Part shown: piece after piece, positions 1 through 35,527 of the stretch
Numbering within the stretch: position 1 is the first letter of the stretch
How the letters are laid out: every line of letters begins with the position of its first letter
From: a virus
Lineage: Duplodnaviria; Heunggongvirae; Uroviricota; Caudoviricetes
Length of the DNA: 35,527 nucleotides
Reading direction: 5' to 3' (one strand)
Virus record (IMG/VR): IMGVR_UViG_2734482778_000013
Coordinates: 1 to 35,527 of that record
The notes under the pieces: model-generated
The model's database searches: none
What the model was told of the DNA's origin: nothing
What the model saw: the letters and a program-made list of their open reading frames with translations, nothing else
Translations under genes and position numbers: made by a program

Positions 1-993
1 CTAATCGATGGACAGTTTATGGACACTTTCAGCCAGCGGATTAAAGTTGATCGCGTCCTGTAAGAAATCCGGCGAAAAATGAGCGTACGTCATTGTCTGC
101 TGAATCGTGGCGTGCCCCAGGATTCGTTGCAACGTAACAATATTTCCGCCATTCATCATAAAGTGTGTGGCAAATGTATGACGCATGACATGCGTAGCCT
201 GCCCCTTCGGCAAATCCGGTTTCACCTCCTGAAGAATCTCCCGGAACTTCAGATAATCAACCTGATACAACAACCCCGTTCGACGGGTTTTAATCAGAGG
301 CACAACCGAATCCGCCACAGGAACCGAACGGGATTTTCCGTTTTTGGTGTTAAAGAACGTCACCCGGTTGCCAACGATATGCTCTCCACGTAGTTCTGAT
401 GCTTCACTCCATCGGGCACCAGTAGAAAGACACAGAATGGCAACACGACGCGCATCCCCCTCCAGTCGCTCAAGAAGCCGCTCAATCTCATCATCAGAAA
501 GAAAGGCCATCTCTGTGTTCTGAACTTTCAGTTTACGTATACCGCGTACAGGGTTCGCGTTGTGAAAGACCTCAGCTTCAATCAGCACCGTGAACATGGT
601 AGACAGAACGCATAAATCACGATTAATACTGGACGGCATTAATCCGGCCTGTAATTTCTCTGACCGATATTCAAGCATAAATTTTCGCGTCATCTGACTG
701 GCGCGAGGATCTCCCATTTCACGAATAACCTTCCCTAGCCTGACCCTGTAGCTATCCCCGTAAGCCTGATTACGCCCGTCAAGCATCCACCACGCATCAA
801 GCAGCTCTGATAATCGCCGCTGATCAGCTGGCTTAGCCTGCCATGGCTTGTCATGGAAGTTCTGTAACACATACTTCTCAAACTCCTGAGCCTTTGATTT
901 CAGGGTAAAGGTTTTCCGAATCCGCTTTCCTTCCGCCCCCTGAGGTCTGACATCAACCCGATAACGTCCGTCTTTGAGTTGCTTAATCGACAT
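1..993 (-). CDS. int: Phage tyrosine integrase (P2/186 Int-like); ATG at 993 preferred over track TTG at 1008
   Basis: ORF ends with stop at 1-3; N-terminus MSIKQLKDGRYRVDVRP resembles P2-family Int N-termini; C-terminal tyrosine-recombinase signature (HTFATHFMMNGG...LGHATIQQTMTYAHF); GGAGG RBS 8 nt upstream of ATG 993. Confidence 0.9.
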   Translation of the reverse strand: MSIKQLKDGRYRVDVRPQGAEGKRIRKTFTLKSKAQEFEKYVLQNFHDKPWQAKPADQRRLSELLDAWWMLDGRNQAYGDSYRVRLGKVIREMGDPRASQMTRKFMLEYRSEKLQAGLMPSSINRDLCVLSTMFTVLIEAEVFHNANPVRGIRKLKVQNTEMAFLSDDEIERLLERLEGDARRVAILCLSTGARWSEASELRGEHIVGNRVTFFNTKNGKSRSVPVADSVVPLIKTRRTGLLYQVDYLKFREILQEVKPDLPKGQATHVMRHTFATHFMMNGGNIVTLQRILGHATIQQTMTYAHFSPDFLQDAINFNPLAESVHKLSID

Positions 994-1062
994 GATTAGC
1001 CCCTCCAACGGATAAATTAACTAAACACTCCTTGCGAGATGTAATTCGCTCAATGTGTAAAG

Positions 1063-1395
1063 TCAGCCAACATTGCGGCCTGATCGGGGTGATTTTTGGG
1101 TAATGCCGATTGAAGCCTGATCGTCCTCCGACTGAATGGAGCCATCAAGAGAGAGAGCCGGAGCAACCTGCCCGGCAGCGGGAAATGTTTTGTCGTGAAG
1201 TATCCACATAGTGTATTTTTCGAATCGCTCGACTTGGATTACTTTTTCTACAACCTCAATTCGCGCAGGTTTATATCCAGACTCATAATTTCCTATAGTC
1301 CCTACAGAAACCCCCGTTACTTGCGAAAACTGAGATTGGGTAAGTTTTTCCGCATTTCTGATCGCCTTTAGTTTTTTGGCATAATCTCTTGACAT
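1063..1395 (-). CDS. C: P2 C-type immunity repressor (XRE-family HTH)
   Basis: HTH segment LTQSQFSQVTGVSVGTIGNYESG; C-terminal FEKYTMW...GQVAPAL resembles P2 C as recalled; divergent from early operon; alternative start at 1404. Confidence 0.8.
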   Translation of the reverse strand: MSRDYAKKLKAIRNAEKLTQSQFSQVTGVSVGTIGNYESGYKPARIEVVEKVIQVERFEKYTMWILHDKTFPAAGQVAPALSLDGSIQSEDDQASIGITQKSPRSGRNVG

Positions 1396-1507
1396 GTTCA
1401 CCATACGATGAGTATCCTCTCTTCATTCTTCACCACAAGGTGAAGTAAACAAACCAAAACAAACCATCACAAGGCGCGACAAGCGCACCAACGCAAGAGG
1501 ATAACAA
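1396..1507. promoter_or_regulatory. Divergent repressor/early promoter-operator region with tandem direct repeat and inverted repeat
   Basis: Tandem 10-bp repeat AAACAAACCA at 1447-1456 and 1457-1466; 7-bp-arm palindrome CTTCACC-ACAA-GGTGAAG at 1425-1442; lies between divergently transcribed C and cox-like genes. Confidence 0.5.
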
Positions 1508-2035
1508 ATGCGGGACATCATTGCCGATAAAGAGTTATCTGACCATTCACCACTTCAGGAAAGTGACACACTCAGCGGATCTATTGATGCCGCCAACGAC
1601 GACGAACACGAAAAAAACAAGAAAAAGCGCTCTTACAAAAAAGGAGCAACTTTACGGCTGGATGGTCCGATCGCCGGGCTTTGCTCTCTGGAAAGAGGCG
1701 CGGCATATATTGGGCTAACAAAAGCCGCACTGCGCATAGCCCTTAATCGCGGTCAAATGCCAGGACACAAAACGCGCACAAACCCAGAAGATGAAGATTC
1801 AGACGGCATATGGTGGTTTAACACCAAAGAGTGGGACGCACTGGCTGACGAGCTACCAGAGCTTGAGCCACCAGAATGGCACAACTGGAAAAGCTACTGG
1901 ACGTATGACCGCCAGAAAAGAAAGTTCTCTCCAGCCGACAAAGAAGACTGCCAGACCGTTAACGGAAAACGGGTTTATATGGGTAGAAGCTCAAAACTGG
2001 AAAGACGCAGAGATCACGAGGGCGATTTATCATGA
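1508..2035 (+). CDS. Cox-like excisionase/transcriptional regulator with N- and C-terminal extensions
   Basis: Internal segment AAYIGLTKAALRIALNRGQMP followed by W-rich wing resembles P2 Cox HTH as recalled; first gene of rightward early operon; AGAGGA RBS 7 nt upstream of ATG 1508. Confidence 0.5.
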   Translation: MRDIIADKELSDHSPLQESDTLSGSIDAANDDEHEKNKKKRSYKKGATLRLDGPIAGLCSLERGAAYIGLTKAALRIALNRGQMPGHKTRTNPEDEDSDGIWWFNTKEWDALADELPELEPPEWHNWKSYWTYDRQKRKFSPADKEDCQTVNGKRVYMGRSSKLERRRDHEGDLS

Positions 2036-2116
2036 GCAACATCAAGAGCGTCGACGCATTCTTTGCACGCCCGAAAGAACAACGAGACGCATGGTTGCTG
2101 TGGCTGGGGCTTTGAA

Positions 2117-2608
2117 ATGACAAACCACGAAGACAAAGCACTACTGGAACGACTGGAAGCCCTGAAAAACGAAAAACCACACCAGAAGCTTTTGCTGGTT
2201 TTTCCGGGCAAACCACAGATTGAAATCAGCGTTGACTACCACGAATTACACAGAACGTTCGCTGACCTGATGGCATTTAAATCAAAGCTTCAGAATGGCG
2301 AAGATTTGAAAAGTGTCACCCTGCATCCTGACGATGAATACGGTCATTTTTGTCGAGATGACGTCAAAGAGACGATTGGAATGATTTTAGAACCAATATA
2401 CGGCGTCATGCTCCGTTTTCCTGCTGAAGAAGCCCTGGAACTTTACGGGCAGATTCTGAATAACAAATCAATGCTAATTGAACCACGAAATATATCGGGG
2501 GCCTGTACCCCCGATATAAAAGAAAGTCAAGACCTTCAAGTTGACTCAGTAAAAATGAACCGGCGGTACCTCAAAAAAGGGAAGTTCCTCGGATTCATAA
2601 ATCAATGA
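2117..2608 (+). CDS. Hypothetical early protein (position of P2 gene B; function unassigned)
   Basis: First in-frame ATG of ORF 2063..2608; synteny only. Confidence 0.4.
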   Translation: MTNHEDKALLERLEALKNEKPHQKLLLVFPGKPQIEISVDYHELHRTFADLMAFKSKLQNGEDLKSVTLHPDDEYGHFCRDDVKETIGMILEPIYGVMLRFPAEEALELYGQILNNKSMLIEPRNISGACTPDIKESQDLQVDSVKMNRRYLKKGKFLGFINQ

Positions 2609-2838
2609 CGTGATTTAGAGCTTAAGGATTCTGTAATCTCAGCCTTTGAGATGTATTGCTGAAGAAAAACAACAAGGTCTTTTGCTTGCTCAAGAGTTAA
2701 GGCCGTAAACAACTCTCCAGCTTTAGGTAACTCAGTATCGTTACCTAAATCATAATGGAAACGTAGGCAGGCATGATTATTAACACTCAGACACTCAAGT
2801 TCACTGGGCGTATAAACAGGTACTGATTTTTGAGTCAT
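2602..2838 (-). CDS. Hypothetical small protein, opposite strand within early operon
   Basis: 78-aa ORF with GAGG RBS 5 nt upstream of ATG at 2838; 3' end overlaps convergent ORF 2117..2608 by 7 nt. Confidence 0.4.
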   Translation of the reverse strand: MTQKSVPVYTPSELECLSVNNHACLRFHYDLGNDTELPKAGELFTALTLEQAKDLVVFLQQYISKAEITESLSSKSRH

Positions 2839-2932
2839 ATAAACCTCATTTGTGGTTGGTTAAACACGCGCCCTTTACAGCCCCTTCAAGACTGCGGGCG
2901 CCGGAAAAATACCACAAAACCATGCGCCGGGC

Positions 2933-3331
2933 ATGGCTAAAACCCGGCACAAATTCGCAACAGCAGCAGGATATTTTTGTATGAAGCAACGACGTAATTC
3001 TTCACAGCAACGCTTCCGCAACGGGGCGGAGCGCCATGCTAACCGTTTCGCTACCAGTGCATCACGCAGCAACATCCGCTACAGCCTGAGTGATACACAC
3101 GCAACGCCGGATGGCCACGCTGTAAAACAAATCGGCGAGCATACCTGGCTGATTGAGAAGGCTGGAATCGTGGTTCACAGATGCCCACGCAATCCGTTTA
3201 CTGGAAACCGCATTTTTGCTCTAAGCAGCGGCGACAATCAGTTCGGGCAGGATTTCACATTATACGAAGCGCTTCGCACGGTTGATCGTCTGCTGCGTGG
3301 ACAGAGTTTTATTAAACAGACTGATTTATAA
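2933..3331 (+). CDS. Hypothetical protein (alternative start at 2981)
   Basis: 132-aa ORF; no recognised domain. Confidence 0.4.
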   Translation: MAKTRHKFATAAGYFCMKQRRNSSQQRFRNGAERHANRFATSASRSNIRYSLSDTHATPDGHAVKQIGEHTWLIEKAGIVVHRCPRNPFTGNRIFALSSGDNQFGQDFTLYEALRTVDRLLRGQSFIKQTDL

Positions 3332-3341
3332 CAGGTGATTT

Positions 3342-3629
3342 ATGACCAAAGAGCATGCACAAGGTGTATTTATCCGTTTTATTGATTTTCGCGGTGAACT
3401 GTTATTACGCGCATCCGCTATTGATGGAGTGGCTCCGGCGGGTAAAAACGGAGCCAACGAAGCCACTTACGTTTATCTGAACGGCACGCGACTGCTTGTG
3501 GAACTTCCGTACCAGACCGTACGAGAAATCATTAGTGAAGCTGAAAAGGCACGCCAGGCTAATGGCGATAAACCCTATATCGAAATTATTTGTATGGATT
3601 CAGAAACTGAAATTCAGAAAGCAGATTAA
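3342..3629 (+). CDS. Hypothetical protein
   Basis: 95-aa ORF with AGGTGA RBS upstream. Confidence 0.5.
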   Translation: MTKEHAQGVFIRFIDFRGELLLRASAIDGVAPAGKNGANEATYVYLNGTRLLVELPYQTVREIISEAEKARQANGDKPYIEIICMDSETEIQKAD

Positions 3630-3640
3630 AGGGCGTTGCG

Positions 3641-3883
3641 ATGGGCAAAGAATATAAAACTCTCATTAACAAAGCACTTGAGCGTTTTTATTTTCGCTTA
3701 AGTGCATCAGGCGCTCATGCTGAACGTGCAGCCCGTGACTCATTGACCAGAGCAATCCGGAGTCTGTATGACGTTGCTTTTTACGCTGATGATCTGGATG
3801 CACTTAACGAACTTTCCGAGCTGATCTGTGCCGCAGAATGCGGGGAACACATTGAACCGTATAAGCTGGGGAATATCGCATGA
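3641..3883 (+). CDS. Hypothetical protein
   Basis: 80-aa ORF, tight spacing in operon. Confidence 0.45.
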   Translation: MGKEYKTLINKALERFYFRLSASGAHAERAARDSLTRAIRSLYDVAFYADDLDALNELSELICAAECGEHIEPYKLGNIA

Positions 3884-3993
3884 GTATATTTATTTCGTGG
3901 CTCATTCTGATTATTTCGGTGATCTGCGCTATTGGCATTATGCGAATTATTCATTCAGTGAAAAAGATTGAGCGTTTTTTCTCTGACGAATAA
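3880..3993 (+). CDS. Candidate small hydrophobic membrane peptide (37 aa)
   Basis: ATGA start/stop overlap with upstream ORF; translation MSIFISWLILIISVICAIGIMRIIHSVKKIERFFSDE has one predicted TM helix; below ORF-track length cutoff. Confidence 0.3.
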   Translation: MSIFISWLILIISVICAIGIMRIIHSVKKIERFFSDE

Positions 3994-4086
3994 CAGCACA
4001 AATAAAACACCAGATTAAATAAGAAAACGTGAAAACCATCCGCATTAGCGGAGGTATTCGCACACGTAAATAACGGAGATACAAAA

Positions 4087-4497
4087 ATGAACGCAAAAGA
4101 AAAAGGCATTGTAACTGCGCTAAAAAATATATCGGAGGCCGCAAACAGAGCCATTCAGGATGCAACAAATGCAGGAATGATTGGGCCTGCCACCACAGCC
4201 ATGATGATAGCAAGAGTAACCGCCGAAGCAGCCGAAATTATCGCAAAACAGGATGCTGAACTAGCGGTTCTCAGAACACAACCAGTCACCGGACTGGATT
4301 TGTCTAACACCGGACGCCTTATTTACACAATTGGCTCGGAACCACAGCAATACACCATTATCGTCGGATTACAGGATAAATACCTGATCACTCCTCACCC
4401 CATAAGGGAATCAGAAATTCTGACAAATCTCCGCCTGATAGAGCGTTCTCACGTCGCATTCATTGATGAAGCACAGCGCACCGTATTTAACGCATAG
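4087..4497 (+). CDS. Hypothetical protein
   Basis: 136-aa ORF with GGAG RBS upstream. Confidence 0.5.
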   Translation: MNAKEKGIVTALKNISEAANRAIQDATNAGMIGPATTAMMIARVTAEAAEIIAKQDAELAVLRTQPVTGLDLSNTGRLIYTIGSEPQQYTIIVGLQDKYLITPHPIRESEILTNLRLIERSHVAFIDEAQRTVFNA

Positions 4498-4520
4498 GGT
4501 TACTGGACAAAGGGGGCGCA

Positions 4521-4724
4521 ATGGCAATTAAGCGATTTACCGTCGTTCGTTTCACTTCCAGAGGACGTGAATACGAAGTTGACGAACGGCTGATTAAAAC
4601 GCTCGACCGTCACCGTTTGCAACCTGACGCGCATCACATTTATCTCACTGACGACACTTACTTCTGCGCCACCAACGTGGTGCAGGTGAACCTTATCCGA
4701 CAGGTACAGGAGTCACGCAGATGA
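4521..4724 (+). CDS. Hypothetical protein
   Basis: 67-aa ORF, GGGGG RBS, ATGA overlap with next gene. Confidence 0.45.
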   Translation: MAIKRFTVVRFTSRGREYEVDERLIKTLDRHRLQPDAHHIYLTDDTYFCATNVVQVNLIRQVQESRR

Positions 4725-4966
4725 CCATTCTGGACTACATCGCCGCCAATCCGGGTTGTAGCGGTGGAGAAATCGCCGCCGCGCTGAATACCCCAACCAC
4801 AGCCATTAATGCGGAGTTACGCCGACTCTGGCGCAGCGGTTCAGTCATAAGAAAAGAGCGCAAAACAGGCGGTCGCTTTCCTTACCAGATAAACCCGATG
4901 CCGTTCGGGTGCGGCAATCCACTTACCAACATGTTTAACCAACTACTGAAGGAAGCCAGAGCATGA
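4721..4966 (+). CDS. Putative winged-helix DNA-binding protein
   Basis: 81 aa; segment GGEIAAALNTPTTAINAELRRLWRSGSV resembles a wHTH recognition helix/wing; translationally coupled on both sides. Confidence 0.4.
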   Translation: MTILDYIAANPGCSGGEIAAALNTPTTAINAELRRLWRSGSVIRKERKTGGRFPYQINPMPFGCGNPLTNMFNQLLKEARA

Positions 4967-5262
4967 GCACCATCAACCACCAGGAACTACGCGAACTGGC
5001 GACTGACCTGCAACGAATGGCAACGCATCAAAAATTACTGGCGTTTCGCGCAATGCTCTCGCCGTCTGCCGTACTGGCGCTACTGGATGAACTGGAGCAC
5101 GCCAGAACCATGGCTCCTGCCATTCGTCTGACGCTCCATCATGAAATCAAGGATTTTTGCGCGACGCTGGAGTCACCAGGTGAATCAGAAACGCCGGAAG
5201 CAATGCAGCAGGAGCTGCTGCAACGCATCGACAACGTTTTCGATTTTTTCCTTAACCAGTAA
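4963..5262 (+). CDS. Hypothetical protein
   Basis: 99-aa ORF, ATGA overlap with upstream gene. Confidence 0.45.
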   Translation: MSTINHQELRELATDLQRMATHQKLLAFRAMLSPSAVLALLDELEHARTMAPAIRLTLHHEIKDFCATLESPGESETPEAMQQELLQRIDNVFDFFLNQ

Positions 5263-5273
5263 AGGACCGCGAT

Positions 5274-5477
5274 ATGAACAAAAAGACCTGGTTTCGCGCA
5301 TACATGTGGGCGCTGGTATGCGTCCTCGTCTCTCTCATTCTGTATGCAGGACTACTCCCCCGAATGATTTCATCAGACAGCTCCTTCCTGGTATTGCTAG
5401 GCATTTTCATTGCCATGCTGTACCCGGCAGGCGTTGTTCGCCTTTTCAGTAAGTACATCGAGGAAATCAAACAATGA
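5274..5477 (+). CDS. Small two-TM membrane protein, partner of SPFH lipoprotein
   Basis: 67 aa with two hydrophobic helices (WALVCVLVSLILYAGLL; FLVLLGIFIAMLYPAGVV); stop overlaps start of downstream gene (ATGA). Confidence 0.55.
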   Translation: MNKKTWFRAYMWALVCVLVSLILYAGLLPRMISSDSSFLVLLGIFIAMLYPAGVVRLFSKYIEEIKQ

Positions 5478-6304
5478 AGAAATTCAAACTCTTTCAGATT
5501 CTCCCGCTTTTTGCCGCCATCCTGCTGGTTGGCTGCGATCGCGTTGAGCCTGGTAATGTGGGCATCAAAGTCAACAAGCTGGGCGACGACAAAGGCGTTG
5601 GCGAAGTGGTTGGCGTTGGCCGCTACTGGACTGGCTGGAATACAGAGGTTTACATCTTCCCGACCTTCAAACAAATGAAGACCTACGATGAGCCGTTCAG
5701 CTTCCAGATGAGTGACGGCACAACCATCGGCTATCACATCGGCGTGGCTTACAAGGTTGATCCATCCAAAGTTACCACAGTGTTTCAGACCTACCGCAAA
5801 GGCGTGGATGACATTACCGACACTGACCTGCGCCAGAAGATCGCCGATGCACTCAACCGACTGGCCAGCAAAATGACCACCGATAAGTTTATCGACGGTG
5901 GTAAGTCTGAACTGCTGGATTCAGCACTTAAAGATATTCAGGAAGAGATGACCCCCATCGGCATTCAGGTCATGAGCCTCTCTTATGTCGGTAAACCGGA
6001 ATATCCGCCAACCGTTATCGACAGCATTAACGCCAAAGTCACGGCAAACCAGAAAACCCTGCAACGCGAACAGGAAGTCAAGCAACGCGAAGCAGAAGCC
6101 AACATGCTGCGCGCAGAAGCTGCCGGACAGGCTGATGCCATTCGCACGAAAGCCCAAGCCGAAGCCGATGCCATTCGTTTACGCGGTGAAGCACTGCGCC
6201 AGAACCCCGGTGTTATGGAGCTGGAAGCAATTAACAAATGGAACGGCACGCTGCCGCAATACATGACCAGTAATACCGCTGTTCCGTTTGTTCCGGTGAA
6301 GTAA
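5474..6304 (+). CDS. SPFH/band-7 (prohibitin/HflK-C-like) domain lipoprotein
   Basis: N-terminal signal peptide with lipobox LLVGC; central band-7-like region and C-terminal Ala/Glu/Gln/Arg-rich coiled-coil segment typical of HflK/HflC-type proteins. Confidence 0.7.
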   Translation: MKKFKLFQILPLFAAILLVGCDRVEPGNVGIKVNKLGDDKGVGEVVGVGRYWTGWNTEVYIFPTFKQMKTYDEPFSFQMSDGTTIGYHIGVAYKVDPSKVTTVFQTYRKGVDDITDTDLRQKIADALNRLASKMTTDKFIDGGKSELLDSALKDIQEEMTPIGIQVMSLSYVGKPEYPPTVIDSINAKVTANQKTLQREQEVKQREAEANMLRAEAAGQADAIRTKAQAEADAIRLRGEALRQNPGVMELEAINKWNGTLPQYMTSNTAVPFVPVK

Positions 6305-6310
6305 TTAAAC

Positions 6311-6355
6311 CCGGCCAGTGAAAATCGCTGGCCGGAGCAGTATCAGGATTTTTTT
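6311..6355 (+). terminator. Rho-independent terminator after SPFH gene
   Basis: Hairpin CCGGCCAG-(9 nt)-CTGGCCGG followed by a T-run (GATTTTTTTAG). Confidence 0.6.
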
Positions 6356-6672
6356 AGTATGCCGTTCTCACAAAAAAACCGCTTGCCATGCCGCAATCAG
6401 TCAGGTTACATTTCCGCTGCACCTCATAAAACGGGTGCCGGGATTGGAACCCCGCACACTAACAGAGCGCACAACCGCGCCAGCGGTTTTTTTGTGCGTA
6501 CCGTATCGCCACGTCTTTTTCGCGTCAGAATTATGGTGGGGCGTACAGGGCCAGCATCAGCTGGGCCGGGTCCTCTGTTAGCCGGTAGTTCCAACCCTGT
6601 ACGTCTCACCACCCCGAGCTTGGAACCTCTGGATGGTGAGTTTTCAAAACTGACTAACAGAGAGGCCACACC

Positions 6673-6903
6673 ATGGCAAACCGCAAACAGCACCGCGCTA
6701 TCGCGGAGCGTCGTCACATCCAGACTGAAATCAACCGCAGACTTTTCCGCGCATTCCGCGTCGCGCAGATCATGCACATCAATATGCTGCATGAGCGCAG
6801 CCACGCGCTATCGAACAGCTATTCCGCCTCTGTTTTCAGCTATCTGGCGGATGATCTGCGCGAGCTTCAGCGGCTCATCCAGCAGCAAAACAAACTCCAT
6901 TAA
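6673..6903 (+). CDS. Hypothetical small basic protein
   Basis: 76-aa ORF with AGAGG RBS 7 nt upstream of ATG. Confidence 0.4.
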   Translation: MANRKQHRAIAERRHIQTEINRRLFRAFRVAQIMHINMLHERSHALSNSYSASVFSYLADDLRELQRLIQQQNKLH

Positions 6904-6975
6904 TTCTGGTTCCGGGCCTTTCCTGCACCTTGCGGCGGGAGGCCTTCGCACATCTGTAACAAGAGGATTGCCGCA

Positions 6976-7341
6976 ATGATTCTCGCCAACGACTTTCTTG
7001 AATACCTGCTCAACACAGAGCGCGATCTTGCCGTTCGCGTGCGTGACCGTTATGACATGTACCTGAAATCCCTGCCTGTACCGCAGCTCGCTGACGGAAA
7101 GATTGTTATTGATGGCCGCTACATGATTGACAGCCACGAGGGAAATTACAGGCTTTACCGCATTGAAGGCGGCACCCCGTCCGTTATTGGCATTTACCAG
7201 CGCCCATCCTCTGCAATCGTCGATGTGATTGCCGACAGCATCCGCATCACACATCGCCATGCCGACACAGAAGACACCGTGCTGGAAATTCAGCGGCTGG
7301 CTACAGTCTGCCGCGACACCCTGAATGGCATGACGAAGTAA
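6976..7341 (+). CDS. Hypothetical protein immediately upstream of gpA
   Basis: 121-aa ORF with AAGAGGA RBS; stop 7 nt before gpA start. Confidence 0.5.
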   Translation: MILANDFLEYLLNTERDLAVRVRDRYDMYLKSLPVPQLADGKIVIDGRYMIDSHEGNYRLYRIEGGTPSVIGIYQRPSSAIVDVIADSIRITHRHADTEDTVLEIQRLATVCRDTLNGMTK

Positions 7342-7347
7342 ATCACT

Positions 7348-10170
7348 ATGACGGCAGAGTACATCAGGGACTGGCAACAACCGCGCCACGCAGTGGGGCG
7401 TGAAGGAACGGGGATCCCCGCTCCTGAATCCGCGCTTTCCTCCTGGCTGGATGCCTACCGGGTAGAGAACGAGCGCCGCCAGGAAATGGCTGATGCGGCG
7501 TTCTCCGCCACGCCGCTGGGCAACCTGATTAATAAAAGCCTGGACGCACAGGAAAAACAGGACAAAACCATCACACTGGCAGGAGACGCCAGAAAACAGG
7601 CACGCGGCGCGGTGGATGAAGCCATGGCCTCGCTGCGCCTGCTGCCGTCCTATCTGCGCGATCCGCTTATTCGCCACCTCTCCTTCCTGCGCAAAAAACA
7701 GGAAGCCGATCGCCGGAAAGGCAAAAAGAGCTGGCAGGCAGAACGCTATGCACGCGGAACCCTGCGCAAGATATTCGATCGCATTAACCGTGCCGACAGT
7801 CGCTGGCTGACACCGGGTTATCGCTCCCTCGCCGGACGTGAACGCCTGGATGATTTGCTTTACCTGCCGCAGCTCAACAAACACCAGATACAGACGCTGG
7901 CCACCATGACGGCGGCGATGTTCAGCAGCACCTTCGAAAAACTCTGCGATGGCTTTGGCGCGACCGATGGCGAGCTGACCATGGATGTAACCCTGAAGGC
8001 GTATCAGATGCTGGCCCGCATGGCGTTACACCTGCACGCCATGCCTCCACATTATGACGCACTGACAACAGACAAAGACCGGAGGAACGAACCGGACACG
8101 GAGCTGCTGCCGGGCGCAATCCTTCGCCTGACCTGTGCGGAATGGTGGAAACGCAAACTGTGGCTGTTACGTTGCGAGTGGAGAGAAGAACAACTCCGCG
8201 CCGCCTGTCTGGTTTCCAGAAAAACATCACCCTATCTGAGCCAGGACGCGTTAAGCGAGTTTCGCGCACAGCGCGAGAAAACACGCGATTTCCTGAAAAG
8301 TTTCATGCTGGAAAATGAAGACGGGTTCACGATTGATCTCGAGACGGTGTATTACGCGGGAGTAAGTAACCCGGTTCACCGTAAGGCAGAAATGATGGCC
8401 ACCATGAAGGGGCTGGAACTTCTGGTCGAAGCCCGTGGCGACAAAGCGGTGTTTCTGACTGTCACCTGCCCGTCAAAATACCACGCCACAACGGAGAACG
8501 GTCATCCGAATCCCAAATGGAACGGGGCCACAATGCGCGACTCCAGCGATTACCTGGTTAACACGTTTTTTGCGGCGGTCCGCAAGAAACTGAATCGCGA
8601 CGGCCTGCGCTGGTATGGCATCCGCACGGTGGAGCCTCACCATGACGGCACAGTGCACTGGCATATGATGGTCTTTGCACATCCGGAAGAAATCGACAGC
8701 ATCGTGGCCATCACCCGCGATATTGCCATTCAGGAAGACCGCCACGAGCTGGGCAATGATATTACTCCGCGCTTTAAGGTGGAGTATGTCGACGGCTCAA
8801 AAGGCACACCGACCAGCTATATCGCCACCTACATCGGAAAAAACCTGGACAGCCGCGCCGTGGATGGCATCGACCCGAAAACGGGCAAGCCACGCGTTGA
8901 CCACGAAACCGGAAAATCAATGGCCGAGAGCGTGGAGCGCGCCATCGGCTGGGCGCGCCTTCACCGCGTCCGCCAGTTCCAGTTCTTTGGCATCCCCTCC
9001 CGTCAGGTGTGGCGTGAACTGCGCCGCCTCGCCAGCCAGATGGCACGCAACCCGGAAGGCCCGCAACGGCTGAAGGATGACGCAATGGATGCGGTTCTTG
9101 CTGCCGCTGATGCCGGGTGTTTTGCCTCCTACATTGAAAAACAGGGTGGCGTACTTGTTCCACGCAAGGACTACCTGATTCGCACCGCCTACGACCTCGC
9201 AGATGAGCTGAACGATTACGGCGAGCAGGGCGTACAGATTTACGGGATCTGGTCACCACTCATCGGGGAATCCTCCCGTGTGTGCACGCATCCGGATAAC
9301 TGGAAGCTGGTAAGACGCAAACCGGAAGCGGAAGACAGCGCCCGCGAAAATGGTTTTGACCTTCAGGGCGGCCCTGCCGCCCCTTGGACTCGTGGCAATA
9401 ACTGTCCCCGTGTACAGGAAACAGGCAACAACGGGACAGAACAGCCGGAAGAACGGCCAGCACCGTGGCCGCAGATTCCTGACGGCGTTGAAGTGAATGA
9501 ATGGATGCGCTCACTGAAACGGCACGAACGCCGGGCGCTGATGCGTTCGCTTCGTGACAAACAGGCAAAAAACAGCAGTGATGAAATGCAAAGCTGGACA
9601 CAGAGCCGCAAACAGCAGCGGCCTTTGCCTGATAACCACGAATTACTCGCTAAAGAATGGCGGGAGTCTGCTGAATCTCTCGGCCTGCATATTGGTGAAC
9701 AGCAGATGCAGCACCTGTTACGGGGCGGCAGTCTGTACGTTGACGGCAGCATCATTGCACCGCAGGGATTTGAAATTGTACGCAAACCGGATACCCGCCC
9801 GGACAGCCGAATCACGCAGCTCTGGCAGCGCCTGAGCCGTAATCACGGCGTAAGCAGCACGGAGATCCGCCATAACCCGGCCGCCAGCTATCTGGAACAG
9901 CTGGGGGCATCAGACCCCGAAGCCGCCGCACGTCTGGCATCCACACTTCAGCAGGACCAGAACACCATGAAAACCCCCGTTACCGTGCTTTCTGACATGC
10001 TGCGCGCCATCCGCGACGCAGAGCATGCACAGAGAATCAGTGAAACCACTGAACGCGCCCGCCGCAAAGCAGACCTGCTGCGGGGTGGCCTGACAAGTGG
10101 AAACAAAAAACAGACAGAAACGGGATTCACAAATCCCGTAAATGAGCAAAAAACGCGCCGCGATATATGA
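7348..10170 (+). CDS. A: Rolling-circle replication initiator endonuclease (P2 gpA family), with long C-terminal extension
   Basis: HUH motif VHWHMMVFAHPEE and paired catalytic tyrosines YIATYIGKN; 940 aa (longer than P2 gpA); position after early operon. Confidence 0.85.
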   Translation: MTAEYIRDWQQPRHAVGREGTGIPAPESALSSWLDAYRVENERRQEMADAAFSATPLGNLINKSLDAQEKQDKTITLAGDARKQARGAVDEAMASLRLLPSYLRDPLIRHLSFLRKKQEADRRKGKKSWQAERYARGTLRKIFDRINRADSRWLTPGYRSLAGRERLDDLLYLPQLNKHQIQTLATMTAAMFSSTFEKLCDGFGATDGELTMDVTLKAYQMLARMALHLHAMPPHYDALTTDKDRRNEPDTELLPGAILRLTCAEWWKRKLWLLRCEWREEQLRAACLVSRKTSPYLSQDALSEFRAQREKTRDFLKSFMLENEDGFTIDLETVYYAGVSNPVHRKAEMMATMKGLELLVEARGDKAVFLTVTCPSKYHATTENGHPNPKWNGATMRDSSDYLVNTFFAAVRKKLNRDGLRWYGIRTVEPHHDGTVHWHMMVFAHPEEIDSIVAITRDIAIQEDRHELGNDITPRFKVEYVDGSKGTPTSYIATYIGKNLDSRAVDGIDPKTGKPRVDHETGKSMAESVERAIGWARLHRVRQFQFFGIPSRQVWRELRRLASQMARNPEGPQRLKDDAMDAVLAAADAGCFASYIEKQGGVLVPRKDYLIRTAYDLADELNDYGEQGVQIYGIWSPLIGESSRVCTHPDNWKLVRRKPEAEDSARENGFDLQGGPAAPWTRGNNCPRVQETGNNGTEQPEERPAPWPQIPDGVEVNEWMRSLKRHERRALMRSLRDKQAKNSSDEMQSWTQSRKQQRPLPDNHELLAKEWRESAESLGLHIGEQQMQHLLRGGSLYVDGSIIAPQGFEIVRKPDTRPDSRITQLWQRLSRNHGVSSTEIRHNPAASYLEQLGASDPEAAARLASTLQQDQNTMKTPVTVLSDMLRAIRDAEHAQRISETTERARRKADLLRGGLTSGNKKQTETGFTNPVNEQKTRRDI

Positions 10171-10217
10171 AGCGCGCATAAAACAGGCAAAAACGGGATT
10201 TAAAAATCCCGTAAACG
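10117..10217. promoter_or_regulatory. Two copies of a ~25-bp palindromic repeat; candidate parC-like centromere/ParR operator (alternative: replication-associated site)
   Basis: AAACGGGATTcacAAATCCCGTAAA at about 10118-10143 and AAACGGGATTtaaAAATCCCGTAAA at about 10191-10216, each an 8-bp-arm inverted repeat; the second overlaps the presumptive parM promoter. Confidence 0.5.
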
Positions 10218-10246
10218 ATTAATTAATCAACATAAGGAAAAGCGAC

Positions 10247-11206
10247 ATGAAAATTTGTATCGACGACGGCTCCACCAACATCAAGCTGGCATGGACTGAG
10301 AACGGCGAACGCCGCAACGCCATCAGCCCGAACAGCTTCAAGTCGGAATGGTCTGCGCCGTTCGGTGGCACGCAGCCCGCGAACTACATGCTTGATGGTG
10401 TGCGCTATGGTTTTGATCCGGTCAGCGATCGCTTTGTCCAGACGACCGACACGCAATACCAGTACAGCGATGTGAATGTCATTGCCATTCATCACGCGCT
10501 GGTCAAATCAGGCATCACGCCACAGGAGGTGGATGTGGTTGTCACCCTGCCACTGAGCGAGTATTTCGACACAAACGCACAGCCGGACATGGCCAACATC
10601 AACCGCAAAAAAGCGAACGTCATGCGCCCGGTGGAGTACCAGAACGGCGAAGCATTCACTATCCGTAACGTACGGGTTATGCCTGAATCCATTCCGGCTG
10701 GCTTTAAAGCACTGGCCGACATGAGTCCGTTTGAATCCCTGCTGATTGTGGATTTGGGCGGAACCACGCTGGATGTGGCAAAGGTTCAGGGGCAGCTGGC
10801 AGGTATCAGCCAGGTGTTTTGCGATCCACACGTAGGCGTTTCTCTGATGGCCGATGCCGTGCTGTCGGTGATGGCCACCAACGGTATGCGCACCAGTCAC
10901 CACATCGCCAATACCATTATCGAACATCGCCACGATGAAGCCTGGCTGCGCCAGCACATCCACAATGACGCGCATTACGCCAGCCTGATGGCAGTTATTC
11001 GTGAAAAGGAAGAAACACTGAAACAACGCGTGATCCGCGCGCTGGCGGGTTTTTCGGGTTACGGGCGGGTGATGGTTGTAGGTGGAGGAGCGGAGATTGT
11101 GGCACCCGCTATCTGCGAAGCCTGCGGAGTTAATGCGACTTTCATCGCGGACGGGGTGCCACAGTTTGCTCTGGTTAATGGGCTGTACGCAATGGACCAG
11201 GAGTAA
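10247..11206 (+). CDS. parM: ParM/StbA-family actin-like segregation ATPase
   Basis: Strong resemblance along the whole length to plasmid R1 ParM as recalled (IDDGSTNIKL..., YSDVNV..HHAL, VMPESIPAG, LIIDLGGTTLD, GGGAE, LVNG); AAGGAAAAG RBS. Confidence 0.85.
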   Translation: MKICIDDGSTNIKLAWTENGERRNAISPNSFKSEWSAPFGGTQPANYMLDGVRYGFDPVSDRFVQTTDTQYQYSDVNVIAIHHALVKSGITPQEVDVVVTLPLSEYFDTNAQPDMANINRKKANVMRPVEYQNGEAFTIRNVRVMPESIPAGFKALADMSPFESLLIVDLGGTTLDVAKVQGQLAGISQVFCDPHVGVSLMADAVLSVMATNGMRTSHHIANTIIEHRHDEAWLRQHIHNDAHYASLMAVIREKEETLKQRVIRALAGFSGYGRVMVVGGGAEIVAPAICEACGVNATFIADGVPQFALVNGLYAMDQE

Positions 11207-11210
11207 ATCA

Positions 11211-11525
11211 ATGACGACACCAACCAGACGGATAAGTTTCTATCTGAAGCCCACCGTCGTCAAGAGCGAACGGGAGGCGTGCAGTTACCTCGACAGCCTG
11301 CCAGCCTCCGAACGCAGCCGCGCACAACGCGCGGCTTTTCTGGCCGGACTGGCTCTTATAAAACGCACCCCCGCGTTGGCGTATTCGCTGGCAGAATGGT
11401 CAGAAGACGAAATACGGATGCCACCGCTACCAGTACAGCCTGAAAAACCGGCGCAACCAGCAGCAGACAGCGCCCCCCATATGCAGCAGGTGAAAAAGAA
11501 TATTCAGGCGTTTTTCCCGAAGTGA
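11211..11525 (+). CDS. parR: ParR/StbB-family centromere-binding adaptor
   Basis: N-terminal RHH-like region ISFYLKPTVVKSEREACSYLDSLPASERSRAQRAAFLAGLAL parallels R1 ParR as recalled; GGAG RBS; directly downstream of parM. Confidence 0.75.
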   Translation: MTTPTRRISFYLKPTVVKSEREACSYLDSLPASERSRAQRAAFLAGLALIKRTPALAYSLAEWSEDEIRMPPLPVQPEKPAQPAADSAPHMQQVKKNIQAFFPK

Positions 11526-11539
11526 AAACAGGAGTAACT

Positions 11540-11827
11540 ATGTCCACCATTACCAAAGAATGGTTACAACGTAAAATCACAGAGTTTAAATCGTGGCGCG
11601 AAGACATCCCGTTCGGTCTTGATGAAGACGATCACAATATGTTAATCGCACTGGAAATCGCACTTGCATCACTGGAAGCAGAGCCAGTGGCATGGATGCA
11701 CGCAAATAATCCTATTGGAATACCGGCGATAACAAGAAGTAAAGATGTTGCAGACAGCTGGCGCTCTAAGGGATGGAATGTATTGCCTCTTTATTCACTG
11801 ACCCGCTCCATCAATTTATGCCATTAA
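11540..11827 (+). CDS. Hypothetical protein (AT-rich cargo)
   Basis: 95-aa ORF from ATG 11540 with AGGAG RBS; track start 11522 is an upstream GTG. Confidence 0.5.
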   Translation: MSTITKEWLQRKITEFKSWREDIPFGLDEDDHNMLIALEIALASLEAEPVAWMHANNPIGIPAITRSKDVADSWRSKGWNVLPLYSLTRSINLCH

Positions 11828-11838
11828 TGGAAGTAATC

Positions 11839-12198
11839 ATGATGAAAGATAATTCCGGAAGCCAGCGTGCATCAGTTGCAGTTATGGTAATGATTAAATT
11901 TGTGAAACAGTACACCGGAAAGCCAATCTCGCTCCGGCAATTAAGCAAAGAAACCGTTTCACTGTCATATCTGGAGCAAATATTCAGATATTTACGGGAA
12001 AGTAGCCTGGTAAAAGCCACACGCGGCCCGGGTGGTGGATATATCCCAACAAAAGAAAATTACAGTGTTGGTGATATTGTCCGGGCAATGAAGTGTTCCG
12101 GATTATATACACAGCACGTTATTCTGGCTGCACTGGATAATATTTCTTTAACCAGCCTGCAGGAAGACACAAATTATCAGTTGTCTGCCATTAAATAA
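11839..12198 (+). CDS. Rrf2-family (IscR/NsrR-like) transcriptional regulator
   Basis: Rrf2 HTH signature ISLRQLSKETVSLSYLEQIFRYLRESSLVKATRGPGGGY; lacks the 3-Cys cluster ligands; low-GC region; GGAAG RBS before ATG 11839. Confidence 0.7.
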   Translation: MMKDNSGSQRASVAVMVMIKFVKQYTGKPISLRQLSKETVSLSYLEQIFRYLRESSLVKATRGPGGGYIPTKENYSVGDIVRAMKCSGLYTQHVILAALDNISLTSLQEDTNYQLSAIK

Positions 12199-12252
12199 GA
12201 AAACCCGGAACGGGTGCGCAAATTCTTTGTGCGCCCGTTCCGGGTTGGACAA
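12199..12252 (-). terminator. Long hairpin terminator downstream of ogr-like gene
   Basis: AACCCGGAACGGGTGCGCAAA-TTC-TTTGTGCGCCCGTTCCGGGTT, about 21-bp stem allowing G-U pairs; on the minus strand it is followed by TTTTCTTATTT. Confidence 0.55.
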
Positions 12253-12266
12253 GCGAAGCGCGTCAG

Positions 12267-12524
12267 CTATCCGGCCTGCAACAACTCCAGAGCCATTTGT
12301 TTTTCTTCCGGACGCATCCGCTCAATCAACAGCTTTAACACACCATTCTCCAGCCCGCTGGGCACCAGTGTGTGCGAGTAGGTCAGATTCATCACCCAGG
12401 TATGTCCGCACTCGAGACGGGTGCAACGGTAATACACATCAGCAAACTGATCGGTTTTCCAGGCTGTTTTCTCAATCACTGCATGTGCACCGCAGCAATG
12501 ACATCGCGCTTTCTGTCTGCGCAT
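12267..12524 (-). CDS. ogr: Ogr/Delta-family zinc-finger late-gene transcriptional activator
   Basis: C-x2-C-x22-C-x4-C arrangement (RCHCC...YYRCTRLECGHTW) matching P2 Ogr spacing as recalled; strong RBS GGGAGG before ATG at 12524; longer ORF-track start at 12593 rejected. Confidence 0.7.
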   Translation of the reverse strand: MRRQKARCHCCGAHAVIEKTAWKTDQFADVYYRCTRLECGHTWVMNLTYSHTLVPSGLENGVLKLLIERMRPEEKQMALELLQAG

Positions 12525-12568
12525 TTTCCACCTCCCGGAACAGCGTTTTACTGCCACCGATTTTACCC

Positions 12569-12588
12569 GCTCTTTCCCCATACCGCAC
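12569..12588. other. Candidate cos (cohesive end) site
   Basis: Minus-strand GTGCGGTATGGGGAAAGAGC shares the GGGGAAAG core and flanks with P2/186 cos as recalled; located at the 3' end of portal gene Q as in P2. Confidence 0.3.
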
Positions 12589-12589
12589 A

Positions 12590-13624
12590 TCACTCCATGG
12601 GTTCATCAAAATCAAGAATAAATTTCACCTCCCCCAGTCGTCTGATATCCGGGTCGCTGTTGATCCCCTCCATAATCAGGCGGCGCATCGGGATAACCTC
12701 ATCCCTGTAATATGCCTCGCGGGATTTCAGTGGGTCACCAAGCCCGGCCGTATTTGCGGGAATGATGCCGGCAAGTCCGGGTGGGAAACGGTGCGCAACG
12801 AGCTGATCCTGGGCACTGATGGTTTTTATATTCAGGAACTCATCTTTTGTACCTGAATCCCCGATAGGGATCACCTTAACGCCTTCTTTGTCTCCGCCCG
12901 GTATATTGATAAACATGGATTTAAAGTTGCCCGCCCCTTTTGACGCCTCTATCTTTTTACGGAATTCCGCCTCGAGCTCGGGATCCATGTCCGGGTCAGT
13001 GGAATACAGGATATAACCAAGATGTGCGCCGTTCTTGTAATACTTGCGGCGAAAGCGGGTGGCATCCACATTCAGCATGGCAGATTCCATCCCGTGAATA
13101 TAATCCGGGACACCGTAAACCTGCTGTTGTGGGTCATAAATTGCCACGAACACCACTTCGCCTGGCGGGTAAACGAGATCTTCCAGTGCCGCCTGCACAA
13201 TCACCGTGCCACCTTCGTTGTTGCGCCGCAGGTACAGAGAAGGCAACGTATGCAGGCGCACCACCCGCCCGAAGCCATTGCGCACTTTAAGCAGCCCCAT
13301 ATCCCCGAATATCAGCAGATTGGTCACCGCTGCCGCCATGGCGGCGTGTGTCATACCACCACCACCCCGAAAACCCTGCATGATCATATTGACGCGCGCA
13401 CGCAATACCGCGCCGTGATACGGTGCGATATTGGCCAACATAGCGAGATCCATGCGCTCAATGGGCGGCGTGTACCAGCCGTTATAGCCATCCCAGAGCG
13501 AGCCGTAATAACAGCCCCATGCAGCGACTGGTTCCGGGTCACCAAATTCAATAAACGTCATTTTGCTGGCTGTTTTTTTTGCCACGCCATCGTGTAGCAC
13601 GGGGGATTTTTTCTTTTTACTCAT
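12590..13624 (-). CDS. Q: Portal protein (P2 gpQ-like)
   Basis: 344 aa, same length as P2 Q; 8-nt overlap with terminase gene; synteny Q-P | O-N-M-L. Confidence 0.9.
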   Translation of the reverse strand: MSKKKKSPVLHDGVAKKTASKMTFIEFGDPEPVAAWGCYYGSLWDGYNGWYTPPIERMDLAMLANIAPYHGAVLRARVNMIMQGFRGGGGMTHAAMAAAVTNLLIFGDMGLLKVRNGFGRVVRLHTLPSLYLRRNNEGGTVIVQAALEDLVYPPGEVVFVAIYDPQQQVYGVPDYIHGMESAMLNVDATRFRRKYYKNGAHLGYILYSTDPDMDPELEAEFRKKIEASKGAGNFKSMFINIPGGDKEGVKVIPIGDSGTKDEFLNIKTISAQDQLVAHRFPPGLAGIIPANTAGLGDPLKSREAYYRDEVIPMRRLIMEGINSDPDIRRLGEVKFILDFDEPME

Positions 13625-15404
13625 CTGACAGGATCCATGTTGATTTGCGCTTGTGCTTATAGTTCAGAGGTTCATTACTTGCGGCATGAGCTATGGCAAA
13701 GAAGATGTCAGCGTGCCCGGTTTCTTCGCTGCGTTCGGCGGTGAAAGTGACTTTATTGCCACTGTTAGTGGACTCCTGACGAATGGCCAGGAACGATGCC
13801 GGAATATCTGTGGCTTCTTCATCCCACTCAATACGGTTGGCGTAAATCAGATCCAGCATCTTCATCACCAGGCGGTTTTTGGATTCAACGCTGTAATGAA
13901 TGGCCACTGTTTCACGGCGGGCAAATCCCTGGACCAGCTCAAAGACACCGTAGCCAAGACCGGTGACGTCAATGCCGATAAATGTCATGTTATAGCGCGC
14001 CTTAATGCTGCGGATACGCTCTGCCATAAACTGGAATGACATGCTGCGCCAGTGGTGTTTTTCCAGCACGCGGAATCGTTCTGCCGCAACCAGCGGCGGT
14101 GCCAGTACCACAAACGTGGCGTTATCGCCGGAGCGCGCAGGGTCAAAGCCACCCCACACCTCACAGTTACCAAATGGCATGGGCTCTTCCGGGTGAAAGT
14201 CCTCCCACGTACTGACATCAACACCACAGCGCACAAGGTCATCAAATTTAAAGACGCTCTCTTTGTCGTCCACAAACACGCACATAAACAGCATATTGAA
14301 CGCTGTTTCGTTGTACCGTTCGCGCAGCTCGTTGATGTCAGCAAGGTTAAAGCCGCCGGCAATGGCATCTTCCAGCGTAACCACATAGCGCCACTGACCA
14401 TCCGGGCATTCGCGCCCGCCATCGCGCAGCTCATCAAAGGACGGAAACTCAACCCCTTTTCGTTTCGGATCGCCTTTGCGCCATTCATCGCCAGACCAGA
14501 ACGGATAGCCCTGATGGGTTTTGGTTGACGGCGTGGAGAAGTAGGTAATGCGCCAGTGCGAGTGGGTGGCCATACCGGACGCCACTTCATTGAGGCGACG
14601 AAAGCCGGGGATCCACAGATATTCGTCAATGTACAGGTGGCCGCTGTTTGACTGCGCCGTGTTACTGTTGGTCGCCAGAAAATACAGTTCAGCCAGATTA
14701 CTTAACTTAACCGGGTTGCCTTTAATGGGAATGCCAAATTCCGTCTGTGCAATCTTAACGATATAGGTGCGGAACACTTCGGCCTGACGTTTTGATGCCG
14801 ATAAAAATATCTGTGTGTCGCCGGTTAATACCGCATCTTCAAATGCCTCAAACGCGAAGTAATACGTCGCCCCAATCTGGCGCGATTTAAGCAGGTTGCG
14901 TACACGACGGAATTTGTTTTCACGCAGGTGCAACTGATAAGCGAACAGTTTTTTGGTAAACGGCTCAAAACTTTCAGCAGTCAGCCCGGAAACGTCATTA
15001 GCTTTACGGGGGCGCTCTTTCTTACCTGCACCTTTTTCTCCGCGTTCTTCTTTTCCATAACGACCAGGCTGAGGAATGTCCGCCCCCATTCGTGCAATCT
15101 CAGCCATTCGCTCCGTGTGCTTGTTTCTGACCGACATCAGTTTGACGTGGTGGCCAATCAGGCGATCGAGTTCATCGTGTTCTTCCGGCGTTTTATGGTC
15201 ACGCTCCGCCAGTACAGCGAGACGCCGGGCGATGACATCCTCCACGCCCTCAGTATTAAGCTGTGTGTACCACTCAAACTTTGTCGCCCAGTAATAAACA
15301 ATTCGTGGGCTGTTCAGTCCGAGCTTCTTTTGTATTTCTTTTGGGGTGTGCCTTTTCAGATAGAGTGATTTTGCTGCGGCAATAACTTCATCAGAATAAG
15401 CCAT
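13617..15404 (-). CDS. P: Terminase large subunit (P2 gpP-like)
   Basis: 595 aa; position and overlap with Q; divergent from O. Confidence 0.9.
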   Translation of the reverse strand: MAYSDEVIAAAKSLYLKRHTPKEIQKKLGLNSPRIVYYWATKFEWYTQLNTEGVEDVIARRLAVLAERDHKTPEEHDELDRLIGHHVKLMSVRNKHTERMAEIARMGADIPQPGRYGKEERGEKGAGKKERPRKANDVSGLTAESFEPFTKKLFAYQLHLRENKFRRVRNLLKSRQIGATYYFAFEAFEDAVLTGDTQIFLSASKRQAEVFRTYIVKIAQTEFGIPIKGNPVKLSNLAELYFLATNSNTAQSNSGHLYIDEYLWIPGFRRLNEVASGMATHSHWRITYFSTPSTKTHQGYPFWSGDEWRKGDPKRKGVEFPSFDELRDGGRECPDGQWRYVVTLEDAIAGGFNLADINELRERYNETAFNMLFMCVFVDDKESVFKFDDLVRCGVDVSTWEDFHPEEPMPFGNCEVWGGFDPARSGDNATFVVLAPPLVAAERFRVLEKHHWRSMSFQFMAERIRSIKARYNMTFIGIDVTGLGYGVFELVQGFARRETVAIHYSVESKNRLVMKMLDLIYANRIEWDEEATDIPASFLAIRQESTNSGNKVTFTAERSEETGHADIFFAIAHAASNEPLNYKHKRKSTWILSDE

Positions 15405-15634
15405 AAACTACCTGTGGAATTTATTTTAATGGGTTTTCACCTTTTTTCGGTTCGTTCCGTAACGTTCCGTAATATCCCATTATTTGCCGCAGGCATTTTT
15501 TTAACGATTATCTGTTTTCGGTATTTTTCGGATATATGCGCATATCCGAAAGTACCGGAAATTAATCAGGTGACGGCTTTTTTATTTCCCACTTAAATAA
15601 CGCTCAGTTAATTTTTATCAGCGGGTTAATTCAG
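15405..15634. promoter_or_regulatory. Divergent late promoter region (P and O operons) with perfect 24-bp palindrome and tandem repeat
   Basis: Perfect palindrome TTCGGATATATGCGCATATCCGAA at 15527-15550; tandem CGTTCCGTAA x2 at 15452-15471; AT-rich. Confidence 0.55.
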
Positions 15635-16525
15635 ATGTCGAAACTGAAAACAGACTGGGTGGTCGTAGCCACTTCAGGCCCCACCATCGACGGTCGGGAA
15701 ATTGATCCAAAGTGGCTGACGGATGCCGCCGAGGTTTATAACCCGGACGAACACACTGCCATGCTCTGGCCGTTTCATGCCAGCGCCGGCTGGCGTGCTT
15801 TCACCAATAACTATGGTCTTGTTGATGCACTGAAGGCAGAAAAAGTCGGTGATAAAGTGCAACTGAAAGCCCGCCTGATACCCAACCGCTTTCTGACCGA
15901 AGCCAACGAGGCCGGACAAAAACTTTTCACCTCCATAGAGGTAAAGGAAAACTACCTGGGGACAGGCAAATTCTTTGTATCCGGCATCGCCGTGACTGAC
16001 ACACCGGCCAGCATCAACACCACCCGCCTGCAATTTTCGCAGGGAGATTCCATTCACATGGGTAATGCGGAAGAACTGAATTTCACGCTGCAGTCTGACG
16101 ACGAGCAGGCCAAACGCAGTTTCTTTTCCGGTCTTTTCTCCATGGGACGCGACAAACAGGAAAACGATATGAACGAAAAGCAGTTCGACCAGTTGATGGA
16201 CGCCATCAACAAAACCGGCGAACGTCTGGGCAAACTGGAAGAAAACGTCGCGCAGTTCAGCGCGAAGGATGCCCCGAAAGATACCAATAATAACAAGCCG
16301 GAAGGCAGCACCGGCGATCAGGGGCAGAACAACGCAGAACAGAACAACAAGGACGAGAAAACCTTCACGCTGACTACCGAGCAGGGCGAAAAGCTGTTCT
16401 CCACAGTGAACGCCATCGCGGAGAAGGTTACCAGTATGGAAACCGCATTTGCTGAACTCAGCAAGGACGCCACGAAGCTGCCGGGCAACAATCCGGCCGG
16501 TGGCGAAACTTTTAACCTGGTGTAA
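15635..16525 (+). CDS. O: Capsid scaffolding protein (P2 gpO-like)
   Basis: 296 aa; acidic, low-complexity C-terminal half; synteny. Confidence 0.85.
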   Translation: MSKLKTDWVVVATSGPTIDGREIDPKWLTDAAEVYNPDEHTAMLWPFHASAGWRAFTNNYGLVDALKAEKVGDKVQLKARLIPNRFLTEANEAGQKLFTSIEVKENYLGTGKFFVSGIAVTDTPASINTTRLQFSQGDSIHMGNAEELNFTLQSDDEQAKRSFFSGLFSMGRDKQENDMNEKQFDQLMDAINKTGERLGKLEENVAQFSAKDAPKDTNNNKPEGSTGDQGQNNAEQNNKDEKTFTLTTEQGEKLFSTVNAIAEKVTSMETAFAELSKDATKLPGNNPAGGETFNLV

Positions 16526-16539
16526 CCGGAGAGAACGCA

Positions 16540-17553
16540 ATGAACATGACACCAGAAGCACAAAAGCTGGTTAATCAGTACATCAGCGAACTGCAAAAAA
16601 CATTCAGTGACTGCGGGAAATCAAGCGATCGTTTCTTTTCGCTGACCGAGCCACGCAGTATTGCTCTGCGTAAAGCCCTGCTGGAAAGCACGGAATTTCT
16701 GAATTTCACCACCTGCATGGATGTTCCGCACCCGCAGGGGCAGGTCGTCACCGTGGGCGAATCCACGCTGCGCACCGGTCGCGTGAAAAGCGGTCGTTTC
16801 GCCAAAGGTTCTGGCATCAAAGGCAACGAATTCAAACTCGTTGAAACTGATTCCTGCTGTGTGATCACCTGGGAACAACTCGCCATCTGGGCGAATGCCG
16901 GCAGCCCACAGGAATTTTTCAACCTGATGAACTCCGCCGCCGTCACCAACTTTGCGCTGGATATGCTGCGCATCGGCTTTAACGGTAAAACAGCCGCAGA
17001 AAACTCCGATCCTGAAAGTAACCCGAACGGTGAAGACGTCAACATCGGCTGGCATGAAATCGCCAGAAAGTGGGGAGAACAGCCCGGCAATACCTCCCGC
17101 ATCCTGACAGATGCCGTTACCCTGGGCGAAGGCGGTGATTATGTCGGCCTTGATGCCATGGCCTCAGACCTGATCCGCACTTACATCCCGGCGCAGTATC
17201 ACAACGATCCTCGCCTTACCGTGCTGGTTGGCGCAGATCTTGTGGCTGCTGAAGAACTGCGCCTCTACAACAAAGAGGACAAGCCTACCGAAAAAGTGGC
17301 CGCACAGTTGCTGACGAAGAACATCGCAGGCCGCAAGGCCATCATTCCGCCGTTTATGCCGGGCAAGCGTATGGTAGTGACCATGCTGCCAAACCTGCAG
17401 ATCCTGACGCTGAAGGGGTCCCGCCGTCGTAAGGCAGAAGATGTGGGCGATCGCAAACAGTTCGAAAACTCATACTGGCGTTATGAGGGGTACGCCCTGG
17501 GCGATCCGGATTTATATGCTGCCGTGGATGAGTCTGCGGTCACCATCGCCTGA
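16540..17553 (+). CDS. N: Major capsid protein (P2 gpN-like)
   Basis: 337 aa; GGAG RBS; synteny after scaffold. Confidence 0.9.
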   Translation: MNMTPEAQKLVNQYISELQKTFSDCGKSSDRFFSLTEPRSIALRKALLESTEFLNFTTCMDVPHPQGQVVTVGESTLRTGRVKSGRFAKGSGIKGNEFKLVETDSCCVITWEQLAIWANAGSPQEFFNLMNSAAVTNFALDMLRIGFNGKTAAENSDPESNPNGEDVNIGWHEIARKWGEQPGNTSRILTDAVTLGEGGDYVGLDAMASDLIRTYIPAQYHNDPRLTVLVGADLVAAEELRLYNKEDKPTEKVAAQLLTKNIAGRKAIIPPFMPGKRMVVTMLPNLQILTLKGSRRRKAEDVGDRKQFENSYWRYEGYALGDPDLYAAVDESAVTIA

Positions 17554-17570
17554 TAAACGGAGCGCACGGT

Positions 17571-18281
17571 ATGCCAACGCCAATGCAGCGACAACGTGCC
17601 CGACAGATGGATGAGCGCCGTGCAGCACTCATGACCAGAACGGACGGGAGCGCCGTCAGTACAGAGAGCCAGCACATTAAGCTGCTGGCACTGGATAACG
17701 ACATCAGACAACTGCACAACATGGAGCTGCTGTCTGACAAGCTGGAATTCAAGCGGAACACGCTGCTGCCCCGCTGGCTGCCACACGCACAGGCTTATCT
17801 GGAGGGGGAACGCGTCTATCAGAATCCCATTCTGGTGTACTGCATCATCTGGCTGTTCGATACCGGGCAGTTTGAGCTGGCGCTGCGGTGGACTGACATT
17901 GCCATTGAGCAGGGACAGAAGACGCCGGAGAACTTCAAAAGCGAGCTGCCAACGTTTGTGGCCCATTTCATTCTTGAATGGGCAGAAACCGAAGCTGAAC
18001 GCGGGAACAGTATCGCGCCATATTTTCAGCAGGTGTTTGAAAACATCCGTGACAAATGGCGCGTGAATGAACGCCTTGCTGCCCGCTACTGGCGCTTTGC
18101 AGGCGTCCTGCTGTTGCGCGGCGATGACGGTAAACCGCTGGCCAGTGCAATTAACGATCCGGAGAGACTGCAACAGGCCGACCAGTGTCTGGAACAGGCT
18201 GCCTGGCTGCATCCAAAAATTCAGGTGAAAACCCTGCGCCAGCGCATTGCCGCAAGACTGCGCGCGTTGCAGGGCACGTAA
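17571..18281 (+). CDS. M: Terminase small (endonuclease) subunit (P2 gpM-like)
   Basis: 236 aa; synteny after capsid gene. Confidence 0.8.
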   Translation: MPTPMQRQRARQMDERRAALMTRTDGSAVSTESQHIKLLALDNDIRQLHNMELLSDKLEFKRNTLLPRWLPHAQAYLEGERVYQNPILVYCIIWLFDTGQFELALRWTDIAIEQGQKTPENFKSELPTFVAHFILEWAETEAERGNSIAPYFQQVFENIRDKWRVNERLAARYWRFAGVLLLRGDDGKPLASAINDPERLQQADQCLEQAAWLHPKIQVKTLRQRIAARLRALQGT

Positions 18282-18379
18282 ACGACTCCCAACAACCGGG
18301 CGGGCGCGGTGGAGGTGTGCCGGCAAAAGCCATCAGCACACTGCGGAAACCGGTCAGCCCGCCTTTCCCCGGAGTGAGC

Positions 18380-18874
18380 ATGTTTGACGGGAAAAGCATT
18401 CACTATCAGCAGGCCATTATTCAGAACGATGGATTCTGGCCGGATATTGATGCCGGCGATTTTGAAAAGAGCCGCAGCATCCCCGCCGTCACGTCACACA
18501 AAACGGTGCTGACGGCGCTGCTTTGCGCGGTAACAGAGATTAACACTGAACTGGCTGCACGCCGTGAATACTGGCAGGAACAGGGCCACATCCGGGCCGC
18601 TGATATTCCGGGTTACACCGTGTTGCAACCAGAGCCGCGCAATACGGATGCACAACCTGAACGGATGCAGAACCACATTACAGCACTGTACACCAAGGCT
18701 GTGTACGCCCGCGCAAAGGCCGATCTTTTGCCGGAATCTGCCAGCGTGGGGCGGCGTGAGGCGCAGCCATCATCAGAAGCCAGCGAGAGCCGCCGGACGT
18801 TGCTGGCTGAAGCGGCCATGGCGGTGCGGGCGCTGCTGGGCCGACCGCGCGCCTCCATTGCACTGATTGATTAA
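18380..18874 (+). CDS. L: Head completion/stabilisation protein (P2 gpL-like)
   Basis: 164 aa from ATG 18380 (MFDGKSIHYQQAII); ORF-track start 18185 is an in-frame upstream extension. Confidence 0.75.
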   Translation: MFDGKSIHYQQAIIQNDGFWPDIDAGDFEKSRSIPAVTSHKTVLTALLCAVTEINTELAARREYWQEQGHIRAADIPGYTVLQPEPRNTDAQPERMQNHITALYTKAVYARAKADLLPESASVGRREAQPSSEASESRRTLLAEAAMAVRALLGRPRASIALID

Positions 18875-18883
18875 GGAAATGGT

Positions 18884-19357
18884 ATGACGCAACTCGCAAG
18901 CCTGACGGCATTCATTGAAAACAATCTGCCGGCACGCGCACGCATTCCGTTCACCAGTGACATGGATGACATCACGCTCGTTCCGTTCACGAAGTCGCTG
19001 GGGCACGGGCAGTTATGTACGCAGGTCCGAAAATATACGGCTTTTCTGCGATGGGACGCATGGCCCTATCGTCAGCTCAATCCGGATTTGGTGTTTTCTC
19101 TGGTTGAAGCCTGGCTGGCAGACAACGGCGGCGACCTGCGCCAGCGCCTGGCACCGGATGCGCCAGCCGTTGACGTCGAAGTGGATGATGAAAATGAAGT
19201 GGCATGGCTGGAAATCAGTCTGCCGCTGGTTGATCCCATCACCCTGATTGAGGACGAAAACGGTCCCATCCCCAGAGGCGGGAAACGTTACCAGCTGGAA
19301 AAGCCTGAAATCTGGGTGGCTCAGGCGCATCAGCTTCACTGTCAGGTGATGCCATGA
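18884..19357 (+). CDS. R: Tail completion protein (P2 gpR-like)
   Basis: 157 aa; motif LVEAWLADNGGD parallels P2 gpR as recalled. Confidence 0.6.
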   Translation: MTQLASLTAFIENNLPARARIPFTSDMDDITLVPFTKSLGHGQLCTQVRKYTAFLRWDAWPYRQLNPDLVFSLVEAWLADNGGDLRQRLAPDAPAVDVEVDDENEVAWLEISLPLVDPITLIEDENGPIPRGGKRYQLEKPEIWVAQAHQLHCQVMP

Positions 19358-20067
19358 CGCGCCCCGTGATTAACGAGTCACAACTCCGGCAGGTTCGCCG
19401 CGCCATCAGAGAGGCAGAACTTCCGCCGGCAAAGGCCAGAAAGCTGCTGGTTCGCATTGCGAAATACGGCCTGATACCGGCTGCACGACGCAATGTGAAA
19501 GCACAGCGAACACCGGAGGGGGCAGCCTGGGCACCACGAAAAAGACCGGATAAAGCCAGCGGCAGGTATAAAAACAAAATGCTGCTGGGACTGCCGAAAC
19601 TGCTGGCCATCAAGGTTGACGGCAGCGGGAAAAGTGTCCGCCTTTTCTTCAAAAAAGGGGATTACAACACCGGCTCTCATGGCGGGGCGGTCGCGTGGGT
19701 GCAACAGCACGGCGCAACCATCAAAGGCCGCGCAACAAAACGCCGGAACAGCGAAGCCATGCGCACTCGTCCCGCCACACGACGGCAGGCAGAACGCCTT
19801 CTTTCTCTGGGCTTTCGCGCCCCCGTCGGCGCAGTCAGCAAAAAAACCGGACGCAGGGGACGCAGAAAGCCTTCCCTGAAATGGATTATGGAAAACATGA
19901 GTATGGCGCAGGCCGGGCTGGTGATCAGCATTCTGAAAGGCGAACAGAAAAAACGTGTATGGGAAATCAAAATTCCCTCCCGCGCATTTCTGGGAGCCAG
20001 TAACGCTGAATTTGCCCGCATTCTGGAGGCGCAATTGCGCAGCCTGCATTACGGCGGCACGAGATAA
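19354..20067 (+). CDS. S: Virion morphogenesis/tail completion protein (P2 gpS-like)
   Basis: PEGAAWAPRKRP motif parallels gpS-family PDGTPWAPL; ATGA overlap with R; basic central insertion. Confidence 0.65.
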   Translation: MTRPVINESQLRQVRRAIREAELPPAKARKLLVRIAKYGLIPAARRNVKAQRTPEGAAWAPRKRPDKASGRYKNKMLLGLPKLLAIKVDGSGKSVRLFFKKGDYNTGSHGGAVAWVQQHGATIKGRATKRRNSEAMRTRPATRRQAERLLSLGFRAPVGAVSKKTGRRGRRKPSLKWIMENMSMAQAGLVISILKGEQKKRVWEIKIPSRAFLGASNAEFARILEAQLRSLHYGGTR

Positions 20068-20086
20068 CAAAATCAGGAGACAAATT

Positions 20087-21235
20087 ATGACCTGGCCATC
20101 TGTCACAATTGAACAGTACAACACGTTCAGTAGCTCGCCGGACGGCGTGGAAAATACGCTGCTGTTTGTGGGCAATGCACAAAACAACAAAGGTAAGGTT
20201 CTGCCGGTTAATGCCAACAGCGATCTGGATGAACTGCTGGGAACGAACGCCAGCCCGCTGAAGAATTTCCTTCAGTCCGCACTGACCAATGCCGGACAGA
20301 ATGCCTTTTTCTATGTTGCCGTTCTGCCGGAAGCAGGCAGGGGCAAAGAAGCGACGCCAGCCTGCCAGGCATGGCAGAACGCCGTACTGGCGGCTCAGGA
20401 AACTGTTTCAGTTGAAGGCGCGGTGATCACCGAACCAGTCAGCACGAAGGATGACATCAACGCCATACAGGCGTTACGTCAGACCATCATCAATAAATAT
20501 CAGCGCCGCATATGGTTCATCCTGACCATCGCCGCCAACGACAACAGTAAAACCTGGGCGGAATACGTTGCCGAACTGACCACGCTACAGAAAGGCATTG
20601 CAGCTCCGCAGGTCATGCTGGTTCCGGAGATTTTTGGATTTGAACCGGGCGTTCTTGCCGGTCGTCTGTGTAACAGCGCCGTCACCATTGCTGACAGTCC
20701 GGCACGTGTGGCAACCGGGGCCCTGTCCGCACTGAAAACCACAGAACGCCCGAAAGACAGCGCAGGGCAGGCAATTGATCTCGCCACCCTGCAGGCACTG
20801 GCAGCCGCCCGCTACAGCGTGCCCATGTGGTATGCCGACTATGACGGCCTTTACTGGGCCGACGGCGTGACACTTGAGGTTGAAGGCGGGGACTACAACG
20901 TCATTGAGCATGTCCGCATTGCTGATAAGGTGGCGCGCCGCGTACGGCTGATGGCCATCCCCAAAATTGCCGATCGCTCACTGAACAGCACACCAGGCAG
21001 CATTGCCGCACATGAAACGCTGTTTGCCCGCCCGCTGCGTACCATGGCGAAATCCACGCAAATTAACGGCATCACGTTTCCGGGCGAAGTGAAATCGCCA
21101 CAAAAAGGCGATGTGTCCATCACCTGGCAGGACGAAAAGACGGTCAGCATCAGCATTGTTGTCCGCCCTTACGCCTGCCCCAAAACCATCAAAGTGGGCA
21201 TTCAGCTGGACAAATCTCTGGAGGAGAACGCATGA
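20087..21235 (+). CDS. Contractile tail sheath protein
   Basis: 382 aa from ATG 20087 with AGGAGA RBS; directly followed by tube gene with ATGA overlap. Confidence 0.8.
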   Translation: MTWPSVTIEQYNTFSSSPDGVENTLLFVGNAQNNKGKVLPVNANSDLDELLGTNASPLKNFLQSALTNAGQNAFFYVAVLPEAGRGKEATPACQAWQNAVLAAQETVSVEGAVITEPVSTKDDINAIQALRQTIINKYQRRIWFILTIAANDNSKTWAEYVAELTTLQKGIAAPQVMLVPEIFGFEPGVLAGRLCNSAVTIADSPARVATGALSALKTTERPKDSAGQAIDLATLQALAAARYSVPMWYADYDGLYWADGVTLEVEGGDYNVIEHVRIADKVARRVRLMAIPKIADRSLNSTPGSIAAHETLFARPLRTMAKSTQINGITFPGEVKSPQKGDVSITWQDEKTVSISIVVRPYACPKTIKVGIQLDKSLEENA

Positions 21236-21687
21236 CAACCCGCATTAACGGCATGGCCTTTGATGTTTATGTTGGCGGAACGGATATCCGCGTAAAAAAC
21301 ATTTCGCTGGATATCAGCGACGAAAGCGCCGTGGCCAAAACCCGTGGCATCCCTGACGGCAAACTGCGCGGCCCCGTCAGTGCCGAAGGTGAAATCGAAA
21401 TGAGCACCCGCAGTTTTAACCAGCTCGGGGAAGCGGCCGCTCAGGCGGGATCGTGGCGTGACCTGCCATCAATGGATTTTGTGTTCTACGCCAACACAGG
21501 CACCGAAGAAATCCGCGTTGAAGTCTTCGGATGTGAGCTGATGCTTTCGAACCTGTTAAGCATTGACACCGAGAGCGCGGATCTGACCACGCACAAAATC
21601 AAGTACGTGGTGGCAAGCCCTGACTTTGTACGTATCAACGGCGTGCCCGTTCTCTCAGAGAACGACGTGCGCGGGCTGATGGGGTGA
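21232..21687 (+). CDS. Tail tube protein
   Basis: 151 aa; position immediately after sheath. Confidence 0.75.
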   Translation: MTTRINGMAFDVYVGGTDIRVKNISLDISDESAVAKTRGIPDGKLRGPVSAEGEIEMSTRSFNQLGEAAAQAGSWRDLPSMDFVFYANTGTEEIRVEVFGCELMLSNLLSIDTESADLTTHKIKYVVASPDFVRINGVPVLSENDVRGLMG

Positions 21688-21690
21688 ACC

Positions 21691-21987
21691 ATGCAGGAGC
21701 ATGAGCGCACCATTATCACCCTGGGCATTCTGGGCGGAATCGCTGCTGCAAGTCGGGTGCTGGCTGGCGCAGAGCCGATTACGTTGCGGTTGTTTGTGGG
21801 CCGAACCCTGCTGGGGAGCGCGCTGGGGGTTTCTGCCGCCGCCCTGCTGGTTCGTTACCCGAACCTTGACCCACTGGCCATTGCCGGCGCAGGTACCGCA
21901 ATGGGCGTTGCCGGTTACCAGATTGTGGAAATCTTCCTGCGCCACATGCGTCGGAAGCTGGACGAAAAAGAGAACAAAGAGGAGTAA
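21691..21987 (+). CDS. Holin (class I-like, three predicted TM helices)
   Basis: 98 aa with three hydrophobic segments and a charged C-terminus RHMRRKLDEKENKEE; immediately upstream of endolysin. Confidence 0.7.
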   Translation: MQEHERTIITLGILGGIAAASRVLAGAEPITLRLFVGRTLLGSALGVSAAALLVRYPNLDPLAIAGAGTAMGVAGYQIVEIFLRHMRRKLDEKENKEE

Positions 21988-21992
21988 CCGCA

Positions 21993-22076
21993 ATGCAGTC
22001 CCGCAGGGATCAGAAAGCCGCTGCCATTGTCTGGAAAATTATCCGGGCGTTGTGGCGCTGGTTGCGTAAACCTTAA
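21993..22076 (+). CDS. Candidate 27-aa basic peptide between holin and endolysin
   Basis: GGAG RBS 8 nt upstream; MQSRRDQKAAAIVWKIIRALWRWLRKP; below ORF-track cutoff. Confidence 0.25.
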   Translation: MQSRRDQKAAAIVWKIIRALWRWLRKP

Positions 22077-22096
22077 CAACCCCGTAAGGAGCAAAA

Positions 22097-22438
22097 ATGA
22101 AACTCTCCGATAAGCAACAACAATTTACCGTCATGATCGGAAAACTCATCCAGTTTGCCCATCAGCGCGGTTATGGCCTGACGTTCGGTGAGGCGTACCG
22201 CACGCCAGAACAGGCAAAACTCAACGCACAAAAGGGATCAGGCATCGCCAATAGTCTGCACTGTCAGCGACTGGCGGTGGACTTTAATCTGTTTATTAAC
22301 GGTGAATACCAGACCCGCACAGAGGCTTACCGCGAACTGGGCGAGTACTGGGAATCCCTTGGCGGTTCATGGGGCGGTCGTTTTAAAAACCGCCCGGATG
22401 GCAATCATTTCAGCCTTGAGCACGACGGCGTGCGCTGA
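22097..22438 (+). CDS. Endolysin, peptidase M15 family (zinc L-alanyl-D-glutamate/D-Ala-D-Ala peptidase-like)
   Basis: Metal-ligand motifs SLHCQRLAVDF and DGNHFSLEH; AAGGAG RBS; adjacent to holin. Confidence 0.75.
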   Translation: MKLSDKQQQFTVMIGKLIQFAHQRGYGLTFGEAYRTPEQAKLNAQKGSGIANSLHCQRLAVDFNLFINGEYQTRTEAYRELGEYWESLGGSWGGRFKNRPDGNHFSLEHDGVR

Positions 22439-22445
22439 TTTTACG

Positions 22446-22480
22446 CTTAATAAGCCTTCCTGCAGGCTTATTAAGCCCTC
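22446..22480 (+). terminator. Hairpin after endolysin gene (possible terminator)
   Basis: 11-bp perfect stem CTTAATAAGCC / GGCTTATTAAG followed by a T-rich tract. Confidence 0.4.
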
Positions 22481-22505
22481 TTATTCTTGACTTTAAAAGG
22501 AAATA

Positions 22506-22796
22506 ATGATGAACGATAAAAACACCCAGACTACCGCAGAAAACGCCATCACTTTACAGGTCGGTGAACATGAGCTGACGTTTATCCCGACCGTTAAAGC
22601 CTACAACGAACTACAGAACGACTTCATGCCGGATAACAAAATCGCGCCGCTGAAAAACTACCTGCGCCGCATCGTGATTAAAGAGCACCGCGATCTGTTG
22701 AACCAGTTGCTGGAAAAACCGGGAATGCCGGCCAGTCTGGCAACTGCCGTGAATAACGAGTTTGTGCCGGAAGTGGAAATCACCGTAAAAAAATAA
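22506..22796 (+). CDS. Tail assembly chaperone (P2 gpE-like position)
   Basis: 96 aa located between tube/lysis genes and tape measure gene; ends at slippery A7 tract. Confidence 0.6.
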   Translation: MMNDKNTQTTAENAITLQVGEHELTFIPTVKAYNELQNDFMPDNKIAPLKNYLRRIVIKEHRDLLNQLLEKPGMPASLATAVNNEFVPEVEITVKK

Positions 22797-22984
22797 AAAG
22801 CCATCTGGGGGCCATTGATCGCAATGACCTTACCCGGATGCTGATCCTGCGCCGCCACTGGCTGCCCGGCGAGGATGACTCGCCGCAGTCACTGGCTGCC
22901 GCCGTCTGGCTGGATAACCACTACTGGGAAAATATGAGCATCGCCGTCAATAACGGCATTATCCGTGCTTTTAAGGGATCGTAA
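22506..22984 (+). CDS. Tail assembly chaperone -1 frameshift fusion product (gpE+E'-like)
   Basis: Slippery heptamer A AAA AAA at 22787-22793 directly before the 0-frame stop; -1 frame is open for 63 codons and terminates at 22982-22984, overlapping the tape measure ATG. Confidence 0.55.
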
Positions 22985-25080
22985 TGTCACAACAGCGCCT
23001 TGAATTACTTCTTGAACTGACAGACCGCCTGACAAGGCCGTTGCGTGCAGCCGGGCGACAGGTTCAGGGATTTGCTGCAACAAGTCGGGGAGCCTTTCGG
23101 GACATTGCTACCGGGGGCGCTGCGCTTTGGGGAGTGGGGGCAGCCATTCAGGGGGCACTGATGCCAGCCATTGAAATGGACAGGGCGCTCGGTGAGGTGA
23201 AATCACTGGGCGTCGCAGAGTCCGGATTGCGTAAACTCAGCCGCGCCGCCGTTGATTTCACTATGGAATACGGCGGGGCTGCGCAGGATTTTGTGCGTGC
23301 TTCTTACGACATCCAGTCAGCCATTGCCGGGTTAACTGACGATGAGCTGTCCCGCTTCACCACCGCATCAGCAACGGTGGCAGCAGCAACCAAATCCAGC
23401 AGCCAGACCATTACCGCCTACATGGGCACCATGTACGGCATCTTTAAAGACCAGGCTGATGCCATGGGAAAAAGCAAATGGGTGGAGCAGGTCGCCGGGC
23501 AAACCGCCACCGCCGTACAAATGTTTAAAACAACCGGCGATAACATGTCAGCGGCGTTCACCACGCTGGGTGCCAGTGCAAAAGCGGCCGGTATTGATGC
23601 GGCTGAACAGTTCGCCGTGCTGGGACAACTGCAGGCCACCATGAGTGGCAGCGAGGCCGGGACAAAGTACAAGGCATTTCTTGCCGCAGTAGGCAGCGCC
23701 CAGAAAAAGCTGGGGCTTAATTTCGTGAATAAAGACGGCACGATGAAAAGTGTTGTCGAGATCATGAAACTTATCAGGGGTAAATTTGGTGATCTGTCAA
23801 AAGTGGCTGATTCCGATTTGCTGAAAAGCGCCTTTGGCTCCGATGAAGCTGTGGCCATGATTAAATTACTCAATGCGGACATTGGCGGACTGGAAAAGAA
23901 TATCGCCACGCTGGGCAATATCAAAGGTATGGATAAGGCTGTCGAAATGGCACAAGCCATGGCCGATCCGTGGGAACAGGCCGCTGCTATTATTAACGGC
24001 ATTCGCATTGAAATTGGCACACAACTGTTGCCCGTTCTGTATCCATTCATCCAGAAAAGCAACGAAGGCGGTAAATCCTTTGTTGCCTGGTTGCGTCTGT
24101 ATCCAAACATCACACGTGCAATCGGCTTATTAAGCGCGGCACTTATTGGTGTTGCGGCGGTTGGCGCAACGGTCAATATCGTAATGGGGGTGGCGAAATT
24201 TATCTGGGTGGGATTACGCATAGTCTGGATGGCCGCAATCGCACCACTGAAATTAATCATCTTTCTGTATCGCGCCCTGAAAGTGGTTATGCTGGCGTTC
24301 TGTGCTACTGCCCGCATGGTCAGGGCATTATATCTGGCGATGAGTATCGCCATGGGGGCGCACAATGTCAGGGCCAAAATTCAGATTGCACTGCTGAAAC
24401 TGCAACGCGTCGGTATGTGGCTTTATTCTGCCGCACTGGGCGCTGCAGCTGTGGCCATGAAAATTTATACCGCTGTTACCGGTGGCGCAGCCGTTGCCAC
24501 TCAGCTACTTTTCAGCCCGATAACGTTAATCATCCTGGCACTGGCTGCGCTGGGCGTGGGCATTTATTTTCTGATTACCCGCTGGGATGAGATCAAAGCT
24601 GCACTGATGGATACAGCCGCTTTTCAGTGGGTAACCAGTGTCATAAAAAATATAGCTGTATGGTTCGGAAATACCTGGAAAGGCATTAAAAGCGGCTGGG
24701 ATGCCGTTATTAATTATTTTTCCACCCGCTCACCACTGGAAATATTTCAGGATTATGTCCGTCTGATTAATAAATTATTTTCAGGACTATGGCGCACAAT
24801 TATCGGTATGTTCAGCTCAGCATTCAGATGGATTGCTGACAAGCTGAATATGCTCCCGGGTATAAATATTGATGTACCAGAAATTACAGATAATAGTGAG
24901 GGTTCTGTATTAACCGGTGGAAAAGTCATTAGCGCCGGGCCAGGTGGCATTGCGGCAAAAATGCAAAATAACAGCGACAGCCAGACCACAATTGATAACT
25001 CCCGTCGCGTGGTCAATGTCAATGTGCAGGATGCGTCCCCGGCCCACCTTAATGAATGGATGGAGCTGCATGCATACTGA
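22984..25080 (+). CDS. Tail tape measure protein
   Basis: 698 aa; Ala/Gly-rich with hydrophobic central segments; follows chaperone frameshift pair. Confidence 0.85.
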   Translation: MSQQRLELLLELTDRLTRPLRAAGRQVQGFAATSRGAFRDIATGGAALWGVGAAIQGALMPAIEMDRALGEVKSLGVAESGLRKLSRAAVDFTMEYGGAAQDFVRASYDIQSAIAGLTDDELSRFTTASATVAAATKSSSQTITAYMGTMYGIFKDQADAMGKSKWVEQVAGQTATAVQMFKTTGDNMSAAFTTLGASAKAAGIDAAEQFAVLGQLQATMSGSEAGTKYKAFLAAVGSAQKKLGLNFVNKDGTMKSVVEIMKLIRGKFGDLSKVADSDLLKSAFGSDEAVAMIKLLNADIGGLEKNIATLGNIKGMDKAVEMAQAMADPWEQAAAIINGIRIEIGTQLLPVLYPFIQKSNEGGKSFVAWLRLYPNITRAIGLLSAALIGVAAVGATVNIVMGVAKFIWVGLRIVWMAAIAPLKLIIFLYRALKVVMLAFCATARMVRALYLAMSIAMGAHNVRAKIQIALLKLQRVGMWLYSAALGAAAVAMKIYTAVTGGAAVATQLLFSPITLIILALAALGVGIYFLITRWDEIKAALMDTAAFQWVTSVIKNIAVWFGNTWKGIKSGWDAVINYFSTRSPLEIFQDYVRLINKLFSGLWRTIIGMFSSAFRWIADKLNMLPGINIDVPEITDNSEGSVLTGGKVISAGPGGIAAKMQNNSDSQTTIDNSRRVVNVNVQDASPAHLNEWMELHAY

Positions 25081-25420
25081 TAAACCGCTTTACATTGATT
25101 TGCTTATCACCGGTCGCAATCTCACGCTGAACAGCGCCGCCGAACCGGTGCTGTGCAACAACAGGGAAAGCATTGCCCAGGACTGCCAGCACGCCATCAT
25201 TGAAAGCGGACTGGCAACGCGCCTGCTGGCTGAAAAAAGCCCGACGCTTCGCGCCGACATTATGATGCAGATGACACTGCTGATTGAAGATGATGAGCGC
25301 ATCACACCCGGCACGGTCAGTGTGACAGAGGAAACCCCGCTTTCCGGCCGCCTGCTGATTAGCGCCCACACCGAAGATTTTTTTGATCCCCTGACTTTTA
25401 CGGTATCTCTTGATGATTAA
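25070..25420 (+). CDS. Small baseplate protein (gpW/gp25-like or DUF2590-like)
   Basis: 116 aa from ATG 25070 with GGAG RBS; sits between tape measure and J-like gene. Confidence 0.45.
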   Translation: MHTDKPLYIDLLITGRNLTLNSAAEPVLCNNRESIAQDCQHAIIESGLATRLLAEKSPTLRADIMMQMTLLIEDDERITPGTVSVTEETPLSGRLLISAHTEDFFDPLTFTVSLDD

Positions 25421-26597
25421 CGGCAAACCAACCGCAGATTACGAGCGCATTCTGGCTGATAACGGCATGCCGGTAACCGAAGAACAGGCGCGCACTGAAT
25501 TTGAGGCCATCGTTAAAGACGAAGGGCTTATCACTAACACATCCCGCATGTCGCCGTTCTGGCGGTTGATTACAGCCATTACCACAAAGCCCGTGATGTG
25601 GCTGAAAGATGCACTGGTTAATGTGGTAATGAAAAACCTGTTTCTGGTAAGTGCCAGCGGTGTATTTGTGGATGTTTTCGCATGGGCGGTAAACCTGCAG
25701 CGCAAGGCTGCCACGCACGCAGCTGGCGTGATTCGTTTCACAAAAGACGACATTGATCACGCGGTTACCGTGCCGGCTGGTACGCAGATTCAGACAGAAC
25801 GCATTAACGGCGTGATTTATACGCTGACCGTTGTCAGGGATACCATTATTCCGGCAGGAACACTCAGCATGAACATCGATGTTTCTGCTGAACAGGCCGG
25901 AGCCGGGTTTAACCTCGCGCCGGGGTATTACCGCATTCTTCCGGTGGCGATTAATGGTATCGCCGGCGTTGAGAACGACGAAAACTGGCTGACCACGCCG
26001 GGGGCCAACGAAGAAAGCGACGACGAACTGCGTGATCGCGTTCGCAATCAGTTTAATCTTGCCGGTGCTTATCACACCGACGCTGTTTACCGGGGATTAA
26101 TTGCCGGTGTTGCCGGCATCAGTGCCGACCGCATCTATTTTTTGCATGACGCACCACGCGGCCCCGGCACAGCAAACGCTTACATTCTGCTGGATACCGG
26201 CATCGCATCCGGACCGTTCGTTGATGCAGTAAACGCATTTATTAACGATGAAGGTCATCACGGACACGGCGATGATTTGCGCTGTTTTTCCATGCCTGAA
26301 ACGCGCCATGCCCTGACCGTGACACTCTGGCTGTATGCAACACTGAACCTCAACGCTGAAGAGATACAGGCTTTATTACGCAACGTAGAGAATCTGGTCC
26401 GCTGTGCGTTTCGCGAAAACAGCGATTATGACGTTCAGAAAACATGGCCGTACAGCCGTTTCAGCATGTCCCGACTGGGCGAAGAGATCCACCAGGTATT
26501 TCCGCAGGTGGAATCGGTCACGTTTTCCCTTCCGGATATTCTCAGCGACCTGGCTGTGCCTCGCCTGGAATCCCTTATCGTGGAGGTGGGATCATGA
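25413..26597 (+). CDS. Baseplate J-like protein
   Basis: 394 aa; position before I-like and fibre genes; overlaps neighbours. Confidence 0.65.
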   Translation: MINGKPTADYERILADNGMPVTEEQARTEFEAIVKDEGLITNTSRMSPFWRLITAITTKPVMWLKDALVNVVMKNLFLVSASGVFVDVFAWAVNLQRKAATHAAGVIRFTKDDIDHAVTVPAGTQIQTERINGVIYTLTVVRDTIIPAGTLSMNIDVSAEQAGAGFNLAPGYYRILPVAINGIAGVENDENWLTTPGANEESDDELRDRVRNQFNLAGAYHTDAVYRGLIAGVAGISADRIYFLHDAPRGPGTANAYILLDTGIASGPFVDAVNAFINDEGHHGHGDDLRCFSMPETRHALTVTLWLYATLNLNAEEIQALLRNVENLVRCAFRENSDYDVQKTWPYSRFSMSRLGEEIHQVFPQVESVTFSLPDILSDLAVPRLESLIVEVGS

Positions 26598-27229
26598 ATA
26601 TTCCGGAGATGCCCGAATTCCCTCTCCCAACCTGGATGAACAAGGGAGAGCCATTAACACTGGCACATTCTTCACGTCGTTACTGGGAGAAGGTCTACAG
26701 CTGGCTGACATGGCCACTACAGCAAATTGATGTTGATACCTGCGCAGAGCCTCTGCTTAACCTGCTGGCCTATCAGCGCAACATCACCCGCTTCAGTGGG
26801 GAGCCAGTTTCATTATTTCGCTTAAGGGTAAAACACGCGTTTATCAACGCTCAGGACTCGGGCGAACGTGCCGGCTTCGAACGCATCTTTAAGCGTCTTG
26901 GCGTGGGAGAGGTAAAAACCCTGGAACGACAGCTGCAGCATGACTGGGACGTTATTTTACTGCGCATCAATGACACCCAGTTAAGCGAAAACAATGCCCT
27001 GATGATGCAGCTCGTGCGCCAGTATGGCCGTACCTGCAGGCGCTATTTCTTTCAGGTGATTAATACAACCACCGCTTACCTGACAGCCGGCACATTCAGC
27101 GGTGATTACCGGTATTACGTGGCAAAAGCGACGATACGACCAGGCACAATCAGATTAAACGCATCATTACAGGCAGGGCATTACGGATTATCCGTGGAGC
27201 ATTACACATTACAGGCAGGTAACGTATGA
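26594..27229 (+). CDS. Tail protein I-like (baseplate)
   Basis: 211 aa from ATG 26594 (ATGA overlap); motif LLNLLAYQR; J-I-H synteny. Confidence 0.6.
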   Translation: MNIPEMPEFPLPTWMNKGEPLTLAHSSRRYWEKVYSWLTWPLQQIDVDTCAEPLLNLLAYQRNITRFSGEPVSLFRLRVKHAFINAQDSGERAGFERIFKRLGVGEVKTLERQLQHDWDVILLRINDTQLSENNALMMQLVRQYGRTCRRYFFQVINTTTAYLTAGTFSGDYRYYVAKATIRPGTIRLNASLQAGHYGLSVEHYTLQAGNV

Positions 27230-28923
27230 GCACAATTATTACCGAACAATATGAAAACTGGTGCGCAGATCAGATTATCAGCGATAAACCCGCACGCCCG
27301 GATATGTTTGTTTTTGCGTATATTCCGGGACAGGATGAGTCTGCAGAAATTCCCCGTGATGAGGCTTTGCCCGATGAATCCATGATTCAGTATCGCGCGC
27401 CGGTCACTCAGTATGGACTGCTGTCCCCGAATGCTGCCGCATTTTCCATTATTCTGGACACCACTATCGGTGACTTCGAATATAACTGGATTGGCCTCAT
27501 GAACGAAGAAAGCGGCGTGCTCTGCATGATTGCACACACACCGCGCCAGCAAAAAATTAAAACAGCAAACGGCGTGCAGGGAAATAACCTTATTCGCACC
27601 TTTGCCATGGAGTTTGACGGTGCGGCTGCGGCAATGCATATCGATGTCAGTGCTGATGTCTGGCAGATTGATTTTACTGCCCGACTCGCGGGAATGGATG
27701 AATCACGTCGCCTGTTGGCATTTGATCACTACGGTGAAGCCGCCTTTCTGGGGGACGGTTTTCAGGTCAGCTATCAGGACGGTACCGCCACTGTTGCCGC
27801 CGGCGTGGGTTATGTGGGAGGCCTGCGCGTCAGTCTGCGCGAACCTTACAGCCTGCCGGCTGCGGTCGGGGATACCCTCTGGATTGATGCAAGCTGGCAG
27901 GGATTTGTTACCGGCGAATGGAATACCGTTTTTACGTTCTGCGCCCGCAAGGAATATACGTCCTATACTGACGGTAACGGCTTCCGACACTTTGTCGCGC
28001 CACTTGCAAAAATGACAGGAGACGGCCCACAGGATCTGCGCCCGGAAACACCCGACGAGGAACAAAGCAATGCGCTGGCAGAACACGAAAAATCCCGCAG
28101 ACATCCGGATGCCACACTGAACGAAAAGGGTTTTGCGCAGTACAGTAATGACACCGACAGTGACGCAGAAGACCGTGCCGCCACATCAAAGGCAGTAAAA
28201 ATCGTAATGGATAAGGCAAAAGGCGCTGTTGAGCGCGACGGCGATACCATGACTGGTGAGCTGAAAATCCGTGGTATTAATGCGCTGCGAATTTTCGACG
28301 AAGCCTTTGGTCTGATTTTTCGTCGTTCGGAAGAGTGCCTGCACCTTATCCCTACCAGTGAAGGTCAGGGCGAGAATGGCGATATTGGCTCCCTGCGTCC
28401 GTTCACCATAAATTTGCGGACGGGTGAGATATCCATGTCGCACAAAGTGTCTGTTGGCGGTGGTTCTCAGGTGCATGGTGCGCTGGGTATTGGCGTTCAG
28501 AATGCGCTGGGCGGTAACTCAATTGCTCTCGGGGATAGCGATACCGGTATAAAACAAAACGGCGACGGCCTGCTGGATATTTATGCCAATGGTCAGCACG
28601 TATTCCGTTTTCAGAATGGCGCGTTACAAAGTAACCGGGCAGTGAATGTTTCAGGGCGGGTAACACCAACTGATTATGGCAATTTCGATGAACGCTACCA
28701 GACCAGAACAGGAGGCGTGCAGAATTTTCAGTACACCAGTGAGCTGTTTTACAACCCGGGAGGGAACGAACGCAGCTGGACGTTCCGCGCACCGCCTGGC
28801 TGCACCCTGTCCGGCATTCTGGTTCAGGATACCGGGAGCAACTCTGCGGATAATATCGGTGGCGTGTATTACAAACAGGCTCAGATTTATATAAATGGCG
28901 CATGGCGTTCTGTGTCAGGTTAA
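27226..28923 (+). CDS. Tail fibre protein 1 (P2 gpH-like C-terminal region)
   Basis: Collar-like motif EHEKSRRHPDATLNEKGFAQ; C-terminal NALGGNSIALGDSDTGIKQNGDGLLDIYANGQHVFRFQNG and INGAWRSV parallel P2 H as recalled. Confidence 0.85.
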   Translation: MSTIITEQYENWCADQIISDKPARPDMFVFAYIPGQDESAEIPRDEALPDESMIQYRAPVTQYGLLSPNAAAFSIILDTTIGDFEYNWIGLMNEESGVLCMIAHTPRQQKIKTANGVQGNNLIRTFAMEFDGAAAAMHIDVSADVWQIDFTARLAGMDESRRLLAFDHYGEAAFLGDGFQVSYQDGTATVAAGVGYVGGLRVSLREPYSLPAAVGDTLWIDASWQGFVTGEWNTVFTFCARKEYTSYTDGNGFRHFVAPLAKMTGDGPQDLRPETPDEEQSNALAEHEKSRRHPDATLNEKGFAQYSNDTDSDAEDRAATSKAVKIVMDKAKGAVERDGDTMTGELKIRGINALRIFDEAFGLIFRRSEECLHLIPTSEGQGENGDIGSLRPFTINLRTGEISMSHKVSVGGGSQVHGALGIGVQNALGGNSIALGDSDTGIKQNGDGLLDIYANGQHVFRFQNGALQSNRAVNVSGRVTPTDYGNFDERYQTRTGGVQNFQYTSELFYNPGGNERSWTFRAPPGCTLSGILVQDTGSNSADNIGGVYYKQAQIYINGAWRSVSG

Positions 28924-28937
28924 TTAAGGAGAAAACA

Positions 28938-29474
28938 ATGGAGCTCAGAAATGTTACGCGTTACTACCCTGAAGATATGCCTTATGGTGAAGGCATTCAG
29001 TATTTCCGTAGTGAAGACGGGCAGGATTTTTATGAATCACTGGATAAATTCACGAAGAAATACAAGCTGTGCACGCATCCTGAAACCGGCGTTATTTATT
29101 CAATGGCGGAAGACGTATCCCGGCTTTATCCGGCAGGTTTTACCATTGTGGAAGCGGATGAATTACCCGAAGGTTTTTGTATTGAAGCACGTTGGTATTA
29201 TAAAGATGGCGCAGTTCTTCCTGTTCCTGTTGACTACAGACAGCGGGCGGAGTCGGAGCGTGCGCGTTTTATAGAGATTGTTGAACGGGAAATATCCGAT
29301 AAAAAGACAGACTTGCTGCTGGGGTTAATCAGCGATGAAGACAAGGAAAAGCTGAAAGTCTGGCGTATTTATACAAAAACGTTACGAGAGATGACATTCA
29401 GTCAGGTTACAGATAAATCATCGTATGCCGCAATTGTATGGCCAGAATTACCGCAGAATATTAGCGAGAATTAA
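28938..29474 (+). CDS. Tail fibre assembly protein (P2 gpG/Tfa-like)
   Basis: 178 aa directly downstream of fibre 1; AAGGAG RBS; lower GC than head genes. Confidence 0.7.
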   Translation: MELRNVTRYYPEDMPYGEGIQYFRSEDGQDFYESLDKFTKKYKLCTHPETGVIYSMAEDVSRLYPAGFTIVEADELPEGFCIEARWYYKDGAVLPVPVDYRQRAESERARFIEIVEREISDKKTDLLLGLISDEDKEKLKVWRIYTKTLREMTFSQVTDKSSYAAIVWPELPQNISEN

Positions 29475-29480
29475 GAAGTA

Positions 29481-31037
29481 ATGAGCGCACTGTTAACGAA
29501 ATCATTTGAAAAGTGGGTTGCTGAATGCACAGCCAGTAATTTACCTGCACGTCCTGATGCCATTATTTTTGCCCTGATGGAGCGGGAGCCGACGCGCGAA
29601 GATGATGCCATCCCGGAAGAAAAAATCACATATATTGTTAATGAACTGACCTATGGGCAGTTAAGTCAGAACAATATTGTGTGTAGTGCCGTTGTTCCCG
29701 ATGACTCCGCATTCAGTTATGACTGGATTTGCCTCATCCATCAGGCCAGCAGAACATTGTGCGGCGTAATAAAAACGCCTGTTCGACAAAAAGTAACAGG
29801 CGAGTCACTTATTCGTAATTTCACGATTATATACAGCGGCATTGCTCAGTCTGCACAAGTCACGGCCCCTCCGCAGAGCTGGCAGGTGGATATCACTCCG
29901 GAACTGAAAACAGCACTGAAAGCACCTAATCGCCTGTCAGAAATTGCTGATGAGGGCAAAGAGGCACAACAGGAATCACGCGATAATCTCGGGCTAAAAA
30001 AAGCGGCCACAATGGAACCTCAGAATGGTATCCGTGACCGTTCTGAAGGTCGTCTGGCGACACCTGGTGCATTTGGTTTTGGTCACAGGTTTATTCCGGG
30101 GGAGGCCGTCAGGTTTAAATCTGAGGCTGATTTTCTGGCATGGGCAAGATATGTGGAGCCAGGAGAATATTATGTGGATGGGGCAAACGGTGTACTTCCC
30201 GGCATTGTTTTTCAGGGGGTGATAAGTATCCGCTGGCTGGAAGCAAACCATAACCCACCACTTCCGTTACATACAGCAAAGGCCATTATTTTCTACGGCA
30301 TTAATGGCAATATTTATTACAACCGTTACTGGTCCACTGGTAATGGCTGGCTGACTGGCTGGGAAAACCTGAAAGTAAACGAGGTTGCACTCAGGGAACT
30401 TATTAAAACAAGGGCTCCTCTGGAAAGCCCGGAATTCACAGGAAAGCCGACTACACCAACACCGCCGGATGATGCAGCAGGTAATGAAATTGCCAGTGTG
30501 GCCTTTGTTCGCAAACAGATGGAATCTCTTGACACCACTTCACCAGAGGGTCCCGAAATTTCTTCTGCGCCGACCAATTTACTGTCCAGACAACAATCCG
30601 GAGACTTATTTGTTGATGGCGCTCATCCGGTCATTCCAAAGGTGGCTGTAAGTACCCTGAACAGCAACCTGGATTCATTTAAAAGTCTGCCGGATGGTTC
30701 ACGTATTTATGCTATGGAACTGGATGTATCTAATCCTGTCAGGAAATCCTCTGTTGGAGGAGTGGGTATCGCTGTTTCTGCTCTGCTCGAACCACGTTAT
30801 CTCTACATGAATCAGAACCGACAATACATTCCTGCTCAGTATTTTGTCGGTTCTGTCTCGGCTACCGCGAGCACAATAACAGTAAGAATACGGGTGGTGA
30901 TGCCAGACACACCTTACTATGCACTGGATACATCGACACTGGAGGAGACAGCCAGCGCAAAAAATGGACCTCTTCCCTGTATTGTGGTGGCAAAAATATT
31001 TGCGGGAACAACATTACGCCAGAACGGAATGGGGTAA
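29481..31037 (+). CDS. Tail fibre protein 2 (shared N-terminal domain, distinct distal domain)
   Basis: N-terminal ~150 aa align with fibre 1 (PARPD, F.Y.WI.LI, LIR.F, WQVDIT); collar motif LESPEFTGKPTTPTPPDDAAGNEIASVAFV; lower GC. Confidence 0.75.
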   Translation: MSALLTKSFEKWVAECTASNLPARPDAIIFALMEREPTREDDAIPEEKITYIVNELTYGQLSQNNIVCSAVVPDDSAFSYDWICLIHQASRTLCGVIKTPVRQKVTGESLIRNFTIIYSGIAQSAQVTAPPQSWQVDITPELKTALKAPNRLSEIADEGKEAQQESRDNLGLKKAATMEPQNGIRDRSEGRLATPGAFGFGHRFIPGEAVRFKSEADFLAWARYVEPGEYYVDGANGVLPGIVFQGVISIRWLEANHNPPLPLHTAKAIIFYGINGNIYYNRYWSTGNGWLTGWENLKVNEVALRELIKTRAPLESPEFTGKPTTPTPPDDAAGNEIASVAFVRKQMESLDTTSPEGPEISSAPTNLLSRQQSGDLFVDGAHPVIPKVAVSTLNSNLDSFKSLPDGSRIYAMELDVSNPVRKSSVGGVGIAVSALLEPRYLYMNQNRQYIPAQYFVGSVSATASTITVRIRVVMPDTPYYALDTSTLEETASAKNGPLPCIVVAKIFAGTTLRQNGMG

Positions 31038-31061
31038 TATCCGGACACACAGGAAGAACAA

Positions 31062-31784
31062 ATGAACAATTCAACATGGATACGCTCTGTTTTGCGACCA
31101 GCCCCCATAGCTATTACCTGTTCAATGGTTTGCCTCCACCCATGGTCAGAAAATACGGGAAACATTACACCATCAGGGCGTTACCTCAGCCCGGATAATG
31201 CTGTATCCGCGCTTTTACCTTATCTGACAGAAAACACAGAAAAAGACGTTGTGGCGCTGTTATTTTGCGCCCCGTCTGCTGGCGAGTTTTTATCACTCGC
31301 CAGGCAATTTTCAGGCGCATTTCCGTTACCAGAGGTGGGACGAATGTCCCGCATGATCTCCAGCCAGTTTTCACTGGCCATCAGCAGAATGCAAATCCCC
31401 GCCAGACCGGTAACATCACTTCCGGAACCGATAATGCTATCGACACAGACCACTCGCAGCATGTCGCTGGCGGCAACCATTGCACAGGCAGCCACTCCTG
31501 CCGTCACATCACCGGAAACATTGTCATCATCACTGCGTCAGTTCATGAATGCGAGAGATAAAGCCTTACAGGAAATCGCTGATCAGCAGGCCGCACTCCG
31601 GCAAAAATTTTGCCCGGTGTGGCGCTTTTGCCACAAGGGAGCCCTTAGCCAGGCCGCAGTGCTGATACAAAAAAACATCCCACACCCCGAGTGGGTTTTT
31701 ACAGCTGTGATGCTGTTTGTCGGTAATGATCTTTCATCACTAAGAGAATCACTACATGACCCAGATGATCGTTCTTGCACTTGA
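31062..31784 (+). CDS. Hypothetical protein (possible fibre-2 accessory/chaperone or moron)
   Basis: 240 aa, AGGAAG RBS; Ser/Ala/Thr-rich; no recognised domain. Confidence 0.45.
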   Translation: MNNSTWIRSVLRPAPIAITCSMVCLHPWSENTGNITPSGRYLSPDNAVSALLPYLTENTEKDVVALLFCAPSAGEFLSLARQFSGAFPLPEVGRMSRMISSQFSLAISRMQIPARPVTSLPEPIMLSTQTTRSMSLAATIAQAATPAVTSPETLSSSLRQFMNARDKALQEIADQQAALRQKFCPVWRFCHKGALSQAAVLIQKNIPHPEWVFTAVMLFVGNDLSSLRESLHDPDDRSCT

Positions 31785-32331
31785 CGGGGAAGCCATTCTG
31801 TTACGCAACATCACCGTCAGCGCCACCATGCAACTACCGGATAAAGATATGTCCGGACAGTCAACCAGCACCACCAGTGCTCAGCAGGGAAGCAAGGCTA
31901 AAGAGCTGCGTGTATCAGGCGTCATTGATTTTAATGATGAAGCTGTTCTGACCCGTATATTTCAACTTGCAGAAGCCACAGAAAGCAACGGGGCTAAAAA
32001 AACATACCGCATCGCCAACGCTACTGCTAAGGCGATTAATATGCGACAGGGTGTTTTTTCGGGCGGTATTGATGCAACGGAACAACAGGGCAAGATGCAC
32101 TGGCAGGTCACCTTTACTCTCAGGGAAAAATTAAGCGTGCCGGAAAAAGCATCGGCACGCAGTGGCTCACAGAAAACAATCGCAAAGCAGCAGACACAGA
32201 ACGGCAGTGAGCAGGCACCGGATAAAGGAATAAATACCCAGGAGACTTTCTGGAAAAATATCAATGATGGTATTGGCTCCGGGCTGGACTGGATTGGCAT
32301 CGGGAGCGTGAAAGAGGAAGGGAAAACATGA
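31756..32331 (+). CDS. Putative tail/baseplate-associated protein
   Basis: 191 aa; ATGA-coupled to downstream hub/spike gene; function from context only. Confidence 0.4.
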   Translation: MTQMIVLALDGEAILLRNITVSATMQLPDKDMSGQSTSTTSAQQGSKAKELRVSGVIDFNDEAVLTRIFQLAEATESNGAKKTYRIANATAKAINMRQGVFSGGIDATEQQGKMHWQVTFTLREKLSVPEKASARSGSQKTIAKQQTQNGSEQAPDKGINTQETFWKNINDGIGSGLDWIGIGSVKEEGKT

Positions 32332-34025
32332 AATTAATCCAACGTTGCATGATTAATGGCGAGCTGGCGGAAATTGCCGATATCAGCCTTGTTCTTACCC
32401 TGAATGCTGCAGGTCGCGGCTTCATTTCTGTTAATAATCTGTCACCGGAAAAAAGCCTTGCCGGCGCAATGATACAAATTGATCTCGGCCGTAATGGTGA
32501 GGCATGGCGCTATTTCTCCGGCTACATTGAGCGCGATCAACCCGCCGAAAATGGCTCACGCCGCCTTTTTATCCGTGAAGCAGCTGCCGTGCTGGATTTT
32601 GATTTCCCCTGCTCCATGCAACATCCAACGTTACGGGATGTACTCGATAATCTGGGTAAACAAAGCGGCATCGTTTTCATCACGCCAGAAGCGGATTATG
32701 TCGGTACACCGACACCTTACATCACCCACAGCGGCAGCGGAGCACAACTGCTCAGCCAGCTGGGGCGAGCATTCAGTATCAGCGATTACGTCTGGCATCC
32801 AATGCCGGACGGTTCCGTATTTGTGGGAAGCGCACCGGATTCACGGTTTGCCAGTATTACCATGCCGGATATTCCGCAACAGTACACTCTCGGGCAAAGC
32901 GGCGGAAACAGCATCGACATCATGTTTATGGAAACTGTGCGACCGGGCGTGAACCTTCCGGCCGGGCGCATTACCCGTGTAGCCCTCAACAACGAGAAAA
33001 TGACCCTGACATGGGAACGCCTTACCGCCACGGGTAGCCCTGTTTCCAAATCACCATTACGCAGACAGATGGAAACACAGTTCCCGGAACTGGCCAGCGG
33101 CACTCTACATACTAGGCTGGCGCGCGTCATTGCACCAACGGAATCCGTCACCCTGGGCGATATTGCCGACAGCTTCCGCCCACGCTACGCCGTCGATGTG
33201 CAACTGCTTGATGAGAACGGCAACGATAAAAGCGATACGCCTGTTTATCCGGCAGTACCACTCCCCGTCCCGATGGCTGGTAGCGAGGCGGGATGTTTTG
33301 CCTACCCGCCGGCAGGCACCATCGTGGAAATATCCAACATTGAAGGGCGACCGGATAAACCTGTCATCAGGCAAATCTTACCCGCGGGCCATAACCTGCC
33401 TGATGTAAAGCCCGGCGAACAGCTGCAGCAACAGCGCGCAGAAGTGTTTCAGCGCGTCACGACTGACGGAAGCTGGCACAGAGAAACTGACCAGCAAATC
33501 AGGGAGCATTCAGCCAGGCGAACCATTAACAGCGATCAGGAAGAACGCACAACAACAACCAGAACAACAACAGTCCAGGCAAACGACATAACCAGTGTTC
33601 TTGGTACCAGTAAGCTGATGACAGGCCAGACAGAACACCTTACTACCGGCAATTATGCGATCGCAGCCGGTGAGCATATCCAGATGGTAGCGCAGGATTT
33701 GCTGACTCAACTCAAAGGGGCGATATCCACCATTGAGCATGACCTCACCGAAAACGTGGGAGGCCGCAGAACATGCAGGGCGGACGGCGGTCTGGAGTTT
33801 ACCGCCCCGACAGTATTTATTGGTCGCGGCGGCTCGCGGGAAAAGTCCGGGCTTAACCTGCTGACGTTGCTGATCGATATTCTGGATCTGATTCAATTGC
33901 TGGCCACACATACAGCAAACCACACCCATAGCAACACAGGCACGCCAATGAACAGCGGCGAACTTGCCGCAGATGCCCTGCAGGCGACGAGTCTGCGCGA
34001 AAAATACGGCGACATTATCGCCTGA
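32328..34025 (+). CDS. Baseplate hub/central spike protein (gpD/gpV-like fusion, VgrG-like)
   Basis: 565 aa; C-terminal His-rich apex-like motif HTANHTHSNTGTPMN; large size and terminal position in tail module. Confidence 0.55.
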   Translation: MKLIQRCMINGELAEIADISLVLTLNAAGRGFISVNNLSPEKSLAGAMIQIDLGRNGEAWRYFSGYIERDQPAENGSRRLFIREAAAVLDFDFPCSMQHPTLRDVLDNLGKQSGIVFITPEADYVGTPTPYITHSGSGAQLLSQLGRAFSISDYVWHPMPDGSVFVGSAPDSRFASITMPDIPQQYTLGQSGGNSIDIMFMETVRPGVNLPAGRITRVALNNEKMTLTWERLTATGSPVSKSPLRRQMETQFPELASGTLHTRLARVIAPTESVTLGDIADSFRPRYAVDVQLLDENGNDKSDTPVYPAVPLPVPMAGSEAGCFAYPPAGTIVEISNIEGRPDKPVIRQILPAGHNLPDVKPGEQLQQQRAEVFQRVTTDGSWHRETDQQIREHSARRTINSDQEERTTTTRTTTVQANDITSVLGTSKLMTGQTEHLTTGNYAIAAGEHIQMVAQDLLTQLKGAISTIEHDLTENVGGRRTCRADGGLEFTAPTVFIGRGGSREKSGLNLLTLLIDILDLIQLLATHTANHTHSNTGTPMNSGELAADALQATSLREKYGDIIA

Positions 34026-34064
34026 ACACCAGACATAAAAGCCACATAAACGCCCCATCACGCA

Positions 34065-34090
34065 ACGCACGGTCCCGGCCGTGCGTTTTC
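34065..34090 (+). terminator. Rho-independent terminator after tail module
   Basis: Stem ACGCACGG / CCGTGCGT with 6-nt loop followed by TTTT. Confidence 0.55.
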
Positions 34091-34750
34091 CTATCCACCA
34101 CCTGATTAATGCGTTCTGCGTGCCATTCTGGCGCTGTATGCACACACTGCGTAAACGGTGTGACGTAAAGCGTGAGGTGACGTAAACCGCGCTACCCCCT
34201 CCAACCCGCGGGTTTTGTGTCGAAACACTTTTTCAGTTTTCTGCCGTGCAAAAATGACCGCCAGCCCGCGCAGCAACTGAGGGAAAAGCGAAGATCTGAA
34301 ATTTCACGCTTTGAAATTTTTTGCAGTTTTCAGAGTGGTTTTTACGATCGAATAAATGGCAGGAGAAAGAAAACAGACTGATATTAAAAGAGTTTTTATG
34401 CTTTACGTGAGACGAGAAACGATCACGAAAGGATCGCATCAAAAAATCGTCAAACAACGAAGCCAGACGCGGCGCGGCCTGCGTAAAATTAAGAGTCAAA
34501 ATTAAACTGAAAAAAGGATCAATACAGTGCATCGATCGCACATGACGATCTACGCAGCAACAGGACAAAAAAACCGGCGCGAACGCCGGCGGAAGCATGT
34601 ATCAAATGCGTGACTGAATAATGTCTGCGGTCGGGAATTTTATATCAAAAGGCTGACAGGCCTCAACGGATTGAAACAAGGGAAAAAACCAGGCTAGAAT
34701 TCGCGCGGGTGCCTTTCGGCTGATGGCTGGAGGGTAAACCCGAAGGCCGG

Positions 34751-34990
34751 ATGTGGAAAGGCCCCGAGTCAACTTTAACGTTAACCCGAGGCCCTAGCCA
34801 TACAACCTTCGCAAGTCGTAGGTTAGCGCCTCTCCGAAAAAGGAGCAAGTGCTATGTCGCAAAAATCGCTAATCGCCATCACCACACTGTGCGTGACGGC
34901 AATCCTCATCATCTGGATGTTGCAGGGTTCGCTCTGCGAGATACGGATGAGCTTCTGGGGAGCGGAGTTTGCGGCGTTCTTACAGTGTAA
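34751..34990 (+). CDS. mok: mok-like overlapping reading frame of hok locus
   Basis: 79-codon ORF starting about 100 nt upstream of the hok-like ORF in a different frame and ending 7 nt before its stop. Confidence 0.4.
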   Translation: MWKGPESTLTLTRGPSHTTFASRRLAPLRKRSKCYVAKIANRHHHTVRDGNPHHLDVAGFALRDTDELLGSGVCGVLTV

Positions 34991-34997
34991 ACCGTAA
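34854..34997 (+). CDS. hok: Hok/Gef-family type I toxin (47 aa)
   Basis: Translation MSQKSLIAITTLCVTAILIIWMLQGSLCEIRMSFWGAEFAAFLQCKP: TM helix followed by SLCEIR...AAF motif as in R1 Hok; GGAG RBS; below ORF-track cutoff. Confidence 0.75.
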   Translation: MSQKSLIAITTLCVTAILIIWMLQGSLCEIRMSFWGAEFAAFLQCKP

Positions 34998-35006
34998 GGA
35001 AACCGC

Positions 35007-35028
35007 GACGGGGGAGCAATCCCCCGTC
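35007..35028 (+). other. Perfect 8-bp hairpin at hok mRNA 3' region (possible fold-back element)
   Basis: GACGGGGG-AGCAAT-CCCCCGTC located 10 nt after hok stop. Confidence 0.45.
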
Positions 35029-35084
35029 AATCGGTTGCCAGGGTAAGGCCGATAAGGCACCCCATCTCACAAACCTGAATGCAA

Positions 35085-35118
35085 AAAGCCCGCAAGATTA
35101 ATCGCGGGCTTTTTATTT
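35085..35118. terminator. Bidirectional rho-independent terminator
   Basis: AAAAAGCCCGC-(loop)-GCGGGCTTTTTATTT: GC stem flanked by A-run and T-run; lies between convergent hok locus and minus-strand ORF. Confidence 0.65.
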
Positions 35119-35140
35119 CAAGAGAGGTGGTTAGCTCTGA

Positions 35141-35527
35141 TTATTCTTCATTTTTCTTTGGCGTTATTACCACAGCGGCGAGCTTATCAATCAGGCGCTC
35201 ACACGCATCAACATCTTTGAGGTTTCTTAATTTGAGCTTTGCAGTTTTAGGCTCATCGTCTCTGGTACAAAGGTGTAATTCAACTTCGACATCATTCCTG
35301 TTCAATAACCCCATAATAACCTCTGCAAATTTTTTCGCCCGTGAGAGCAACTCAAACATAACACTAAGCATATCGGGTGCATTCGCAGAGAAGCAAGTCA
35401 CACGACCTATATCAAATCCATTATTTTTAAAATACTCCTCTATTGAAGAGGAAAGCTCTGAAGGACATGTAATCCTGACACCTGCAAATCGGGACTGATG
35501 TAATGGCGTTCCTTTTAAATATTGCAC
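35141..35527 (-). CDS. Hypothetical protein, N-terminally truncated by window edge
   Basis: Open frame runs to the last base of the window (first codon GTG); stop at 35141-35143. Confidence 0.4.
   Translation of the reverse strand: MQYLKGTPLHQSRFAGVRITCPSELSSSIEEYFKNNGFDIGRVTCFSANAPDMLSVMFELLSRAKKFAEVIMGLLNRNDVEVELHLCTRDDEPKTAKLKLRNLKDVDACERLIDKLAAVVITPKKNEE

Follow-up and report, generated by a model that had tools for sequence, protein, structure and literature searches.

Two overlapping genes in a phage early operon

The DNA analysed here (the window) is a stretch of 35,527 nucleotides from a P88-like phage of the P2 type. Two overlapping genes on its plus strand lie between cox and gene A in an early operon led by Cox, which confirms the phage origin and early-operon position put forward in the initial annotation. 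The stop codon of an ead/Ea22-like ORF (4963-5262) directly precedes a Shine-Dalgarno sequence, AAGGA (5262-5266), that can be read 7 nt upstream of the ATG of a small ORF at 5274-5477; this encodes a 67-amino-acid protein with two hydrophobic segments. A second Shine-Dalgarno sequence, GAGGA (5460-5464), is embedded in the end of the small ORF and serves the gene for a 276-amino-acid SPFH protein (5474-6304). The two reading frames share 4 nt, ATGA, at 5474-5477 (junction caATGAag), a signature of translational coupling. Both ORFs have the coordinates and lengths originally given for them.

A consensus scan, which is a crude search, found no promoter-like site from position 3694 to 6383, and it detected no promoter belonging to the cassette in the window, in RCS47 or upstream of the partner ORF in an Stx2 phage; the single plus-strand promoter-like site at the Stx2 locus falls within the partner ORF. 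Because the scan is so crude, it may have missed a weak internal promoter that works in lysogens. Base composition was considered as a sign of recent import and gave no anomaly, the GC fraction being 0.48-0.52 compared with 0.52 for the whole window.

Seven nucleotides past the stop codon of the SPFH gene there is an 11-bp GC-rich hairpin on the plus strand (6311-6335; stem 6311-6321/6325-6335; about -20 kcal/mol; z=-3.0) that had been described as a dedicated terminator. The hairpin itself stands, but its designation as a terminator does not: there is no adjacent U-tract, a U-run at 6349-6355 beginning 13 nt past the stem, and the structure is missing from the list returned by a consensus terminator scan. 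The cassette also occurs elsewhere without it, with nucleotide similarity to the Stx and P1-like copies stopping at or before the stop codon at 6304. The hairpin is specific to the P88-like context and is not a canonical intrinsic terminator.

The SPFH protein and its two-helix partner

The 276-amino-acid protein has one N-terminal hydrophobic segment that closes in the lipobox L-V-G-C, followed by DRVEPG. Its signal peptide (5474-5536), MKKFK-LFQILPLFAAILLVG-C21, combines a basic n-region, a hydrophobic core and the lipobox, as judged by hydropathy and by a match to the pattern [LVI][ASTVI][GAS]C near the N-terminus, in agreement with the lipobox reported earlier. The lipobox Cys never varies in a 60-sequence alignment (A3) and is shared by at least 90% of the sequences in a 51-sequence alignment (A4); an uncleaved N-terminal transmembrane (TM) anchor replaces the lipobox in some relatives. 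Cys21 is followed by Asp22, and Asp occupies this +2 position in 103 of 108 lipobox-bearing close homologues (95%). Asp at +2 is the Lol-avoidance signal that causes retention in the inner membrane in Enterobacterales, and by this sorting rule the SPFH protein is predicted to reside at the inner membrane and to face the periplasm. The residue after the Cys is Tyr in the copy of Erwinia phage S6 and Glu or Gly in a second enterobacterial subgroup, so the predicted inner-membrane retention may not extend to the family as a whole.

Those members without Asp at +2 would be in keeping with an outer-membrane or secreted lipoprotein that masks receptors, as do Llp and Cor, or that acts as a virulence or immunomodulatory factor. 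A prophage protein of P. multocida described as HflK/C-like, and akin to the present family by that description only, is reported to occur in outer-membrane vesicles, to signal through TLR1/2 and to affect virulence (PMC9872710). Such a location is nonetheless very improbable for the protein described here, given the prevalence of Asp at +2 in its close homologues and its obligatory inner-membrane partner. The TM-anchored relatives, and others that are fused to integral-membrane helices, are themselves fixed in the cytoplasmic membrane, which speaks for the same location here. A role in virulence is further weakened because the module is also carried in phages of environmental bacteria (Ruegeria, Caulobacter and crAss-like phages), where host virulence is irrelevant.

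The presence of an SPFH domain, proposed in the initial annotation, was borne out by a profile search: Pfam Band_7 (PF01145) matched residues 23-209 (5540-6100) with 108.4 bits against a cutoff of 23.6 (E=5.7e-31), beginning two residues past the Cys that is the predicted site of lipidation. The protein also matched the PHROG 200 'lipoprotein' family (E=1.8e-112). In an AlphaFold2 model with a mean pLDDT of 80, an alpha/beta domain at residues 21-176 (pLDDT mostly 80-95) leads into a single helix of 65 residues (179-243; 6008-6202), the element that forms the coiled-coil wall of SPFH cages; the long coiled-coil-type tail that had been suggested is thus present in the model. The helix region shows a weak sequence match to residues 180-306 of HflK. 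Beyond it, the C-terminal region (6203-6304, including the stop codon) carries the family-wide motif K-W-N/D-G-x-L-P, with no variation at W256, G258 or P261 in A4 and none at W256 in A3; model confidence is low over the C-terminal 30 residues. In Foldseek the model aligned over its full length, at a probability of 1.00, with HflC/K, prohibitin, erlin, stomatin, flotillin and QmcA; all solved SPFH proteins that form cages were matched in this way, and the alignments to them span 260-305 columns.

In GenBank, members of the family in Stx2 phages, phiP27 and phages of Ruegeria, Erwinia, Hafnia, Burkholderia and Pseudomonas have been labelled as serine proteases, transposases or transposase fusions. 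We give these labels almost no chance of being correct: Band_7 is the only domain found in the protein, no protease or transposase family matched it at E<=0.1, and the signal peptide, SPFH domain and helix account for its whole length in the model. The 'serine protease' label probably derives from proteins of the NfeD/ClpP class that are encoded next to other SPFH genes.

Orthology to HflK or HflC was considered and rejected, the protein scoring more than 100 bits under the family cutoffs. It reached 25.7 and 23.5 bits with the NCBIfam HflC and HflK models, whose cutoffs are 134 and 159, and 18.8-25.7 bits across TIGR01933, TIGR01932, PRK10930 and PRK11029 (cutoffs 134-660). The earlier description of the protein as HflK/C-like consequently fails in its specific sense, since the fold is about as near to prohibitin, erlin, stomatin and flotillin, at 14-18% identity.

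The partner matched the PHROG 1130 'membrane protein' family (E=2.2e-22) and has hydrophobic segments at about residues 9-30 and 36-58, in accord with the small two-helix membrane protein that had been recognised as coupled to the SPFH gene. Positive charges at both of its ends predict a hairpin with the N- and C-termini in the cytoplasm. The loop that would then be periplasmic bears the motif P29-x-M-I-S33-x-x-S/D, with P-x-L/M-I/V-S as the conserved form. Among 28 partners, free or fused, that were aligned, Ser33 never varies and Pro29 is kept in at least 90%. A likeness to NfeD-SPFH operon pairs had been suggested for this arrangement and did not hold. NfeD (PF01957) was not matched by the window's partner at E<=1, and at that threshold it is absent from the 25 most frequent Pfam matches of the set of 28 partners, for which no other Pfam family emerged as a recurrent match either; a partner profile found no relative among PDB chains, YbbJ of 8z5g included. 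With only 67 amino acids and no soluble domain, the partner has no room for the NfeD OB-fold, and its candidacy as an NfeD protein was rejected.

The two proteins have evolved differently. Purifying selection on the SPFH protein in its mature form is extreme (dN/dS 0.008-0.07): the protein is 98% identical to the P1-like copy at a dS of about 1.0 (dN/dS 0.008), and the ratio is 0.06-0.07 in four of five other pairs, dS being saturated in the fifth, with Klebsiella phage Pylas, for which no ratio was obtained. It is among the most strongly constrained phage accessory proteins that one is likely to meet. The partner, with a dN of 0.4-1.1, evolves fast save for the one periplasmic loop motif. Purifying selection of this kind fits the assembly of a cage but is not specific to it.

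Conservation of the pair in temperate and virulent phages

A homologue of the SPFH protein is encoded by 412 phage records and by more than 521 IMG/VR contigs. Among 5426 complete E. coli genomes, 716 (13%) have the gene. Stx2-converting phages and P1-like phage-plasmids are among its carriers. Both temperate and strictly lytic phages have the pair. Of the 80 best related loci in IMG/VR, 79 have it; the genes overlap by 4 nt in 52 of these loci, by 20 nt in 25 and by 1 nt in two. This conservation, together with the ATGA overlap and the embedded GAGGA, upholds the translational coupling originally proposed. A search for related loci that started from alignment A4 reached only relatives of at least 92% identity; more distant contexts were taken from contigs that encode homologues, and each of those examined has the pair. 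Overlapping pairs occur in Stx2, P1-like, N4-like (Erwinia S6, Klebsiella Pylas), SSU5-like and lambdoid phages with partners that are sometimes just 20-45% identical, and relatives of 41-51% identity show the arrangement in contexts of Salmonella, of Epibacterium and of Ruegeria phages and on a phage contig of 157 kb. In Kuttervirus PhiSH19 an annotated 'superinfection exclusion protein' was considered as the partner and rejected, being soluble, acidic and encoded about 200 nt upstream of the SPFH gene; the true neighbour is an overlapping, unannotated two-TM ORF of 72 amino acids without the loop motif. Single-ORF fusions, in which the two-TM domain is followed by a basic linker, the lipoprotein signal peptide and the SPFH domain, account for some 20 of the 150 highest-ranking representatives of the family and are also found among prophage proteins of Rhodopseudomonas. 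The recurrence of the pair is far beyond chance and the partner is obligatory for the SPFH protein.

The module always lies among early genes in the contexts examined, virulent phages included. It occupies a slot in the C1-controlled ban operon of P1-like phages, is part of the early-left operons of lambdoid prophages and is found among the early or middle genes of N4-like phages. The early-left operon of lambda also contains cIII, and the position of the module in lambdoid prophages is among the observations that would suit a phage-encoded surrogate for HflK/C, in which the phage cage would bind or displace FtsH-HflKC, shift the stability of CII/CIII-type regulators and so bear on the choice between lysis and lysogeny. 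HflK (E=1.2e-4) and prohibitin-2, both of them partners of FtsH-type proteases, are the best sequence matches among solved structures, and the predicted topology, periplasmic at the inner membrane, equals that of HflK/C. This idea, which led the functional proposals of the initial annotation, is already in print (PMC4936722; PMC8540360), as is the objection to it from virulent carriers (PMC8540360). We regard the surrogate as quite improbable. The module is carried by N4-like and other virulent phages and by Pseudomonas phages described as obligately lytic, and a lysogeny-specific role is weakened because it sits among the early genes of virulent phages too. It is also found in P2-type and P1-type phages, and we know of no dependence of their switches on CII or FtsH. 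In addition, the protein scores far below the HflK and HflC cutoffs, its structure is no nearer to HflK/C than to erlin or prohibitin, and there is one SPFH gene and no K/C pair.

The same contexts bear on the possibility that the pair is a defence moron, expressed from the repressed prophage and shielding the lysogen by superinfection exclusion or abortive infection, two functions that the initial annotation also put forward. The usual agents of exclusion are small inner-membrane proteins and lipoproteins, such as T4 Imm and Sp, T5 Llp and P22 SieA. The module has the character of an accessory cassette in swap-prone slots: at the same position reference P1 has tciABC, and Xuanwuvirus Shae_phiSM encodes a DNA-binding protein there. 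Its abundance in E. coli genomes would also be compatible with such a function. Expression as a defence in the lysogen is nevertheless improbable, if marginally less so than the surrogate, because the module sits in repressor-controlled early operons with no promoter of its own detected and because the SPFH protein has no match among the PADLOC-DB 2.0 defence models; the partner gave one marginal, chance-level match of 14 bits, to the candidate system PDC-M18B. The many virulent carriers have no lysogen to protect, which weakens the proposal further, and the near-identity of the proteins across phages with unrelated receptors and tails is unlike that of receptor-specific exclusion proteins. 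Exclusion during lytic growth is a different matter; it is possible and is part of the best explanation given below.

A proposed membrane scaffold and its relation to known systems

We lean towards reading the two genes as a single split, membrane-anchored, HflK/C-like SPFH scaffold that operates on the periplasmic face of the inner membrane early in the lytic programme. In this scheme the 276-amino-acid protein would be exported, lipid-modified at Cys21 and kept in the inner membrane through Asp at +2, so that its SPFH domain would lie flat on the periplasmic face. A ring or dome may arise from its long helices, which would form both wall and cap as they do in HflK/C, prohibitin, erlin and stomatin. 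The 67-amino-acid hairpin, supplied in a 1:1 ratio through translational coupling, would be located in the bilayer under the rim of this oligomeric cage and would provide the TM 'pickets' that other SPFH proteins bear at their own N-terminus, with the conserved periplasmic loop as the likely point of contact. It is homology and the sorting rules that suggest the cage, the contact between partners and the retention in the inner membrane. The module would be transcribed with early lytic genes and so would act in the infected or induced cell and not in the quiescent lysogen.

The role that we favour for the scaffold is a generic service to lytic growth, either the confinement of a conserved inner-membrane client or the protection of the membrane and the proton-motive force until programmed lysis. 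Protection of the membrane, or exclusion of further incoming phage DNA, is a tentative proposal, the capture of FtsH or of another inner-membrane client is a little more doubtful, and what remains of our expectation belongs to other roles. A bolder scheme is less likely still: the module may be a widespread device for host takeover, a lipid-anchored cage whose TM fence is supplied in trans or freed from a fusion by signal peptidase II, and which, from the periplasmic side, jails a conserved inner-membrane machine, FtsH being the obvious candidate, or shields the membrane to keep the holin clock from going off too soon. If true, this would be the first function for any viral SPFH protein and a new route by which phages control the membrane proteostasis of the host, and temperate and virulent phages alike would share the device, in Proteobacteria and possibly in Bacteroidota.

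In cells, SPFH proteins are known to act as membrane scaffolds; the viral family described here is common. The literature that we searched on the function of viral SPFH proteins offers annotations and speculation and no functional study. Our analysis defines for testing a two-protein unit with a predicted periplasmic compartment at the inner membrane and a place in the early lytic programme. It also removes a misreading from phage-therapy genomics, where the SPFH gene has been taken as a marker of a temperate lifestyle or as a serine protease or transposase.

The existing families of the pair, PHROG 200, PHROG 1130 and the NCBI 'SPFH domain-containing protein', carry no function, and none of the PHROG and NCBI annotations that we saw mentions the pairing, the fusions or the sorting signal. 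The exclusion proteins of T4 (Imm, Sp), T5 (the lipoprotein Llp) and P22 (SieA) are likewise early, accessory and either small inner-membrane proteins or lipoproteins. They differ from the phage pair in having no SPFH domain, and no similarity of sequence or fold to them was detected; they usually concern one receptor or injection route, whereas the phage SPFH protein is near-identical across unrelated phage types. The SPFH-NfeD pairs QmcA-YbbJ (8z5g), YqiK-YqiJ and PH1511-PH1510 of Pyrococcus resemble the module in the co-transcription of an SPFH gene with that of a small membrane protein, and QmcA is a structural match at rank 33 in Foldseek. The phage partner differs in having neither the NfeD OB-fold nor a match to the NfeD family in Pfam, and the phage SPFH protein is predicted to be exported whereas QmcA and YqiK face the cytoplasm.

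A precedent exists in the YdjG/YdjH-YdjI (SamG/H/I) system of B. subtilis, in which an SPFH protein and PspA are reported to be brought to the membrane by dedicated small membrane proteins in the handling of envelope stress (PMC8581546; bioRxiv 10.64898/2026.02.06.704340). That SPFH protein is cytosolic and chromosomally encoded, not phage-borne. The cage that HflK and HflC of E. coli build round FtsH (7vhp, 7vhq, 7wi3, 9cz2) shares with the phage protein an SPFH domain followed by a long helix; HflK is its top sequence match among solved structures, HflK/C are also its top Foldseek matches, and the periplasmic face of the inner membrane is the predicted site of the phage protein too. HflK/C is a heteropair with N-terminal TM anchors, whereas the phage encodes one SPFH protein, only 14-18% identical to them, which appears to be held by a lipid and is accompanied by a separate two-TM partner.

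Genomic setting of the gene pair

The gene pair proposed in the initial annotation is real, as read from the ORF listing and from the sequence directly. A 67-aa two-TM protein is encoded at 5274-5477 and a 276-aa SPFH lipoprotein at 5474-6304, both on the plus strand; the end of the first ORF and the start of the second share an ATGA tetranucleotide, and the GAGGA ribosome-binding site of the SPFH gene falls within the 3' end of the partner ORF. The partner has its own AAGGA before its ATG, immediately past the stop codon of the ORF upstream. The pair is also common, and annotations already name its products 'SPFH domain-containing protein' and 'membrane protein'.

This region of the window shares 97% identity with Escherichia phage P88 (Xuanwuvirus, Peduoviridae). 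The integrase (1-1008) and C-type repressor (1063-1404) genes are on the minus strand, and an uninterrupted series of plus-strand ORFs runs from Cox (1508-2035) to the gene A replication endonuclease (7348-10170). The module lies within this series and so belongs to the P2-type early operon, which bears out the early-operon position claimed for it. No sigma-70-like sites were found on the plus strand from 3694 to 6383. The 'dedicated terminator' said to follow the SPFH gene was not borne out: an 11-bp hairpin is present 3' of the stop codon (6311-6335, z=-3.0), but its U-run starts 13 nt further on and the consensus terminator scan did not list it as a terminator.

Directly 3' of the module, the stretch from 6383 to 6903 is a separate, RNA-based regulatory unit made up of a promoter-like site (6383-6412), the Hfq-binding sRNA IsrK (6419-6493, 72 bits) and its terminator (6473-6488 plus a T-run), a C4 antisense RNA (6529-6616, 78.5 bits) and the gene for a 76-aa 'Derepression' family protein (6673-6903). 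Its layout recalls the P1/P7 immI-type or Gifsy IsrK-type anti-repression circuits, here within a P2-type early region. In the RefSeq entry for P88, a minus-strand hypothetical CDS, probably spurious, is annotated over the RNA genes.

The SPFH lipoprotein and its two-TM partner

The SPFH domain and lipobox of the 276-aa protein were both confirmed: its one N-terminal hydrophobic segment terminates in the lipobox L-V-G-C21, followed by D-R-V-E-P-G, and residues 23-209 match Band_7/SPFH (Pfam PF01145, E=5.7e-31, 108 bits against a cutoff of 23.6). Family members are labelled in GenBank as 'serine protease', 'transposase', 'bacteriophage/transposase fusion protein', 'HflK family protein' or 'Stomatin-like integral membrane protein'; because Band_7 is the only domain detected, the first three are unsupported, and they are still spreading from record to record. 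An AlphaFold2 model built from a 51-sequence alignment (mean pLDDT 80.4) consists of an alpha/beta domain (21-176), an unbroken helix (179-243), a short helix (245-255) and a poorly defined tail. Foldseek aligned the whole model at probability 1.00 and 14-18% identity to HflC/HflK, prohibitin 1/2 and erlin 1/2, and also to stomatin, flotillin, QmcA and vault protein, while HflK (E=1.2e-4) and prohibitin-2 were the only solved relatives found by sequence. These matches indicate that the modelled protein is a bona fide cage-type SPFH protein, leaning slightly to the HflK/prohibitin branch. The description 'HflK/C-like' fails in any HflK/C-specific sense: orthology is ruled out by NCBIfam scores of 19-26 bits against cutoffs of 134-660, by a single SPFH gene where HflK and HflC form a pair, and by anchoring through lipid instead of a TM helix.

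Asp at position +2 after the lipobox Cys is a Lol-avoidance signal in Enterobacterales, and it is present in 103 of 108 lipobox-bearing close homologues. Family members that depart from it are Erwinia phage S6, with Tyr, and a second enterobacterial subgroup, with Glu or Gly. Some relatives, at Ruegeria phage V10 (L096) and locus L097, have an uncleaved N-terminal TM anchor in place of the lipobox, and fused forms join the SPFH domain to integral-membrane helices. These three independent lines point to a predicted location on the periplasmic side of the cytoplasmic membrane, where the domain would have to rest on the membrane surface since its fold begins two residues past the Cys.

The 67-aa partner has two hydrophobic segments with basic residues at either end, which predicts that it forms an N-in/C-in hairpin whose periplasmic loop is nine residues long. 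When 28 partner sequences, some free and some fused, were aligned, Ser33 proved invariant and Pro29 near-invariant, and the periplasmic turn had the consensus P-x-L/M-I/V-S-x-x-S/D-T. The suggested resemblance to NfeD was not upheld: at E<=1 the Pfam families listed for these 28 sequences were other families of small membrane proteins, matched weakly and sporadically, with NfeD not among them, and the partner profile matched nothing in the PDB.

We compared the module with relatives at 87-92% nucleotide identity in the mature SPFH coding region (Stx2-converting phages, phiP27 and P1-like phages) and with protein-level relatives (lambdoid Fraca, SSU5-like Cyrano, and the virulent N4-like Erwinia S6 and Klebsiella Pylas). 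Each has a 61-78-aa two-TM ORF directly 5' of the SPFH gene that overlaps or abuts its start; the ORF is unannotated in the Stx2 phage, where it is too diverged for tblastn, and in the P1-like phage RCS47. Of the 80 best IMG/VR loci, 79 contain the partner; the overlap is 4 nt at 52 of them, 20 nt at 25 and 1 nt at 2. At 41-51% identity, a Salmonella prophage, an Epibacterium prophage, Ruegeria phage V10 and a 157-kb metagenomic phage contig retain both an abutting 63-77-aa ORF and the loop motif; L097 (48% identity) has an abutting 67-aa two-TM ORF with the motif missing.

Gene fusion is classic evidence for the joint function of two proteins. About 20 of the top 150 cluster representatives reach 330-390 aa through an in-frame fusion in which the two-TM domain is followed by a basic linker, then by an entire lipoprotein signal peptide and finally by the SPFH domain, and Rhodopseudomonas-type prophage proteins have the same structure. 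Examples are P0286, from a Rhodopseudomonas palustris prophage (L090, 6001-7065), the fused proteins P0287, P0293, P0297, P0298 and P0302, and some 19 representatives from metagenomes. The basic linker is cytoplasmic and the signal peptide contains a lipobox; signal peptidase II cleavage there, if it occurs, would release both partners from one precursor, an unusual polyprotein-like biogenesis for a bacterial or phage lipoprotein.

Other small membrane ORFs occur near phage SPFH genes. In Stx2a phage Stx2_EH2201 (L002, 2631-2738) an unannotated 35-aa single-TM ORF, MKNNRELSRVKLLLILATVLTITEIIILFIALSVS, lies just 5' of the partner ORF within the 370-nt 'gap' preceding the SPFH gene. Salmonella phage PhiSH19 (Kuttervirus) encodes an SPFH lipoprotein with lipobox LSGC, and the start of its gene shares 4 nt with an unannotated 72-aa two-TM ORF (L098, 2432-2650, minus strand). 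This ORF has no P-x-L-I-S loop motif, and its strongly basic inter-helix loop suggests the opposite topology. Phage SPFH lipoproteins may thus be paired with small membrane ORFs outside this family as well.

Distribution and constraint

An exhaustive profile-free search returned 2906 cluster representatives at a threshold of E<=1e-3, of which 221 passed E<=1e-30. By tblastn (E<=1e-8) the SPFH protein occurs in 412 phage records, among them, by first word of organism name, Pseudomonas (76), Erwinia (48), Klebsiella (45), Escherichia (40), Burkholderia (30) and Caulobacter (26), together with crAss-like and Lak phages. Megablast located the gene in 716 of 5426 complete E. coli genomes, with 418 places on chromosomes and 391 on plasmids.

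The mature SPFH protein is under extraordinary purifying selection: it is 98% identical to the P1-like copy although synonymous sites are close to saturated (dS about 1.0; dN/dS 0.008), and dN/dS is 0.06-0.07 in four of five other pairs, the Pylas pair giving no ratio because its dS was saturated. In the same comparisons partner dN is 0.4-1.1. Such a pattern fits an SPFH protein that makes many contacts with itself, a conserved one with the host, or both, and a membrane hairpin in which little matters except hydrophobicity and one loop. Nucleotide similarity between families covers the mature SPFH part only, from just 5' of the signal-peptide cleavage site; its left edge with the Stx2, phiP27 and P1-like copies is at 5531, and megablast could not align the partner ORF and signal peptide across phage families. 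The edge marks either a great difference in constraint or a recombination boundary where the mature protein begins.

The module's SPFH gene is an accessory gene. In reference P1 (L092, 5162-5858; NC_005856) tciABC stands in the C1-controlled ban operon where RCS47-type phages have the module (L003, 2730-3774), as alternative cargo of one slot flanked by upl and tRNA/ban genes. The TerB-like tciA-tciB-tciC genes are annotated as tellurite/colicin resistance or cell-division inhibition, and this alternative occupancy hints that both cargos fill a related membrane-stress or exclusion niche. In Xuanwuvirus Shae_phiSM an unrelated DNA-binding protein occupies the P88 slot. In the 147-kb Ruegeria phage vB_RpoS-V10, the early gene block that holds the module also holds an Acb1-family (anti-CBASS phosphodiesterase) gene (L096, 2079-2531), about 2.5 kb 5' of it.

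Proposed role and known SPFH systems

The module is found among early genes in every examined genome with readable context, and many carriers are virulent; this context suggests that it acts in lytic development and not in the lysogenic state. A link between phage HflK/C and lysogeny has been proposed (PMC4936722) and then questioned because obligately lytic phages encode the protein (PMC8540360), and we regard a specific lysis-lysogeny role as very unlikely. A defence function expressed in the lysogen is also improbable; the SPFH protein matched none of the PADLOC defence models.

We propose, as the most likely reading, that the module is a split version of a TM-anchored SPFH scaffold, in which the lipoprotein builds a periplasmic ring or dome and the two-TM hairpin, produced in equal amounts, forms a fence inside the membrane, its conserved loop contacting the SPFH domain. 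The analysis establishes the domain content, coupling, conservation, fusions and genomic context, while oligomerisation, sorting, the 1:1 complex and the timing are inferred. The enclosed membrane patch might, tentatively, protect the membrane or proton-motive force, or exclude further incoming DNA, during the latent period; a somewhat more doubtful use is the capture of FtsH or another conserved inner-membrane client, and some other function takes the remaining probability. The functional framing of the initial annotation was reasonable, though standard speculation.

SPFH genes are mentioned repeatedly in phage genomes, and we found no functional study of them in the literature searched; a 2026 paper on a Schitoviridae phage states that the reason for the gene 'remains unclear' (PMC13239085). 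A P. multocida prophage protein described as HflK/C-like has been reported as a vesicle-borne virulence factor (PMC9872710). Our findings add an obligatory two-TM partner with a defined loop motif, natural fusions, an inner-membrane sorting signal, extreme constraint on the mature SPFH protein and a uniform early-gene context in temperate and virulent phages alike. The module is a distinct, phage-specific variant of a known scaffold type and merits an experiment.

Follow-up and report, generated by a model that had tools for sequence, protein, structure and literature searches.

What is encoded by the interval at positions 6356-6672, which lies directly upstream of the replication operon of this prophage and appears to lack a gene? 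The original prediction, made for the window (the whole 35,527-nucleotide stretch of DNA that was analyzed here), held that the interval is highly structured and may produce a regulatory RNA. An Rfam scan of the whole window returns exactly two matches above the curated thresholds, and both of them fall within the interval on the + strand. The first is an IsrK-type small RNA at 6419-6493 (RF01394, 72.1 bits versus a gathering score of 50), and the second is a C4/CI-type antisense RNA at 6529-6616 (RF01695, 78.5 bits versus a gathering score of 45). Both of the structures that had been pointed out are present near the positions given for them, the scan and the sequences of relatives agree with a structured interval, and the suspected regulatory RNA proves to be a pair of RNA genes (isrK and C4) that is strongly supported by covariation.

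Located inside the early operon, the interval is an RNA immunity module with an IsrK-C4 pair, of the type known from P1 (immI) and P4 (seqA-CI-seqC). Modules of this type are already known, and the mechanism is not new. An 'IsrK-C4 immunity system' has been described for P4, P1, P7, N15, and lambdoid prophages, with IsrK equivalent to seqA and C4 equivalent to CI (PMC3632133), and c4 and c4-a1b1 motifs have been listed (PMC2864571). What appears to be new is the P2-related setting, where the module would gate an epsilon-like gene and gpA. In the literature that we searched, whose coverage is incomplete, this module is not described in P88-like or other P2-like phages.

The prophage in the window is P88-like (genus Xuanwuvirus, family Peduoviridae) and related to P2. 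Phage P88 itself matches the interval with 88% identity over its full length, and the other members of the P88 group are homologous to it from position 6369 on. Homology also starts at 6369 in relatives without the SPFH/Band-7 cargo gene (5474-6304), which precedes the interval here and is present in only some relatives. The lambdoid Stx and mEp460 phages share about 73% identity from about 6405/6420 to 6662. Related sequences are common among hosts, since 1323 of 5426 complete E. coli genomes (about a quarter) match the interval, a count that includes related modules in other prophage types. A tRNA and tmRNA scan of the window found neither.

Three genes follow on the + strand. The presumed regulated gene (6673-6903) encodes an epsilon-like protein of 76 amino acids and begins directly downstream of the interval. 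It is followed by the second gene of the regulated operon, which encodes a 121-amino acid protein of unknown function (6976-7341, PHROG 3237), and, in the same operon, by the gene for a gpA-type replication endonuclease of 940 amino acids (7348-10170; Pfam Phage_GPA, E = 8.8e-130). An immunity repressor of the P2 C type with an HTH_3 domain is encoded on the - strand at 1063-1404 and has 35% identity to P2 C (E = 1e-22). The 76-aa protein matches the Pfam family PF25738 'Derepression' right at threshold (27.2 bits, cut-off 27), is a weak homologue of P4 epsilon (27% identity, E = 5e-7), and is named 'derepression protein' in RefSeq; a search for a solved structure of this protein found none. 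Judging from its sequence, the 76-aa gene likely encodes an antirepressor of the helper-derepression family. P4 epsilon inactivates P2-type repressors, and the C-type repressor at 1063-1404 is the likely target of the epsilon-like protein here.

The isrK gene appears to have its own signals for transcription. A predicted sigma-70 promoter (6383-6412, + strand) consists of TTGCCA and TACATT hexamers separated by an 18-nt spacer, and it is the sole promoter-like match between 5400 and 7400 in a consensus-based prediction. Both hexamers are invariant among relatives, and the predicted start site at about 6419 coincides with the position where the Rfam match to isrK begins. No LexA box was seen near this promoter on inspection by eye. 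The RNA family, RF01394, is the counterpart of P4 seqA, of the P1 a1/b1 region, and of the c4-a1b1 motif (RF03163). From 5' to 3', the RNA is composed of a first hairpin, a second hairpin that displays the patch a1 (TTGGAAC, 6444-6450) in its loop, a single-stranded linker that contains the patch b1 (CTAACAGAG, 6459-6467), and an intrinsic terminator, and all three hairpins are present in its predicted fold. The terminator hairpin (6473-6488) is followed by a run of seven U residues and was found by an independent terminator scan, again a consensus prediction.

The long stem with a branched 44-nt interior that was originally proposed is real. It consists of 17 base pairs (6534-6550 with 6595-6611) that enclose 44 nt with two hairpins (6551-6564 and 6565-6586). 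This branched stem matches RF01695 over the full length of the model (positions 1-87), and it is therefore the C4 cloverleaf. Two patches in it are exposed for pairing: b' (CTCTGTTAG, 6573-6581) in the loop of the second hairpin and a' (GTTCCAA, 6588-6594) in a single-stranded segment. The sequence CACCACC forms the 3' end of the RNA after the closing stem. Mature RNAs of this family are released from a longer precursor, with RNase P acting at the 5' end, and of the features related to such processing, this 3' tail is the one that can be seen in the sequence here. The predicted fold of the long stem has a minimum free energy of -47 kcal/mol, and its z-score is -5.18 on the + strand versus -2.04 on the - strand. 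Among relatives, 99.8% of 540 pair cells in the C4 structure are paired, compared to 33-47% in a control where the pairing partners were slid, and 11 of its 27 pairs have changed on both sides in a compensatory manner. We also considered whether the locus might be a retron-like msr/msd element, an idea prompted by the inverted repeat around some 100 nt. This candidate was dropped on two grounds: the interior is isrK according to Rfam, and no open reading frame among the flanking ones that were scanned matches a reverse transcriptase family.

The closing stem of C4 has a 3' strand with a second possible partner. The CTCACCA sequence of this strand can pair with TGGTGAG at 6634-6640 to give a conserved alternative hairpin (6604-6640, + strand) that displays the patch a2 in its loop. 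This hairpin and the C4 closing stem are mutually exclusive. Hairpins like it occur with other stem sequences in mEp460 (CTCACCACCAA/TTGGTGGTGAG) and in P4 (GCTATCGCC/GGCGATAGC), which suggests that an unprocessed precursor chooses between folding into C4 and presenting its target.

Evidence for function comes from the way these patches vary. Viral contigs, scanned twice, and species-representative genomes, scanned once, yielded 163 related loci, and from these we derived a set of 47 and later 71 unique modules. The species-representative genomes contributed only 3 further loci, which added too little diversity for more work on the inverted repeat. In these relatives, the C4 stems, the promoter, and the hairpins and terminator of IsrK either hardly vary or vary in a compensated manner. 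In the 47 and then the 71 versions, almost all other variation is confined to six patches: a1 and b1 in IsrK, b' and a' in C4, and two targets downstream. The target a2 (TTGGAAC, 6620-6626, + strand) is the partner of a', and the target b2 (CTAACAGAG, 6654-6662, + strand) is the partner of b'. The latter overlaps the Shine-Dalgarno sequence of the 76-aa gene, GAGAGG at 6660-6665, and the start codon of this gene, the ATG at 6673, follows 7 nt farther on. The IsrK patches a1 and b1 are identical copies of the targets a2 and b2.

Complementarity is maintained among all three sets of patches even though the alleles differ widely. There are 6 alleles of a', 17 of b', and 27 combinations of the two in the 71 unique relatives. 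Pairing of a' with a2 (7-8 bp) and of b' with b2 (at least 7 bp) is kept in 71/71 of them, b' pairs with b1 over 9 bp in 70/71, and at least 7 bp are kept between a' and a1 in 69/71, whereas the average for non-cognate a/b combinations is about 4-5 bp. Pairs were also counted formally on 17 allele types. Here a1/b1 are paired with a'/b' in 100% of cells, 75 of which have changed on both sides, and a'/b' are paired with a2/b2 in 98.9% of cells, 73 of which have changed on both sides. The covariation score is 0.77 for the former interaction (0.15 in shuffles) and 0.74 for the latter (0.14 in shuffles), and sliding the partners reduces the paired fraction to 26-50% and 36-47%, respectively. Folding and covariance across relatives, the course that had been recommended for this interval, thus give a nearly fully paired C4 and co-varying a/b pairings. 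The rare exceptions to cognate pairing include an apparent recombinant, the IsrK half of which seems to come from another allele type.

The observed family membership of the two RNAs, their structures, the three-way complementarity with its co-variation, and the homologies of the surrounding genes are probably best explained as a whole by an IsrK-C4 switch that gates the epsilon-like gene and gpA. According to this proposal, the promoter at 6383-6412 would drive synthesis of an IsrK-like RNA of about 75 nt that ends at its own terminator, and transcripts that read through the terminator would contain the C4-like cloverleaf (6529-6616). The a' patch of C4 would then bind a2 and its b' patch would bind b2 over the Shine-Dalgarno sequence, such that the epsilon-like gene is left untranslated. 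By analogy with P1 and P4, the same pairing would lead to polar or premature termination and keep the 121-aa gene and gpA off in the lysogen. IsrK contains identical copies of both targets and therefore would titrate C4: its a1/b1 patches would act as decoys that compete for the antisense RNA, and abundant IsrK would lift the repression. Once made, the epsilon-like protein would inactivate the P2 C-type repressor of the phage. We infer the direction of regulation, the processing of C4, the polarity that extends to gpA, and the antirepressor activity of the 76-aa protein. Repression of gpA is proposed by analogy, and the switch could be bypassed, either by transcription that starts at an internal promoter or by transcripts that read through from the early promoter Pe.

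An experimental precedent for a different mechanism is the isrK - orf45/STnc1160 - anrP locus of Salmonella Gifsy-1. In this system, IsrK acts in trans to turn on translation of the downstream antirepressor, which has been explained by an inhibitory fold in the long transcript and by translation of the upstream orf45, which starts in the C4-equivalent region; the C4-equivalent RNA, STnc1160, was not found to counteract IsrK (PMC4825925). Gifsy-1 and its lambdoid relatives (mEp460 and the Stx phages) resemble our module at about 73% DNA identity over isrK and C4. They have the promoter, IsrK, terminator, C4, and targets in the same layout and an AUG in the 5' end of C4. A corresponding AUG at 6533 is conserved in the P88-like module, within the 5' end of C4. 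It opens a frame (6533-6979, + strand) that crosses C4, the targets, and, out of frame, the 76-aa gene before it stops at an ATGA, where it overlaps the first bases of the 121-aa gene. All 148 codons of this frame are open in 43 of 50 unique relatives. It may be the counterpart of Gifsy-1 orf45 or an artifact of translating RNA genes.

If the P88-like module worked in this way, the long read-through transcript would be silenced by self-pairing of a1/b1 with a'/b', and short IsrK would bind a'/b' in trans and thereby free the start of the upstream ORF. Translation of this ORF would be coupled to the downstream genes, and C4 would be part of an mRNA leader rather than a free repressor. The pairing of a1/b1 with a'/b' is supported as well as that of a'/b' with a2/b2, and the conserved AUG and the ATGA overlap also fit this mechanism. 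However, it leaves unexplained why the a2/b2 patches at the ribosome binding site of the 76-aa gene co-vary just as tightly. The C4 cloverleaf is also conserved with compensatory changes and scores like the processed P1 and P4 RNAs, and the variation within the 76-aa gene follows its own codon positions rather than those of the overlapping frame. The downstream arrangements of the two systems differ. The regulated gene of Gifsy-1 and the lambdoid phages is a Rha/Ant-type antirepressor in frame with the upstream ORF, whereas here the epsilon-like gene is out of frame with it and is followed by replication genes. We consider a Gifsy-1-type mechanism rather unlikely as the main mode of control at this locus.

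A second alternative is that control of gpA is mainly transcriptional, as in P4, with C4/CI pairing to nascent a1/b1 and a2/b2 and causing premature termination. The immunity region of P4 is organized as seqA - CI RNA/seqB - seqC, followed by eta, epsilon, orf151, cnr, and alpha, and it is homologous to our module element by element. Both Rfam models match it in the same order, with 74.9 bits for C4 (the CI RNA) and 60.8 bits for isrK (seqA). Copies of the target flank the antisense RNA on both sides, and an epsilon-family gene and a replication gene, epsilon and alpha in P4, lie downstream of CI in one operon. P4 CI has been described to cause premature termination through seqA and seqC (PMC4825925, PMC3632133). 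Against primarily transcriptional control here, the terminator scan found no terminator-like site between C4 and the 76-aa gene, and the overlap of b2 with the Shine-Dalgarno sequence favors translational control first. Attenuation as the main mode of control is thus quite improbable in our view; it is nevertheless compatible with the IsrK-C4 switch that we prefer, and the two are not exclusive. The early suggestion of an attenuator that controls entry into gpA is along the right lines. The C4/CI homologues of P4 and P1 do block translation and cause premature termination, and by analogy this might reach gpA, but the direct target here would be the ribosome binding site of the 76-aa gene.

The P4 and P88-like cassettes differ in several respects. 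P4 is a satellite, whereas the prophage described here is a full P2-like phage. Its epsilon-like gene comes directly after b2, without an intervening eta or kil gene. Its replication gene encodes a gpA-type nickase that is non-homologous to the alpha primase-helicase of P4, its 121-aa gene has no homology to orf151, and DNA identity between the two elements is low. The lambdoid phage mEp460 hits both Rfam models in the order seen here.

The C4 RNA belongs to the same family, RF01695, as the RNA of the P1/P7 immI region for which the family is named. According to Citron and Schuster (1990), the order of elements in immI is reportedly a1 b1 - c4 - a2 b2 - icd - ant. P1 and P7 follow the same logic as the module here: the complementarity of a' and b' to a2 and b2 spans the ribosome binding site of a small first ORF, and a1 and b1 are duplicates located upstream. 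Differences in specificity between P1 and P7 resemble the allele variation seen in this module, although many more specificity alleles exist here (17 for b' and 6 for a'). The genes downstream are icd and ant in P1/P7, in contrast to the epsilon-like gene and gpA in the P88-like prophage.

Within the P2-like phages, an equivalent functional slot would be filled by Tum of 186, PsP3, and Fels-2, a small antirepressor that acts against the immunity repressor. LexA, and not an RNA, controls Tum, and it does so at a promoter of its own. No match to the isrK or C4 models was found in the parts of P2, 186, and PsP3 that include their early regions or in the whole Fels-2 genome; among the classical P2-like phages, the module thus sets the P88-like lineage apart.

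These comparisons tie the immunity-epsilon cassette of the satellite P4 to a cassette in a phage that is related to P2 and encodes a C-type repressor like that of P2, and this link bears on how helper derepression evolved. The co-varying alleles also constitute a natural series of orthogonal antisense/target pairs, by which heteroimmunity among otherwise near-identical prophages becomes directly testable. As a more speculative idea, which we regard as rather doubtful, P88-like helper-type phages and P4-like satellites may share one ancestral cassette of IsrK-C4, epsilon, and replication genes in which the a/b patches serve as an RNA-level heteroimmunity 'barcode'. The short patches might then be diversifying, with at least 27 combinations reshuffled by recombination, because co-resident elements would act on each other in trans through these RNAs. 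If this were true, the barcode would set which prophages and satellites in one cell silence or derepress each other's antirepressor and replication genes.

Public records leave the region blank or assign it a coding sequence called 'Ash family protein' or 'transcriptional regulator', labels that refer to an ORF of 206 codons (6359-6979), and RefSeq has either nothing here or an 'ash family protein' pseudogene. What is recorded in this way is instead a regulatory switch composed of two RNAs. The earlier view that the interval has no convincing ORF needs to be qualified, since this ORF spans it, but the conservation of the region is that of RNA pairing and not of a protein. A reading in which the 206-aa Ash-family protein is the real product and the RNA structures are incidental could draw on the database annotations, on a match to Pfam PF10554 Phage_ASH (26.5 bits, cut-off 26), and on a frame that, in 49 of 50 relatives, has no stop anywhere in the RNA region. 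However, the Pfam match coincides exactly with the isrK and C4 DNA, and the obsolete 'cI ORF' of P4 matches the same family (59.7 bits), even though the immunity factor of P4 has been described as the CI RNA (PMC4825925, PMC3632133). Substitutions are compensatory for RNA pairing both within and between elements, and farther downstream the frame is out of phase with a gene that has a coding signature of its own. Numbers of variable sites at codon positions 1, 2, and 3 of the 76-aa gene are 20, 16, and 29, and the corresponding pairwise differences are 1840, 2292, and 4495. This third-position bias is therefore the signature of the 76-aa gene and not of the Ash frame. We find it very unlikely that the interval encodes an Ash-family protein. 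The Ash family looks to be largely a translation of conserved RNA genes, although ribosomes may translate some of the frame as a coupling ORF.

The other structure reported originally was a 12-bp inverted repeat (AAAAAAACCGCT at 6372-6383 and AGCGGTTTTTTT at 6482-6493). The repeat exists and is even longer than claimed, with 15 perfectly complementary base pairs between CACAAAAAAACCGCT (6369-6383) and AGCGGTTTTTTTGTG (6482-6496) and 98 nt between its arms. This length is beyond chance: when 6305-6672 was shuffled 1000 times with its dinucleotides preserved, no perfect inverted repeat was longer than 12 bp, and only 3 shuffles reached that length. An imperfect extension of the repeat to 28 nt (82%) is not conserved in relatives. 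What is not supported is an interpretation of the repeat as RNA structure. The predicted promoter of IsrK comes after the left arm, which is therefore not in the small RNA, and the variants are mostly uncompensated. The repeat is intact in 63 of 75 unique relatives. In nine others, A5 faces T7, and one more has a G-to-A change that is not compensated, compared with a single compensated variant (A6/T6) and one that is wobble-compatible. With 10 uncompensated variants among 75 relatives and with the repeat, including its left arm, missing from P4 and from the mEp460/lambdoid modules, we rejected the helix as a conserved RNA structure.

The same observations weigh against a DNA-level element around the isrK promoter, whether an invertible switch, a protein-binding site, or an origin-like site. 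The repeat is longer than expected by chance, flanks a 98-bp segment that contains the promoter, and starts at the left border of the module, but its absence from P4 and lambdoid modules and the uncompensated variants in relatives speak against such a role. More specifically, a query built with this 98-bp segment in the opposite orientation had no match of full length and high identity among the 1323 module-carrying E. coli genomes, AAAAAAACCGCT occurs in the 35.5 kb only as the two arms, and the P2 origin is annotated inside gene A. The protein-binding, origin-like structure that had been suggested is unsupported. A function of this kind is highly improbable.

The simplest interpretation assigns a different task to each arm. 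The left arm marks the left border of the conserved module and ends on the first base of the -35 hexamer; relative to the start predicted for IsrK, its A7 tract is at about -47 to -41, which would place an A-rich tract like the UP element of a strong promoter beside this hexamer. The right arm is formed by the 3' half of the IsrK terminator stem and the U tract. On purely theoretical grounds, the left arm is unlikely to act as an antiterminator: its sequence repeats the 5' half of the terminator and can pair with the 3' half. As a copy of the 5' half, it is therefore unable to pre-empt the hairpin. Five extra complementary bases beside the A/T runs, which have a chance probability of about 1e-3, are unexplained by this reading. 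The segment from 6369 to 6496 folds with a z-score of -4.93, and in a transcript that arrives from the upstream early operon, the two arms could form a 15-bp helix around IsrK.

A conserved AUG in the 5' end of the C4 antisense RNA gene opens a reading frame of 148 codons (6533-6979, plus strand); of 50 unique relatives, 43 keep it unbroken. This frame crosses the entire 76-aa epsilon-like gene out of phase, and its stop lies in an ATGA overlapping the beginning of the 121-aa gene. In both P4 and mEp460, a lambdoid phage with a related module, the frame that begins at the C4 AUG instead shares its phase with the first gene downstream. The frame in the window may be the equivalent of orf45, the upstream ORF in the Salmonella isrK locus of Gifsy-1, and would then act through translational coupling.

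The Pfam family PF10554 (Phage_ASH) matches the translated isrK and C4 RNA genes of the window (6359-6979, plus strand) with a score of 26.5 bits, and it matches the obsolete 'cI ORF' of P4 (minus strand, 8168-8584 of locus L084) with 59.7 bits, likewise over translated isrK and C4 RNA genes. In RefSeq, the isrK/C4 RNA locus carries propagated calls of an 'ash family protein', both as CDS and as pseudogene. PF10554 may be largely an artefact of translated conserved RNA.

Two unusual allele arrangements occur among relatives L093-L172. In the alignment of these loci, the C4 hairpin-2 loop region of one relative contains two different alleles of the single-stranded b' segment in tandem (UUCUUUGCUCUC-CGGUG-UUCUUGUGUAGC), which could mean either that the antisense RNA has dual specificity or that the arrangement is a recombination intermediate. 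An apparent chimera also occurs, with IsrK copies (a1/b1) of a different allele type from the C4 segments (a'/b') and the copies at the ribosome-binding site of the 76-aa gene (a2/b2).

Upstream, the module adjoins an SPFH/Band-7 (HflC/K-like) gene (5474-6304, plus strand), a cargo gene found in only about one-quarter of relatives. A GC-rich hairpin (CCGGCCAG...CTGGCCGG, 6311-6335) lies 3' of this gene, with a T7 run merely 13 nt beyond it.

The gpA homologue (7348-10170, plus strand) has 940 aa, compared with 761 aa for P2 gene A as judged by its coordinates. Because the Phage_GPA domain is confined to residues 179-503, this protein has sizeable N- and C-terminal extensions. Just 3' of gpA, this integrase-bearing P2-like prophage carries a ParM-type actin-like plasmid segregation gene (10247-11206 and following, plus strand), which hints at a plasmid-like maintenance phase; in P88, gp17 and gp18 are annotated as ParM and a partition protein.

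A typical enterobacterial P88-like module, with 88% protein identity, is also present in a genome labelled Vagococcus sp., a Gram-positive genus (L088, NZ_JBQPOM010000071.1). This label likely reflects assembly contamination or mislabelling.

Follow-up and report, generated by a model that had tools for sequence, protein, structure and literature searches.

An R1-type ParM/ParR segregation cassette linked to replication gene A in an integrated P2-family phage of Escherichia coli

The window, a 35,527-nucleotide stretch of tailed-phage DNA (Caudoviricetes; IMG/VR record IMGVR_UViG_2734482778_000013), encodes an integrase (1–1008, minus strand), Cox, a portal protein and an Ogr/Delta-like protein, as well as replication gene A (gpA; 7348–10170, plus strand), whose 940-residue product is an HUH-type replication endonuclease (PF05840 Phage_GPA, 8.8e-130). 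On the same strand, gpA is followed by parM (10247–11206), which codes for an actin-fold segregation ATPase of 319 residues, and by parR (11211–11525), which codes for a 104-residue adaptor and starts 5 bp past the parM stop. In E. coli FHI_NMBU_10, a near-identical prophage with a 99.9% identical cassette sits between pheL and raiA. Together with the integrase, gpA and the ParM and ParR matches given below, this integration bears out a preliminary description of the locus, which had placed the two reading frames at these coordinates and recognised a type II partition cassette carried by an integrative phage of the P2 family, whose replication is of the gpA rolling-circle type.

Profile and structure matches confirmed that the two products, as had been proposed, are an R1-type ParM, the motor of DNA segregation, and the ParR adaptor that goes with it. 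The parM product matches Pfam StbA_N (1.8e-82) and the ParM C-terminal domain (1.6e-67), both well past their cut-offs, as well as PHROG 691 (3e-89), and the structure of R1 ParM (PDB 1mwk) aligns with it from end to end (E 3.8e-92). The nucleotide-binding and hydrolysis motifs of R1 ParM, DDGSTNIK, VMPESIPAG, DLGGTTLD and GGGAE, are all retained, and overall identity to plasmid ParMs is 46–52%. The parR product matches Plasmid_stab_B (PF10784, ParR/StbB; 9.2e-24), PHROG 2515 (6e-44; like PHROG 691, labelled "partition protein") and pB171 ParR (2jd3; E 0.009). Its residues 1–63 share 43% identity with R1 ParR/StbB, and its DNA-binding part is about 40% identical to the plasmid counterparts.

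ParR begins with a predicted DNA-binding part of the ribbon-helix-helix type, continues with a variable linker rich in proline and closes with a C-terminal helix. Helices were predicted, at low confidence, for residues 20–29, 32–52, 54–61 and 90–101, and Foldseek returned no meaningful match with the ParR model (pLDDT 62). Across the phage ParR family, residues 6–14 (RRISFYLKP), N97, I98, F102 and P103 are invariant, and the C-terminal tail conforms to N-I-x-x-[LF]-F-P; in an alignment of eight proteins that includes plasmid ParRs, N97 is the only invariant residue of the tail. Outside residues 6–14 and the tail, phage alleles are 53–92% identical. Such invariance amid diverse alleles would fit one conserved DNA site and one ParM partner, and the C-terminal helix is a candidate ParM-binding peptide.

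Upstream of parM lie two 42-nt direct repeats, 86% identical and 73 bp apart from start to start, each built round a palindrome. Unit 1 (10104–10145) holds a 20-bp inverted repeat at 10120–10139, ACGGGATTcacaAATCCCGT, composed of ACGGGATT-N4-AATCCCGT; unit 2 (10177–10218) holds one at 10193–10212, ACGGGATTTaaAAATCCCGT, composed of ACGGGATTT-N2-AAATCCCGT. Two palindromic copies had been noted before and are real, but they measure 20 bp rather than 25 bp, the AAA flanks being part of the direct repeat and not of the palindrome. Nor do both follow gene A: palindrome 1 falls within the final 17 codons of the gpA reading frame, while palindrome 2 stops 35 bp ahead of the start codon of parM. Exact AATCCCGT occurs five times in the window, and four of these occurrences are palindrome arms. 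Nearly all of 81 related loci contain the repeat units, and the 73-bp spacing is constant wherever both copies exist; in one locus (L080) a unit has been lost. This spacing corresponds to about seven helical turns and would place the palindromes on one face of the helix. All relatives that were found are close ones, and within them the arms are conserved much like the flanks (pi 0.04–0.09 versus 0.05–0.07). Polymorphisms in the repeats show neither consistent strand-specific pairing nor compensatory changes.

In R1, parC has two blocks, each of five direct iterons of 11 bp, on either side of the promoter. This iteron architecture was found in six plasmid or phage-plasmid relatives but is absent from the phage site; plasmid relatives have direct iterons of 10–11 bp, and the direct iterons of R1-type, IncL/M, IncI/K, Serratia and D6 relatives all differ from the palindromes. 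No PLSDB plasmid has the upstream region, a handful of prophage-bearing records excepted, and plasmid similarity begins inside parM. The candidate centromere recognised in this analysis is a pair of palindromes, not a set of R1-style iterons. A promoter scan found nothing at the site but is uninformative, as it was also blank for a control, the parC region of a plasmid of the R1 type, in which a working parM promoter is expected. The hairpins of both palindromes have predicted energies of about −10 kcal/mol, with a U-rich tract after each on the minus strand, and a terminator scan scored both as terminator-like on that strand.

All genes from cox to position 12198 lie on the plus strand, and a long GC-rich hairpin (12203–12247) separates these early and cargo genes from the convergent, minus-strand ogr–portal genes. 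This hairpin was seen by direct inspection, and the scan scored part of it as terminator-like on the minus strand; as a putative terminator, it probably ends a transcription unit of gpA, parM, parR and two cargo genes. On the plus strand, the terminator scan found no terminator-like site between gpA and parM. From this arrangement, we infer that parM and parR are co-transcribed with gpA and that the cassette would be expressed together with the replication functions. A Hok/Gef toxin gene is present on the same phage, with a sub-threshold sok match. An approximate P2 cos sequence gave no match in the window; since cos was not located, the interval is better named gpA-to-portal.

The cassette is widespread: of 5426 complete E. 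coli genomes, 1303 (24%) have it, O157:H7 and ST131 strains among them. When set beside gpA, whose 3′ part is found in 1355 genomes, the cassette counts 1278. Its ATPase carries the PGAP name ParM, and annotations of phage P88 and its relatives already include it, so the cassette is hardly a surprise. Its occurrence is almost exclusively chromosomal, 1441 places lying on chromosomes and 2 on plasmids, an observation that is new here. Across 80 viral contigs, ParM is 98–100% identical, while the interval from parR to portal falls into 29 sequence clusters among 53 loci. The cassette had been likened to the interchangeable tin/old-type cargo of the gpA–cos hotspot, a view that the near-constant ParM contradicts; PADLOC matched no defence model to ParM, to ParR or to either gene that follows them, and an assignment to anti-phage cargo of the P2 gpA–gpQ hotspot was rejected on both grounds. 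By our comparison, which is new in this respect, the cassette instead accompanies this type of gpA as a fixed, co-inherited partner; the variable hotspot begins past parR. Likewise new is the finding of strong purifying selection on parM: the gene is intact at every one of 83 loci, and its dN/dS is 0.053, compared with about 0.28–0.30 for parR.

The cassette, its annotation and the hypothesis of an episomal form are already public: Rousset et al. (2022) noted it and raised the episome in passing. The discovery is to that extent a modest one. The literature searched contained no binding, expression or phenotype data for the cassette.

We give about an even chance to the explanation that the cassette is a complete, selectively maintained ParMRC-type segregation module, forming one unit with gpA and acting on a transient extrachromosomal phage circle. 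ParR dimers would bind the two palindromes that straddle the end of gene A upstream of parM, and the conserved C-terminal helix of ParR would capture the ends of ParM filaments. ATP-bound ParM, polymerising between two ParR-bound circles, would then drive these apart. Because the phage is found integrated almost always, the most likely substrate is a transient circle, present after infection and before integration, or upon spontaneous or induced excision during circular copying by gpA. Both daughter cells would retain a copy, so that lysogenisation would be more frequent and curing rarer, while hok/sok on the same phage could kill those cells that nevertheless lose it. Segregation may also keep replicating circles in spatial order. 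Experimental precedents exist in srpMRC and AlpAC (PMC4446434), and these favour segregation. Against it stand the equal conservation of arms and flanks, the dissimilarity of the site to R1-type parC iterons, a ParR without the middle helical segment of its plasmid counterparts, and hairpins that resemble weak intrinsic terminators of the minus strand. A rolling-circle phage may, besides, have no need of active segregation.

The same hairpins, with their U-rich tracts and terminator-like scores, and the arms that are no better conserved than their flanks, could also mean that the palindromes are tandem leftward (antisense) intrinsic terminators or simple operators and that ParMR acts elsewhere or is a passenger. 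We consider this quite improbable: the far stronger hairpin at 12203–12247 already parts the convergent units, the polymorphisms lack consistent strand-specific pairing and compensatory changes, and a site immediately 5′ of parM, with both copies on the same helical face, fits a ParR site, as do the invariant residues of the ParR beta-strand. A dN/dS of 0.05 for parM argues against a passenger gene. Highly improbable, in our view, is a role as a weapon, in which partition incompatibility caused by the prophage-expressed ParR and its parC-like site would destabilise superinfecting relatives or resident plasmids of the R1 type. The gpA–portal interval does house exclusion genes in P2 (Rousset et al. 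2022), ParM and the C-terminal tail of ParR are recognisably R1-like, and the palindromes are common to related phages, which makes interference with P88-type phages conceivable. ParMRC incompatibility, however, is reported to track ParR–parC specificity (PMC9426499), and no PLSDB plasmid has the candidate centromere. With direct iterons in the plasmid and D6 relatives, a ParM that is 46–52% identical to those of plasmids and a ParR DNA-binding part at about 40%, the exclusion of R1-type plasmids suggested in the preliminary description is unlikely. The lack of PADLOC matches and the invariance of the cassette, unlike that of variable defence cargo, also speak against it.

A stable episomal carrier state, the other role suggested at the outset, has poor support. 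On this reading, which Rousset et al. put forward explicitly, the phage would use the cassette to persist over many generations as an episome of low copy number, for instance in cells without attB; we regard it as rather unlikely. A variant of this idea is unlikely too, by a further step: that the integrase-bearing, gpA rolling-circle phage is a facultative phage-plasmid which, after excision or where it cannot integrate, stays episomal at low copy number for generations, kept in the population by R1-like ParMRC and hok/sok functions that travel with the replication gene between unrelated virion backbones. In favour of a plasmid prophage, both R1-style stability functions are present on the phage, the phage-plasmid D6 has a homologous ParM (47.5% identical), and pZ1323PEC0009-2, a complete 34,461-bp circular "plasmid" record, is an entire parMR phage with integrase. 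But the same phage variant also occurs, 99.9% identical, as an integrated copy in a sister isolate, and the circular contig can be explained as excised or replicating phage DNA. The remaining cassette-bearing plasmid records measure 227 kb to 1.4 Mb, which points to an integrated copy or a mis-assigned replicon. Phage-plasmids are maintained extrachromosomally by a plasmid-type replicon and usually have no integrase; here, no plasmid-type replicon was seen, and cis-acting rolling-circle replication of the gpA type is not known to maintain plasmids stably. With an integrase, 1441 of 1443 places chromosomal and a single phage-sized circular record, the phage was not assigned to the class of P1, N15, SSU5 and D6.

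About one in four complete E. coli genomes carries an actin-type segregation machine within an integrated prophage, under strong purifying selection. If the un-integrated circle is indeed segregated, what is known from the SXT/R391 ICE and from CGP3 would extend to a tailed coliphage, with a bearing on the means by which a temperate phage makes its lysogeny secure and escapes loss. Tests of the system in E. coli would be straightforward.

Among the closest known systems are R1/NR1 parMRC (parA/stb, IncFII) and pB171 par1, which share the order site–parM–parR, a ParM 46–47% identical over its full length with catalytic motifs kept, and the K-x-N-hydrophobic tail of ParR. ParMRC systems stabilise unstable low-copy replicons, and ParR autoregulates the operon. 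These cassettes reside on plasmids rather than on an integrating phage, and their centromere consists of two blocks of 10–11-bp direct iterons instead of two 20-bp palindromes 73 bp apart, the first of them inside the gene A coding sequence. Their ParRs, with 117–147 residues, are also longer than the phage protein of 104, in which the middle helical segment is missing. Of the other phage records in the collection, only that of the phage-plasmid D6, a P1-like 91-kb plasmid prophage, has an R1-type ParM, and there too a ParR-like gene comes next; the D6 upstream repeats are direct and of the TCTCAAAT type, unlike the palindromes described here.

A 98–99% identical ParM and the same palindromes are found in Escherichia phage P88 (Xuanwuvirus, Peduoviridae) and in some 1300 prophages of E. 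coli, and the P88 annotation names ParM and a partition protein. The gpA–parMRC block shares 95–96% nucleotide identity with them, and positions 4510–11363 of the window are 96% identical to P88, whereas blastn shows no relation between the two phages in the integrase and immunity regions or in the entire morphogenesis module, and their portal proteins share 30–35% identity. Nucleotide similarity stops at 11363, and P88 has a distinct ParR allele (56% protein identity). As judged from these alignments, the gpA–parMRC block is common to two unrelated morphogenesis backbones, which is a new observation.

The srpMRC system of SXT/R391 resembles the phage in being integrative, in replicating by rolling circle when excised, and in combining actin-type partition with a toxin–antitoxin module. 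Its centromere consists of a few direct and inverted repeats 5′ of the ATPase gene, and stabilisation of the excised form was demonstrated experimentally (PMC4489591). SXT/R391 is an ICE and not a phage, and SrpM and SrpR are distant from R1 ParM and ParR, of whose family the phage cassette is a close member. In the integrated prophage CGP3 of Corynebacterium glutamicum, the adaptor AlpA of the actin-like AlpC binds upstream of its own operon; AlpAC is induced early and is required for efficient replication of circular phage DNA (PMC4446434). AlpC belongs to another actin-like family, in an actinobacterial host and with another gene order, and we liken it to the cassette by description. Expression together with excision or replication functions, a trait of modules of the srpMRC and AlpAC type, is suggested in the phage by the same-strand arrangement behind gpA; four other traits of such modules, integration, the actin-like ATPase, its adaptor and the repeats upstream, are present.

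Directly after gene A, the window contains two open reading frames on the plus strand, 10247–11206 (319 amino acids) and 11211–11525 (104 amino acids), which a preliminary description had taken to encode a ParM-like ATPase and a ParR-like adaptor. The profile searches it proposed, against the ParM/StbA and ParR/StbB families, bear this out. The first product matches Pfam StbA_N (1.8e-82), the ParM C-terminal domain (1.6e-67) and PHROG 691, "partition protein" (3e-89), and aligns end to end with the crystal structures of R1 ParM (E 3.8e-92) without loss of the phosphate-binding, catalytic or adenosine motifs; judged by sequence, it is a full-length ParM. The second matches PF10784 (9.2e-24), PHROG 2515 (6e-44) and the pB171 ParR structure 2jd3 (E 0.009), and its first 63 residues are 43% identical to R1 StbB, as expected of a ParR/StbB adaptor. 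Its AlphaFold model is of low confidence (pLDDT 62), and Foldseek found no meaningful match for it in the PDB. The assignment of both proteins to the ParM and ParR families is secure.

The surroundings are those of a temperate phage of the P2 family. The window encodes a tyrosine integrase (1–1008, minus strand), a C-type helix-turn-helix repressor and Cox, a gene A replication endonuclease (gpA) of 940 amino acids (7348–10170, stop codon at 10168–10170; Pfam Phage_GPA 8.8e-130), a portal protein and an Ogr/Delta zinc-finger protein. The gene for the latter (12267–12593, minus strand; Pfam 1.4e-12) overlaps the stop of the portal gene, so that it lies downstream of that gene and shares its strand, whereas in P2 ogr lies near att. 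After it comes a long GC-rich hairpin with near-perfect pairing (12203–12247), which separates the convergent transcription units. A search for the P2 cos sequence gave no match in the window within three mismatches. The early operon includes an SPFH/Band 7 lipoprotein gene (5474–6304, plus strand; Pfam 5.7e-31), matched in position and length by gp12 of Escherichia phage P88 (276 amino acids, annotated as a lipoprotein/serine protease). Also upstream of gene A on the plus strand, gathering-level Rfam matches to isrK (6419–6493) and C4 antisense RNA (6529–6616) adjoin a small ORF corresponding to the "derepression protein" of P88; this region may be an RNA-controlled antirepressor switch.

Two palindromes do lie upstream of parM, as first described, but as inverted repeats of 20 bp rather than 25 bp. 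They occupy 10120–10139, within the last codons of gene A, and 10193–10212. Each is enclosed by one of two 42-nt direct repeats (86% identical), and the start-to-start spacing of 73 bp corresponds to about seven helical turns. The octamer AATCCCGT has five exact occurrences in the window, four of which are palindrome arms. Assigned as the ParR site by position and architecture only, the palindromes are a candidate centromere of an atypical kind. Among related loci, their arms are no better conserved than the flanks. All ParR homologues recovered for a covariation comparison with the palindromes come from close relatives within this prophage family (45–92% identity) and have the same N-terminus. 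On the minus strand, the palindromes form hairpins of about −10 kcal/mol, far weaker than the hairpin at 12203–12247, followed by U-rich tracts, and resemble weak terminators. Their polymorphisms preserve wobble pairs on the minus strand in the first palindrome and on the plus strand in the second; none form compensatory pairs, independent events are few, and the pattern is uninformative on RNA pairing. A promoter scan upstream of parM was blank; since the control, an R1-type plasmid scanned across its parC region, gave a blank as well, the scan has no power here. In one related locus, L080 (IMGVR_UViG_2657245439_000011), precisely one 73-bp unit is missing upstream of parM; with a single palindrome and an altered gpA end, this locus is a natural one-site variant.

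This arrangement differs from that of plasmids. Six plasmid or phage-plasmid relatives (R1-type IncFII, IncFIA/FIC, IncL/M, IncI/K, a Serratia plasmid and D6) have two blocks of 10–11-bp direct iterons ahead of parM, and the window palindromes are absent from all six. Similarity between the window and the plasmids begins inside parM and does not include the upstream region. The nearest plasmid ParMs are 46–52% identical to that of the window, and plasmid ParRs have a middle helical segment that the phage ParR lacks. In the phage collection, the phage-plasmid D6 is the only other carrier of an R1-type ParM; its genome annotation mentions a "phage P88 StbA protein".

Nucleotide comparison with P88 yields just three common segments: 2972–4066, 4510–11363 and a hok/sok region. 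The second, 96% identical, spans gpA and parM and ends halfway into parR; the break at 11363 suggests a recombination junction within this gene. At the blastn level, the genes for integrase, immunity and late functions are unrelated to those of P88, and the morphogenesis region (12590–34025) shows no similarity to it; the portal proteins of the two phages are 30–35% identical. Of the related loci, 10 share the portal type of the window and 42 encode one just 30–35% identical to it, yet ParM is the same in all. The 3' part of gpA occurs in 1355 complete E. coli genomes, close to the count for the cassette (1278). On these comparisons, gpA-parMRC appears to be a mobile replication-segregation block within a mosaic phage. 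The backbone itself appears poorly represented among sequenced phages: the best matches to its head genes, Yersinia vB_YenM_324 and Cronobacter ESSI-2, reach about 67–69% identity and cover less than half of these genes. E. coli FHI_NMBU_10 nevertheless carries this backbone. The portal is less than 52% identical to anything in PLSDB, a result that revealed the mosaic backbone.

The cassette had been described as an occupant of the hotspot that holds tin and old in P2, but it is fixed and not cargo. ParM is 98–100% identical across 80 IMG/VR contigs, whereas the interval from parR to the portal, compared in 53 loci, forms 29 sequence clusters; the variable hotspot thus starts after parR. In the window, the hotspot (11540–12198, plus strand) contains two genes, one Ead/Ea22-like and the other short and Rrf2-like; the products are a 95-residue protein (PHROG 660 and 60, unknown function) and a 119-residue Rrf2-family winged-helix protein (Pfam 2.2e-13; PHROG 24072). 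PADLOC defence models gave no match to either product. A defence role for the cassette likewise drew no PADLOC match and finds no support.

The two genes of the cassette evolve differently. parM is intact in all 83 loci with a dN/dS of 0.053, whereas parR has a dN/dS of about 0.28–0.30 among related loci and diverges far more than the adjoining gene (dS 0.18–0.55 versus 0.08); in locus L015 it is truncated to 240 nt. ParR alleles form two or more classes, and their proline-rich linker is hypervariable. Invariant across alleles are residues 6–14 (RRISFYLKP), presumably the DNA-reading strand, and a C-terminal N-I-x-x-[LF]-F-P tail. Such invariant termini fit a single conserved DNA site and a single conserved ParM partner.

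The cassette is already known and common, so that the original observation, while correct, is not new. It is found in 1303 of 5426 complete E. coli genomes, O157:H7 and ST131 strains among them, where PGAP names it, and the block is 95–96% identical to P88 and other Xuanwuvirus records, annotated there as ParM and partition protein. The gpA–gpQ interval had been analysed by Rousset et al. 2022; no experimental work on the cassette was found in the literature searched. A cassette of 99.9% identity belongs to a prophage that has integrated between pheL and raiA.

One circular phage record bears on the episomal carrier state first suggested. Six PLSDB records contain most of the cassette; five measure 227 kb to 1.4 Mb. 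The sixth is the complete 34,461-bp circular "plasmid" pZ1323PEC0009-2 (NZ_CP148288.1), found in E. coli isolated from a cat. It consists of a whole P88-type phage that bears parMR and also encodes an integrase, hok and a com/methyltransferase pair. This record may represent an episome or just phage DNA that has been excised; the same variant is integrated in a sister isolate, the human isolate Z1323HEC0067, where a chromosomal region is 99.9% identical to this phage. To judge by the strain names, both isolates apparently belong to one collection. With 1441 cassettes on chromosomes and 2 on plasmids in the complete genomes, a stable plasmid-prophage lifestyle seems rather improbable. Exclusion of R1-type plasmids through incompatibility is also unlikely because ParR–parC specificity determines incompatibility (PMC9426499) and the plasmid upstream sites differ from the window palindromes.

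The best-supported reading is that ParMRC acts on a transient extrachromosomal phage circle, given a complete and conserved module linked to the replication initiator in a phage that is nearly always found integrated. Such a circle occurs between infection and integration, or once the prophage has excised and gpA makes circles, and segregation would share copies between both daughter cells or organise replication. gpA and parMR lie on the same strand with no plus-strand terminator called between them, which suggests co-expression with the early operon.

Known systems offer parallels. R1 has the stability loci parA (ParMRC) and parB (hok/sok), and the window phage carries analogues of both: besides ParMRC, it has a Hok/Gef toxin ORF (34854–34997, plus strand; Pfam 6.5e-07) and, ahead of it, an Rfam match to sok antitoxin RNA that stays below threshold (38.6 bits versus a gathering score of 59, E 4.6e-07), in a region (34707–34997) 84% identical to P88. 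The proposed role on the phage circle would mirror two experimentally characterised systems, srpMRC of the SXT/R391 ICEs and AlpAC of Corynebacterium glutamicum prophage CGP3; AlpAC is induced early, and efficient phage DNA replication depends on it.

Follow-up and report, generated by a model that had tools for sequence, protein, structure and literature searches.

A short Rrf2 protein without the iron-sulphur cluster segment, encoded in an exchangeable cassette between parR and ogr of a P2-like Escherichia coli prophage

The window, i.e., the whole stretch of 35,527 nucleotides of viral DNA analysed here (IMG/VR record IMGVR_UViG_2734482778_000013), belongs to a P2-like E. coli prophage in which the genes of interest follow one another in the order A, parM, parR, ORF1, ORF2, ogr and Q. 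A previous sequence-only reading had pointed to two open reading frames, of 95 and 119 codons, lying between parR and ogr, and their coordinates, strand and neighbours were all borne out. The features of the locus are the following:

10247-11206, + strand: parM (Pfam StbA_N/ParM_N), upstream of ORF1 and transcribed in the same direction
11211-11525, + strand: parR (Pfam Plasmid_stab_B, E=9e-24), upstream of ORF1 and transcribed in the same direction
11519-12199, + strand: exchangeable cassette (ORF1 and ORF2 with short spacers), its borders given by same-lineage prophages that carry other cargo
11540-11827, + strand: ORF1, 95 aa, a mosaic small protein of the Eaa / DUF551-N-terminal type
11654-11691, + strand: ORF1 hinge, encoding ...IALASLEAEPVAW..., repeated in paralogues and crossover point of the chimera
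11839-12198, + strand: ORF2, 119 aa, a short cluster-less winged helix-turn-helix (HTH) protein of the IscR-type Rrf2 kind
12200-12266, no strand assigned: conserved anchor of 67 nt, right border of the cassette, holding the hairpin 12202-12246
12267-12593, - strand: ogr (Ogr/Delta-type late activator with a zinc finger; Pfam Ogr_Delta, E=1.4e-12), convergent with ORF2
12590-13624, - strand: portal gene Q, next after ogr, named from the annotation of the near-identical STEC313 prophage

The segment that carries ORF1 and ORF2 has a base composition of its own, as had been noticed from the letters. Indeed, the window as a whole has a GC content of 0.519 and the segment one of 0.426, a value that ranks among the lowest 1.3% for windows of 659 nt, and its GC3 of 0.40-0.43 is to be compared with 0.59-0.66 in parM, parR, ogr and Q. 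Homology between the window and two related loci (L019 and L020) stops at position 11518 and restarts at position 12200, and in five E. coli genome records of the same portal/ogr lineage the match begins only at the base after the ORF2 stop codon, the slot being filled there by an unrelated 95-aa gene. ORF2 cargo is present in 37 of the 43 genomes of this lineage. Other cargo is found at the same place in O104:H4, UTI89, H10407 and same-lineage strains, and the slot turns over quickly. The proposal of a variable hotspot also held up at the scale of the species: parMR is found in 1304 of 5426 E. coli genomes and the cargo in only about 37-45.

The gpA-gpQ locus of P2 is a hotspot (Rousset et al. 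2022, PMC9122126). It is described there as enriched for defence genes and also as a site of non-defence cargo, including partition systems and toxins; the hotspot table already contains the exact ORF1/ORF2 arrangement, which does not figure among the systems assayed as far as the text of the paper shows. The cassette belongs to this class of cargo by its location between A and Q and by its replacement in relatives. It resembles old, tin and the systems reported by Rousset et al. (2022) in occupying the same slot, in its turnover and in its foreign base composition, but differs from them in having no recognised defence domain, no PADLOC match and, apparently, no promoter of its own. In PADLOC-DB 2.0 (E<=1), ORF1, ORF2, ParM and ParR found no match, so that the cassette does not count among the known defence systems, and the alternative cargo of the slot gave almost nothing. 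A search of the window for the P2 cos 19-mer did not find it.

The cassette starts just 21 nt before the ATG of ORF1 and therefore probably brought in no promoter of its own. Only 14 nt separate the parR stop from the ORF1 start, and neither a terminator nor a promoter-like site was found on the + strand of the parR-ORF1 interval; the one weak promoter match, inside ORF1 (9/12, positions 11550-11577), does not rise above the level expected by chance. On the right side, the anchor is 98.5-100% identical in all relatives, against 88-100% for the neighbouring ogr. It holds a hairpin of 21 base pairs at 12202-12246, with a predicted RNA folding energy of -43.3 kcal/mol (z=-6.9), and a terminator-like site for the - strand, with the T-run on that strand. 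As judged from these features, the hairpin is likely the terminator of ogr and possibly also that of the + strand operon. An autoregulated parMR promoter could give expression of the cassette in lysogens too, and the cassette may be a moron, as had been suggested. Palindromic repeats are present upstream of parM.

ORF1 had been described as an orphan, a view which did not survive the searches. Its product matches four PHROGs (660 with E=3e-18, 60 with E=9e-17, 5117 and 3323), and 274 homologues were counted in enterobacterial prophages, some of them named Eaa, DUF551-containing or, wrongly, 'valyl-tRNA synthetase'; at the DNA level it is similar to lambdoid ea-region genes. No Pfam match at E<=1, no NCBIfam match and no PDB sequence match was obtained, and its AF2 model (pLDDT 84) found no fold match in the PDB. 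A helical hairpin makes up the first part of the protein and a small alpha/beta module the second. In L017 and L018, the position of ORF1 is taken by three genes, of 137, 95 and 88 aa. Positions 10900-11691 of the window correspond to 3655-4446 of L017 and positions 11654-12700 to 5094-6140, the two matches overlapping at the hinge, and the translations show that the 137-aa gene supplied the N-terminal half of ORF1 and the 88-aa gene its C-terminal half. ORF1 is a recombination (deletion) chimera of two paralogues with its crossover at the hinge, whose residues A41-E48 are invariant or nearly so in our alignment of the family (A3).

The Eaa, Ead-Ea22 and DUF551 proteins of lambdoid ea/nin regions have three elements in common with ORF1, namely a helical module at the N-terminus, the hinge ALASLEAEPVAW and a module of the pattern '...GIPAITRSK..SW.SKGW.V.PLY', and exchange at the hinge produces the same mosaic pattern in both. 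However, ORF1 ends before DUF551 itself (PF04448), where the longer homologues continue, and it is carried by a P2-like and not by a lambdoid phage. Its dN/dS ratio, 0.72 against the Salmonella locus L014, shows a weak constraint. Moreover, ORF1 and ORF2 do not make up the fixed functional pair that had been suggested: one to three Eaa-like genes precede ORF2 in L017 and L018, and an Eaa-like gene stands without ORF2 in L021.

The assignment of ORF2 to the Rrf2 regulators, already made from its HTH, was confirmed by the Pfam profile PF02082 (E=2.2e-13, 50.9 bits for a gathering cut-off of 30). The match extends over residues 8-88 of the protein and positions 2-85 of the 132 of the profile, i.e., over the winged HTH only. 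With the superfamily model TIGR00738, ORF2 reaches 53.5 bits, the missing C-terminal half keeping it under the stricter cut-off of 73.3. Its top NCBIfam match is IscR (TIGR02010), at 59.3 bits far below the cut-off of 207.55; it scores 46.3 bits against 275 with the IscR equivalog model NF008110 and 49 bits against 195 with the CymR model, and is thus not a full-length IscR. On the other hand, ORF2 matches PHROG 24072 over its full length, the short sub-family forming a PHROG of its own.

The best PDB sequence match of ORF2 is E. coli IscR (4HF0), and the same apo-IscR structure is the best Foldseek match of its AF2 model (pLDDT 88.7; TM 0.72). The top 36 structural matches are all Rrf2 structures, the next fold being MarR with a TM of 0.41. 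The predicted structure thus has the overall Rrf2 fold, a winged HTH with a shortened C-terminal helical region, and ORF2 is an Rrf2-family protein whose closest relative, by sequence and by predicted fold, is apo-IscR. An alternative start at 11827, in a TAATG that overlaps the ORF1 stop, would lengthen the product to 123 aa. The NCBI annotation of the gene already reads 'Rrf2 family'.

ORF2 contains a single cysteine (C86) and a single histidine (H93); therefore, the three-cysteine cluster site is absent, in agreement with the initial reading. In the alignment of the short sub-family, which was drawn from an exhaustive HMMER search and is independent of the reading-residue motifs, every member has a deletion of about 22 residues spanning C92, C98, C104 and H107 of IscR, and 47 distinct IMG/VR members have zero or one cysteine after the wing. 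Residues 8-84 of the E. coli IscR sequence in alignment A1 agree with PDB 4HF0. Lacking the cluster segment, ORF2 cannot sense the Fe-S status of the cell.

In IscR, S40, E43 and Q44 read the type-2 site and R59 enters the minor groove, and these positions differ in NsrR and RisR (PMC5411485, PMC9973013). ORF2 keeps the DNA-reading residues S40, Y41, E43, Q44 and R59 of IscR together with the RGPGGGY wing. In its own numbering, S40 becomes S43, E43 becomes E46, Q44 becomes Q47 and R59 becomes R62, so that the IscR-specific residues predicted to read DNA are present in ORF2. Within the short sub-family, no variation is seen at S41, S43, Y44, E46 and G63-Y68, while Q47 and R62 reach a conservation of at least 90%. 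This claim rests on the motif-independent set, the invariance seen in the 47 IMG/VR proteins being partly circular because their loci were picked with these very motifs.

Between the E. coli and Salmonella copies of ORF2 there are 9 synonymous and 3 non-synonymous differences, giving a dN/dS of 0.09 (0.13 for parM), and the reading frame is intact in 13 of the 13 loci compared: ORF2 is under purifying selection. With a dimerisation helix of roughly half the length seen in IscR, it is not certain to form dimers or to bind a palindromic site with high affinity.

Set beside IscR in its apo or apo-locked C92A form (4HF0/4HF1), ORF2 has an identical recognition helix (SLSYLEQ) and an identical wing (RGPGGGY), and its 119 aa are close to the 120 modelled residues that make up the ordered part of apo-IscR. 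Unlike IscR, it has neither the segment of about 22 residues with C92/C98/C104/H107 nor the C-terminal tail of about 35 residues; and whereas the IscR gene is the first of iscRSUA and autoregulates through type-1 sites, that of ORF2 lies between parR and ogr. The Fe-S-sensing Rrf2 proteins (IscR, NsrR, RsrR) use three cysteines plus a His, Asp or Glu, a set of ligands which ORF2 does not have. CymR of Bacillus and Staphylococcus, found among the structural matches (2Y75, 3T8R), has like ORF2 an Rrf2 fold without the three-cysteine site, but it is chromosomal and has a full-length C-terminal domain (about 138 aa). Its recognition helix (LSEHYLEQL) and its wing (RGAYGGY) also differ from those of ORF2, and CymR is controlled through CysK.

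The relatives of ORF2 make up a small family of 104-129 aa, found solely in early operons of temperate enterobacterial phages and prophages and always co-oriented with them. They occur in three architectures: on the PR side and on the PL side of lambdoid phages, and in P2-like phages. In L002 and L006-L008 the gene comes after the replication genes, while in L003-L005 it lies on the PL side, before exo/int. Rrf2 proteins had been called unusual as phage cargo. This stands as far as GenBank is concerned, with 18 of 50,697 phage records giving a match (E<=1e-3); it stands less well in IMG/VR, where 110 contigs carry the short sub-family. This sub-family amounts to about 15-20 clusters at 50% identity and has the PHROG of its own mentioned above. 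The position of the relatives in early lytic operons points to an early or host-directed regulation and not to a classical lysogenic-conversion gene. A literature search for phage-encoded short Rrf2 or IscR-like proteins found no paper or experiment on this sub-family.

We scanned the phage DNA for a target with the IscR type-2 motif of PMC4055776, xxWWWWCCxYAxxxxxxxTRxGGWWWWxx. In the window, 2 matches to the core pattern were obtained for 1.55 expected. With three mismatches, 42 matches were counted against 22, an excess that we leave uninterpreted because the pattern is W-rich and the composition varies along the window. The only good candidate in the window, a single-mismatch site at 15397-15421 at the start of the terminase gene, was rejected: it is equalled in 15% of shuffles, is missing from the STEC313 prophage, which bears the Rrf2 gene, and is present in L019, which lacks it. 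The scan brought out no conserved site of the IscR type in the phage.

Taking these data together, we favour, tentatively, the explanation that ORF2 is a cluster-independent mimic of apo-IscR acting on IscR type-2-like sites and carried in an apparently promoterless accessory cassette of the gpA-gpQ locus. The probable source of the cassette is the early region, rich in AT, of some lambdoid phage. ORF2 would be its functional component, derived from IscR by loss of the [2Fe-2S]-binding loop and of the C-terminal tail, and would be co-expressed with parMR and the early operon. It would bind IscR type-2-like sites (CC...GG half-sites) constitutively, without cluster sensing, and alter IscR-controlled host genes, or some phage site, whatever the Fe-S status of the cell. 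ORF1, a weakly constrained chimera of the mosaic Eaa/DUF551-N family, is not mechanistically tied to it. In favour of such an activity, apo-IscR retains its binding to type-2 sites and its regulation of genes, and so does the C92A/C98A/C104A mutant (PMC4055776). Since the DNA reading of ORF2 looks unchanged, the phage may in this way act on IscR-type sites without Fe-S sensing. On the contrary, the shortened dimerisation helix and the lack of a conserved target site in the phage DNA scanned speak against this explanation, and the enrichment of the hotspot for defence genes favours a role other than that of an apo-IscR mimic.

It is unlikely, in our view, that ORF2 is instead the phage's own regulator, with an operator located for instance at parC/parMR, at the promoter of ogr or of late genes, or in its own operon, by which it would tune the timing of partition, replication or late expression. 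A small winged HTH of the dimeric type, encoded in an early operon that converges with the late activator ogr and kept in 37 of the 43 genomes of the portal/ogr lineage, would suit such a role, as would the palindromic repeats upstream of parM. But the homologues are found in unrelated architectures without any obvious common target, prophages of the same lineage do without ORF2, the phage yielded no conserved IscR-type site, and the reading residues are those of the host IscR, with no diverged specificity.

Somewhat more doubtful again is a role in defence, in which ORF2, alone or with ORF1, would be expressed from the prophage and act in defence or superinfection exclusion like old, tin and other cargo of the hotspot, for example by repressing genes of the incoming phage or by switching on a host response. 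The site is a published defence hotspot whose table (PMC9122126) includes this arrangement; the cassette, foreign in composition to its neighbours, is swapped for other cargo in close relatives, and a parMR promoter could drive its expression in lysogens. Against this, PADLOC gave no match, neither a DNA-binding protein of 119 aa nor a mosaic protein offers an enzymatic or effector domain, and the cassette seems devoid of a promoter of its own. Moreover, in lambdoid phages the relatives of ORF2 belong to early lytic operons, which are not the positions typical of genes expressed in lysogeny, and the same hotspot also receives non-defence cargo such as partition systems and toxins (PMC9122126).

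We consider it improbable that ORF2 works without DNA binding of its own, as a dominant-negative partner which, through what remains of its C-terminal helix, forms heterodimers with the host IscR or another Rrf2 protein, inactivates it and thereby derepresses the isc operon. The C-terminal segment of ORF2 (..VILAALDNISLTSLQ..) does align with the stretch that closes the dimerisation helix of IscR (..LTGFLNNITLGELV..), and in a CRISPRi screen the knock-down of iscR raised the fitness of T7 while that of isc genes lowered it (bioRxiv 10.1101/2024.04.20.590424). However, a pure poison subunit would have no need for the strict conservation of the reading residues and of the wing, and the dimerisation helix is only about half kept. 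Finally, a functionless hitch-hiker, i.e., a lambdoid fragment decaying in a recombination hotspot, would account for the chimeric ORF1 with its dN/dS of 0.72 and for the fast turnover of the slot, but it is very improbable. For ORF2 it is contradicted by the selection signal (dN/dS 0.09, frame intact in 13/13 loci) and by the conservation of the functional residues across some 15-20 clusters (50% identity) of the family.

The apo-IscR mimic, if it exists, could reach beyond this prophage. From the comparison of sequences, temperate P2-like and lambdoid enterobacterial phages might share a dedicated, sensor-less IscR mimic that would occupy IscR type-2 sites early in infection or induction and so lock the IscR regulon into a single state, a generalisation which we judge unlikely as it stands. 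Through its control of Fe-S cluster biogenesis, IscR acts on respiration and tRNA thiolation as well as on several genes of stress and virulence. With an IscR of its own, blind to the cluster but able to read IscR sites, a virus could in a simple manner free this regulon from the physiology of the cell. If ORF2 were merely a phage-internal regulator or inert cargo, the finding would be an ordinary one. If the mimic is real, it could secure the Fe-S and tRNA-thiolation capacity of the cell, or silence the IscR-controlled RnlAB toxin-antitoxin defence, and would define a new class of factor by which phages take over the host or counter its defence.

The sequence is that of a P2-like prophage of Escherichia coli, and a near-identical copy (99.7% over window positions 11400-12300) adjoins pheA/pheL in strain STEC313. 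The annotation of this copy lists an integrase, a repressor, cox, small early genes, the replication endonuclease (gpA), ParM and a ParR-like protein; then a "hypothetical protein", a "RrF2 family transcriptional regulator", ogr/Delta, the portal and the terminase. In the window, the corresponding region is organized as follows:

7348-10170: gene A, encoding gpA
10247-11206: parM, confirmed as ParM by Pfam
11211-11525: parR, Pfam Plasmid_stab_B
11540-11827, + strand: ORF1, 95 aa
11839-12198, + strand: ORF2, 119 aa
12202-12246: long hairpin
12267-12593, - strand: ogr, Pfam Ogr_Delta
12590-13624, - strand: portal gene Q

Upstream of gene A stand two Rfam matches above the gathering score, isrK (72 bits) and the C4 antisense RNA (78.5 bits), at 6419-6493 and 6529-6616; this pair is a P1/P7-type antisense-RNA immunity element within a P2-like early region. 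Moreover, a 42-nt unit is present twice, 73 nt apart, in the final codons of gene A (10104-10145) and in the A-parM spacer (10177-10218). Each unit holds a 20-bp palindrome, ACGGGATT(N4)AAATCCCGT, and the two could represent a parC-like centromere or an operator for ParR, and perhaps also the promoter of parMR and the cassette behind it.

The sequence-only reading had described ORF1 and ORF2 as a low-GC pair in a variable position, and both features were recovered. The GC content drops to 0.426 in 11540-12198, compared with a window-wide value of 0.519, and only 1.3% of equal-length windows are as low; GC3 is 0.43 in ORF1 and 0.40 in ORF2, against 0.59-0.66 in parM, parR, ogr and Q. As for the position, 1304 of the 5426 complete E. 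coli genomes (24%) have parMR, an actin-type plasmid partition system, in an integrated P2-like prophage (chromosomal in 1442 of 1444 places), while the ORF1-ORF2 cargo is found in only 37-45 of the parMR-bearing genomes. Other strains carry unrelated small genes, insertion sequences or deletions 3' of parR. In the narrow lineage sharing the portal and the adjacent ogr (43 genomes), ORF2 is present in 37 and other cargo in 5 records. In these 5 records, the homology with the window ends at 11518 and restarts at 12200, so the exchangeable cassette is 11519-12199. Its left border lies just 21 nt 5' of the ORF1 start codon and hence the cassette brings no promoter; a promoter scan returned nothing upstream of ORF1. 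ORF2 is thus carried behind parMR in a promoterless cassette. Between lineages, similarity usually breaks in the 3' third of parR (around 11360-11410). The passages of Rousset et al. 2022 (PMC9122126) used here describe the gpA-gpQ hotspot as rich in defence systems, note partition systems there and propose plasmid-like maintenance as their role. The exact ORF1-ORF2 arrangement, with the same protein accessions, is in their supplementary table, and these passages give no sign that it was assayed.

On its right side, the cassette is followed by a 67-nt element (12200-12266) containing a hairpin with a 21-bp stem (-43 kcal/mol, z=-6.9), which is 98.5-100% identical across all relatives, though ogr differs by up to 12%. 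Cargo swaps on the left of this element, and two relatives, L014 (Salmonella Newport) and L019, have additional cargo inserted to the right of it. In L014, the extra gene (5946-6575, - strand) lies between the element and ogr and encodes a 209-aa predicted membrane protein, with no PADLOC match and a sub-threshold match to DUF6338; the slot therefore has a second insertion point. In 53 small mobilizable Col-type plasmids, a stretch of 68 nt with about 81% identity to the element lies 3' of a gene beside mobA. The element may be no more than a common terminator, or it may be an anchor, either for recombination or near cos; a search of the window for the P2 cos 19-mer gave no match.

ORF2 had been read as a Rrf2-type regulator devoid of the three cluster cysteines, and the profile search bears this out. 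The protein, which holds one Cys and one His, matches PF02082 (E=2.2e-13, 50.9 bits, gathering cut-off 30), only over profile positions 2-85 of 132, i.e., the winged HTH. Among NCBIfam models, IscR (TIGR02010, E=3e-16) ranks first, before the Rrf2 superfamily model, CymR and NsrR, and each of them scores far under the equivalog cut-offs. Among solved structures, E. coli IscR is the closest in sequence, its recognition helix (SLSYLEQ) and wing (RGPGGGY) being identical in ORF2, and the confident AlphaFold model (pLDDT 88.7) has as top fold match apo-IscR (4HF0, TM 0.72), then other Rrf2 structures. IscR comes out closest to ORF2 by every measure. When 1.8 billion cluster representatives were searched exhaustively with HMMER, 1740 Rrf2 relatives were returned, of which only about 15-20 clusters align over the full length of ORF2, all of 95-123 aa except one of 160 aa. 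Every aligned member of this short sub-family differs from IscR by the loss of about 22 residues carrying C92, C98, C104 and H107, and the C-terminal tail is absent. On the other hand, S41, S43, Y44, E46 and G63-Y68 never vary, at least 90% of members keep Q47 and R62, and these conserved positions are the DNA-reading residues of IscR. Indeed, S40, E43 and Q44 of IscR read the type-2 site, E43 touching the CC bases, and R59 reaches into the minor groove; other residues occupy these positions in NsrR and RisR (PMC5411485, PMC9973013). Furthermore, neither apo-IscR nor a mutant with the three Cys replaced by Ala loses type-2 site binding or gene regulation (PMC4055776). Taken together, the loss of the loop, the kept reading residues and the binding by apo-IscR mean that ORF2 is best described as an IscR with its sensor deleted and its DNA-reading head retained. 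Between the E. coli and Salmonella Newport copies, ORF2 shows 9 synonymous and 3 non-synonymous differences (dN/dS 0.09; 0.13 for parM). Selection maintains ORF2, which is a constrained, IscR-derived winged-helix protein without a cluster site. At 11825-11829, the ORF1 stop overlaps, in the sequence TAATG, an in-frame ATG 12 nt 5' of the annotated ORF2 start (region 11825-11841), which suggests possible translational coupling; other gene callers choose this ATG, giving a 123-aa product (P0001).

The recovered contexts of short Rrf2 genes all belong to phages or prophages of Enterobacterales, and each gene runs in the same direction as an early lytic operon. In lambdoid prophages, it lies either directly 3' of the replication genes plus a gene for a DUF1627 winged-helix protein (L002, L006-L008) or on the PL side, flanked by the repressor region and exo/int (L003-L005: Citrobacter phage Chris1, Klebsiella prophage-plasmids, Mixta). 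An IMG/VR scan found relatives on 110 viral contigs; 47 distinct proteins drawn from these, a motif-selected set serving for lengths and Cys counts only, have 104-129 aa and 0-1 Cys after the wing. The family is thus phage-only and sited in early operons. In L006/L007 (5297-6551) and L008 (5348-6533), the DUF1627 gene is immediately 5', with overlapping stop and start, and in L006/L007 a 75-aa product follows, whose similarity to the restriction-alleviation protein Lar stays below threshold (21.8 bits; cut-off 28.6). The DUF1627, short Rrf2 and Lar-like genes may form a conserved small early accessory module.

ORF1 turned out not to be the orphan it had been taken for, as it matches four PHROG families and has 274 homologues in a large protein collection, many named Eaa, DUF551-containing or, wrongly, "valyl-tRNA synthetase". 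It shares 68-74% DNA identity with lambdoid ea-region genes and consists of an N-terminal helical hairpin, a hinge (ALASLEAEPVAW) and a small alpha/beta module, which recur in many combinations among lambdoid early proteins, often followed by the DUF551 domain that ORF1 lacks. Its predicted fold found no PDB match in a fold search. In two related prophages (L017/L018), three genes (137, 95 and 88 aa) occupy its place, and ORF1 combines the N-terminal half of the 137-aa product with the C-terminal half of the 88-aa one, the junction falling at the hinge repeat (11654-11691). ORF1 is a chimera, with 3 synonymous and 8 non-synonymous differences (dN/dS 0.72). Nor do the two genes form a fixed pair: a distant lineage member (L021) has an Eaa-like gene beside ogr and no Rrf2 gene, so ORF1 and ORF2 are neighbours, not an obligate pair. 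In a degraded copy of the prophage in E. coli STEC306 (L009, 5294-5548), gene A is frameshifted and a deletion fuses the first 60 or so ORF1 codons to a tail-fibre gene, with loss of ORF2, ogr and the entire head and tail module.

We propose that ORF2 would be expressed together with parMR and the early operon, would bind IscR type-2-like sites whatever the Fe-S status and would, by this way, alter the expression of IscR-controlled host genes. A CRISPRi screen reported that T7 fitness falls when isc genes are knocked down and rises when iscR is, and the same preprint notes that IscR regulates the RnlAB toxin-antitoxin defence system (bioRxiv 10.1101/2024.04.20.590424); these are leads to a possible benefit for the phage, not evidence. 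Two observations count against such IscR mimicry: the dimerisation helix of ORF2 is shortened, and no conserved IscR-type site was found in the phage. The sole good match in the window, TAAGCCATAAACTACCTGTGGAATT (15397-15421, one mismatch to the type-2 consensus), lies across the start codon of the terminase gene, within the region of the divergent P/O late promoters. Its presence in relatives does not follow that of ORF2, so it is probably a chance match and was rejected as a target. ORF2 could also be a regulator internal to the phage, which we consider unlikely. A defence function, as is typical of the gpA-gpQ hotspot, seems rather improbable, and we seriously doubt that ORF2 acts as a poison subunit for host IscR. 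That the cassette is inert cargo is very hard to believe, being contradicted for ORF2 by the selection signal.

The existence of ORF2 is not new, as it is annotated as "Rrf2 family", belongs to a PHROG of unknown function and figures in the hotspot catalogue. In the literature searched, two points appear to be undescribed: the membership of ORF2 in a coherent, phage-restricted, sensor-deleted IscR sub-family keeping the IscR reading residues, and the nature of ORF1, a chimera of Eaa type and not an orphan partner. The function of ORF2 is amenable to standard IscR assays.

Follow-up and report, generated by a model that had tools for sequence, protein, structure and literature searches.

An Ogr-like gene between the cargo and portal genes of an E. 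coli HP1/K139-like prophage, and a probable HP1/phiO18P-type cos downstream of the tail genes

In phage P2, the ogr gene stands at the distal end of a late operon, behind gene D and next to attP, and is followed by a terminator. The Ogr protein is 72 aa long and starts just before its first cysteine pair, and the late promoters of P2, 186 and P4 carry an activator dyad, TGT-N12-ACA, at about -55. The cos of P2 and 186 is a 19-nt sequence, GGCG(A/T)GGCGGGGAAAGCA(C/T), found some 190 nt downstream of the portal gene and beyond its terminator; in the records of the two phages cos occupies positions 1-19, the terminator 160-187, and the portal 3' end lies at 187/196. Another layout has been described for the K139/HP1-like branch, the ogr homolog of K139 and SMHB1 being located between the portal and replication endonuclease genes (PMC8537503), and the cos of HP1-like phages adjoining attP rather than lying downstream of the portal gene (PMC2771037). 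In the HP1 record, cosL spans positions 1-9 and attP 251-694, int lies at 698, and orf35 ends 192 bp before the right end. In the phiO18P record, a cosL and a cosR of 16 nt are annotated some 200 bp past the orf35 homolog, and the K139 record ends 174 bp after the last tail gene; our comparisons with K139, F108 and vB_YenM_324 rest on the GenBank feature tables of these phages.

The window analysed here, which is the whole 35,527-nt stretch of IMG/VR record IMGVR_UViG_2734482778_000013, is an HP1/K139-like prophage of E. coli belonging to the P2 family (Peduoviridae). An integrase gene (1-1008, (-) strand) is followed by early genes and then by the replication gene gpA (7348-10170), behind which come ParM and StbB-like partition genes, a small ORF and an Rrf2-family gene. 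The ogr-like gene, the portal gene Q (12590-13624; Pfam Phage_portal) and the large terminase gene P (13617-15404; Pfam Terminase_6N/6C and Terminase_5) all lie on the (-) strand, Q and P being transcribed toward ogr, and O, N, M, L and the tail genes follow on the (+) strand, as judged by Pfam and by the PGAP annotation of a 99% identical prophage. The last tail or baseplate gene (32328-34025, (+)) is homologous to HP1 orf35 (38% identity, E 8e-131) and K139 orf39 (32%, E 5e-92). The window ends short of attR, and the prophage may be defective. The lineage lives in E. coli, whereas K139 is a Vibrio phage. The best portal matches among isolated phages, vB_YenM_324 and HP1, reach 53-54% amino-acid identity, and megablast with the ogr-portal region returned no match among isolated phages; the ogr-portal segment itself was found in 43 of 5426 complete E. 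coli genomes. Terminase and portal are those of the HP1 clade. The small terminase subunit, a gpM homolog encoded at 17571-18281 (+) (PHROG 74) and the protein expected to recognise cos, shares 40-47% identity with its counterparts in YenM_324, SW5, phiO18P, F108 and HP2 (in pairwise comparisons, 41% with phiO18P TerS, 43% with F108 M and 40% with HP2 M) but only 24% with P2-type M, and by these sequence relationships belongs to the HP1/phiO18P clade.

The first-pass annotation of this DNA had placed an Ogr-type zinc-finger gene between the cargo hotspot and the portal gene, and this proved correct. The gene (12267-12524, (-)) is a 258-nt CDS encoding 85 aa from an ATG, or 108 aa when the ORF is read from a GTG at 12593, and lies between the end of the variable cargo (the Rrf2-family gene stops at 12198) and the portal gene. 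Its product matches the full length of Pfam Ogr_Delta PF04606 (model positions 1-47/47, E 9.4e-13, 48.3 bits against a cutoff of 26.3) as well as PHROG 603, 'transcriptional regulator' (3.2e-29), and is 46% identical to the zinc-finger protein encoded by K139 orf13. The translation carries the cysteine spacing C-x2-C-x22-C-x4-C (CHCCGAHAVIEKTAWKTDQFADVYYRCTRLEC) which, together with membership of PF04606, it shares with P2 Ogr, 186 B and P4 Delta; all four cysteines are invariant in an alignment with SW5, YenM_324 and ESSI-2. At 85 aa the protein has a longer C-terminal tail than P2 Ogr. PGAP calls this 258-nt CDS in the 99% identical E. coli prophage. The homologs of gpA, Q, P, O and M that flank the gene are those of a P2-family phage with late morphogenetic operons, and we regard it as a putative late-transcription activator of the Ogr/Delta family.

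The same annotation had described the gene as relocated. It does lie next to the portal gene Q and not, as in P2, behind gene D at the attP end, yet this is its usual placement in the K139/HP1-like branch. The gene is relocated only with respect to P2, because K139, SMHB1, SW5, YenM_324 and ESSI-2 share the arrangement, a homologous 'regulator' ORF abutting the portal gene in each of SW5, vB_YenM_324 and ESSI-2; the placement is thus the standard, already published layout of K139/HP1-like Peduoviridae. As in the window, K139 orf13 is found between the replication and portal genes on the portal strand, with a putative promoter of its own (P13) just upstream and a terminator after the gene. The two loci differ in that an extra small ORF, orf14, separates the portal and zinc-finger genes of K139, where the window has a gap of 65 bp.

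Conservation within this 65-bp gap suggests that it contains the ogr promoter and 5' UTR. A hexamer, TAAAAT, at 12560-12565 (-), 35 nt upstream of the ATG, is the putative -10 box of a promoter belonging to ogr itself. It is invariant in a four-phage alignment and present in 22 of 23 K139/YenM-type rows, spelled TA-AAA-T, the exception (L033) reading TAACAT; three rows besides these 23 (L034, L052 and L057) have an unrelated upstream region. The putative promoter P13 is annotated at the equivalent relative place in the K139 record. A consensus scan of 12100-12750 returned no sigma-70 promoter because the -35 is poor. A Shine-Dalgarno sequence read from the DNA, GGAGGTGG (12528-12535, (-)), stands 3 nt upstream of the ATG at 12524.

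The gap might instead be coding, with the Ogr-like protein starting at GTG 12593, ATG 12590 or ATG 12581 (104-108 aa) in translational coupling to the portal gene and with TAAAAT reflecting a conserved (V/L/I)-K-(S/F/L) peptide. In most lineages the frame does run uninterrupted back to the portal stop codon, and a start codon overlaps or adjoins that stop; annotators called ORFs of 106-108 aa in SW5, YenM_324 and ESSI-2, and the PHROG 603 alignment begins at residue 2 of the long form. However, codon choice in the motif does not vary (GTA/TTA/ATA followed by AAA and T.. in every case), as expected of constraint at the DNA level, and TAAAAT persists in two relatives (L027 and L028) in which a stop closes the upstream extension. 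A GGAG/GAGG-type Shine-Dalgarno box is moreover retained before the internal ATG across divergent lineages, PGAP picks the 85-aa form, and K139 orf13, like P2 Ogr, starts just before the first cysteine pair. We therefore consider a coding gap improbable, and favour a promoter with its 5' UTR.

Downstream of ogr, the predicted hairpin with a 21-bp stem was also confirmed. Its 21-nt arms (12202-12222 and 12226-12246) are 90% complementary and enclose a 3-nt loop; the RNA folds at -36 kcal/mol (z = -5.0), a value reached by none of 200 shuffles. Since a U-run, UUUUCUUAUUU, trails the hairpin on the (-) strand, the element at 12202-12246 (-) is the Rho-independent terminator of the P-Q-ogr late operon. 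In one relative (L031) the stem is preserved through compensatory changes on both sides. The hairpin is absent from four relatives with other cargo (L014, L015, L022 and L025), and a fifth (L024) has a different hairpin of its own.

The presumed targets of the Ogr homolog appear to differ from those of P2, 186 and P4. TGT-N12-ACA occurs eight times in the window against 8.3 expected, and none of these occurrences falls in the P/O intergenic region (15405-15634), which has instead a perfect dyad, TTTCGGATATATGCGCATATCCGAAA (TTTCGG-N14-CCGAAA), at 15526-15551. Both CGTTCCGTAA and the TTTCGG-N14-CCGAAA dyad are confined to the P/O intergenic region, and so delineate no late-promoter regulon. The lack of TGT-N12-ACA at P/O argues for a different DNA specificity and not against activator function.

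The portal-ogr gap was also where the first-pass annotation had seen a cos-like 19-20-mer, just past the portal 3' end, that together with ogr would define the packaging boundary and so explain why cargo accumulates between gpA and this point. The 19-mer, TGCGGTATGGGGAAAGAGC, spans 12569-12587 (-), and its octamer GGGGAAAG is indeed present at 12572-12579 (-), 11-18 nt beyond the portal stop codon, but the likeness to P2/186 cos is at chance level. Aligned to the two sites, the 19-mer is identical at 12/19 positions to P2 cos and at 11/19 to 186 cos, and an ungapped scan with the P2 19-mer found 60 sites in the window scoring at least 12/19, 13 of them better than 12/19. The octamer occurs twice in the window against 1.11 expected, a count of two or more being reached in 29 of 100 shuffles. 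The degenerate GGCGWGGCGGGGRAA, allowing up to 3 mismatches, matches the window six times where 3.7 matches are expected, without a match close to 12.5 kb, and no local alignment to the entire P2 cos junction was obtained. Taken together, the searches for P2, 186 and SEN4-5 cos (exact 8-mer, degenerate 15-mer, 19-mer scan and junction alignment) did not rise above chance, whether at 12.5 kb or in the intergenic regions.

In favour of a P2/186-type cos at 12569-12587 (-) one may cite the location of cos downstream of the portal gene in P2 and 186, the description of P2-like hotspots as cos-adjacent (PMC9122126), and the octamer itself; this octamer and a rough nearness to the portal 3' end are the only points of likeness. 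Against it, the purine-rich stretch that contains GGGGAAAG varies freely among relatives, even in close homologous contexts, where only TAAAAT is conserved. The position is also wrong: the 19-mer lies 3-21 nt from the portal stop codon, within the P-Q-ogr unit and upstream of both ogr and its terminator, whereas the P2 and 186 sites lie on the other side of the terminator. The portal and terminase of the HP1 clade, with a small subunit so remote from P2-type M, and the significant HP1-type cos homolog at 34.19 kb described below, speak against it as well. That the packaging boundary lies here is accordingly highly improbable, and the octamer is a chance match in the spacer of the ogr promoter, unrelated to packaging. 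Two neighbouring gaps were also considered as seats of cos and rejected. The 68 bp that separate ogr from the cargo (12199-12266) cannot hold it, because L014, L015, L022 and L025 carry other sequence all the way to the ogr stop codon, and several close relatives that swap this segment keep the 34.19-kb element. The 76-bp gap after gpA (10171-10246) contains only a terminator-like hairpin, without similarity to any cos.

The cos is most likely located at 34187-34212, on the evidence of sequence homology, and is of the HP1/phiO18P type. The probable core, CCGCG/CTACCCCCTCCAACCC/GCGGG, starts about 162-165 nt past the last tail gene, whose stop codon is at 34025 (153-165 nt in relatives), and is preceded by three direct repeats of the ACGTAAA type, TGCGTAAAC / TGACGTAAAG / TGACGTAAAC (34148-34187, (+)), which begin 122 nt after that stop codon and are proposed to bind terminase. 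Read across, the window junction is TGCGTAAAC-GGTG-TGACGTAAAG-CGTGAGG-TGACGTAAA-CCGCG-CTACCCCCTCCAACCC-GCGGG-TTTTGTGTCGAAACACTTTTTCAG, to be compared with ...CCACGGAAAC...CCACGGAATCCGCG/CTCATCCGCTCCCGCC/TGCGGG... in phiO18P, ...CACGGAAA..CACGTAAAAAC..CACGGAAAATCCACT/TCCTTCCCCACCGAATTT...TTTTTTCAG in HP1 and ...CACGAAAAATCCACT/TCCTCCCCCGCCGAATTT...TTTTTTCAG in F108. The window core aligns position by position with the 16-nt cohesive end annotated in phiO18P (CCGCG/CTCATCCGCTCCCGCC/TGCGGG), with HP1 cosL and with the ends of the F108 record, and equivalents of the window's repeats (CACGGAAA/CACGTAAA) precede the ends of all three phages. The common features are thus repeats of ACG(G/T)AA, a C-rich core set between CCGCG and GCGGG, a T-rich right flank (TTTTTCAG) and, in HP1 and phiO18P, a distance of 150-200 bp from the end of the last, orf35-type tail gene, toward attP and int. 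In sequence the cores are distinct, being CTACCCCCTCCAACCC in the window, CTCATCCGCTCCCGCC in phiO18P and TCCTTCCCC in HP1. The cohesive segment is predicted to lie within 34192-34207; the exact cut positions are uncertain, because the annotated overhangs differ (9 nt in the HP1 record, 16 nt in phiO18P). In K139, the point at which the record is opened lies some 40 nt rightward of the core homolog.

A nhmmer profile built only from the junctions of five other phages (HP1, F108, phiO18P, K139 and YenM_324) gave, over the whole window and both strands, a single significant match at 34159-34256 (E 5.7e-8); the next best had an E-value of 0.26, and there was nothing near 12.5 kb. Conservation among 24 IMG/VR relatives peaks at 0.98 over 34176-34215, and of 21 close relatives 20 have the 26-nt core without a change, as does a relative of 86% identity (L114). 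Around and to the right of the core, a conserved non-coding block (34180-34436), possibly a cosB-like region, is all that can still be aligned as DNA beyond the tail gene when relatives with a tail protein of only 60% identity are compared. This block occurs in 50 E. coli genomes, compared with 43 for the ogr-portal segment; in two genomes that were checked, some 21.7 kb separate it from the portal gene, as they do in the window. The element is also kept in L096, L102 and L108, which share their contigs with L022, L025 and L014, the relatives from which the hairpin segment is missing. IMG/VR contig ends, taken as a proxy for termini, fall 300-977 nt or more beyond the tail gene and never at the core, and are thus no guide to where the virion DNA ends.

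Conceivably, the conserved block at 34.15-34.44 kb is some other cis element of the DNA near att (Int/IHF arm sites, for example, or regulatory sequence), and the real cos lies outside the window or is missing from a defective prophage. The block does belong to a long, GATC-rich non-coding region, and the window stops before attR. However, the core aligns without gaps in register to the cohesive ends annotated in phiO18P and HP1 and to the F108 record ends, its distance from the orf35 homolog equals that in the cos-bearing phages, and the HP1 attP and the tRNA-like att of phiO18P lie 250-560 nt further on. We consider this explanation very unlikely, and retain the HP1/phiO18P-type cos. One difference from the described phages concerns what follows the element: in a relative, the prophage end is reached only after some 2.5 kb of accessory DNA with hok, an ORF, com and a methyltransferase gene, whereas the corresponding gap in HP1 and phiO18P is 250-480 nt.

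The identity of the zinc-finger gene, the structure of its terminator, the lack of similarity to P2 cos and the homology of the 34.19-kb element to annotated cohesive ends are established, and we propose, with good confidence in the reading as a whole, that the locus is the 3' end of the leftward head operon (P, Q, ogr) of an HP1/K139-like prophage, with ogr provided with its own promoter and terminator and with cos at 34187-34212. The 85-aa Ogr/Delta protein would act as the presumed activator of the late promoters. Its gene would be transcribed from a weak promoter of its own, with the conserved TAAAAT -10 box, and late transcripts starting at the P promoter could run into it as well; such read-through would give positive feedback, in an arrangement that matches P2 ogr behind gene D. 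Transcription of P-Q-ogr is predicted to end at the hairpin, and packaging would start from the HP1/phiO18P-type cos on the attP side of the genome, the small terminase probably binding the three ACGTAAA repeats.

This reading corrects the packaging boundary, in that the linear genome of induced virions should start and end near 34.2 kb and not beside the portal gene, and the move of cos alters the annotation, orientation and bounds of the prophage element. It also provides a concrete cos prediction for an E. coli HP1/K139-like lineage without an isolated representative, the best portal match being about 53% identical. The gene, its placement and the location of cos all follow published patterns; the uncoupling of the cargo hotspot from cos is the one mildly interesting point.

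The variable cargo segment (11363-12266, (+)) contains the small ORF (11540-11827) and the Rrf2-family gene (11773-12198; Pfam), and its break points in IMG/VR relatives are 11363/11518 (left) and 12267/12193/12152 (right). The homologous gpA-Q interval of P2 is likewise a hotspot, and is cos-adjacent there (PMC9122126). In the window, the cargo is not explained by the packaging boundary, because that boundary is not at 12.5 kb: the cos homolog is 21.6 kb away. A hotspot between gpA and the portal gene can therefore exist without an adjoining cos, which bears on the idea of cos-end recombination for the hotspots of P2 and P4. The cargo segment sits where the rightward early and leftward late operons converge, with the terminator sometimes swapped along. 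We see an even chance that this hotspot, which persists with cos so far off, owes its site to the meeting of early and late operons at a terminator that can be swapped and not to recombinogenic cohesive ends, as suggested for P2/P4, and that the cos- or att-proximal hotspot of this lineage is a second variable region. The latter starts at about 35094, to the right of hok and some 0.9 kb from the probable cos, between it and the prophage end. The alternative cargo of the relatives includes an FRG-domain protein with a weak SMODS match, and a ParA-like ATPase with a RelA_SpoT protein. We note that the stretch to the left of the cargo, comprising the 3' end of gpA, ParM and StbB, is common to many other prophages and present in about 1300 E. 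coli genomes.

Positions 34148-34436 of the window hold a probable cos site of the HP1/phiO18P type, whose core (34187-34212) is preceded on its left by three ACGTAAA repeats and followed on its right by a conserved GATC-rich non-coding block that reaches ~34560 in close relatives. Read as its reverse complement, the core contains GGGTTGGAGGGGGTAGCGC (34189-34207, minus strand), which matches the 19-mer of P2 cos at 12 of 19 positions in full register (GG...GG.GGGG..AGC.C). The cos-like 19-mer placed by the first-pass annotation at 12569-12587 (minus strand) scores equally against P2. The resemblance of GGGTTGGAGGGGGTAGCGC to the P2 sequence may hint at a distant common ancestry of the two cos cores, in inverted orientation; alternatively, a likeness of 12/19 may have arisen by chance.

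Located between the probable cos on one side and the prophage end on the other is a Hok/Gef-family toxin gene (34854-34997, plus strand; Pfam HOK_GEF, E 6.5e-7), the conserved flanks of which (34670-35094) resemble the MokW/Hok loci of Stx phages and P88-like phages. With one exception, the homology of close relatives ends at ~35065-35094. Here, close to the cos/att end, a second region of variable cargo begins, which occupies ~35094-35527 and continues beyond. Past the homology stop, one relative carries a com gene and a DNA methyltransferase gene followed by the host gene flk. attR lies beyond the end of the window.

Directly 3' of gpA, at 10247-11525, are genes for ParM (StbA_N/ParM) and an StbB-like protein, plasmid-type partition genes that sit here inside an integrated prophage. 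The segment formed by the gpA 3' end, ParM and StbB recurs at 90-99% identity in a small number of plasmids and in ~1300 genomes of E. coli, whereas the head module (the ogr-portal segment) is found in only 43 genomes, so that the prophage genome is mosaic. In the hotspot between stbB and the ogr-like activator gene, more distant IMG/VR relatives carry cargo that is defence-like. In L024 this is a protein that has an FRG domain and also matches a SMODS-like nucleotidyltransferase weakly, below the Pfam cutoff; in L027 it is a ParA-like ATPase together with a RelA_SpoT-domain protein.

In the early region, positions 6419-6616 (plus strand) give Rfam matches to the isrK Hfq-binding RNA (6419-6493; 72 bits) and to the C4 antisense RNA (6529-6616; 78 bits), and are a P1/P7-type antisense immunity module. 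The same place is annotated as an 'ash family' pseudogene in a matching, 99% identical E. coli prophage.

No TGT-N12-ACA box was found in the divergent promoter region of the terminase gene P and gene O. The region does contain a tandem of two copies of CGTTCCGTAA (15453-15472) and a perfect 26-bp dyad, TTTCGGATATATGCGCATATCCGAAA (15526-15551), together with the further TTTCGG/CCGGAAA half-sites by which this dyad is flanked, and these are candidate sites at which the Ogr-like activator may bind.

Follow-up and report, generated by a model that had tools for sequence, protein, structure and literature searches.

A conserved inverted repeat between the divergent late operons of a P2-family prophage as the probable core of an Ogr-type activating site

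We analyzed a stretch of 35,527 nucleotides of viral DNA (the window) in which an inverted repeat occupies the gap between the divergently transcribed large terminase (P) and scaffold (O) genes. This repeat is quite probably the core of an Ogr-type activating site for both divergent late promoters, and a tandem decamer in the same gap is a separate and probably incidental feature. The first-pass annotation of this DNA had suggested that the Ogr-like activator of the phage, or another factor, recognizes an operator unlike that of P2. Sequence comparison supports this suggestion in four ways, i.e., through the position of the site, its conserved arms, its co-occurrence with one subfamily of Ogr-like proteins, and the finding that the Ogr-like protein appears to be the sole regulator shared by the phages concerned.

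The window is a P2-family prophage with a gene order like that of HP1, K139 and ESSI-2 and unlike that of P2 itself. The nearest deposited phages share 65-70% nucleotide identity with it (Yersinia vB_YenM_324, Cronobacter ESSI-2 and the Vibrio K139 group), and prophages with 88-95% identity were found in 41 complete E. coli genomes and also in E. albertii. The divergent arrangement of terminase P (13617-15404, minus strand) and scaffold O (15635-16525, plus strand) proposed earlier was borne out by the domain content of the two genes. The genes and transcription units referred to below are as follows.

1-1008, minus strand: integrase
1063-1404, minus strand: CI-like HTH repressor of 113 aa (K139 CI has 215 aa)
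between the CI-like repressor and replication protein A in gene order: Cox-like ORF
7348-10170: replication protein A
10247-11525: ParM/StbB-like partition genes
11773-12198: Rrf2-family regulator
12203-12215, minus strand: terminator-like hairpin 3' of the ogr-like gene, within a longer palindrome
12267-12524, minus strand: Ogr/Delta-family zinc-finger gene (85 aa, ATG at 12524, Shine-Dalgarno GGAGG), directly downstream of Q
12590-13624, minus strand: portal Q, in the leftward late operon
13617-15404, minus strand: large terminase P, with Terminase_6N/6C and a gpP-like Terminase_5 domain
12590-15404, minus strand: leftward late operon (P, Q), with the ogr-like gene next
15405-15634: P-O intergenic gap, 230 bp
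15635-16525, plus strand: scaffold O (GPO scaffold/protease)
16540-17553, plus strand: capsid N
17571-18281, plus strand: small terminase M
15635-18281, plus strand: first part of the rightward late operon (O, N, M)
continuing to 34025, plus strand: head-completion, sheath, tube, lysis, tape-measure, baseplate and fibre genes

No terminator was found in the P-O gap or between Q and the ogr-like gene. The hairpin at 12203-12215 is likely to mark the end of a P-Q-ogr transcription unit.

The 24-mer reported earlier, TTCGGATATATGCGCATATCCGAA, does lie at 15527-15550. It had been described as a perfect 24-bp palindrome, and this is incorrect: its first 12 bases would need CATATATCCGAA as the second half, and the actual sequence there is CGCATATCCGAA. 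Instead, the gap contains two perfect 10-bp arms, TTTCGGATAT (15526-15535) and ATATCCGAAA (15542-15551), and the 6 bp between them, ATGCGC, are not palindromic. A shorter palindrome of 12 bp, ATATGCGCATAT (15534-15545), is nested within the repeat; its center is 1 bp away from the main axis, and relatives do not keep it. The earlier observation that the P2-type pattern TGT-N12-ACA is absent from 15405-15634 also holds, the nearest occurrences being at 13219 and 16860. The features of the gap, including those that emerged from the comparisons described below, are listed here.

15453-15472: tandem decamer, two copies of CGTTCCGTAA (TTACGGAACG twice on the P-coding strand), at about +1 to +20 of the predicted P leader
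15479-15507, minus strand: predicted promoter P_P, with -35-like TCGTTA (15502-15507) and -10-like AATAAT (15479-15484)
15517-15521: outer left (P-proximal) half-site TTCGG, 10 bp beyond the inner one, conserved in 22 clusters of relatives
15526-15551: operator core TTTCGGATAT-ATGCGC-ATATCCGAAA, with its dyad axis at 15538.5
15527-15531: inner left half-site TTCGG
15546-15550: inner right half-site CCGAA
15556-15560: outer right (O-proximal) half-site CGGAA, 10 bp beyond inner CCGAA, conserved in 27 clusters of relatives
15570-15598, plus strand: predicted promoter P_O, with -35-like GTGACG (15570-15575), a 17-bp spacer and -10-like TTAAAT (15593-15598)

To gauge chance occurrence, 5000 first-order Markov versions of the 230-bp gap were simulated. 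Of these, 29 (0.6%) contained an inverted repeat whose arms were 10 bp or longer and whose spacer was 10 bp or shorter, and 16 (0.3%) contained a perfect tandem repeat with a unit of 10 bp or more. Both the inverted repeat and the tandem decamer are thus beyond chance.

A search for additional copies, which had been proposed as a check on the palindrome, gave a divided answer. Within the window there is no other copy: none was found at up to 3 mismatches of 18, and none outside coding sequence at up to 2 mismatches of the 10 core bases with N14 spacing. The latter thresholds likewise yielded no second copy in K139. The P-O gaps of related phages, on the other hand, do carry the site. It had further been argued that absence of the palindrome from other late promoters would speak against a role in late transcription. 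This reasoning does not apply here, because both the window and K139 have a single copy, and the only late promoters in the K139 record are the divergent pair P16/P17. With one copy per genome there is therefore no test across several promoters of one genome of the kind that P2 offers, and one site appears to serve the whole late region.

In order to follow the site through the family, we retrieved 23 relatives from IMG/VR via gpO, one of which (L004) does not reach the P-O gap. Among those that do, the arms are unchanged down to the L019 lineage, at 79% gpO identity, and the most distant relative (L022, 59% gpO identity) differs at one position of one arm. The 6-bp spacer, by comparison, varies freely (ATGCGC, ATGCGT, ATACGC, ATACAC, ATGCAC, ATGTGC, TGCCCG, AACCCC, CGAGTT, TCGCGA and others). 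Beyond this set, the P-O gap of Vibrio VPUSM8/K139 has the core TTCGGATAT-AACCCC-ATATCCGAA (K139 15489-15512), the core is present with a relaxed left arm in Yersinia vB_YenM_324 and Cronobacter ESSI-2, and HP1 shows a related array in which GGATAT repeats follow each other in 10-bp phase. Half-sites vary among relatives between TATCCGAA and TAACCGAA, and their spacing between N13 and N14. A scan of IMG/VR for the exact pattern returned 38 loci, 36 of which lie between divergent gpP and gpO homologues, with best-hit protein identities falling to 40% (P) and 31% (O). Arms that stay constant around a spacer of fixed length and free sequence are what one expects of a site for a symmetric protein rather than of an RNA or DNA hairpin; the arms of many relatives could not pair with each other.

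The candidate for such a protein is encoded in the window itself. The Ogr-like protein has a complete CX2CX22CX4C motif (C-HC-C, 22 residues, C-TRLE-C) and matches Pfam PF04606 (Ogr_Delta) with an E-value of 1.4e-12 and a score of 47.8 bits (cut-off 26.3). No solved structure from the Ogr family was found, and the protein showed a weak zinc-ribbon likeness to Rpb9/TFIIS-type domains (E of at least 0.017). Homologues that are 42-48% identical lie directly downstream of Q in ESSI-2, YenM_324 and K139, and HP1 has an unannotated homologue of about 30% identity in the same place. Identity to P2 Ogr is 18%, which fits a changed specificity. At least 386 homologues are present in IMG/VR.

Site and protein also occur together. 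K139-type Ogr proteins were found at 80 IMG/VR loci, and both P and O are present at 69 of these. The normal-length P-O spacers near a K139-type Ogr gene come to 59 distinct sequences, every one of which carries TTCGG-N13/14-CCGAA, 47 of them perfectly, 11 with one mismatch and one with two, and with N14 in 42 and N13 in 17; the calculated chance expectation is about 0.01 per spacer. Conversely, site-bearing loci that reach about 3 kb past P have an Ogr-like gene, with the exception of L058. This locus has the exact palindrome, yet no Ogr-like ORF was found in the 14 kb examined, which counts against the model. So does the Ogr-like ORF of HP1, which apparently lacks the first Cys pair although HP1 retains a related repeat array.

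Just three of the window's non-structural genes have homologues in both K139 and HP1, namely those for integrase, replication protein A and the Ogr-like protein, and the last of these is, as judged by sequence, the only regulator that the window shares with K139 and HP1. The Rrf2-family regulator (11773-12198) was considered as the binding protein, and no homologue of it was found in K139 or HP1; nor was one detected there for CI or Cox. Since the operator core is identical in the window and K139 and these proteins are not shared, CI, Cox and Rrf2 were ruled out as the common reader of the site.

We then aligned the gaps of relatives on the inner half-site, using 27 clusters for the O side and 22 for the P side, each less than 80% identical to the others. 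Four conserved blocks were evident on each side, arranged with mirror symmetry: the inner half-site, an outer half-site, a -35-like block and a -10 block. The inner half-site, (T)TATCCGAA on both sides, has the highest information content of the footprint. The outer half-site follows exactly 10 bp further out (position 10-14) and reads (c/a)(c/a)GAA on the O side and cCGAA on the P side; in the window, the outer pair extends the dyad to 15515-15561, about 45 bp. The -35-like block is GTGcgg at position 24-29 on the O side and cGtTtt within position 24-30 on the P side, and the -10 hexamer, at position 47-52 from the inner half-site, is AATAAT and CATAAT, respectively.

From these blocks, putative transcription starts are placed near 15605 (plus strand) and 15472 (minus strand), and by virtue of the mirror symmetry the dyad would be centered at about -66 relative to each of them, and the half-sites closest to the promoter at around -57 and -47. 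The predicted distance of about -66, as compared with -55 in P2, rests on weak -10 matches in the window (TTAAAT). No consensus sigma-70 promoter was found in the P-O gap, as expected of activator-dependent promoters. In lineages without an outer half-site (L031/L042 and L058), the -10-like hexamer is 10 bp closer, at 44.5-45.5 bp from the dyad, which is the P2 distance. The distance between the dyad center and the O start codon is 96.5 bp in the window and 84-103 bp (median 97) in 59 related spacers. On the other side, the P start codon of K139, ESSI-2 and YenM_324 comes 7 nt after the -10 block, so that the P operon of these phages would be leaderless.

We infer protein binding, the identity of the binding protein, the start sites and activation from sequence, and on this basis propose the following model. 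An upstream activating site of about 45 bp with dyad symmetry (15515-15561) would be formed by four half-sites in 10-bp phase, TTCGG, TTCGG, CCGAA and CGGAA, midway between two divergent late promoters with weak -35 elements. This site is most likely recognized by an oligomer of the Ogr/Delta-family protein that the phage itself encodes (12267-12524, minus strand), which would recruit RNA polymerase to both promoters from about -66, the outer half-site on each side having shifted each promoter one helical turn outward relative to P2. P_P would then drive the terminase, the portal and the ogr-like gene itself, and P_O the scaffold, the capsid and probably the remaining late genes. Given that the ogr-like gene follows Q with no terminator between them, the model implies positive feedback once P_P fires.

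Three other readings of the inverted repeat were weighed against this model. The palindrome might be the site of a dimeric regulator conserved among hosts (Escherichia, Vibrio, Haemophilus), which would tie late transcription to host physiology. A dyad with a free spacer would suit many host regulators of this kind, the site is kept across phages of different host genera, and L058 has it without a detectable Ogr gene nearby. However, the exact pattern occurs 16 times in 185,579 species (one genome each), where about nine occurrences are expected under uniform composition, and in enterics and vibrios it turns up solely in prophages, between P and O (E. albertii, V. cholerae), so that no host regulon is visible. 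The site moreover bears no likeness to the CRP, FNR, NagC/Mlc or GlpR consensus sites, and its position coincides with that of the annotated Ogr site of P2. We accordingly consider a host factor improbable. Slightly less probable still is a repressor operator or roadblock that silences the late promoters in the lysogen, where either another phage protein or the Ogr-like protein in a negative role would bind. The K139 annotation does place the -10 and -35 hexamers of P16 on the palindrome, where a bound protein would occlude the promoter, but those hexamers miss the blocks conserved in the family. The -10- and -35-like blocks that are conserved flank the palindrome symmetrically, as they would around an upstream activating site, and the immunity proteins are wholly different among phages with identical arms.

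We regard as very remote the proposal that the element works through DNA structure, as a cruciform, or serves another cis function such as packaging or replication. The extended dyad does fold well as single-stranded DNA (-12.2 kcal/mol, z = -4.5 against shuffles). Nevertheless, it is the sequence of the arms that is conserved, with no compensatory changes that would preserve pairing, and many relatives have asymmetric arms that would not pair, e.g., TTCGGGAAA and ATATCCGAA in ESSI-2. A packaging site (cos) would be expected on the far side of Q by analogy with P2, and a cruciform or other cis function leaves the symmetric promoter blocks unexplained. An Ogr-type activating site thus remains our preferred reading of the inverted repeat.

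With regard to the decamer, the tandem CGTTCCGTAA reported by the first-pass annotation is real, although it lies at 15453-15472 and not at 15452-15471. Its behavior is not that of an operator: the decamer belongs to a lineage-restricted module, is present in one or two copies, and lies downstream of the predicted start of the P operon. The long form of this P-proximal module is confined to some close relatives, others having a shorter unrelated stretch. Two copies are present in the window, L007, L009, L010, L012 and L015, one in L013/L046, and a degenerate form in L023/L053, and other close relatives with the same operator are without the module. In the window it would form the first 20 or so nucleotides of a predicted 68-nt P leader, where relatives have a leader of about 31 nt or none. 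A role at the RNA level was considered and rejected, as the 89-nt leader folds no better than shuffled sequences (z = -0.09).

We also weighed whether the decamer might have a function of its own, either as phased half-sites for the same activator (feedback) or as a CpxR-type response-regulator box. The P-coding strand of the leader, TTACGGAACG TTACGGAACG AACCGAAAAA, contains CGGAA, CGGAA and CCGAA in steps of 10 and 9 bp, with the pentamers oriented like the P-side half-sites, and a perfect 10-bp tandem is improbable by chance. Yet any tandem duplication yields phased motifs, a 5-mer resemblance in a random decamer is not rare, and the window contains no other good copy. GTAAC-N5-GTAAT also resembles the CpxR consensus GTAAA-N5-GTAAA, matching it at 8 of 10 positions; we did not accept it as a CpxR-type box because it lies downstream of the predicted start and varies in copy number and presence among close relatives. 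Such polymorphism, with the module missing altogether from relatives that have the same operator, argues against strong constraint. A functional decamer is in our view unlikely, if less so than any of the three other readings of the inverted repeat, and accessory half-sites are the main alternative to duplication. We lean instead towards a slippage duplication without a dedicated function, which would have arisen inside a lineage-specific insertion.

The control of late genes in P2-like phages is a classic example both of activation by a small zinc-finger protein and of cross-talk between a helper and its satellite (P2 and P4), and it is not known to have been worked out beyond the TGT-N12-ACA group. 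The operator proposed here would be a changed-specificity version of the known Ogr switch, not a new kind of mechanism. We found no description of it in full-text searches for the motif and for late promoters of Ogr, K139 and HP1, the K139 genome, Delta and B papers being outside the scope of these searches. Phages of the HP1/K139/ESSI-2 type are common prophages of Escherichia, Vibrio, Yersinia, Cronobacter and Haemophilus, and in the records examined their late promoters are either unannotated or given as plain sigma-70 promoters. A defined operator with a matched activator subfamily constitutes a directly testable model; it would let late promoters be annotated in hundreds of prophages and would offer natural orthogonal activator/operator specificities within one protein family.

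A further set of genomes bears on how far the proposal may reach. In integrative elements of 12 kb, a close Ogr homologue is found together with a primase, a capsid gene of the P2 family and an integrase almost identical to the window's. A search of the whole contigs found no operator in these satellite-like elements, and they therefore provide no independent confirmation of the site. It is conceivable, though we think it doubtful, that the HP1/K139/ESSI-2 branch has a late switch of its own, made up of an oligomer of this Ogr subfamily and a four-half-site operator, and that the 12-kb elements are one-way satellites. If so, these elements would switch on the late genes of a helper through the operator in one direction.

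The closest parallel is P2 itself. Its RefSeq record (NC_001895) annotates an 'activator binding site; pO, pP promoters' at 3057-3087, with mapped starts at 3016 (minus strand) and 3127 (plus strand). The center of this shared site is at -55/-56 of both starts and 95 bp from the O start codon, so that P2 and the window have one dyad for both promoters in the same place between P and O, at 95 and 96.5 bp from O, respectively. The two also have in common promoters without a good -35 and a phage-encoded zinc-finger activator of the CX2CX22CX4C type. Ogr-type sites have the form TGT-N12-ACA, and P2 has four such promoters (PMC3931495). The window operator lacks this pattern, its conserved element being TTCGG-N13/14-CCGAA; the annotated site of the P2 pF promoter (17555-17583) contains GGTTG-N14-CAACC, i.e., the same layout in other letters. 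Given the shared position and layout, the most apt description of the window site is an equivalent of the P2 Ogr site in which the recognition bases have changed and to which, in most lineages, a pair of half-sites has been added, one 10 bp outside each inner half-site. The distance from the -10 to the dyad is 54.5 bp in the window lineage and 44.5 bp in P2 pF, and the outer half-site fills this extra helical turn. Further differences are that the window and K139 have one site per genome and P2 has three sites for four promoters; that the activator gene is downstream of Q in the window and next to attP in P2; and that the window protein has a C-terminal extension of about 35 aa relative to P2 Ogr. 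The leaderless arrangement of the K139-type P operon has a precedent in the P2 record, where the V operon is annotated in the same way.

The P4 Delta, 186 B and PSP3 Pag proteins act at TGT-N12-ACA sites near -55, need the alpha subunit of RNA polymerase, its C-terminal domain being the part required in the Ogr/Delta system (rpoA109 phenotype), and each can activate the TGT-N12-ACA promoters of the others. Pfam places them in one family with the window protein, and the two systems are alike in that a small zinc-finger activator turns on, or in the window would turn on, the morphogenetic operons. The window site would not be expected to respond to Delta, B or Pag. P4 also has Delta-responsive promoters of its own, such as Psid, unlike the 12-kb elements, in which a K139-type Ogr gene is accompanied by no copy of the site.

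K139 and VPUSM8 share with the window a homologous region and an identical core, and K139 has its zinc-finger gene, orf13, near Q. The GenBank record of K139 gives sigma-70-type hexamers only, with no activator site. P16 and P17 are the only late promoters annotated in it, the P16 hexamers overlap the palindrome, and a separate promoter is given for the zinc-finger gene. In contrast to the annotated P16, the -10 of the K139 P operon would, on the family footprint, be TATGAT, which the P start codon follows at 7 nt. Finally, the P2-like Stenotrophomonas phage Smp131 resembles the window in that one dyad is proposed for both divergent promoters, its predicted PP' and PO' sharing one TGT-N12-ACA (PMC3931495); it differs in that its dyad has the classical TGT-N12-ACA letters and that further copies are found at its other late operons (PMC3931495).

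In three related phages, K139, ESSI-2 and YenM_324, the start codon of the terminase gene is placed 7 nt downstream of the conserved -10 hexamer of the predicted P-operon promoter, and the P operon would therefore be leaderless in these phages. The annotated start of the ESSI-2 P gene in RefSeq is placed ~140 bp too far upstream, so that the gene spans the proposed operator, the TTCGG-N13/14-CCGAA inverted repeat between the P and O genes. The positions concerned are as follows:

K139 (L027), 15433-15500
ESSI-2 (L025), ~4330
YenM_324 (L026), ~4768

In IMG/VR, exact matches to the palindrome outside a P-O context were restricted to two contigs:

L030, 5706-5729
L036, 3295-3318

Both contigs carry one identical, very AT-rich sequence at this site, and no P2-like genes were found near either match. 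These matches are probably due to chance or to an unrelated element.

With regard to the candidate late activator, a tblastn match (E 9e-9) was obtained in HP1 to an ORF that had not been annotated, flanked by orf14 on one side and the portal gene Q on the other. As judged from the alignment, the first of the two Cys pairs of its zinc finger appears to be missing. In the window, the ogr-like gene is convergent with a regulator gene, and a long palindrome separates the two:

HP1 (L028, NC_001697) 10447-10650, minus strand, Ogr-like ORF
window 11773-12198, plus strand, Rrf2/IscR-family winged-helix regulator
window 12203-12262, long palindrome AACCCGGAACGGG...CCCGTTCCGGGTT

The palindrome is probably a bidirectional terminator. 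The regulator scores below the family-specific NCBIfam cut-offs. No homologue of it was found in K139 or HP1, and for this reason it was rejected as a component of the late switch.

Several integrative elements of ~12 kb, i.e., L164 (an entire IMG/VR contig of 12,061 bp), L166, L168, L171 and L088-L090, share DNA with the window at 31-954, 12270-12523, 34064-34330 and 34687-35067. Their integrase is 87.6% identical to that of the window and their Ogr/Delta gene ~84% identical to the ogr-like gene (both at the nucleotide level), and they encode a P2-family capsid protein with 45% identity to the window gpN. They also encode an AlpA-like protein and a Toprim primase of 895 aa, and contain a GGTTACA-repeat region, with zero copies of the TTCGG-N13/14-CCGAA site. 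These elements look like capsid-encoding satellites of phages of the window type. Two further features of the window bear on these elements:

window 34854-34997, plus strand, Hok/Gef-family toxin ORF of 47 aa (Pfam PF01848, E 6.5e-7)
window 22445-22476 (also 24125-24135), near-palindrome pair GCTTAATAAGC / GCTTATTAAGC, copies 21 bp apart

The toxin ORF immediately follows the last tail gene, and the DNA around it also occurs in the satellite-like elements; it is therefore mobile-element DNA rather than plain chromosome. The near-palindromes, located between the endolysin-like and tail-assembly-chaperone genes, jointly form a hairpin with a 12-bp stem, and L164 has a closely similar element (~1058-1095) ahead of its AlpA-like gene. 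This element may serve to terminate or attenuate transcription internally, or it may be an additional regulatory site.

Finally, the stretch that separates the late region of the prophage from its replication gene A contains plasmid-partition genes:

window 10247-11525, ParM (actin-like) and StbB-like genes

In P2 the same slot is occupied by tin/old. The presence of these genes might point to a prophage that can exist in a plasmid-like state, or to a stabilising cargo.

Follow-up and report, generated by a model that had tools for sequence, protein, structure and literature searches.

How a tailed phage of Gram-negative bacteria completes lysis when no recognisable spanin lies among its lysis genes is the question raised by a short cassette in the stretch of DNA analysed here (35,527 nt, hereafter the window). 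Disruption of the outer membrane is the final lysis step, carried out by Rz/Rz1 in lambda and by LysB/LysC in P2, and in spanin-bearing relatives of the window phage the corresponding genes lie directly 3' of the endolysin gene. In roughly 13% of phages infecting Gram-negative hosts no spanin can be recognised (PMC12819732). As of January 2026, the only proven spanin alternative was gp28 of phage phiKT, and the general use of disruptins by spanin-less phages "remains an open question" (PMC12819732). The gp28 protein, helical, signal-less, 56 aa long and with a charge of +7, is encoded between the endolysin and holin genes and restores lysis in place of defective lambda Rz/Rz1 (Holt et al.; bioRxiv 10.1101/515445). 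The class that it founds, the disruptins, is defined by function, its marks being rescue of an Rz/Rz1 defect, association with membranes and antimicrobial activity of the synthetic peptide (10.1101/515445).

Here we show that the window cassette contains neither Rz nor Rz1 and holds, between its holin and endolysin genes, a small ORF restricted to one spanin-less clade of prophages. Judged from its sequence, this gene for a small cationic helical peptide is a strong candidate for a new outer-membrane-disrupting lysis function.

An HP1-type cassette with unusual content

The window cassette is of HP1 type, with the holin gene followed by that of an M15 endolysin predicted to be cytoplasmic, and it lies in the complete E. 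coli-type prophage of a temperate, P2/HP1-like myophage. Tail tube, holin, small ORF, endolysin and chaperone genes follow one another on the + strand between 21232 and 22796 (Table 1), and a preliminary description of this locus was correct in placing the lysis genes between those for tube and chaperone, a difference from P2. The same description took their embedding in the tail module to be unusual, which does not hold. It is the archetypal arrangement of HP1, where the order is sheath, tube, hol, lys, Rz-like orf25, orf26 and tape measure (PMC7312051), and lysis genes occupy this position in HP1 and in all of the ~240 related enterobacterial cassettes examined. In HP1 and all relatives the holin is likewise preceded by a tube gene, and these tube genes are homologous to that of the window. 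HP1-type cassettes (HP1, ESSI-2, ESSI2_ev239, SI7 and vB_YenM_324) share with the window both the tube-chaperone position and the PF04550 holin family, and the enterobacterial members also have the same M15 endolysin (75-81% identity); HP1 uses a pinholin and a SAR muramidase (PMC7312051). What is unusual, on comparison of these cassettes, is the content, with Rz/Rz1 missing and a small ORF gained, and not the position.

The holin scores 97.6 bits against PF04550 (cutoff 25), has two segments above the hydropathy threshold in a transmembrane (TM) scan, and shows a pN/pS of 0.04 among clade variants. The endolysin carries both zinc motifs, H-x6-D and E-H, and is 66-99% identical over the ~240 related cassettes; the TM scan found no signal peptide, TM segment or SAR domain in it, and it is thus predicted to be cytoplasmic. 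In HP1-type relatives the holin and endolysin genes overlap and are followed by Rz with an overlapped Rz1 (LysB/LysC-like), whereas in the window a 109-nt insert containing the small ORF separates the two genes and a terminator-like hairpin stands at the former spanin site, the 67-nt gap between endolysin and chaperone. The hairpin is preserved in one relative (L065) by changes on both arms. No known RNA was found in the cassette spacers (no Rfam match at E <= 1).

Table 1. Features of the window lysis cassette and its boundaries (window coordinates)
Feature	Position	Strand	Basis
Tail tube gene of the HP1 Orf24 family; bounds the cassette upstream	21232..21687	+	Pfam PF10772, E 3.4e-50
Holin, 98 aa, Phage_holin_3_2	21691..21987	+	Pfam PF04550, E 5.5e-28; PHROG 175 holin, E 1.3e-32
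Shine-Dalgarno GAGGAG of the small ORF, 8 nt 5' of its ATG, within the last holin codons	21979..21984	+	Sequence read
Gene for the small cationic amphipathic peptide, a putative disruptor of the outer membrane	21993..22076	+	Conservation as coding sequence, charge, helix moment
Premature stop TAA specific to the window allele of the small ORF	22074..22076	+	Spacer-variant alignments
Remnant 3' end of the ancestral 35-codon small ORF; holds the endolysin Shine-Dalgarno AAGGAG (22086-22091)	22077..22100	+	Sequence and spacer variants
Endolysin, 113 aa, M15 (VanY-like) zinc peptidase	22097..22438	+	Peptidase_M15_4 PF13539, E 2.4e-11; PHROG endolysin families
Terminator-like hairpin, perfect 13-bp inverted repeat with T-rich tail	22445..22476	+	RNA fold -20.7 kcal/mol, z -4.3
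Tail assembly chaperone (Phage_TAC_10); downstream boundary of the cassette	22506..22796	+	Pfam PF10963, E 1.2e-26

No spanin in the 35.5-kb window

When 71 Rz/Rz1 ORFs of relatives were compared with the whole window by tblastn, no real match emerged, and none of the 20 unassigned or lysis ORFs of the window was assigned to a spanin PHROG. All assigned genes and unassigned ORFs were scanned for hydropathy, and there was no i-spanin among them: none encodes an N-terminal TM domain followed by a periplasmic, coiled-coil-rich domain of ~90-150 aa. Scanning the window in six frames for small lipoproteins with a lipobox gave no more than two o-spanin candidates, an SPFH lipoprotein (5474-6304) and an artefact of an alternate frame; the same scan recovered the control o-spanins of three phages (L001, L003 and L004) and E. 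coli BamD. No window ORF combines a lipoprotein signal with a C-terminal TM domain, as in a unimolecular spanin of the T1 gp11 type.

The two products that superficially resemble spanin components were rejected. The alternate-frame ORF (22359-22490), the only outcome of the suggested search for embedded lipobox ORFs, lies at the endolysin 3' end and has a weak signal-like start and the motif STTAC, but this motif is a by-product of the invariant endolysin codons DGNHFSLEH and is present also in relatives with true spanins, and the "mature" tail is unconserved (19 aa in the window, 6 aa in the sister lineage L087). The SPFH lipoprotein (276 aa, PHROG 200) and its two-TM-domain partner (5274-5477) look somewhat like a pair of inner-membrane protein and lipoprotein; they are encoded in the early region, and the lipoprotein has Asp at +2, a residue that signals retention in the inner membrane, and is absent from the equally spanin-less prophage of E. 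coli RM10740.

By these searches the window contains no spanin. The preliminary description had seen no Rz/Rz1-like pair nearby, as the tblastn, PHROG, lipobox and TM results now bear out, and had supposed a spanin that was either located elsewhere or unconventional. The former can be dropped, there being nothing spanin-like in 35.5 kb; the latter is the better lead, but the candidate peptide described below is no spanin.

Co-occurrence of the small ORF with spanin loss

Among cassettes in an HP1-like context, both Rz and Rz1 were present in 96 of 117 in one survey and in 144 of 151 in another. In those bearing Rz/Rz1, the holin and endolysin genes overlap in all but two, one with a broken holin (L032) and one with an insertion (L224). 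A holin-endolysin insert of 100-118 nt containing the small ORF was found in 27 cassettes, none of them with either spanin gene, and the single exception to this mutual exclusivity is a truncated remnant (L035). The insert is confined to a spanin-less clade found in E. coli and E. albertii, together with one divergent sister lineage. Compared with the spanin-bearing ESSI2_ev239 and SI7, all late genes of the window with a usable reading frame have homologues except the small ORF and a variable tail-fibre assembly gene, and no other relevant clade-specific late gene was found.

The two sub-lineages of the clade are 77% identical in their sheath proteins, and pN/pS values for tube, holin and endolysin in the clade range from 0.04 to 0.09. 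The clade is old and under selection, and its spanin-less state is therefore stable and not a recent decay. No second, independent spanin-less lineage was encountered among ~270 cassettes in the HP1-like context. Gain of the small ORF and loss of Rz/Rz1 fall on one branch and so amount effectively to one event, in which cause and coincidence are not separable; the swap of spanin for peptide probably happened once. Deposited phages include no isolate of this clade (the best holin match in a phage collection is <60%), and lysis by these prophages is a prediction from their sequence.

Alleles of the small ORF and evidence for a real gene

The presence of a small basic ORF with a good ribosome-binding site between holin and M15 endolysin, mentioned in the preliminary description without being linked to the missing outer-membrane function, was confirmed (charge +7; GAGGAG, unchanged in 13 of 13 spacer variants). 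The 27-aa product, MQSRRDQKAAAIVWKIIRALWRWLRKP, is particular to the window allele. The usual product has 35 aa, and its stop codon TGA overlaps the endolysin ATG (ATGA, 22097-22100 in window numbering). Alignment of spacer variants places TAA at codon 28 in the window and CAA or CAG in every relative, where reading continues for eight further codons, QQP[HR]KEQK; L044-L049 match the window over this stretch apart from codon 28. By this comparison the window form is a nonsense-truncated allele of the 35-aa ORF; with the ATGA coupling it has lost its basic tail, and it could be impaired.

Thirteen DNA variants and 26 listed protein variants retain the small ORF, and the only two indels seen in it, of 3 nt (L056) and 9 nt (L172), are both in frame. 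Its pN/pS is 0.26, a value that rests on 81 nt and in which the synonymous excess is marginal taken alone; pS (~0.22) equals that of the neighbouring genes, and the substitutions are conservative. Constraint is weaker than on the adjacent tube, holin and endolysin genes (0.04-0.09). In the sister lineage L087 a diverged homologue of 41 aa and charge +9 occupies the same place. It has a GGAGG ribosome-binding site and shares GTGA with the holin stop and ATGA with the start of an endolysin gene that has no ribosome-binding site of its own. The window-clade and L087 peptides are ~29% identical, with an alignment score of 30 that was reached by 54 of 5000 shuffles. On these data the small ORF has the look of a genuine gene whose coding sequence is conserved.

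More than 1000 public contigs carry the gene, each time under the label "hypothetical protein", and it represents an annotation gap, as NCBI PGAP does not call it in the one RefSeq E. coli genome examined. The peptide family has no Pfam, PHROG or NCBIfam assignment, its sole Pfam match being a sub-threshold one to "WRW" (13.9 bits against a cutoff of 26.5), and the peptide sequence string does not occur in the literature searched. Production of a holin-peptide fusion by -1 frameshifting was also considered: the peptide frame extends upstream without a stop into the holin 3' end, but the window has no canonical slippery heptamer.

Predicted properties of the peptide

The net charge is +7 in the 27-aa form, +7 in the 35-aa form and +9 in the 41-aa form, and none of the three contains a TM segment. 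The peptide is Trp/Arg-rich and without a signal sequence. It is predicted to form an amphipathic alpha-helix, at residues ~9-26 of the window allele, from a hydrophobic moment of 0.61 over 18 residues (0.86 over 11) that peaks at 100 degrees and is matched by 2% of shuffles. Mean hydrophobicity over the 18 residues is 0.74, and these values are comparable to those of melittin. The six frames of the window hold 295 ORFs of 20-45 aa, and only this one among them combines a charge of at least +6 with a moment of at least 0.55. For a cytoplasmic product the peptide is very hydrophobic, and the inner membrane might be an alternative site of action. In charge, length, helical moment and Trp/Arg content it is similar to LL-37, melittin and Trp/Arg-rich antimicrobial peptides, from which it differs in that it would be made inside its putative target cell, without a signal peptide or pro-region.

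Discussion

Spanins of the lambda/P2 kind pair a small outer-membrane lipoprotein with a type II inner-membrane protein whose periplasmic part has a coiled coil; the window has neither, and the candidate peptide would be unable to span the periplasm. It bears a different likeness, to phiKT gp28. Both are small (<80 aa), cationic (at least +4) and signal-less, with no TM domain and a predicted amphipathic helix, and both genes lie inside a lysis cassette beside a PF04550 holin and an endolysin, in a phage without a spanin. The window holin is 29% identical to the phiKT holin gp29 (E 2e-11), which also matches PF04550. The peptides themselves gave no BLASTP alignment at E <= 100, and their Smith-Waterman score was no better than that of shuffles. 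The window peptide is about half the size of gp28 (27-41 versus 56 aa), far more hydrophobic (0.74 versus ~0.2-0.35) and Trp/Arg-rich. phiKT is a virulent podophage, whereas the window phage is a temperate HP1-like myophage with a putative disruptor peptide, and a spanin-bearing ancestry is visible in the relatives of the window but not for phiKT.

By analogy with phiKT, we put at about one half the probability that the peptide is a functional analogue, though not a homologue, of the gp28 disruptin and has replaced the spanin. The wider proposal, that the 27-41-aa peptides make up a second disruptin family, unrelated in sequence, which has replaced a two-component spanin in an HP1-type cassette of widespread E. 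coli and E. albertii prophages, is put forward tentatively, at slightly under even odds. Under this model, ancestral Rz and the overlapped Rz1 would have been lost in the clade of the window and the small gene gained between holin and endolysin. We infer that the ORF is translated; its product would be made late, with translation coupled to that of the endolysin, and would enter the periplasm on holin triggering or cross the membrane by itself. Once the endolysin has removed the peptidoglycan, the peptide may permeabilise the outer membrane as cationic antimicrobial peptides do, and so stand in for the missing spanin as gp28 does in phiKT.

Several other explanations were weighed. The peptide might be a lysis-timing factor at the cytoplasmic face of the inner membrane, modulating the holin or acting as a depolarising trigger, with spanin loss unrelated and either tolerated or otherwise compensated. 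Its gene abuts that of the holin and would be co-translated with the lysis genes, a signal-less amphipathic helix as hydrophobic as this one (0.74) would meet the inner leaflet first, and additional small holin-level lysis factors are known, such as Lcc6 of LambdaSo. We nevertheless think this unlikely: it leaves a stable, selected clade of E. coli phages without any disruption of the outer membrane, some 240 spanin-bearing relatives with homologous holins do without such a factor, and the peptide has no TM domain, unlike Lcc6 and known antiholins. Rather unlikely, too, is the notion that there is no dedicated outer-membrane disruptor, release being achieved by holin and endolysin with the help of shear or envelope weakness, and the ORF being non-functional or serving an unrelated purpose (a toxin or exclusion factor). 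Lambda Rz/Rz1 spanin mutants still lyse when shaken in the laboratory, which speaks for it, as does the premature stop of the window allele. The ~13% of phages of Gram-negative hosts that have no identifiable spanin also count in its favour (Kongari 2018; PMC12819732). On the other hand, lambda lysis without shear requires spanin function (10.1101/515445), and the ORF has stayed open, with in-frame indels, over more than 1000 contigs as well as the sister lineage at 77% sheath identity, and lies within the lysis cassette, sharing the translational coupling of the lysis genes.

A translated leader, coupling endolysin translation to upstream ribosomes and yielding a functionless peptide, would account for the ATGA overlap with the endolysin in nearly all alleles, for the missing Shine-Dalgarno of the L087 endolysin and for the relaxed constraint on the peptide relative to neighbouring genes. 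Relatives, however, achieve coupling by direct overlap of holin and endolysin, without a leader; the charge of +7 to +9, the Trp/Leu/Arg pattern and the helical amphipathicity are kept between forms only ~29% identical; peptide substitutions are conservative; and the window and L053-type alleles have lost the overlap but still have the helix. We regard the leader as very unlikely. Least probable of all is an unconventional spanin hidden in another frame or in an accessory gene pair: in its favour were the 22359-22490 ORF and the 5274-6304 pair, both rejected above, and, with neither an Rz/Rz1 homologue nor a spanin PHROG in the window, the idea is largely refuted.

The clade amounts to a clean natural experiment, in which ~240 relatives with the order holin-endolysin-Rz-Rz1 stand against one clade with holin-peptide-endolysin and no other relevant late-gene change, and in which three natural alleles (27, 35 and 41 aa) can be compared. 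If the peptide is indeed a disruptin, this would be the first spanin-to-disruptin swap visible directly among close gene-for-gene relatives, and a very short natural peptide would be added to the outer-membrane-active antimicrobial leads. It would also supply a search rule, namely to look in cassettes with PF04550-type holins for small, translationally coupled ORFs whose products are cationic and amphipathic, and would mean that disruptins arise repeatedly and are able to displace spanins.

Genome context and position of the lysis cassette

The window comprises the complete genome of a P2/HP1-like temperate myophage, in which an integrase at the left end is followed by replication, head, tail and accessory genes. 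Prophages approximately 94-95% identical to it occur in 42 of 5,426 complete E. coli genomes; the window-like prophage of E. coli RM10740 has an integration site adjoining pheA, and E. albertii also carries a close prophage.

The preliminary description had placed a holin and an M15 endolysin between the tube and chaperone genes, with a 27-aa ORF carrying a good ribosome-binding site between them, and the gene order (see table), together with the Shine-Dalgarno sequence GAGGAG located 8 nt 5' of the small-ORF ATG, bears this out as written. The contrast drawn with P2 is likewise real, but a cassette at this position is already known from the HP1-like branch and is not unusual. The gene order of HP1 is sheath, tube, hol, lys, Rz-like orf25, orf26, tape measure (PMC7312051), and in the nearest deposited phages, all Peduoviridae (ESSI2_ev239, ESSI-2, SI7/SW3/SW5 and vB_YenM_324), the same slot is filled by holin, endolysin and Rz (with Rz1). 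At 22780-22984, the chaperone gene ends in ...GTA AAA AAA TAA and from this point the -1 frame continues open into the DUF6890 ORF, which argues that the latter is probably no separate gene but the extension part of a programmed-frameshift product of P2 E/E' type.

Coordinates of cassette, neighbouring and accessory features in the window
Feature	Position	Family or product	Remark
Two-TMD protein	5274-5477	67 aa	overlaps SPFH lipoprotein gene; early-region accessory insert
SPFH-domain lipoprotein	5474-6304	276 aa; PHROG 200	Asp at +2; early-region accessory insert
Sheath	20087-21235	DUF2586	
Tube	21232-21687	HP1 Orf24 family	
Holin	21691-21987	PF04550	
Small ORF	21993-22076	27 aa	
Endolysin	22097-22438	M15 peptidase	
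Hairpin	22445-22476		perfect 13-bp inverted repeat, T-rich tail; in 67-nt gap 22439-22505
Chaperone	22506-22796	Phage_TAC_10	
DUF6890 ORF	22838-22984	DUF6890	
Tape measure	22984-25080	PhageMin_Tail	

The window lacks a spanin

A spanin is missing from the window by several tests, which uphold the earlier failure to recognise an Rz/Rz1-like pair. None of 71 Rz/Rz1 ORFs from related loci gave a tblastn match in the window, no spanin PHROG was assigned to any of its unassigned ORFs, and in a hydropathy scan no protein combined an N-terminal TMD with a periplasmic domain after it. A six-frame lipobox scan, which picked up E. coli BamD and, in three control phages, the o-spanins, returned from the window only the SPFH lipoprotein and, within the endolysin gene, an artefact in another reading frame. 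These results speak against a spanin hidden in the window, and both lipobox hits were rejected in that role. The artefact (22359-22490, plus strand, endolysin 3' end) combines a weak signal-like start with a lipobox-like STTAC; the motif arises from invariant endolysin codons for DGNHFSLEH and is also found in relatives with true spanins, and the part downstream of it is not conserved. This ORF could mislead automated o-spanin finders. The SPFH lipoprotein carries Asp at +2, an inner-membrane retention signal, and belongs to a 1.1-kb accessory insert not present in the equally spanin-less RM10740 prophage. The insert (5274-6304), missing from an otherwise collinear prophage, looks like a moron.

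Two further membrane ORFs were observed: a 37-aa early-region ORF (3880-3993) that is nearly all one hydrophobic TM segment (MSIFISWLILIISVICAIG...), in a stretch collinear with RM10740, and a 47-aa Hok/Gef-like membrane toxin ORF (34854-34997) near the prophage right end, whose RM10740 homologue is annotated by PGAP as 'Hok/Gef family protein'.

Exactly at the Rz/Rz1 site of relatives, the window has a hairpin (RNA fold -20.7 kcal/mol, z -4.3) that is preserved, although both arms have changed, in a sister lineage (L065/L087). Its role may be that of a terminator or attenuator separating the lysis genes from those for chaperone and tape measure, or it may stabilise the 3' end of an mRNA.

Comparison of related cassettes

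Related cassettes in HP1-like context were taken from species-representative genomes, IMG/VR and metagenomes and classified in two scans of 117 and 151 loci, which share some loci. Rz with an overlapped Rz1 follows the endolysin in 96 of 117 and 144 of 151 loci, respectively; 20 and 7 loci have a spacer of 100-118 nt without Rz or Rz1, and one locus of the first scan (none of the second) is a truncated prophage remnant. The endolysin gene overlaps or adjoins the holin gene in the spanin-bearing loci, with two exceptions, L032 (broken holin) and L224 (insertion). The spanin-less loci form one clade in two parts, a window-like group (sheath 87-98% identical to that of the window) and the sister lineage (L065 = L087 = L177; sheath 77%, holin 73%, endolysin 86%); sheath identity to the window is 62% in the nearest spanin-bearing relative and 47% in HP1.

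That the spanin-less loci fall in a single clade among Rz/Rz1-bearing relatives argues, by parsimony, for an ancestral Rz/Rz1 lost in this clade, and the insert between holin and endolysin would have been gained on the same branch. Apart from the small ORF and a variable tail-fibre assembly gene, each testable late gene of the window has a homologue in the spanin-bearing phages ESSI2_ev239 and SI7. Gain and loss are one evolutionary event, which is a main caveat on linking them.

M15 endolysins, most of them ~65% identical to that of the window (range 46-80%), also occur in 53 loci (L273-L320 and others) of quite different context; neither a tube or chaperone gene of HP1-like type, nor a PF04550 holin, nor Rz/Rz1 lies near them.

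The small ORF and its predicted product

There is good sequence evidence that the small ORF is a real gene. It is open in all 13 distinct DNA variants, and both length variants observed, by 3 nt in L056 and by 9 nt in L172, preserve the frame. In its usual form it encodes 35 aa (MLSRREQKAAAIAWKIIRALWYWLRKPQQPHKEQK), with a TGA stop overlapping the endolysin ATG; in the window, codon 28 has changed from CAA to TAA, giving the 27-aa allele, and the near-identical relatives L044-L049 lack this change. Pairwise pN/pS is 0.26, compared with 0.04-0.09 for tube, holin and endolysin, at similar pS across all four genes (0.12-0.22), and replacements are conservative (R/K/H, I/V, A/V, D/E). The sister lineage has a diverged 41-aa homologue (MTGKKASPGILSGMRQFAVKVWQLLRSLQKLRNSMNGKTRP, charge +9) that has a GGAGG ribosome-binding site and overlaps the holin stop by GTGA and the endolysin start by ATGA, and the endolysin of this lineage lacks a separate Shine-Dalgarno sequence; the alignment score between the 35-aa type and the 41-aa peptide was reached by 54 of 5000 shuffles. 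Exact-sequence look-up in public collections returned the 35-aa proteins in two clusters, one of 50 and one of 11 members, and at least 1000 contigs carry the commonest variant. All named entries are E. coli proteins termed 'hypothetical' or 'uncharacterised', and the PGAP annotation of RM10740 omits the gene.

The peptide has a net charge of +7 and, by hydropathy scan, no TMD or signal sequence. Over 18 residues, its core AAAIVWKIIRALWRWLRK reaches a hydrophobic moment of 0.61, maximal at 100-degree periodicity, and an average hydrophobicity of 0.74, values comparable to melittin; among 295 six-frame window ORFs of 20-45 aa, only the small ORF combines a charge of at least +6 with a moment of at least 0.55. 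No Pfam, PHROG or NCBIfam family matches the peptide, and its sequence was not found in the literature searched.

Possible function of the peptide

The closest precedent is gp28 of the spanin-less coliphage phiKT, the founding 'disruptin', a signal-less helical protein of 56 aa and charge +7, encoded between the endolysin and holin genes. It rescues a lambda Rz/Rz1 defect and resembles LL-37 in its behaviour (10.1101/515445). In phiKT, which alone among phages has a proven disruptin, the holin gp29 (22283-22666 of the phiKT locus, L168) is a homologue of the window holin; the two share a match to PF04550 and 29% identity over 75 aa (E 2e-11). No sequence similarity exists between gp28 and the small-ORF peptide, which would therefore be an analogue and not a family member. 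The most likely explanation, to which we give a probability of roughly 0.5, is that the candidate peptide takes over the outer-membrane disruption that was lost along with Rz/Rz1.

The truncation of the window allele is a caveat on this disruptor reading, and a clade with no disruptor at all is a rival to it; set against this rival is the maintenance of the open frame across variants. The overlaps with the neighbouring genes would also suit a pure coupling leader, to be weighed together with the conservative replacements and the charge and moment of the encoded peptide. Alternatively, so hydrophobic a peptide may have the inner membrane as its target and modulate the holin or the timing of lysis.

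No description of a spanin-less HP1-type variant with a conserved, coupled cationic peptide was found in the literature searched, and the existence of further disruptins was regarded as open in the field as of January 2026 (PMC12819732). The spanin-less cassette with its peptide is widespread and cleanly contrasted with its relatives, and the question is decidable by one standard assay.
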